Part shown: positions 1 through 32,000 of the stretch, piece after piece | Layout: every line of letters starts with the position of its first letter | How positions within the stretch are numbered: the first letter of the stretch is position 1 | Assembly (NCBI RefSeq): GCF_001644705.1 | Contig: NZ_CP015137.1 | Coordinates: forward strand, 660,001-692,000 | Direction of reading: 5' to 3' | From: Dickeya solani IPO 2222 | GTDB lineage: Bacteria > Pseudomonadota > Gammaproteobacteria > Enterobacterales > Enterobacteriaceae | Length of the DNA stretch: 32,000 bases | The notes under the pieces: generated by a model | What the model was told of the DNA's origin: nothing | Seen by the model: the letters and a program-made list of their open reading frames with translations, nothing else | The model's database searches: none | Made by a program: the position numbers and the translations under genes

Positions 1-564
1 ATAGCCATCGCCGCCCAAAAGCCCGATCTCGTGATGCTGGATAACTATCTGCCCGATGGCACCGGGATCGACATCATGAAACATCTGCGCACCACACAGC
101 CGGATATCGACGTCATTTTCATCACCGCCGCCAACGACATCGACACGATTAAAACCGCGATACGCCACGGCGCCTGTGACTATCTGGTAAAACCGTTCAT
201 GCTGGAAAGGCTGGAAGAAGCATTAAAAAACTATCTGATGTTCAGCAGAAAGGTACGCCAGAAATCGCACCTGCCACAGGAAGAGATCGATCGCGTGATA
301 CGCCAGTCGATCCCCTATAGCGCACCGGCCGGATTCATTTATCCGAAAGGCATTGATGAACTGACGCTCAATCAGGTGCGGGCGGCATTTTCCGGCGAGA
401 ACGTCCAGCACACCGCCGACAGCCTGAGCGACACGATCGGTATCAGCAAGTCCACCGCCCGGCGCTATCTGGAATACTGCAAAAACATCAAACTGCTGGA
501 AGCGCACATCCAGCACGGCACCGTCGGACGCCCCCAACGCTTCTACCGTCTGACCTTCAATTAA
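1..564 (+). CDS. Two-component response regulator, CitB/DcuR family (5'-truncated by window edge)
   Basis: The reading frame is open from nt 1 (IAIAAQKPDLVMLDNYLPDGTGIDIM...). Receiver-domain motifs are present (LVKPF), and the C-terminal HTH (ISKSTARRYLEYC...HGTVGRPQRFYRL) is typical of DcuR/CitB regulators. Stop at 562-564. Confidence 0.8.
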   Translation: MAIAAQKPDLVMLDNYLPDGTGIDIMKHLRTTQPDIDVIFITAANDIDTIKTAIRHGACDYLVKPFMLERLEEALKNYLMFSRKVRQKSHLPQEEIDRVIRQSIPYSAPAGFIYPKGIDELTLNQVRAAFSGENVQHTADSLSDTIGISKSTARRYLEYCKNIKLLEAHIQHGTVGRPQRFYRLTFN

Positions 565-647
565 CCGGCAACCGCACGTCCCTCACACATCCCGGCCCTG
601 CTGACCATCCGAGTCGCCCGTGCGGGCAGCTCGGCCGGTTCCTCCCG

Positions 648-2138
648 TCAGTGATCCTGACGCTTCAGCACCTGCACCGCACAGGCGATATCCGGCGCCA
701 GCCAGCGATCCTCCTGCCAGGCAGCGACGTGTTGACGCAACGCTTGCCAGGCCCGGTGCGTTCCGGTTCCGGCGTTCTCCGGGCCGAGAAACTCCAGCGC
801 CTGCGCCGCCAGCAGATACTCAATCGCCAGCACGTGCCAGACGTTTTCGGTCAGCTTCAGCAACTTGAGCGCCGCCGGGGTACCCATGCTGAGGTGATCT
901 TCCTGCAAGCCGGAGGTGACGAAATTATCCACCACGGCGGGCTGCGCCAGTTGGCGGTTCTCGCCGCACAGCGACGCTGCCACATACTGGGCGATCATCA
1001 TGCCGGAATTCACCCCCGGCTGGGCGACCAGAAATGGCGGTAAACCGCTCACCAGCGGATTGATCAACCGATCAAGCCGACGCTCCGCCACCCCGGCCAG
1101 CTCGCATAACGCCAGCGCCAGACTGTCCGCCGCCAGCGCCACCGCTTCGCCATGCGGATTCGCCTGCGACACCACCCGCCACTGTTCCGGCGTCCCCAGC
1201 ACCAGCGGATTGTCGGTGGCGGCATTCAGTTCCATCTCGATGCGCTGCGCCGACGAGGCAAACTGATCGCGGCAGGCGCCGTGAATTTGCGGGATGGAAC
1301 GCAGGCTCAGCGCATCCTGCGTGCGGATGCCTTCACTCTCGGCGATGATCCGGCTCCCGGCCAACAGGGCGCGCAAACGCTGCCCGACCTGCTGAATGCC
1401 CACGCTCGGTTTCAGCGCCAGCACCTCGGCGTCAAACGCCACCACCTGCCCGCGCAGCGCCTCAAAACTCATCGCGCCGGTCACATCGGCCCAGTCCAAC
1501 TGCCGTGCGGCGTCATCCAACGCCAGACAGGCCAGCCCGGTCATGCACGGCGTACCGTTGACCAGCGATAAGCCGTCTTTCGCCCCCAGCGTCACCGGCG
1601 TGAGACCAATGTGCTGCAACGCCTCCTGCGCCGGCAGCACCTGCCCGTGCAGTTCCACCTCGCCGACGCCGATCAGTGCCAGCCCGATATGCGCCATATG
1701 GGTGAGATACCCGACCGAGCCCTGCGACGGCACGCACGGCGTGGCACCCTGATTCAGCAGCGTCAGCAGCGCCTGCACGATCGCCGGCTGAATCCCGGAC
1801 TTGCCGTGACTGTAATTGGCGATCGCCGCACACAGGATGGCGCGGGTCTGTTCAACGGACAGCCGCGGCCCCACGCCGCAAGCGTGGCTCAGCAAGGTAT
1901 TGCGCGACAGCCGCGCCAGATCCGCCACCGGCAGAGTGACATTGCATAACGCGCCCAGCCCGGTATTCACCCCATAGGCCAGCGTTTCGCTGGCCACGAT
2001 CTGCTCCACAATGCACCGCGACTGATGCATGCGGCGCCAGGCCGCGTCGCTCAGACTCAGGCGCGCGCCGTAACGGGCCACCTGCACCAGTTCGCGCCAT
2101 GCCAGCGGCCCGTCGCCCCAGCACACTTCAGTGTTCAT
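648..2138 (-). CDS. Histidine/aromatic amino acid ammonia-lyase family protein (HutH-like paralog) lacking the MIO-forming Ala-Ser-Gly triad
   Basis: The 496-aa ORF is collinear with HutH: YGVNTGLG, SHACG, LVNGT, NPHGEA, VNSGMMIAQY, QEDHLSM. At the MIO position it reads GSVGYLTHMAH instead of GSVGASGDLAPLAHM. It starts 12 nt downstream of the ABC ATPase stop. Confidence 0.85.
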   Translation of the reverse strand: MNTEVCWGDGPLAWRELVQVARYGARLSLSDAAWRRMHQSRCIVEQIVASETLAYGVNTGLGALCNVTLPVADLARLSRNTLLSHACGVGPRLSVEQTRAILCAAIANYSHGKSGIQPAIVQALLTLLNQGATPCVPSQGSVGYLTHMAHIGLALIGVGEVELHGQVLPAQEALQHIGLTPVTLGAKDGLSLVNGTPCMTGLACLALDDAARQLDWADVTGAMSFEALRGQVVAFDAEVLALKPSVGIQQVGQRLRALLAGSRIIAESEGIRTQDALSLRSIPQIHGACRDQFASSAQRIEMELNAATDNPLVLGTPEQWRVVSQANPHGEAVALAADSLALALCELAGVAERRLDRLINPLVSGLPPFLVAQPGVNSGMMIAQYVAASLCGENRQLAQPAVVDNFVTSGLQEDHLSMGTPAALKLLKLTENVWHVLAIEYLLAAQALEFLGPENAGTGTHRAWQALRQHVAAWQEDRWLAPDIACAVQVLKRQDH

Positions 2139-2150
2139 ACCCTTGCCTTC

Positions 2151-2933
2151 CTATACCGTCTGGTGACTGGCGATGAATTGTTGAAAACGCGGCGAGCTTT
2201 CGCCGCCAAACATGGCGTCGGGCGTCCCCTCGCAGTCAATCCGCCCCTGATGCATGAACACCACCCGGCTGGACACGTGGCGGGCAAACCCCATTTCATG
2301 GGTGACCACCAGCATCGTGCGCCCCTCTTCGGCCAGCCCGCGCATCACCTTCAGCACGTCGCCGACCAGTTCCGGGTCCAGCGCCGAGGTCGGCTCATCG
2401 AACAGCATGACTTCAGGTTCCATCGACAGCGCCCGGGCAATCGCCACCCGCTGCTGCTGGCCGCCGGAGAGCTGCGTCGGATAAAAATGCCGCCGCTCAT
2501 ACAACCCGACTTTCGCCAGCAGGGCTTCGGCCTGCCCGACACATTCGGCACGTGAGCGCCCGAGGATATGCTGTGGCCCTTCAATGACGTTCTGCATGAC
2601 CGTCATATGGCTCCACAGGTTGAAATTCTGGAACACCATGCCCAGCCGGGCGCGCAGCCGCTCAACCTGACGGCGGTCAGCCGCGACCTGATGGCCCTGT
2701 TTGTGGCGCTTCATCAGGATCATTTCGCCGCTGACGGCGACCGTGCCGGCGTCCGGCGTCTCCAGTAGATTGATGCAACGCAAAAAAGTGCTCTTACCCG
2801 ACCCACTGGCGCCCAGCAGCGAAATCACCTCGCCTTTGCGCGCATCCAGCGAGATCCCCTTAAGCACCTCAAGCGCACCGAATGACTTACGGATATCGAT
2901 CATCGATAAGGTTATGGGGGCGGTTTTATTCAT
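2151..2933 (-). CDS. Polar amino acid ABC transporter ATP-binding protein (HisP/GlnQ-like)
   Basis: Walker [10 protein letters not shown], signature [15 protein letters not shown], Walker [13 protein letters not shown] chose the start at [18 protein letters not shown] (ATG 2933), which overlaps the upstream permease stop by 8 nt. The 286-aa track ORF has a spurious N-terminal extension. Confidence 0.9.
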
Positions 2934-3642
2934 GCTCTCTCCCGGAAGACGCCGACACAGCGGCCAGATTTGGCGATAAGGTGCGTTCCAGCCAGGCAAA
3001 TACCCTGACAATAATGAAATTCAGCAACAGGTAGATCAGCGCGGCGCAGGCAAACACTTCCAGCGTGCGGTAAGTGCGCTGGATGATCTGTTGCGCCACG
3101 CCGGTGACATCCCATACCGTGACCAAACTGGCCAGCGCGGTGGATTTGATCAGCAAAATCGCCTCGGTCGACCAGGCAGGCAACGCATGGCGCAGGGCGA
3201 CCGGCGCAATGATGCGGCGCAGCAGCAGCCAGCGCGACATGCCGCACGCCAGACCCGCTTCAATCTGCCCGGCCGGAATCGATAACAGCGCGCCGCGCAG
3301 AATTTCCGCCGTATAACCGGCGGTGCACAACGCCAGCGCCACCACCGCGCAACTGAACGGATCGCGCAGCACCGGCCAGAACAGGCTGTCGCGCACCACG
3401 CTGAACTGCCCCAGTCCGTAATAGATCAGAAATAGCTGAATCAGCAGCGGCGTGCCGCGAAAGATCAGCATATAAAGACGGGCAAACCCGCTCAGCGGCC
3501 AGACACCGCTGACCCGCATCGCCACCAGCAGCACCGAGAGCGTCGCGCCCAGGGCGAACGAGGAAAAAAACAGCCCCAGCGTCACCGGCAACGCCGACAG
3601 TAACCGCAGGAACGTCTGGGTCAGAAAGGCGATATCGATCAT
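2926..3642 (-). CDS. Polar amino acid ABC transporter permease (HisM-like)
   Basis: Begins [15 protein letters not shown]; multi-TM protein with an EAA-like loop ([30 protein letters not shown]). Its ATG overlaps the stop of the upstream permease in an ATGA junction. The 390-aa track ORF is an artefactual upstream extension. Confidence 0.85.
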
Positions 3643-4361
3643 GACGGCTCCTGCATCGTCTTGCGGTGATAAGGCTGGGACAAGGTTTGCTCCAGCCGGG
3701 CAAACGCGGTATTGGAAAACACGGTCAGGATCAGATAGATCGCCGCACCAGCGAGGTAAAACAGGAAATAGTCGCGGGTCGAACCGGCCGCCATCTGGCT
3801 GGCGCGCATCAGTTCGACAATGCCGGTGACCGACACCAGCGCCGAATCCTTCAGGCTCATCTGCCAGACGTTGGACAGCCCCGGCAGGGCAAAGCGCATC
3901 ACCTGCGGCAACAAGATCCGCACCCCGATGCGCCAGCGCGACATGCCGATGGCGCGGGCGGCTTCCAGTTCGCCGGTATTCACCGCCAGACGCGCCGCAC
4001 GGTACACCTCTCCCTGATACGAGGCCGAAATCAGGCCAATCGCCAGCGCGCCGATCAGGAAAGGCGGCAGTTCGAGAAACCCGTCGGCGCCAAACCAACG
4101 CCCGACCTGCGTGAGCACGCCGGAACCGCCAAAATAAAACAGATAAATGATCAGCAGTTCCGGGATGCCGCGAAACACGATGGAATAGGTTTCCCCGGCC
4201 ACGCGCCAGACCCGGCGCGTGGACAGTTTAGCCGCGGCAACCGCCGCGCCGACTAATGCGCCAATGAGCAGCGCCACCGTCGTCAGACACAACGTGGTCA
4301 GCGCGGCCATCGCCAGCAGGCTTCCCCACCCCTGATCACTGAAACCTAACAGGGTCAGCAT
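3639..4361 (-). CDS. Polar amino acid ABC transporter permease (HisQ-like)
   Basis: 240 aa, hydrophobic, with EAA loop EAARAIGMSRWRIGVRILLPQVMRFALPGLSN. Starts 15 nt downstream of the SBP gene stop. Confidence 0.85.
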   Translation of the reverse strand: MLTLLGFSDQGWGSLLAMAALTTLCLTTVALLIGALVGAAVAAAKLSTRRVWRVAGETYSIVFRGIPELLIIYLFYFGGSGVLTQVGRWFGADGFLELPPFLIGALAIGLISASYQGEVYRAARLAVNTGELEAARAIGMSRWRIGVRILLPQVMRFALPGLSNVWQMSLKDSALVSVTGIVELMRASQMAAGSTRDYFLFYLAGAAIYLILTVFSNTAFARLEQTLSQPYHRKTMQEPS

Positions 4362-4376
4362 ACCGTTTCCTCAATC

Positions 4377-5234
4377 TCAGGGAGTGACGTCCGTTTTGAA
4401 CCACTTCTCACTGAGCGTTTTCACCGTTCCGTCCGCCAGCGCTGTTTTAATAGCCGCATCAAATTTTGCCTTCAGCTCCGGATCGCTTTTACGAAAGCCC
4501 AGCGCTTCCCCTTCCCCCCAGATAGGTCCGGTCAGTTGCGGACCGCCTAACGTCAGGTTGTTGTTTTCCGGTTTGCTGAGGATGGAATTGGCAAAGGTGA
4601 CATCGTCAAACACCGCATCGATGCGCCCCGCCTGCAAATCCAGAATGGCATCGGCGGACGCGGTGTATTCACGCACGGTGGCGACATCCCGGAAGTAGGC
4701 GTCGATGAAAGGCGTATAAACGGTGCCGGAAGCAATACCGATGGTTTTGCCCTGCAACGCGCCGCGCAGGCCGGCTACCGCCGGTTTAATCTGGGCGGGA
4801 TCATTCGCCAGTTTAATCATCGCCTTGTCGGCCTCGACGGGCAGCGCCAGCTTGCCCTTAATAGTAATAAAGCTGGCCGGCGTCGATGCATAGGGCAGGG
4901 AGAAGTCCACCACCTGTTTACGCTCCGGGGTAATTACGATGGCATCCATCATCACGTCGAACTTGCCGGCCTGCAGACCGGCGATCATGCCGTCCCAGTT
5001 TTGCACCACCAGCTTGCACTGGATGTTCATCCGCTGGCACAGGATCGTCATCAGTTCCGGTTCAAACCCGCCCAGCTTGCCGCCCGGCAAGGTCAGGTTC
5101 CAGGGTTCGTAGCTGCCTTCCGTCGCGATAGTCACCGACTTCCACTCTTTAGCCTGCGCCCCTGCGCAGAATGCCGCCGCCGCGCTCACAACACATACCG
5201 CCATCACCGATCGAAAAAGTGTGTTCTTCTTCAT
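4377..5234 (-). CDS. Periplasmic substrate-binding protein, HisJ/ArgT (PBPb, family 3) type
   Basis: Start chosen at MKKNTLFRSVMAVCVVSAAAAFCAGAQA (signal peptide ending AQA), preceded by a GGGGAAGG Shine-Dalgarno. The mature part has the family-3 SBP pattern (WKSVTIATEGSYEPWN..., FDVMMDAIVITPERK, GIASGT). Confidence 0.85.
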   Translation of the reverse strand: MKKNTLFRSVMAVCVVSAAAAFCAGAQAKEWKSVTIATEGSYEPWNLTLPGGKLGGFEPELMTILCQRMNIQCKLVVQNWDGMIAGLQAGKFDVMMDAIVITPERKQVVDFSLPYASTPASFITIKGKLALPVEADKAMIKLANDPAQIKPAVAGLRGALQGKTIGIASGTVYTPFIDAYFRDVATVREYTASADAILDLQAGRIDAVFDDVTFANSILSKPENNNLTLGGPQLTGPIWGEGEALGFRKSDPELKAKFDAAIKTALADGTVKTLSEKWFKTDVTP

Positions 5235-5271
5235 GCCTTCCCCCTGATGTTTCACCGTCAAAGTAATTACA

Positions 5272-5281
5272 TGTATATACA
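5272..5281. promoter_or_regulatory. Candidate HutC/GntR-type operator (TGTATATACA) upstream of the ABC importer operon
   Basis: Perfect 10-bp palindrome TGTATATACA, 38 bp upstream of the SBP start codon. It fits the TGTA-N2-TACA pattern that I recall for HutC operators, and it matches the motif found at 7389-7408 and 7566-7575. Confidence 0.45.
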
Positions 5282-5388
5282 ACATCAAATAAGCAGCAAA
5301 ATTCAGGCCATGATTTCAATCACCTGCCAAATCAGGCCCGGTAACGGTTATCAGGGCATAGCAAAGCATCAGAAAAGGATATTCGGGG

Positions 5389-5412
5389 GTGCACCGCACA
5401 ACCGCGGTGCAC
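5389..5412 (-). terminator. GC-rich stem-loop just downstream of hutD (possible terminator or attenuator between hutD and the ABC operon)
   Basis: GTGCACCGC-acaacc-GCGGTGCAC: 9-bp perfect stem with a 6-nt loop, about 35 nt after the hutD stop. There is no clean U-tract directly after it on the minus strand. Confidence 0.3.
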
Positions 5413-5446
5413 AATGATCGTGCAACTGGATGATGCACAAAGCAGA

Positions 5447-5989
5447 TTATCGGGCGTGAATCGTCGTCAGGAGCAGCGCGGCATGGTCGTCATCAGGCGT
5501 CCAGCGCGCGCCCGAAGACCGCCACCAGCCGCCCTCCCCGGCAGCCAGTCGGTGTGCGCCGACACGCCAGTGTCCTGCCAGCACATACGCCACGCCGTCC
5601 GTATCCGATGCCGTCGCACCGTTAACTAGCGCTACGTCTGCCCGATAACGACGGCGATCGACCATAATATTGAAGTCCAGACTAACGCCGCCGCATAGCC
5701 GCGCCGCGATCGCCAGCTCGCCGGCGAAGGTGAACGGCTGATGCAGCGTCAGCCGGTGCAGCCAAGCCTCGCCGCACAGATCCACGCCGTCGCCGGACAG
5801 CAGGGTGATCACCCGGTCCACGCCGGGAAAACAGGAAAAATCGCCGTCGCGCTCGATAGTGGCGATACTGGCGCGCCAGGCAAAATCGCCGCCGGGTTCA
5901 TCCGACGGTATCCGGCAGATTTCACGGGTTTCGCCGCCGCCGTTTTTCCAGCGACTGACCGGCAAGGTATTCAGGCTGAAGGTTTGCAT
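5447..5989 (-). CDS. hutD: HutD-family protein
   Basis: Start at MQTFSLNTLPVSRWKNGGGETREI, the characteristic HutD/Ves N-terminus. Its ATG overlaps the hutF TGA by 1 nt (TGATG). The track ORF carries a 35-aa spurious extension. Confidence 0.8.
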   Translation of the reverse strand: MQTFSLNTLPVSRWKNGGGETREICRIPSDEPGGDFAWRASIATIERDGDFSCFPGVDRVITLLSGDGVDLCGEAWLHRLTLHQPFTFAGELAIAARLCGGVSLDFNIMVDRRRYRADVALVNGATASDTDGVAYVLAGHWRVGAHRLAAGEGGWWRSSGARWTPDDDHAALLLTTIHAR

Positions 5990-7353
5990 CACATCAGCGC
6001 CTGCAATGTTTTCATGACCTCGATAAACCGGGCGTCGACCTCCTCGTCCAGCGCGTGCCGCCCGTCTTCGATCACCGGTTTGCCCGCCACCCACACATCG
6101 CGGATCTGTTGACGATCGCCGGCAAACAGCCAGCGGTTGAGCAGGCTGTCGTCAGGGAGCGCGCTTAGCAGAGCATCTTCGCGCAGCACCAGCCAGTCAG
6201 CGCGCCAGCCGGCGCTCAGTTCGCCGACCGGCACCCGGCAGGCCTGTGCGCCGCCCTGCAACGCCTGACGATACAACAAGCTGCCGACCGCCGGTTGCTG
6301 CGCCGTCGCCACCCGGTTACGGCGGCGATCGCGCAGGCGCTGGCCGTATTCCAGCCAGCGCAGTTCCTCCACCACATTCAGCGACACATGGCTGTCGGAA
6401 CCGATGCCCCAACGCCCACCCAGCGCCACGTAACGGTCGAGCGGGAAAATACCGTCGCCCAGATTGGCTTCGGTGGTCGGGCACAATCCGGCCACCGCCA
6501 GGCTGCCGGCCAACCGACTCAGTTCCTGTTCATCCAAATGGGTGGCATGCACCAGACACCAGCGGGCATCCACCGCAAACCGGTTGAACAGCCACTGCAC
6601 CGGGCGTTCGCCGCTCCAGTTCAGGCAGTCGTCCACCTCTTTTTGCTGTTCGGCGATATGGATATGCACCGGCAGGCTGCTGTCGGTCGCTTCCAACACA
6701 TCTTCCATCTGGTTCTGGCTGACCGCGCGCAGCGAATGGAAACACAGCCCGTGATTGAGCAACGGATAAGGCTGAATCAGCGCCGCCAGCGTTTCCTGCT
6801 GACGCAGGTAGTGATCCACATCCTGAATAAAACGCGCCTGCCCCGGCTGCGGCGGCTGCGCGCCGAATCCGCTGTAGCTGTAAAGCACCGGCAGCAGGGT
6901 CTGGCCGATGCCGACCCGCTGCGCCGCCGCCAGCAAATGACGCAACATGTCATGCTGACGGTACGGTTTGCCGTGCGGGTCGTGGTGCAGATAATGAAAT
7001 TCCGCCACCTGACTGTAGCCGCCCTTGAGCATATCGATATACAGCCGGGTGGCGATCACCCCCACCTGCTCCGGCGTCAGATTCGCGACCATGCGGTACA
7101 TCAGGTCACGCCAGGTCCAGAAGCTGTCCTGCGGATCACCAGCCACCTCCGCCAACCCGGCCATCGCGCGCTGAAAAGCGTGCGAATGCAGGTTGACCAC
7201 CGTCGGCAGCACAATGCCGGTTAGCTGCTGTGCGCCTTCCGGCGAGGCATCCGGCGTGACGGATTGCAAATACCCCAGTTCATCCACTTCCAGACGCACA
7301 TTGCGCGCCATTCCCTGCGGCAACAGCGCGCGCGCGGCAAAATAAACGGACAT
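5989..7353 (-). CDS. hutF: Formimidoylglutamate deiminase
   Basis: 454 aa, near-collinear with Pseudomonas HutF as I recall it: NLHSHAFQRAMAGLAEVAG, DSFWTWRDLMYRMV, LCFHSLRAV, VHIHIAEQQKEVDDC, GIGSDSHVSLNVVEELRWLEYGQRLRDRRRN. Confidence 0.9.
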   Translation of the reverse strand: MSVYFAARALLPQGMARNVRLEVDELGYLQSVTPDASPEGAQQLTGIVLPTVVNLHSHAFQRAMAGLAEVAGDPQDSFWTWRDLMYRMVANLTPEQVGVIATRLYIDMLKGGYSQVAEFHYLHHDPHGKPYRQHDMLRHLLAAAQRVGIGQTLLPVLYSYSGFGAQPPQPGQARFIQDVDHYLRQQETLAALIQPYPLLNHGLCFHSLRAVSQNQMEDVLEATDSSLPVHIHIAEQQKEVDDCLNWSGERPVQWLFNRFAVDARWCLVHATHLDEQELSRLAGSLAVAGLCPTTEANLGDGIFPLDRYVALGGRWGIGSDSHVSLNVVEELRWLEYGQRLRDRRRNRVATAQQPAVGSLLYRQALQGGAQACRVPVGELSAGWRADWLVLREDALLSALPDDSLLNRWLFAGDRQQIRDVWVAGKPVIEDGRHALDEEVDARFIEVMKTLQALM

Positions 7354-7388
7354 AGCGACATCCTGTTGGTGATCATCGTTGGCAATAT

Positions 7389-7408
7389 TGTATAGACATA
7401 TCTATACA
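7389..7408. promoter_or_regulatory. Candidate HutC-type operator pair (TGTATAGACA / TATCTATACA) upstream of hutF
   Basis: TGTATAGA-CATA-TCTATACA: perfect 8-bp arms with a 4-bp centre. Read as 10-mers it is two abutting copies of TGTATAGA[CT]A in inverted orientation. It lies 36-55 bp upstream of the hutF start. Confidence 0.55.
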
Positions 7409-7563
7409 CCAAAGTTAGCTGCACATGACATAAGGCTTTTTTATTGCGCATTTTTTATTGTGCATGAGAGAAACCGGTTAACTGCCGGTACTGTGACGGA
7501 GAAAGTGAATAAGAAATTCCTATTCCGTCACAGCTTGCTGAAATCCTGCGGTGGGGCGTATAA

Positions 7564-7577
7564 CTTGTCTATACAAG
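7564..7577. promoter_or_regulatory. Candidate HutC-type operator upstream of hutI
   Basis: CTTGTCTATACAAG; its reverse complement CTTGTATAGACAAG contains TGTATAGACA. It lies about 107 bp upstream of the hutI ATG in the hutF/hutI divergent region. Confidence 0.5.
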
Positions 7578-7683
7578 ACTATACCCATCATACTTCGAGT
7601 TACAGGTGCGTGGCGTTATTCAACACGCCAGCGTGTTGCCCTGCAACTCGAATTATTTTAGTTATATAACAAGGAAATACAGC

Positions 7684-8898
7684 ATGACGATAGCCTGTGA
7701 CAGCCTGTGGCTGGGCGCCGATCTGGTCACTCTGCGTGGCGGCCGCTATCAGGTGATTGAGGATGGCGCGCTGGCCGTTACCGCCGGCCGCATCGTCTGG
7801 CTGGGGGCGCGGCAAGCCTTGCCCGCTATCGCGCCGTCGCGCGTCACCGATTTTGGCGGCGGCATCATTACGCCCGGTTTTATCGACTGCCATACCCATC
7901 TGGTGTTTGGCGGCGATCGCAGCGGCGAATTCGAACAGCGCCTCAACGGCGTCAGCTATGCCGACATCGCCGCAGCGGGCGGCGGCATTCTGGCCACCGT
8001 CAACGCCACCCGGCAGGCGGATCACGACAGCCTGTTCGCCTCGGCGCTCGCGCGTTTGCGGCCGTTACTGGCCGAAGGCGTCACCACGCTGGAGATCAAG
8101 TCCGGCTACGGGCTGGATGTGGACAGCGAGCTGAAAATGCTGCGGGTGATCCGCGAACTGGGGCGGCAGCAGCCGGTGCAGATTGTCTCCACCTGTCTGG
8201 CTGCCCACGCCATCCCGCCGGAATTCAGGCAGCAGCCGGAGGCGTGGATCGATCTTGTCTGCCGCGAACTGCTGCCGGCGGTGGTCAACGAAGGGCTGGC
8301 CGACGCCGTTGATGCCTTCTGCGAACATCTGGCGTTCAGCCCGGCGCAGGTAGAACGGCTGTTTCAGGCGGCGCAAACGCACAAGCTGCCGGTCAAGCTG
8401 CATGCCGAGCAATTATCGTCACTGCATGGCAGCGCGCTGGCCGCACGCTTTCAGGCGCTGTCCGCCGATCATCTGGAATACGCCACCGAACAGGACGTGG
8501 CGGCGATGGCCGCGGCGGGAACGGTGGCGGTGCTGTTGCCCGGCGCCTATTACCTGCTGCGGGAAACCCAATGCCCACCGGTCGACCTGTTCCGCCGCCA
8601 CGGCGTGCCGATGGCGATCGCCAGCGACTGCAACCCCGGCACCTCGCCCGCGCTATCGCTGCGACTGATGCTGAACATGGCCTGCACCCTGTTCCGGCTG
8701 ACGCCGGAAGAAGCGCTGGCCGGGGTAACGTTGCACGCGGCCCGCGCGCTGGGACTGGAACAGAGCCACGGCTCGCTGGAAACCGGCAAGGTGGCGGATT
8801 TCGTACACTGGCCGCTGGCGCGCCCGGCGGAACTGGCTTACTGGCTGGGCGGTCAACTGCCCTGCACCACGATTTTTCGCGGAGAACAACGTCCATGA
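7684..8898 (+). CDS. hutI: Imidazolonepropionase
   Basis: Start at [17 protein letters not shown] with an AAGGAA SD upstream. Amidohydrolase metal motif [13 protein letters not shown], then EIKSGYGL, and [10 protein letters not shown] near the C-terminus. Confidence 0.92.
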
Positions 8899-9695
8899 CC
8901 CCGTTTACGTTTATCGAGGGCGACAGCCCGCTGCTGCTCAGCATTCCCCACGCCGGCACCGACCTGACGCCGGAGGTAGCTAGCGGGCTCAGCCCCGCCG
9001 CGCGTCCGCTGTCGGATACCGACTGGCATATCCCGCAGTTGTACGACTTTGCCCGTGGCCTGGGCGCCAGCGTGCTGGCGGCCAACTATTCGCGTTTTGT
9101 TATCGACCTGAACCGCCCGGCCGACGATCAGCCGCTGTACACCACCGCCACCACCGGCCTGTTCCCGGATGTGCTGTTTGACGGCACCCCGGCGTTCATC
9201 CCCGGCAACGCGCCGTCGGAAGCAGTGCGCGCCGGTTATCTGCGCGATATCTGGCAGCCTTATCATCAGACGCTGCAACAGCAGTTGGCGCGTATCAAAC
9301 AGCGTTACGGTTATGCGCTGCTGTTCGACGCCCACTCCATCGCGTCGCGTATTCCACGTTTGTTTGACGGCGCATTGCCGGATTTGAACCTCGGCACCAA
9401 CGGCGGTCTCAGTTGCGCGCCCGCCATCGAATCGGCGTTGCTGGAGGCCTGCCAGTCGCAATACCGCTGGAGCTGGGTACTGAACGGCCGTTTCCGCGGC
9501 GGTTATATCACCCGAGCCTACGGCCAGCCGGAGCAGCATCAGTACGCACTGCAGTTGGAACTGGCGCAGTGCAACTACATGAGCGAACAGGCGCCGTTCG
9601 CCTGGCAACCGGCCAAGGCGCGGGAACTGCAACCGATGCTGGAACGCATCGTGCGCACCTTTATGGACACGGCGGCCAGGCTGTATCACAGCTGA
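8895..9695 (+). CDS. hutG: N-formylglutamate amidohydrolase
   Basis: Start [22 protein letters not shown]; its ATG overlaps the hutI TGA (ATGA). The length of 266 aa is as expected for FGase. The 374-aa track ORF is an out-of-gene extension inside hutI. Confidence 0.9.
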
Positions 9696-9723
9696 CCGTC
9701 GGTTTATAATAACTGCCGGTTTA

Positions 9724-11667
9724 TCAGAGAGGCGGGCCAACCCGAGCATCGCCGCCATCGGCCACCACAAAGCGATCGACGGTTTCTTTCATGTCGCTGG
9801 CCTGCCTGTCGAGCAATTGGCTGGCGCTGGCCGCCTGTGACACCAGCGCCGCATTCTGCTGTGTCACCTGTTCCAGCTGATTCAGCGCCAGATGCACCTG
9901 ATCTACACCAAGCGACTGCTCCCGCGCTGCGGTAGCGATATCGCTGACAAAATCCCGCACCTGCGACGTACTGGTCATAATCTGCTTCATGGTTTCGCTG
10001 CTGCGCGAAACCAGCGTCACACCGGTATGCACCTGATCAATGCTGGTAGAAATCAGCTCCCTGATGTGTTGCGATTCGTCGGCGCTACGCTGCGCCAGAT
10101 TACGCACCTCGGTCGCCACCACGGCAAACCCGCGTCCTTGCTCACCTGCCCGAGCCGCCTCCACCGACGCATTGAGCGCCAGCAGGTTGGTCTGAAACGC
10201 GATGGCGTCAATCGCCGCGGTGATTTGCGACATCTGCTCGCTGGACTGGCGAATTTGCACCATCGCTTCGCTGGCCTGCAACGTTACCCGATCGGCCACG
10301 CCAATCTGCTGTTCCATGGTTTTCATCAGCTCCGATGCCTGAGCGGCGTAGTCAGCGGTTTGTTTTACCGCCACGGTAATCTGTTCCATGCTGCTGGCGG
10401 TTTCCACCAACGACGCCGCCTGTTCGTCGGTCCGCTGCGCCAGATCCTGATTACCTTGTGCGATGTCATTGCTGGCGCGTTCCACCAACCCGGCGCTTTG
10501 CTTAATGCTACACACGACATGCTCGATATTTTCCAGCGACCGGTTATAAGCCTGATTCAACTGTGAGAGTTCATCCTTGCCTGGAACATCCAGCCGGCAA
10601 GTCAGGTCATTGCCCATTTCATCAATGGTTTTCAGCGTCGAGGTCAATTGCTGATAGACATTACGCGCCACCAGCACCGCCAGCAGCAGCGCCAGCGACA
10701 ACGCCGCCACGGCGCCGCCCAGATAACCGTACCCGCTCAGCCGGGCCTGTTTTTCCAATGCATCCGCCCGGTTCAGTAAATCAGCGGATGCCGCATCCTC
10801 AATGGTTTTAAGCTGGTCGATACGCTGTGTCTGCTGTGTGAACCACTCGTTGGCGTCAACCCCAAATCCCCCGGTCGCCGCTTTGGCAAATGCGGTATCG
10901 CGCATCTTTAGCGCCGGTTGCATTGCCGCGTTGCTCAACGCATCCTGCAGCTGTTTTCTCAGCTCGGGGCGGGCAAACTGGTTGAAGACTGCGGTGTAAG
11001 CCGTCTCCATTCCCGCCAGTTGACTGAAACGTTCATACTGACCCGGGCCAAAGCGATCCACCGCAAACACTTCGGACAACAATGCGCGCATGATGCCGGC
11101 CTGTTCTTTCACATTCAGCAGGTTGTAATACGCCGCCACACGGGTCACCAGTCCGCCGTCTTTCACCAGATGACTCATCTCCCCCACCACGCCGATCAGG
11201 TCGCTAACTGACGAGGTGTACCACCCCACCGCTTGCGCAGCAGGCAGCGAGAAGCCGTCGACCTGAGCGCGCAACGAGGAAAGCGTTTGCAAGCGTTCCT
11301 GCAGGCGGTTCAGGCGCTGTGCAATCGCATCCGCCGCCGCCCCGGACAGGGAAAGCGCCGCCTTACTTTCCCACAGGGCGGATAACGCTTTATCGGTTTC
11401 AACGCGCTGGGTCCGCAACGGGTCGGCGAATTTCTGCCCCTTGCTGCCGATAAAGCCGGAACTCATGCCGCGCTCGCGCTGCAGGGCGTGGGCGGCATTA
11501 CCGGCCCGTTGCGCCAACGCCAGCAACTGGGAAAACTGCGCCATGTCCTGCTCCGCCTGATGGCGTTCCAGTAAACCCTTGCCGGCAAACCACAACAGCG
11601 CAATCAATAACGGCATCAATGCCAGCGCAAACTTATAACGAATGGAAAAAGAGGATAATCGAAGCAT
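9724..11667 (-). CDS. Methyl-accepting chemotaxis protein with periplasmic NIT (nitrate/nitrite-sensing type) domain
   Basis: Start [13 protein letters not shown], preceded by an AAGGGG SD; TM1 follows. The ligand domain shows the NIT signature [20 protein letters not shown] and a later repeat of it. Then come TM2, HAMP, and the conserved MCP signalling domain ([40 protein letters not shown]). Confidence 0.85.
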
Positions 11668-12013
11668 GTACCGCCCCTTGTTTGACCCCAGAGAATGCGT
11701 TGATCTCATAACGCCAGAAATAGTCAACATGACAACTAATGATTCAGTTTTCATCGTCCGTCGGCACGGAAACTTTACTCCTCCTAAAGAAGTACATCGG
11801 CCGGAGAAACACACACCGCAATAATTTGTTCTTATAGATTGATATAGCGCTGCTTTATGCCAGAAAACCGTTAAACCGCGCCCATTCCTGAAACGATAAC
11901 CTCATTAGCAAGCCAGGCATCACAATTAATCACCATACAACGCCTGACAGCCCGCGCCGCTTCTGCCAAAATAGGCGCATACCCCCGCATTGAAAATGAT
12001 GGATTTTCTGTAC

Positions 12014-12883
12014 ATGGTTGCAAAAATTATTGATGGTAAAACGATTGCGCAGCAGGTGAAAGACGAAGTGGCCGTGCGCGTGAAACAACGACTGGCCGAA
12101 GGTAAACGCGCGCCGGGGCTGGCGGTCGTGCTGGTGGGCGACAATCCCGCCTCGCAGATTTATGTCGCCAGCAAACGCAAAGTGTGCGAGGAAGTCGGTT
12201 TCGTTTCCCGCTCCTACGACCTGCCGGCTACCACCACTGAGCCGGAACTGCTGGCGCTGATCGACGAACTGAACGCCGATGCCGCCATCGACGGCATTCT
12301 GGTGCAGCTGCCGTTGCCGGCGGGAATCGACAATACCAAAGTCATCGAGCGCATCGCGCCGGACAAGGACGTGGACGGTTTCCACCCGTATAACGTCGGC
12401 CGGTTATGCCAGCGCGCGCCGCTGCTGCGCCCCTGTACCCCGCGCGGCATCGTCACGCTGCTGGAGCGCTATGACATCAACATGTTCGGCCTGAACGCCG
12501 TGGTGGTTGGCGCATCCAACATTGTTGGCCGTCCGATGAGCATGGAACTGTTGCTGGCGGGCTGCACCACCACCGTTACCCACCGTTTCACCAAGGATCT
12601 GCGTCATCACGTCGAACATGCCGACCTGCTGGTGGTGGCCGTAGGCAAACCGGGGTTTATACCGGGCGAGTGGATCAAACCGGGCGCCATCGTGATTGAC
12701 GTCGGCATCAACCGGCTGGAAAACGGCAAAGTAGTAGGCGATGTGAAATTTGACGAAGCCGCAGAGCGCGCCGCGTATATCACGCCGGTGCCGGGCGGCG
12801 TGGGGCCGATGACGGTCGCGACGCTCATTCAGAACACCTTGCAGGCCTGCGAGGAATTCCACGACACAACGGCACAGGCGTAA
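12014..12883 (+). CDS. folD: Bifunctional methylenetetrahydrofolate dehydrogenase/cyclohydrolase
   Basis: [16 protein letters not shown]... is collinear with E. coli FolD ([15 protein letters not shown]); also [13 protein letters not shown]. The upstream in-frame ATGs (from 11990) are judged non-initiating by comparison with the E. coli N-terminus. Confidence 0.95.
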
Positions 12884-12889
12884 TCTCCC

Positions 12890-13102
12890 ATGAACGTATT
12901 CCATCTGGATAAACACCCGCACGTGGAACTGTGCGATCTGCTGAAACTGCAAGGCTGGAGCGAAAGCGGCGCCGCCGCCAAACAGGCGATTGCCGACGGT
13001 GAAGTGACCGTCGACGGTCATACCGAAACCCGCAAGCGCTGCAAAATCGTCGCCGGTCAGGTTGTGCACTTTGGCGGCGAGTCCGTTACTGTTCAGGCGT
13101 GA
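12890..13102 (+). CDS. ybcJ: S4-like RNA-binding protein YbcJ
   Basis: 70 aa. KHPHVELCDLLKLQGWSESGAAAK...ETRKRCKIVAGQ is nearly identical in pattern to E. coli YbcJ, and it sits next to folD as in E. coli. Confidence 0.9.
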   Translation: MNVFHLDKHPHVELCDLLKLQGWSESGAAAKQAIADGEVTVDGHTETRKRCKIVAGQVVHFGGESVTVQA

Positions 13103-13132
13103 CATGCAGGCTTCCGTAACGGCATGCCGATG

Positions 13133-13163
13133 AAAAAAGGCCCGGAAAAACCGGGCCTTTTCT
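13133..13163. terminator. Bidirectional rho-independent terminator between ybcJ and cysS
   Basis: AAAAAAGGCCCGG-aaaaa-CCGGGCCTTTTCT: GC stem flanked by an A-run and a T-run, so a U-tract follows the hairpin on both strands. It lies between convergent genes. Confidence 0.8.
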
Positions 13164-13193
13164 ATTGGAAGGATGCTATCTGGCGAGTGGCGA

Positions 13194-14579
13194 TTACTTA
13201 CGACGCCAGATAGTGCCCTGTGGGCCGTCTTCCAGCACGATACCCATTTCCGTCAACCGGTTGCGCGCCACATCGGCCAGCGCCCAATCCTTGGACTGAC
13301 GGGCATCGTTGCGCTGTTTGATCAACGCTTCGATTTCCTGCACTTCGCCGTCATCGGCCTGCGCGCCGCTTTGCAGAAACAGCTCCGGATCCCGCTCCAG
13401 CAGCCCCAGTACGCCAGCCAGTCGACGCAACGCCGCCGCCAGGCCGTTGGCCGCCGCCGCATCTTCCGCTTTCAGGCGGTTAACCTCGCGGGCCATGTCG
13501 AACAGCACCGAATAGGCTTCCGGCGTATTAAAGTCATCGTTCATCGCGTCGCGGAAACGGCTTTCGAAAGCATCGCCCCCCGCCGCCGGCGCTGCGGCAT
13601 CGGTGCCACGCAGCGCGGTATACAGACGCTCCAGCGAGGCGCGCGCCTGCTTGAGGTTTTCTTCCGTGTAGTTCAACTGGCTGCGATAGTGGCCGGAGAT
13701 CAGGAAATAGCGAATGGTCTCGGCATCGTAGTGCATCAGTACATCGCGCATAGTGAAGAAATTGTTCAGCGACTTGGACATCTTCTCCCGATCCACCATC
13801 ACCATGCCGGTATGCATCCAGTAATTCACATACTCGCCGCCGTGCGCGCAGGTAGACTGGGCAATCTCGTTTTCGTGGTGCGGAAACATCAGGTCGGAAC
13901 CGCCGCCGTGAATGTCGAAATGCTCGCCCAATTGCTTGCAGTTCATCGCCGAGCACTCAATGTGCCAGCCCGGACGGCCATTGCCCCACGGCGATGGCCA
14001 GCTCGGCTCGCCCGCTTTGGACATTTTCCACAGCACGAAGTCCATCGGGTTGCGTTTCACCTCGGTGATTTCCACCCGCGCCCCGGCCTTCAGTTGATCC
14101 AGATCCTGGCGGGACAGCGCGCCGTAACCCGACGCGGTATCCACTGAAAACATTACGTCGCCGTTACCCGCCACGTAGGCGTGACGCCGGGCGATCAAGG
14201 TTTCCACCAGTTCAATGATTTCTGCGATGTAGTGCGTCGCGCGGGGCTCTTCATCCGGGCGCTGGATATTCAGCGCATCGAAGTCAGTGTGCATTTCACC
14301 GATCATGCGATCGGTCAGTTGAGTGATGGTTTCGCCGTTTTCCGTCGCGCGTTTGATGATCTTGTCGTCAACATCGGTGATATTGCGCACATATTTTACG
14401 TCATACCCCAGATAGCGCAGGTAGCGCGCCACCACGTCAAATGCCACAAACGTCCGCCCATGACCGATATGACACAGGTCGTAAACGGTTATCCCGCACA
14501 CATACATGCCAATCTTGCCAGCGTGGATGGGTTTGAATTCCTCTTTTTGACGACTCAGGGTATTAAAGATCTTTAGCAT
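13194..14579 (-). CDS. cysS: Cysteine--tRNA ligase
   Basis: 461 aa. [21 protein letters not shown] motif (CHIGHGRTF), KMSKS motif ([10 protein letters not shown]). Confidence 0.97.
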
Positions 14580-14689
14580 CAGGGCATTCCAAGGTGTTCA
14601 CAACACAGAGTGTTCGCAGTAGCAGTAGATGTGCATCGTTGTCTGCGGTACGCGTAATAAAGTCGGTTTTTATCCGGTTTTCGGACTTA

Positions 14690-14898
14690 GAGCCTATCCC
14701 AATAGGCGTAATTGGCGCAGCCAGTTTGGACACGGACAGCGCGCAGACAACATGCAACGCATGTTGAACGGACAAATTATTGTCCGACCCAGCGGGCGAG
14801 CGCAGCGAGTAAACCGGAGCGTACACGTAGTACGTGAGGATTTCGAGCACTGCCCAAGTCCAAAATGGCAAGTAAAATAGCCCAATTGGGATAGGCTC
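14690..14898. mobile_element. ERIC-like miniature inverted-repeat element (about 209 bp), non-coding
   Basis: 14-bp perfect terminal inverted repeats GAGCCTATCCCAAT / ATTGGGATAGGCTC, flanked by a direct TTA...TTA (14687-14689 and 14899-14901). The arms extend as an imperfect palindrome. The core GGAGCGTACACGTAGTACGTGA resembles the ERIC core GGAGCTTACATAAGTAAGTGA as I recall it. Confidence 0.55.
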
Positions 14899-14998
14899 TT
14901 AGCTGCGTATTGAAACCTGAACCCTGACCTATTGCAAGCGGGCGGGCCTAATATTAGGTATCCCCTGCGGTTTCGCGTCCTGCCCCATTTAAAACGCA

Positions 14999-15024
14999 CA
15001 AACCCGGCGATATCGCCGGGTTTG
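14999..15024 (-). terminator. Stem-loop terminator downstream of the DoxX gene
   Basis: Perfect 26-bp palindrome CAAACCCGGCGATATCGCCGGGTTTG, 48 nt after the DoxX stop. T-rich sequence follows on both strands (imperfect on the minus strand). Confidence 0.6.
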
Positions 15025-15071
15025 TATGGCTGCCAGTCGCAGCCGGATAAATCCGTTACCGTCTATCAAGC

Positions 15072-15494
15072 TTAGCGCCAGCGCGGGTCACTCATCACGG
15101 AATATTTGCCGCTGCCCAGCAACGCAATCGCGATACCGGCCAAGAAGTAGACCGCAACGCCTTCCGCGCCCCATGCGCCGGTTTTTTCCAGCATGAACAG
15201 CGCCTGCGGCTCAGCCAGCAGCAGCGCCGCCACCATAGTGCACGAGAAGATCAGCGCGGCCGGGCGGGTCAGGATGCCAAGAATCATCAGCACCGGCATC
15301 AACACTTCCCCCATGAACACGCCATAAGCGATAAACCCAGGCAGGCCGTGAGCCGCCAGCATTCCCTGAATACCGCCGACGCCAGCGATTAACTTATGAA
15401 CCCCGTGGAACAGCATCAAAATACTGAATGACAGTCGCAAAACCAGCTTGCCGCAATCCGGTTTGTCTAACAGCTGATTAATCCGGTCCAACAT
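15072..15494 (-). CDS. DoxX-family inner-membrane protein
   Basis: 140 aa with four predicted TM helices and a DoxX-like pattern (LRLSFSILMLFHGVHKL...LTRPAALIF...). AGGTAGG SD upstream. Confidence 0.8.
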   Translation of the reverse strand: MLDRINQLLDKPDCGKLVLRLSFSILMLFHGVHKLIAGVGGIQGMLAAHGLPGFIAYGVFMGEVLMPVLMILGILTRPAALIFSCTMVAALLLAEPQALFMLEKTGAWGAEGVAVYFLAGIAIALLGSGKYSVMSDPRWR

Positions 15495-15629
15495 AATTTA
15501 CCTACCTGTATGATTATTGAGTGAGCAACGTGTTAACGAGAGTGACTATCAACTACAACAAGGATAAGTTTAGAAAGTAAAAAAACATATCAAAATGAAA
15601 CCAGTTATTGATTTAGCGCAACAAAAATA

Positions 15630-15682
15630 TATTTCAAATAAACTCAATTAAATACAGAGAATCAATGAGTTTATTTGAAATA
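15630..15682. repeat. 17-bp perfect inverted repeat with 19-nt spacer in the doxX/ppiB divergent intergenic region
   Basis: TATTTCAAATAAACTCA (15630-15646) and TGAGTTTATTTGAAATA (15666-15682) are exact reverse complements. Function unknown. Confidence 0.9.
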
Positions 15683-15832
15683 AATTCCGGGTCCGTTTCC
15701 TCATTTATCCGCCGTCTTCGCCCCTGTGCTGACTCAGCCATTCACTTATGTTATAAGAGCGCTCTTGGCGGCTTGGCGCCTCGGTGAATATCTCTCATCA
15801 TTCTGTGTACTATGGCTAAGTAAGGTTCATCT

Positions 15833-16327
15833 ATGATTACGTTTCATACCAACCACGGCGACATCGTCATCAATACTTTCCCGGAAAAAGCACCGGTTAC
15901 CGTGGAAAATTTCCTGAACTACTGCCGCAGCGGTTTTTACGATAACACCATCTTTCACCGTGTGATCAACGGTTTCATGATCCAGGGCGGCGGCTTCGAA
16001 CCCGGCATGAACCAGAAAGACGCCAACGCGCCGATCAAGAACGAAGCCAACAACGGTCTGGGCAACAACCGTGGCACGCTGGCCATGGCACGCACCAACG
16101 ATCCGCATTCAGCGACCGCCCAGTTCTTCATCAACGTGGTGGACAACGACTTCCTGAATTTCAAATCTGAAAGCGTAAACGGCTGGGGTTACTGCGTATT
16201 CGCCGAAGTGGCGGAAGGCATGGACATAGTCGACAAGATCAAAGCCGTGTCCACCGGCCGCAGCGGTATGCATCAGGATGTACCGAAAGAAGACGTGGTC
16301 GTCACCAGCGTGACCGTCAGCGAGTAA
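15833..16327 (+). CDS. ppiB: Peptidyl-prolyl cis-trans isomerase B (cyclophilin)
   Basis: [16 protein letters not shown]...[19 protein letters not shown] is collinear with E. coli PpiB; 164 aa. Confidence 0.95.
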
Positions 16328-16337
16328 CGCCGGCTGC

Positions 16338-17060
16338 ATGACCACGCTGTTTATTAGCGATCTGCATCTGAGCGAACAGGAACCGGCGATCACCGCCGGT
16401 TTTCTGCGTTTTCTGCGTGAAGACGCGCCCGGCGCCGACGCGCTCTATATCCTCGGCGATCTGTTTGACGCCTGGATTGGCGACGACGACCCGGCACCGC
16501 TACACGCCACGGTGGCGCAAGCGCTGAAGGCGCTGGCCGACAGAGGCGTACCTTGCTATTTCGCCCACGGCAACCGTGACTTTCTGCTCGGTGCGCGCTT
16601 CGCCCGCCAGAGCGGCCTGCAACTGCTCGCCACCGAAACGGTGCTTGACCTCTATGGCCGCCGTACGCTGCTGTTGCACGGCGATACCCTGTGTACCGAC
16701 GATCGCGCCTACCAGAATTTCCGCCGCAAGGTGCATAACCCATTTATCCAGCGGCTTTTTCTGTGGCTGCCGTTGTCCTTTCGTCTGCGTATCGCCGCCC
16801 GCATGCGCGCCGCCAGCCAGCAGGCCAATCAGCATAAATCCATGACCATTATGGACGTCAACGCCGATGAAGTGCTTGCCCGTCTGCAACACCATCAAGC
16901 CACATTAATGATCCACGGCCACACCCACCGCCCAGAGATTCATCCGATCGATCTGGCCGGCGTGCGCGCCGAGCGCGCGGTGTTGGGCGCCTGGCATCAG
17001 CAAGGTTCTCTGCTGCGGGTGACCGCGGATGACGTCCGTCTGATTTCATTTTCGTTGTAA
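16338..17060 (+). CDS. lpxH: UDP-2,3-diacylglucosamine diphosphatase
   Basis: [46 protein letters not shown]: calcineurin-like metallophosphoesterase motifs of LpxH. Synteny with ppiB and purE. Confidence 0.95.
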
Positions 17061-17107
17061 CGCGACGTTTACACTGATTTTCCCCATTAATGGCCTATTT
17101 CATCGCC

Positions 17108-17123
17108 ACGCAACCGTTTTCCT
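17108..17123. promoter_or_regulatory. PurR operator (PUR box) upstream of purEK
   Basis: ACGCAACCGTTTTCCT matches the PUR box consensus ACGCAAACGTTTTCNT at 15 of 16 positions. It lies 162 bp upstream of the purE ATG. Confidence 0.6.
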
Positions 17124-17284
17124 CCTTTCTGGCTCATGGTATGCTCTACGCCCTCGCGACCTGTGGCTCTCCGGTTTCAGGTCGCCGTTGTACCGCGCAA
17201 TGACCGCATCATGCACGATTACTGTCATGCACGATTATCGACATGAATCACCATCGTCATGCAAACCACAGGAGCATTACAGGC

Positions 17285-17794
17285 ATGTCATCCAACGCTG
17301 CCCCGGCGAAAATCGCTATTGTTATGGGTTCAAAGAGTGACTGGGCCACCATGCAGTTTGCTGCAGAGATCCTCACCACGCTGAATCTGCCCTATCACGT
17401 TGAAGTCGTCTCCGCGCACCGTACGCCGGACAAACTGTTCAGCTTCGCCGAACAGGCGGACCAGAATGGCTTTGACGTCATTATCGCCGGTGCGGGCGGC
17501 GCCGCTCATCTGCCGGGTATGCTGGCGGCCAAAACCCTGGTGCCGGTGCTGGGCGTTCCGGTACAGAGCGCCGCGTTAAGCGGTGTCGACAGCCTCTATT
17601 CAATTGTGCAGATGCCGCGCGGCATTCCGGTCGGTACGCTGGCCATCGGCAAAGCCGGCGCCGCTAACGCCGCCTTGCTGGCCGCACAGATTCTGGCGCG
17701 TCACGATCCTGAGCTGGCTTCTCGTCTGGCAGCCTGGCGTCAGGCACAGACCGACGAGGTGCTGAACCACCCGGACCCGCGGGAGGATGCATGA
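17285..17794 (+). CDS. purE: N5-carboxyaminoimidazole ribonucleotide mutase
   Basis: Start [20 protein letters not shown], with an AGGAG SD 10 nt upstream. 169 aa, as in E. coli PurE; [19 protein letters not shown]. Confidence 0.95.
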
Positions 17795-18861
17795 AGCCGG
17801 TTTGCGTACTGGGTAACGGCCAACTGGGCCGTATGTTGCGCCAGGCCGGCGAGCCGTTGGGCATCGCCGTTTATCCGGTCGGGCTGGATGCAGAGCCGGA
17901 ATCGGTGCCGGTGCAACACAGCGTCATCACCGCTGAAATCGAACGCTGGCCGGAAACGGCGCTGACCCGCCAGTTGGCGCAGCACCCCGCGTTCGTCAAC
18001 CGCGATATCTTCCCGCGCCTGGCCGATCGCTACACGCAAAAGCAGCTGCTGGATGAACTGAATCTGGCCACTGCGCCCTGGCAATTGCTGGCTTCGGCGC
18101 AGGAATGGCCCGCGGTATTCGCCTCGCTGGGCGAACTGGCGATCGTTAAACGCCGCGTCGGCGGTTATGACGGCCGCGGTCAGTGGCGCATCCGCCCCGG
18201 CGAAGAGCATAGTCTGCCTGCCGAGTGCTACGGCGAGTGCATCGTCGAACAGGGCATCGCTTTTTCCGGCGAAATGTCGCTGGTCGGCGCGCGCAGCACA
18301 ACAGGCGACTGCGTATTCTACCCGCTGACCCACAACCTGCATGAAGACGGCATCCTGCGCGCCAGCGTGGCATTGCCGCAACCGCAGCCGCACCTGCAAC
18401 AGCAGGCGGAACAGATGCTGTCGGCAATCATGCATCGTCTCGGCTACGTGGGCGTGATGGCGATGGAATGCTTCGTGGTGGGCGATCGCCTGCTGATCAA
18501 CGAGCTGGCGCCGCGCGTACACAACAGCGGCCACTGGACGCAAAACGGCGCCTCCATCAGCCAGTTCGAACTGCACCTGCGCGCGATTCTCGACCTGCCG
18601 TTACCGGCCCCGGTGGTCGCCAGCCCGTCGGTGATGGTCAACCTGATCGGCACCGATGTGAATATCGATTGGCTGACGCTGCCGCTGGTGCATCTGCACT
18701 GGTATGAGAAAGAGGTACGCCCGGGCCGCAAGGTGGGTCACCTGAACCTCAATCACCCGGACACCGCGCCGCTGAGTCAGACGCTACGCGCACTGGCGCC
18801 GCTGCTGCCGGATGCCTATCAGGCTGGGCTGGCATGGGCCCAGCAGCAACTGAGCTGCTGA
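17791..18861 (+). CDS. purK: N5-carboxyaminoimidazole ribonucleotide synthase
   Basis: ATGA overlap with pur[17 protein letters not shown]; ATP-grasp pattern; [14 protein letters not shown]. Confidence 0.95.
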
Positions 18862-19330
18862 GTCATTTAATGATACTGGCGGGCCAGCGTCGGCTCGCCG
18901 GTACCTAAAGCAAGATTTTTACGTGACATTATGACGATTGGGTTTATTATTTTCACGGTCTCCAAAATAAATATGTTGCATTGGTTATTTATTTCACCAG
19001 TCGCTATTTCTCATGAAATATATTTCCATTTTATTATCCCCTCAACTAACTGCATTAACGTATCAAAAAAGATACCGCGAAAAATAAATTATTTAACGCA
19101 TCAATCCTGATATTTTATTTTTAATTAATTGCGGTTAAAATAATTGACCTCAATTCATTTATGTGATCGCCTCACTATTATTCCCCAACGGTCAGGATAT
19201 AGAATGCAGCCACAAAAAAGATTACCCCGATTCACATGATGTCTCGTGTGACACCTGCGAATTATCTCTGTATTGGCCTGCAGCCGGTGCGGTATTTTTT
19301 ATACTCTGTGTTCACCAAGGAGAAACACGC

Positions 19331-28536: not shown

Positions 28537-30606
28537 ATGAGTCAGGACAAACTCTACATAGAAAAAGAGTTGAGTTGGTTATCCTTTAATGAACGTGTGT
28601 TGCAGGAAGCCGCGGACAAAACCAATCCGTTGATCGAGCGGATGCGGTTTCTCGGCATCTATTCCAACAATCTGGACGAGTTCTACAAAGTTCGCTTTGC
28701 CGACCTGAAACGCCGCATCCTGATCAATGAAGAACAAGGCTCCGCGGGTGAATTACGCCATTTACTCGGCAAAATTCAGGCCCGGGTACTGAAAACTGAC
28801 CAACTGTTCGACAATCTGTACAACGAACTGCTGCTGGAAATGGCCCGCAACCAGATCTTTCTGGTGAACGAACGTCAAGTCTCCCCCAACCAGCAAGTCT
28901 GGCTGCGCGAGTACTTCCGGCAAAACCTGCGCCCGCATATCACGCCGATTCTCATTCTGCCGGAAACCAATCTGGTGGAATTTCTGAAAGACGATTACAC
29001 CTATCTGGCGGTAGAAATCATCCGGGGCGAGAAGACCGATTACGCGCTGCTGGAAATTCCGTCCGACAAGGTGCCCCGCTTCGTCGACCTGCCGCCGGAA
29101 GCGCCGCACCGCCGCAAGACCATGATTCTGATCGACAATATCCTGCGCTATTGTCTGGACGATATTTTCCGCGGCTTTTTCGATTTCGACACGCTCAACG
29201 CCTACTCGATGAAAATGACCCGCGACGCCGAATACGATCTGGTCACCGAAATGGAATCGAGCCTGCTGGAACTGATGTCCTCCAGCCTGAAACAGCGTCT
29301 GACCGCCAAACCGGTGCGCTTCGTCTATCAGCGCGACATGCCGGACGCCATGGTGGAGTGCCTGCTGAACAAGCTGGATATTACCTCCTACGACTCGGTG
29401 ATCCCCGGCGGCCGCTATCACAACTTCAAAGACTTCATCGGTTTCCCGAATATCGGCCGCGCCAATCTGGTCAACAAACCGGTGCCGCGCCTGCGCCACA
29501 ACTGGTTCAGTCAGTTCCGCAACGGTTTTGACGCTATTCGCCACCGCGATGTGCTGCTCTATTACCCGTACCATACTTTCGAGCATGTACTGGAGCTGAT
29601 GCGTCAGGCATCTTTCGACCCGAGCGTGTTGTCGATCAGAATCAATATCTACCGTGTGGCGAAAGACTCCCGCATCATCAACTCGATGATCCACGCCGCT
29701 CACAACGGCAAAAAAGTCACGGTGGTGGTGGAACTGCAGGCGCGTTTTGACGAAGAAGCCAACATCCACTGGGCCAAACGGCTGACGGAAGCGGGCGTTC
29801 ACGTTATCTTCTCGGTGCCGGGGTTGAAAATCCACGCCAAACTGTTCCTGATTTCCCGCAAGGAAGGGGACAACATCGTGCGCTATGCCCACATCGGCAC
29901 CGGCAACTTCAACGAGAAAACCGCGCGCCTGTATACCGATTACTCGCTGCTCACCGCCGACGAACGCATCACCAACGAAGTGCGCCGGGTATTCAACTTT
30001 ATTGAAAACCCGTACCGGCCGGTCAGCTTCGACCACCTGCTGGTGTCGCCGCAAAATTCCCGCGATCGTCTCTACCAGATGATCGATCGGGAAATAGCTA
30101 ACGCGCAGGCAGGTCAGGAAGCAAAGATTACCCTAAAAATCAATAATATGGTTGACAAGGGACTGGTGGACCGCCTGTATACTGCTTCCAGCGCCGGGGT
30201 AAAAATCGACCTACTGGTTCGCGGCATGTGCTCGCTGATTCCAGAACTCCCCGGGATCAGCGATAATATTCGTGTCATCAGTATTCTGGACCGCTATCTG
30301 GAACACGACCGCGTCTATGTGTTCCATAATGGCGGTGACCACAAGGTCTTCCTGTCGTCCGCTGACTGGATGACACGCAATATTGATTACCGTATCGAAG
30401 TCGCGGTGGAAGTGCTTGATCACAGGCTAAAAGGCCAGGTGCTGGACATTCTGGAGATTTTGTTCAGCGATACGGTAAAAACCCGTGTGGTAGACAAGGA
30501 ACTGAGCAATCGCTACGTCACCCGCGGCAACCGGCGCAAGGTACGCGCCCAGAATGCCATCTATGACTATATCAAGGCGCTTGAGCAACCCGGAGAACAG
30601 GCCTGA
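28537..30606 (+). CDS. ppk: Polyphosphate kinase 1
   Basis: 689 aa. [55 protein letters not shown] is the canonical PPK1 N-terminus; two PLD-like HKD regions are present (IHAKLFLI; SADWMTRN). Confidence 0.97.
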
Positions 30607-30610
30607 CCCA

Positions 30611-32000
30611 ATGCCTTTAACGAATAACAATACCGAACAACCCCAGGAATTCGCCGCTATCGACCTGGGGTCCAACAGCTTCCATATGGTGGTCGCCCGC
30701 GTCGTCAATGGCGCATTGCAGGTCCTGAGCCGCCTGAAACAACGCGTGCATCTGGCCGACGGGCTGGACAGCCAGAACCGGCTGAGCGAAGAATCCATCC
30801 AGCGCGGGCTGAGCTGTCTGGCGCTGTTTGCCGAACGGCTGCAGGGCTTTCCTGCCACCAACGTGTCGATTGTTGGTACTCATGCACTGCGGCAGGCGGT
30901 CAACGCGCAGGATTTTCTGCGGCGCGCCGCCAGGATTATCCCCTACCCGATCGAGATCATCTCCGGCCATGAAGAAGCCCGTCTGATCTTCATGGGGGTG
31001 GAACACACCCAGCCGGAAAAAGGCCGCAAGTTGGTGATCGACATCGGCGGCGGTTCTACCGAGCTGGTGATCGGCGAAGACTTTGAACCGATACTGGTGG
31101 AAAGCCGCCGCATGGGTTGCGTCAGCTTCGCCCAACAGTTCTTCCCCAACGGCGAAATCAGCGAGGCCAATTTCCGGCGCGCTCGGCTGGCTGCGGCCCA
31201 GAAGCTGGAAACCCTGGCGTGGGAATACCGTATCTACGGCTGGGACTATGCCTTGGGCGCTTCCGGCACCATCAAGGCCACCTGCGAAATTTTGGTCGCC
31301 ATGGGGGAAAAAGACGGTCTGATCACTCCAGAACGGCTGGAAATGCTGCGCGAACGCATCCTGCAATTCAAAAATTTCCGGGCCGTCAGCCTGCCTGGTC
31401 TGACCGAAGATCGTCAGAACGTGCTGGTGCCGGGCTTCGCCATCCTGTGCGGCGTGTTTGACGCGCTAGCGATCAAAGAACTCCGCCTGTCGGACGGCGC
31501 CCTGCGCGAAGGGGTGCTGTACGAAATGGAGGGCCGCTTCCGCCATCAGGATATCCGTATCCGTACCGCGCAAAGTCTGGCCAGCCACTACAATATCGAC
31601 CGGGAGCAGGCGAAACGCGTGCGGGAAACCGCTGAACAGCTTTACGCCCAATGGGCGCAGCAGAATCCGTCGCTGGTGCACCCGCAGTTGGGAGCGCTGC
31701 TGAAATGGGCGTCCATGCTGCATGAGGTTGGGCTGGGCATCAACCATAGCGGTATGCATCGTCATTCGGCCTACATTCTGCAAAACACCAACCTGCCGGG
31801 TTTCAATCAGGAACAGCAGCAGTTGCTGGCCCTGACGGTGCGGCTGCATCGCAAAGCCGTCAAGCTGGAAGAGTTACCGCGCTTCAACCTGTTCAAGAAG
31901 AAGCAGTACCTGCCGATGGTGCAACTGTTGCGCCTCGCTACCCTGCTGAACAACCAACGTCAGGCGACCACCACGCCGAAAACGCTGCGCCTTATCGCCA
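30611..32000 (+). CDS. ppx: Exopolyphosphatase (3'-truncated by window edge)
   Basis: Not in the ORF track because it runs off the window. My translation from ATG 30611 gives [52 protein letters not shown]..., which is collinear with E. coli Ppx. It starts 4 nt after the ppk stop. Confidence 0.93.

Follow-up and report, generated by a model that had tools for sequence, protein, structure and literature searches.

Gene organization of the locus

The window, i.e. the whole stretch of DNA that was analysed (32,000 nucleotides from Dickeya solani IPO 2222), carries on its minus strand an ABC importer operon in the gene order binding protein (SBP), permease, permease, ATPase, lyase, the lyase gene being the last cistron. 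Upstream of this ABC-lyase operon lie hutF and hutD, while hutI and hutG are divergent. The features are:

648..2138, minus strand: MIO-less lyase of the HAL family, GY-L subfamily, apparent Pseudomonas hutH1 ortholog, 496 aa (PF00221, HutH alignment, AF2 model)
1689..1721, minus strand: former MIO site GSVGYLTHMAH, codons 140-150, with Tyr144 instead of Ala-Ser-Gly-Asp, a 3-residue deletion
2139..2150, minus strand: 12-nt spacer GAAGGCAAGGGT from the ATPase stop to the lyase start, with a Shine-Dalgarno-like GAAGG
2151..2933, minus strand: ABC ATPase, HisP-like, 260 aa (PF00005, boundaries checked)
2926..3642, minus strand: ABC permease 2, HisM/ArtM-like, 238 aa (PF00528, NCBIfam, boundaries)
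3639..4361, minus strand: ABC permease 1, HisQ/ArtQ-like, 240 aa (PF00528, boundaries)
4377..5234, minus strand: periplasmic binding protein of the SBP_bac_3 family, OccJ/NocT-like, 285 aa, with signal peptide (PDB matches, pocket mapping)
5272..5282, no strand assigned: HutC-operator-like palindrome TTGTATATACA, ~40 nt ahead of the start codon of the SBP gene
5447..5992, minus strand: hutD (PF05962, boundaries)
5989..7353, minus strand: hutF, formiminoglutamate deiminase (PF22429 and PF01979)
7388..7576, no strand assigned: divergent hutF/hutI control region with HutC-operator-like palindromes at 7388-7398 and 7565-7576
7684..8898, plus strand: hutI, imidazolonepropionase (amidohydrolase families; 8,571..9,695 ORF context, start codon)
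8895..9695, plus strand: hutG, N-formylglutamate amidohydrolase (PF05013, start)

The lyase gene starts with an ATG at 2138, directly after the 12-nt spacer; in Pantoea and Klebsiella the ATPase-lyase junction overlaps (ATGA-type). The checked boundaries bear out an earlier, sequence-only reading of this DNA, which had placed the gene last in an SBP-permease-permease-ATPase operon, after a 12-nt gap and inside a hut locus. The operator-like motif TTGTMTAKACA matched four times in the window, where 0 matches were expected, and every match lies in a hut promoter region. Promoter and terminator scans of positions 400-7800 gave nothing above shuffled expectation.

A canonical hutH coexists with the GY-L lyase gene in Dickeya, Pantoea, Brenneria and Pseudomonas. 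Canonical HutH was found in D. zeae, D. dianthicola and Musicola, ruling out that Dickeya is devoid of a true hutH and has the lyase as its only entry enzyme. In D. zeae, canonical hutH lies with hutU, hutC and its own ABC importer, ~7-12 kb beyond the lyase.

A HutH fold that has lost the MIO triad

PF00221 matched the lyase over its full length (543 bits, residues 13-469 on profile positions 2-466), and identity to P. putida HutH (1B8F) was 40%. The AF2 model (pLDDT 87.9, pTM 0.90) was compared by Foldseek with both relatives for which the sequence-only reading had proposed a superposition, giving a TM of 0.93 to HutH 1B8F and of 0.89 to ergothionase 6S7J. The ORF is intact, dN/dS was 0.07 as compared with the D. 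zeae ortholog, and the gene is under purifying selection. With the motif at the former MIO site kept in every homolog listed as well, a pseudogene or sequencing artefact was ruled out.

Alignment to P. putida HutH (1B8F, 1EB4) with HMMER revealed a 3-residue gap at Ala-Ser-Gly(-Asp), where HutH reads GSVGasgdLAPLAH and the lyase GSVGy---LTHMAH. MAFFT also put the gap at the triad, so that the deletion falls exactly where the first reading had located it. A search for ASG, CSG and SSG across all 496 residues found none, in agreement with its statement on ASG, and the sole TSG (408-410) aligns with the 'TSA' of HutH just ahead of QEDH, away from the MIO site. Because the Ala-Ser-Gly triad is absent, the lyase is without MIO.

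Three further HutH residues are lost. Asp145 is deleted, Tyr280 is replaced by Leu277 (QDALSLR) and Phe329 by Pro328 (ANPHGEA). The latter two changes had been noticed from the letters and stand. The catalytic role ascribed to these two positions calls for a small correction: Asp145, Tyr280 and Phe329 serve MIO formation, not substrate chemistry. All three were mutated in the crystal structures 1GKJ, 1EB4, 1GK2 and 1GK3, and the Tyr280 and Phe329 positions are invariant in 118 canonical HutH representatives.

The substrate site was retained. HutH Tyr53, His83, Asn195, Gln277, Arg283, Asn313 and Glu414 correspond to Y55, H85, N194, Q274, R280, N310 and E413 of the lyase, which thus has its catalytic Tyr and every ligand of the carboxylate and the imidazole in place; the segments YGVNTGLG, SHACG, LVNGT and QEDHLSM, reported earlier as retained, are all present in the translation. 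P. putida HutH and the lyase are alike in fold and in all substrate-binding and base residues, whereas of the MIO triad, Asp145, Tyr280 and Phe329 of HutH the lyase has none. The sequence features listed for MIO-independent trimethylammonia-lyases (10.1101/2025.08.13.670108 and 10.64898/2026.04.22.720169), namely a HAL fold, no triad, a beta-proton-accepting Tyr and carboxylate/imidazole ligands, are all found in it.

The GY-L subfamily

The motif GSVGY[LI][TS]HMAH is present in 120 of the 120 closest database homologs listed (68-90% identity). Among 101 full-length relatives at 32-74% identity, G-Y-L and the equivalent of Tyr144 are kept in all, and the base and ligand residues are conserved in 98-101 sequences, except at the position of Asn195, where 85 sequences have Asn and 16 have Ser. 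Together with the AF2 model, this upholds the earlier view that fold and pocket are maintained. Members come from Proteobacteria, Firmicutes and Actinobacteria, and hosts include Klebsiella, Pantoea, Pseudomonas, Bacillus, gut Oscillospiraceae and Clostridia. Judged by these alignments, GY-L is a large and widespread branch of the HAL family, not an oddity.

The phylogeny called for by the sequence-only reading was computed by neighbour joining. The ergothionase-like group was monophyletic in 100/100 bootstraps, with the Dickeya lyase outside it. The whole GY-L group was monophyletic in just 12/100 bootstraps; support for its sub-clades was 57/60 (core), 55/60 (Firmicutes-type) and 59/60 (Paracoccus/Bifidobacteriaceae-type). 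Function may vary among these sub-clades.

A motif scan yielded at least 120 GY-L loci, 104 of which had the upstream region covered and were used to tally transporters. Among the loci listed, a transporter gene lies just upstream of the lyase in 77 of these 104, the types being OpuAC betaine-type ABC (40), OccJ-like SBP3 ABC, the type in the Dickeya window (23), BCCT (9) and MFS (5); about a quarter of the loci listed have no adjacent transporter. A BCCT gene directly upstream of, or overlapping, the lyase gene was seen in Halomonas, Brevibacterium, Salinicola, Paracoccus, Bacillus and Clostridium. An OpuAC-type ABC system accompanies the lyase in more than 40 loci of Pseudomonas and other bacteria; its binding protein matched PF04069 (212 bits) and is closest, among PDB entries, to glycine betaine binders of the ProX type. 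Both BCCT and OpuAC-type systems are families that transport quaternary ammonium compounds. In 73 of the 120 loci listed, hutU, hutI, hutG, hutF, hutC or hutD lies within 8 kb of the lyase. Urocanate is the expected product, given this linkage, the hut genes around the lyase in the window and the HutC-like operators ahead of its operon.

An apparent ortholog of Pseudomonas hutH1

The Pseudomonas hutH1-type paralog is 66-69% identical to the Dickeya lyase and has the same GSVGYLTHMAH. Both directly follow the ATPase gene of an ABC importer, in last place, within a hut cluster that holds a canonical hutH, the Pseudomonas order, seen in dozens of loci, being hutU-(SBP)-permease-ATPase-lyase-hutH-hutI-hutG. 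The importers differ, that of Pseudomonas hutH1 (HutXWV) being OpuAC/ProX-type and that of Dickeya SBP_bac_3 OccJ-like. On this sequence evidence the Dickeya lyase is an apparent hutH1 ortholog, the name hutH1 being assigned from the gene order of over 40 species of Pseudomonas other than SBW25 itself. In P. aeruginosa, hutH1 is presumably the gene of the PA5093 type.

HutXWV reportedly (work of Zhang and Rainey, 2007) contributes only in minor degree to histidine uptake, and the argument made below from transporters is therefore not exclusive. According to the title of Boncompagni 2000 (in PMC5596199), the homologous Hut ABC system of S. meliloti takes up histidine and betaines, as expected of a histidine-betaine importer. 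P. fluorescens grows on histidine without hutH1, its histidase being hutH2 (PMC8034625). Our literature search found no function for hutH1 or the GY-L subfamily beyond this dispensability on histidine, and for no GY-L member did it find an assay of the enzyme, binding measurements or the phenotype of a mutant with hercynine.

Comparison with other MIO-less lyases

The MIO-less members of the family known so far are all lyases that eliminate trimethylamine from histidine betaines (bioRxiv 10.1101/2025.08.13.670108; 10.64898/2026.04.22.720169). The ergothionases of Treponema denticola (6S7J) and Burkholderia sp. HME13, which eliminate trimethylamine without a cofactor, resemble the lyase in lacking MIO and in having Leu at the Tyr280 position. 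However, they are 28% identical to it and form a separate clade, and their active-site solution is different: GE[GA]D (GEGD in 6S7J) with a 1-residue deletion and Phe329 kept, as compared with G-Y and a 3-residue deletion in the lyase. Scores of the lyase were 315 bits to HutH 1B8F and 189 bits to 6S7J. The T. denticola segment IQKTF aligns with AQYVA of the lyase, so that the thiolate-binding Lys384 becomes Tyr385, a Tyr found in 101/101 GY-L members. Bit scores, this replacement and the bootstrapped tree together rule out membership of the ergothionase clade.

Tyr also stands at the Lys384 position in most true HutH, and Tyr385 therefore points to an unsubstituted imidazole in the substrate. 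Brenneria has an ergothionase-type gene (Lys kept, in an OpuAC operon) besides its GY-L lyase gene. A tie to the "E. coli ergothionase" of the older literature (Wolff 1962) found no support, as a blastn search (distant mode) of 5,426 complete E. coli genomes returned no homolog.

Swoo_3913 of Shewanella woodyi and SO_3299 of S. oneidensis are histidine betaine trimethylammonia-lyases, catalysing the very reaction that is proposed below for the Dickeya enzyme, and like it they have a neutral residue at the Lys384 position. They are periplasmic, ergothionase-like (26% identity to HutH) and coupled to respiratory urocanate reductases (10.1101/2025.08.13.670108), whereas the lyase would be cytoplasmic, is HutH-like and is associated with an importer and with the catabolic Hut pathway.

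The binding protein

The best PDB matches of the SBP were OccJ (216 bits) and NocT (206), as compared with 101 bits for HisJ. That it is OccJ/NocT-like rather than HisJ-like had gone unseen in the sequence-only reading, as had the hutH1 orthology and the canonical hutH-hutU pair ~7-12 kb past the edge of the window. Its pocket signature, E57 Y60 W63 W98 D115 A116 V118 R123 T136 A138 A186 T189 V190 Y191 D229 W257, is conserved in 17 binding proteins of GY-L loci (52-77% identity to that of the window). The SBP shares with OccJ and NocT the longer cluster-F architecture and the Glu, Tyr, Trp, Trp and Arg pocket residues. The keto-acid signature of those proteins (Ser91-Asn111-Thr163-Ala164-Asn202 in OccJ, Gly97-Met117-Ser169-His170-Ser207 in NocT; PMC5740067) is absent and replaced by Val118-Ala138-Val190-Tyr191-Asp229. 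D115, V190, Y191, D229 and W257 set it apart from OccJ and NocT and are conserved among the lyase-linked orthologs.

The pocket is neither HisJ-like nor opine-like, and the importer of the window is of the polar-amino-acid/opine type, not of the classical betaine type. The SBP keeps an Asp (D229) where LAO and HisJ bind the free alpha-ammonium, and could therefore bind histidine itself.

Proposed function of the lyase

We propose, with somewhat better than even confidence, that the lyase is a cytoplasmic, MIO-independent, HutH-derived enzyme that most likely acts on hercynine (histidine betaine; N-alpha,N-alpha,N-alpha-trimethyl-L-histidine). Hercynine would be imported by the OccJ-like binding protein, the two permeases and the ATPase. 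As in HutH, Gln274, Arg280 and Asn310 would bind its carboxylate and His85 and Glu413 its imidazole, and Tyr55 would take the beta-proton. The permanently cationic trimethylammonium group could then leave as trimethylamine with no need for an electrophilic cofactor, and Tyr144, which takes up the site of the lost Ala-Ser-Gly-Asp, would probably form part of the wall of the quaternary ammonium pocket or stabilise it. The product urocanate would be passed to HutU, HutI, HutF and HutG and should relieve HutC repression at the operator-like sites before the operon. Weighing against this proposal are the importer type and D229 of the binding protein in the window, the minor role of HutXWV in histidine uptake, the low support for GY-L as a single clade, and the loci that lack an adjacent transporter.

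The sequence-only reading had suggested elimination from an imported, activated histidine derivative, and the occurrence of relatives from many phyla behind BCCT and OpuAC transporters and beside hutU, hutI and hutG lends this independent support. From its list of substrates hercynine emerges as favoured, while ergothioneine is disfavoured by Tyr385, by the separate clade and by the lack of thiourocanate genes. There is about an even chance that many bacteria have two Hut entry enzymes, a MIO histidase for histidine and, for histidine betaine, a lyase that does without MIO, and that each is served by a separate importer.

Alternative explanations

It is unlikely, although worth weighing seriously, that the same cofactor-free elimination acts on another alpha-N-modified or activated histidine, such as N-alpha-methyl- or N-alpha,N-alpha-dimethylhistidine or a ring-modified betaine (N-pi-methyl hercynine). 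Loss of the cofactor with a kept pocket would suit any derivative of histidine that carries a good leaving group, the SBP3 pocket resembles neither that of HisJ nor an opine pocket, and SO_3299, specialised on ring-methylated betaines, provides a precedent (10.64898/2026.04.22.720169). An unmodified ring is nevertheless indicated by His85, Glu413 and Tyr385, which are as in true HutH, and hut linkage demands plain urocanate as the product. On the amino side, the characterised MIO-deficient lyases reportedly need the trimethylamino group (10.64898/2026.04.22.720169), and the BCCT and OpuAC partners suggest a fully methylated nitrogen.

A non-catalytic protein, i.e. a histidine/urocanate-binding regulator or importer accessory with the fold kept, had been the alternative of the sequence-only reading. 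This has lost ground and now appears improbable: the base Tyr and the carboxylate/imidazole ligands are near-invariant in 101 sequences from several phyla, Tyr55 would be needless for binding alone, and full length and HAL fold are kept. Cofactor loss, the absence of a hutH1 phenotype on histidine (PMC8034625) and the tight coupling to the ATPase gene would fit such a role. Recurrence of the lyase with four unrelated transporter families argues against a transporter accessory.

That the lyase is an ergothionase, converting ergothioneine to thiourocanate and trimethylamine, is suggested by the standing of ergothionase as the best-known MIO-less family member and by the structural similarity to 6S7J, but is very improbable given the higher score to HutH, the separate clade with its different active-site solution, the Tyr in place of the essential Lys384 throughout GY-L, and the additional, true ergothionase-type gene of Brenneria. 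The neighbours are hutU and hutI, and no thiourocanate-pathway genes lie nearby.

We also regard it as highly doubtful that the lyase works on L-histidine delivered by a histidine importer, as a histidine ammonia-lyase that is weak or needs no MIO. The lyase scores above the cut-off of the broader NCBIfam HAL subfamily model NF006871 (545.6 against 524) but below that of the hutH equivalog TIGR01225 (532.4 against 539.15 bits). Its place in a hut cluster and the carriage of histidine by Hut ABC systems (title of Boncompagni 2000, in PMC5596199) fit this activity; however, MIO is needed for ammonia elimination in the family (summarised in 10.1101/2025.08.13.670108), and the same clusters contain canonical hutH, with hutH1 dispensable and hutH2 the histidase (PMC8034625).

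Most far-fetched is import of histopine (N-carboxyethyl-histidine) by the OccJ/NocT-like SBP and elimination of alanine by the lyase, for although octopine- and nopaline-binding proteins match the SBP best in the PDB, NocT shows weak binding of histopine (PMC5740067) and the hosts are plant-associated, the OccJ keto-acid signature has become Val-Ala-Val-Tyr-Asp, the Asp would clash with a second carboxylate like Asp161 of LAO (PMC5740067), relatives use BCCT and OpuAC transporters, and secondary amines leave poorly.

Implications of the proposed hercynine cleavage

The betaine hercynine is common in fungi, in actinobacteria and in the diet. If it is the substrate of the lyase, it would be a nutrient that reaches central metabolism in one step, and the long-unassigned Pseudomonas hutH1 and hutXWV would be explained, giving a function to a hut-cluster gene of model organisms (Pseudomonas hutH1 and its homologs in Enterobacterales, Burkholderiales and Bacillus). 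The HAL fold would then have lost its cofactor by a second, independent structural route, with Tyr for Ala-Ser-Gly-Asp as compared with Glu-Gly in ergothionase. GY-L enzymes would also make up a microbial source of trimethylamine and urocanate that is taxonomically broad and has gone unrecognised; the trimethylamine, and maybe the urocanate and hence imidazole propionate, would be relevant to soil, plant and gut microbiology. GY-L genes are currently annotated "histidine ammonia-lyase".

The Dickeya lyase lacks the MIO triad

The HAL-family lyase gene closes an importer operon; the features that bear on it are as follows.

31-564: DpiA/DcuR-like response regulator, cut by the left edge of the window
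648-2138, minus: lyase, 496 aa; PF00221 along its whole length (543 bits)
1689-1721, minus: lyase residues 140-150, GSVGYLTHMAH, the former MIO site (translation)
12-nt spacer, minus: ATPase to lyase, GAAGGCAAGGGT
2933-2151, minus: ATPase
4361-3639 and 3642-2926, minus: two permeases
5234-4377, minus: binding protein
212-nt gap: hutD to binding protein
5272-5282: TTGTMTAKACA palindrome, ~40 nt ahead of the start codon of the binding-protein gene
5992-5447, minus: hutD
7353-5989, minus: hutF
7388-7398 and 7565-7576: TTGTMTAKACA palindromes, hutF/hutI intergenic region

Translation bore out the sequence-only reading, which had placed GSVGYLTHMAH at codons 140-150 (nt 1689-1721) and claimed loss of the Ala-Ser-Gly segment that cyclises into the MIO electrophile of HutH. 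HMMER alignments to the Pseudomonas putida HutH structures 1B8F and 1EB4 opened a three-residue gap at Ala-Ser-Gly-Asp (GSVG-ASGD-LAPLAH versus GSVG-Y-LTHMAH). The protein contains no ASG tripeptide, as had been claimed, and no CSG or SSG; the lone TSG (408-410) was ruled out as a triad, since it pairs with the HutH 'TSA' ahead of QEDH. The changes noticed in QDPYSLR and GNFHAEP place Leu277 and Pro328 at HutH Tyr280 and Phe329, respectively. The HutH structures 1GK3, 1GKJ, 1EB4 and 1GK2 are mutants of Asp145, Tyr280 and Phe329, and reportedly stem from work on MIO formation.

The fold and pocket are retained, as had been supposed. Tyr55, which accepts the beta-proton, is intact, as are the ligands of the imidazole (His85, Glu413) and of the carboxylate (Gln274, Arg280, Asn310), and a confident AlphaFold2 model (pLDDT 87.9, pTM 0.90) superposed with TM 0.93 on HutH and 0.89 on ergothionase. 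At 532.4 bits the lyase falls just below the NCBI hutH equivalog cut-off (539.15) and passes the looser subfamily model only; NCBIfam release 20.0 holds no specific model for a lyase of this kind.

The operon lies in a divided hut locus

Gene order and spacer agree with the earlier description of the lyase as last cistron of a binding protein-permease-permease-ATPase operon, 12 nt behind the ATPase, inside a hut locus; the ATPase and lyase genes overlap at stop and start in Pantoea and Klebsiella. hutI and hutG run divergently from hutF. Three sites in the 32-kb window, all of them in hut promoter regions, account for four occurrences of the palindrome TTGTMTAKACA, against an expectation of 0 by chance. 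It resembles HutC operators, which these sites probably are. Because such a palindrome precedes the binding protein, the ABC-lyase operon looks like a separate hut-regulon unit.

No hutU, hutH or hutC was found within the 32-kb window. The same arrangement in Dickeya zeae (CM001977.1) extends past the equivalent of its left edge, where a two-component system, an EIIC-GAT gene and hutC come next after the lyase. Then follow genes for a CxxCxxCC protein and for an NMT1-type ABC system, and finally a 520-aa canonical hutH of the ASG type with hutU behind it. The lyase is therefore a true paralog, with an importer of its own for each of the two lyases. The cluster is split, the DpiA/DcuR-like response regulator, sensor kinase and EIIC-GAT gene separating the lyase from hutC. 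Elsewhere in the window, a gene for a NIT-domain methyl-accepting chemotaxis protein adjoins hutG (9724-11814), a DUF4879 protein is encoded at 22802-23383, and an ABC ATPase gene has beside it two ABC permease genes of unusual length, 548 and 718 aa (24515-28314).

The GY-L subfamily includes Pseudomonas hutH1

The lyase belongs to a subfamily, GY-L, in which Tyr replaces Ala-Ser-Gly-Asp. Among the best 150 representatives of 50%-identity clusters, about 20 carried the deletion (two read D-Y-S-L, one G-S-L), including sequences from Halomonas, Gluconacetobacter, Roseibium, Brevibacterium and Cysteiniphilum; in these, Leu usually stood at the Tyr280 position and one of Pro, Ala, Cys, Thr and Gly at the Phe329 position. 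[A/S/T/C]-S-G, Tyr and Phe occurred together in every one of the 118 canonical full-length representatives. One genome per species was searched with a degenerate DNA pattern encoding P-x-x-P-x-x-G-S-[VLI]-G-Y-L-x3-A-H, which gave at least 120 matches. All those listed were genuine members, from Proteobacteria (dozens of Pseudomonas species, Enterobacterales, Paraburkholderia, Polaromonas, Halomonas, Paracoccus, acetic acid bacteria), from Bacillus, Peribacillus, Paenibacillus, Clostridium, Oscillospiraceae, Blautia and Eubacterium, and from Streptomyces, Bifidobacteriaceae and Synergistaceae.

In Pseudomonas the GY-L gene is, by its position, hutH1, the second hutH homolog of the P. fluorescens hut locus. 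It is 66-69% identical to the Dickeya gene, and the order there is hutU, (urocanate permease), OpuAC-type binding protein, permease, ATPase, GY-L lyase, canonical hutH, hutI, hutG. From identity and gene order, the Dickeya gene is thus an apparent hutH1 ortholog. A literature search found no published function for hutH1, which P. fluorescens is reported not to need when growing on histidine (PMC8034625).

Neighbouring genes suggest hercynine as substrate

Among the at least 120 matches, 104 loci covered the region upstream of the lyase, and for these the adjacent same-strand gene on that side was classified.

Upstream neighbours of GY-L lyase genes
OpuA/ProU-type ABC system: 40/104 loci
SBP_bac_3-type ABC system, as in the window: 23/104 loci
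BCCT transporter: 9/104 loci; two more downstream in Oscillospiraceae
MFS transporter: 5/104 loci

BCCT and OpuAC are classical quaternary-ammonium solute families. BCCT-lyase pairs occurred in unrelated lineages (Halomonas, where the genes overlap, Brevibacterium, Salinicola, Paracoccus, Bacillus, Alkalihalobacillus and Clostridium), and the nearest solved relatives of the Pseudomonas binding protein (PF04069, 212 bits) are glycine-betaine binders. Among the matches listed, hut genes lay within 8 kb of the lyase in 73/120 loci, and some Bacillus-type operons read hutU-hutI-transporter-lyase, so that the product should be plain urocanate. A histidine-shaped betaine that yields urocanate would be hercynine, the N-alpha-trimethyl form. 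The homologous Hut ABC system of S. meliloti is reported to take up both histidine and betaines (PMC5596199), in keeping with an importer of histidine betaine.

We therefore lean, at a little better than even, towards hercynine being imported and stripped of trimethylamine by the lyase, its urocanate passing to the Hut pathway. The ABC system would import hercynine, Tyr55 would be the base in the elimination, with Tyr144 occupying the former MIO site, and urocanate would feed HutU, HutI, HutF and HutG and induce the hut regulon. Against this, the window importer is of the amino-acid type and keeps the ammonium-pairing Asp, Hut ABC systems are reported as histidine carriers, and about a quarter of the loci have no adjacent transporter. 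Some other N-alkylated or ring-modified histidine derivative is an unlikely substrate.

In gut and rumen Firmicutes (Oscillospiraceae; L012-L017, L100), a sigma-54 activator lies upstream of the lyase, with the downstream BCCT genes in L012 and L017. Three loci (L015, L064, L095) have two tandem lyase genes.

Conservation of the lyase fits an active enzyme

The nearest 120 database homologs (68-90% identity; Dickeya, Musicola, Brenneria, Pantoea, Erwinia, Klebsiella variicola, Scandinavium) all had the GSVGYLTHMAH-type motif. Measured against the D. zeae ortholog, dN/dS was 0.07; for the comparisons with Pantoea, Klebsiella and Brenneria it was 0.16-0.22. Motif and ratio mark the lyase as a real gene under selection.

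Conservation in full-length GY-L sequences (101; 32-74% identical to the Dickeya lyase)
Tyr55: 100/100
His85: 98/101
Gln274: 100/101
Arg280: 101/101
Asn310: 101/101
Glu413: 101/101

Conservation of Tyr55 and the ligands fits an active enzyme and no relic, and a non-catalytic role for this MIO-less protein is improbable. Tyr persists at the Tyr280 position in 4/101 members and Phe at the Phe329 position in 8/101; such members (P0232 among them) may represent an intermediate stage, with the triad gone but the supporting residues yet to drift.

Relation to known MIO-less lyases

Cofactor-free trimethylamine lyases of the HAL fold are already known. Trimethylamine is the group removed by every characterised MIO-less member: ergothionase (Burkholderia; Treponema denticola, 6S7J), the histidine betaine lyase Swoo_3913, SO_3057, which acts on ergothioneine, and SO_3299, which acts on N-pi-methyl histidine betaine (10.1101/2025.08.13.670108; 10.64898/2026.04.22.720169). 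The first hercynine lyase to be described belongs to another clade, in a respiratory and periplasmic context (2025 preprint, 10.1101/2025.08.13.670108). The new points are a separate lineage derived from HutH, which solves the active site in its own way, the identity of this lineage with the unassigned hutH1, its spread over several phyla, and its tie to importers and to the catabolic Hut pathway.

In Brenneria (locus L010) a canonical hutH, a GY-L lyase (75% identical to the Dickeya protein) and a third HAL-family gene stand side by side.

17707-19254, minus: ergothionase-type gene; GSIGEA-DL, Lys of T. denticola K384 kept, best PDB match 6S7J (243 bits)
13633-20167, minus: operon holding it, with OpuAC binding protein, two permeases, ATPase, ornithine-cyclodeaminase/mu-crystallin homolog and phosphonate-type binding protein

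Alignment of the third gene with 6S7J displays the ergothionase site: SIG-EG-D with a one-residue deletion, Phe329 kept, and Lys384 in IQKTF. The Dickeya lyase has Tyr385 (AQYVA) at the Lys384 position, as do 101/101 GY-L members and most true HutH. In neighbour-joining (NJ) trees, a phylogeny of the kind that the earlier reading had proposed, the ergothionase-like group was monophyletic in 100/100 bootstraps, with the GY-L sequences outside. The core clade of the Dickeya lyase (Pseudomonas, Polaromonas, Halomonas, Paraburkholderia, Gluconacetobacter, Roseibium) had support of 57/60, and monophyly of all GY-L sequences 12/100. Distinct site solutions and separate clades indicate that MIO was lost in the family by at least two different structural routes. 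We infer that the lyase works like a trimethylammonia-lyase but outside the ergothionase clade; that it is itself an ergothionase is, given this placement, very improbable. Residual histidase activity deserves still less credence.

All three lyase types thus occur in one Brenneria genome. No importer adjoins its GY-L lyase; upstream lies a second HutC-like GntR gene, and genes for a CesT-family chaperone and a HopA1 type III effector follow directly downstream (L010 11634-13182). A further MIO-less motif, GS[VI]G[MV][AS]-DL (one-residue deletion), was seen in the homologs P0218, P0239 and P0250, which cluster with the ergothionase group (NJ); P0218 and P0239 have 682-694 aa, and two of the three carry a ~180-aa N-terminal extension. 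A DNA-level search of 5,426 complete E. coli genomes with the Klebsiella version found no homolog; the lyase family does not account for the 1962 report of an 'E. coli ergothionase'.

The binding-protein pocket

Among solved structures the binding protein (5234-4377) comes closest to two opine binders, OccJ at 216 bits and NocT at 206 bits, HisJ scoring far lower (101 bits). Its pocket was mapped on a published table (PMC5740067). The side-chain and carboxylate ligands Glu57, Tyr60, Trp63, Trp98 and Arg123 are kept, but the keto-acid signature of opine binders is replaced by Val118, Ala138, Val190, Tyr191 and Asp229. Asp at the last position causes the incompatibility of LAO with octopine (PMC5740067); histopine or any other opine is therefore an unlikely ligand, and an opine lyase is barely credible.

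The signature E-Y-W-W-D-A-[V/S]-R-T-A-[A/Q]-T-V-Y-D-W is nearly invariant in 17 binding proteins of GY-L loci (52-77% identical to that of the window; Enterobacterales, Paraburkholderia, Labrys, Pseudomonas), which, judged from sequence, have one common ligand. The pocket is cation-friendly and, around the alpha-nitrogen, more hydrophobic and aromatic than in HisJ or LAO. It would be compatible with hercynine, and histidine may also fit. In six Paraburkholderia loci (L023, L088, L093, L112, L113, L116) the lyase is flanked by two divergent HutC-like GntR genes, and next to them stands a second ABC system of the SBP_bac_3 type, whose pocket signature (EFFWGPTRADGSAQSY) is quite different.
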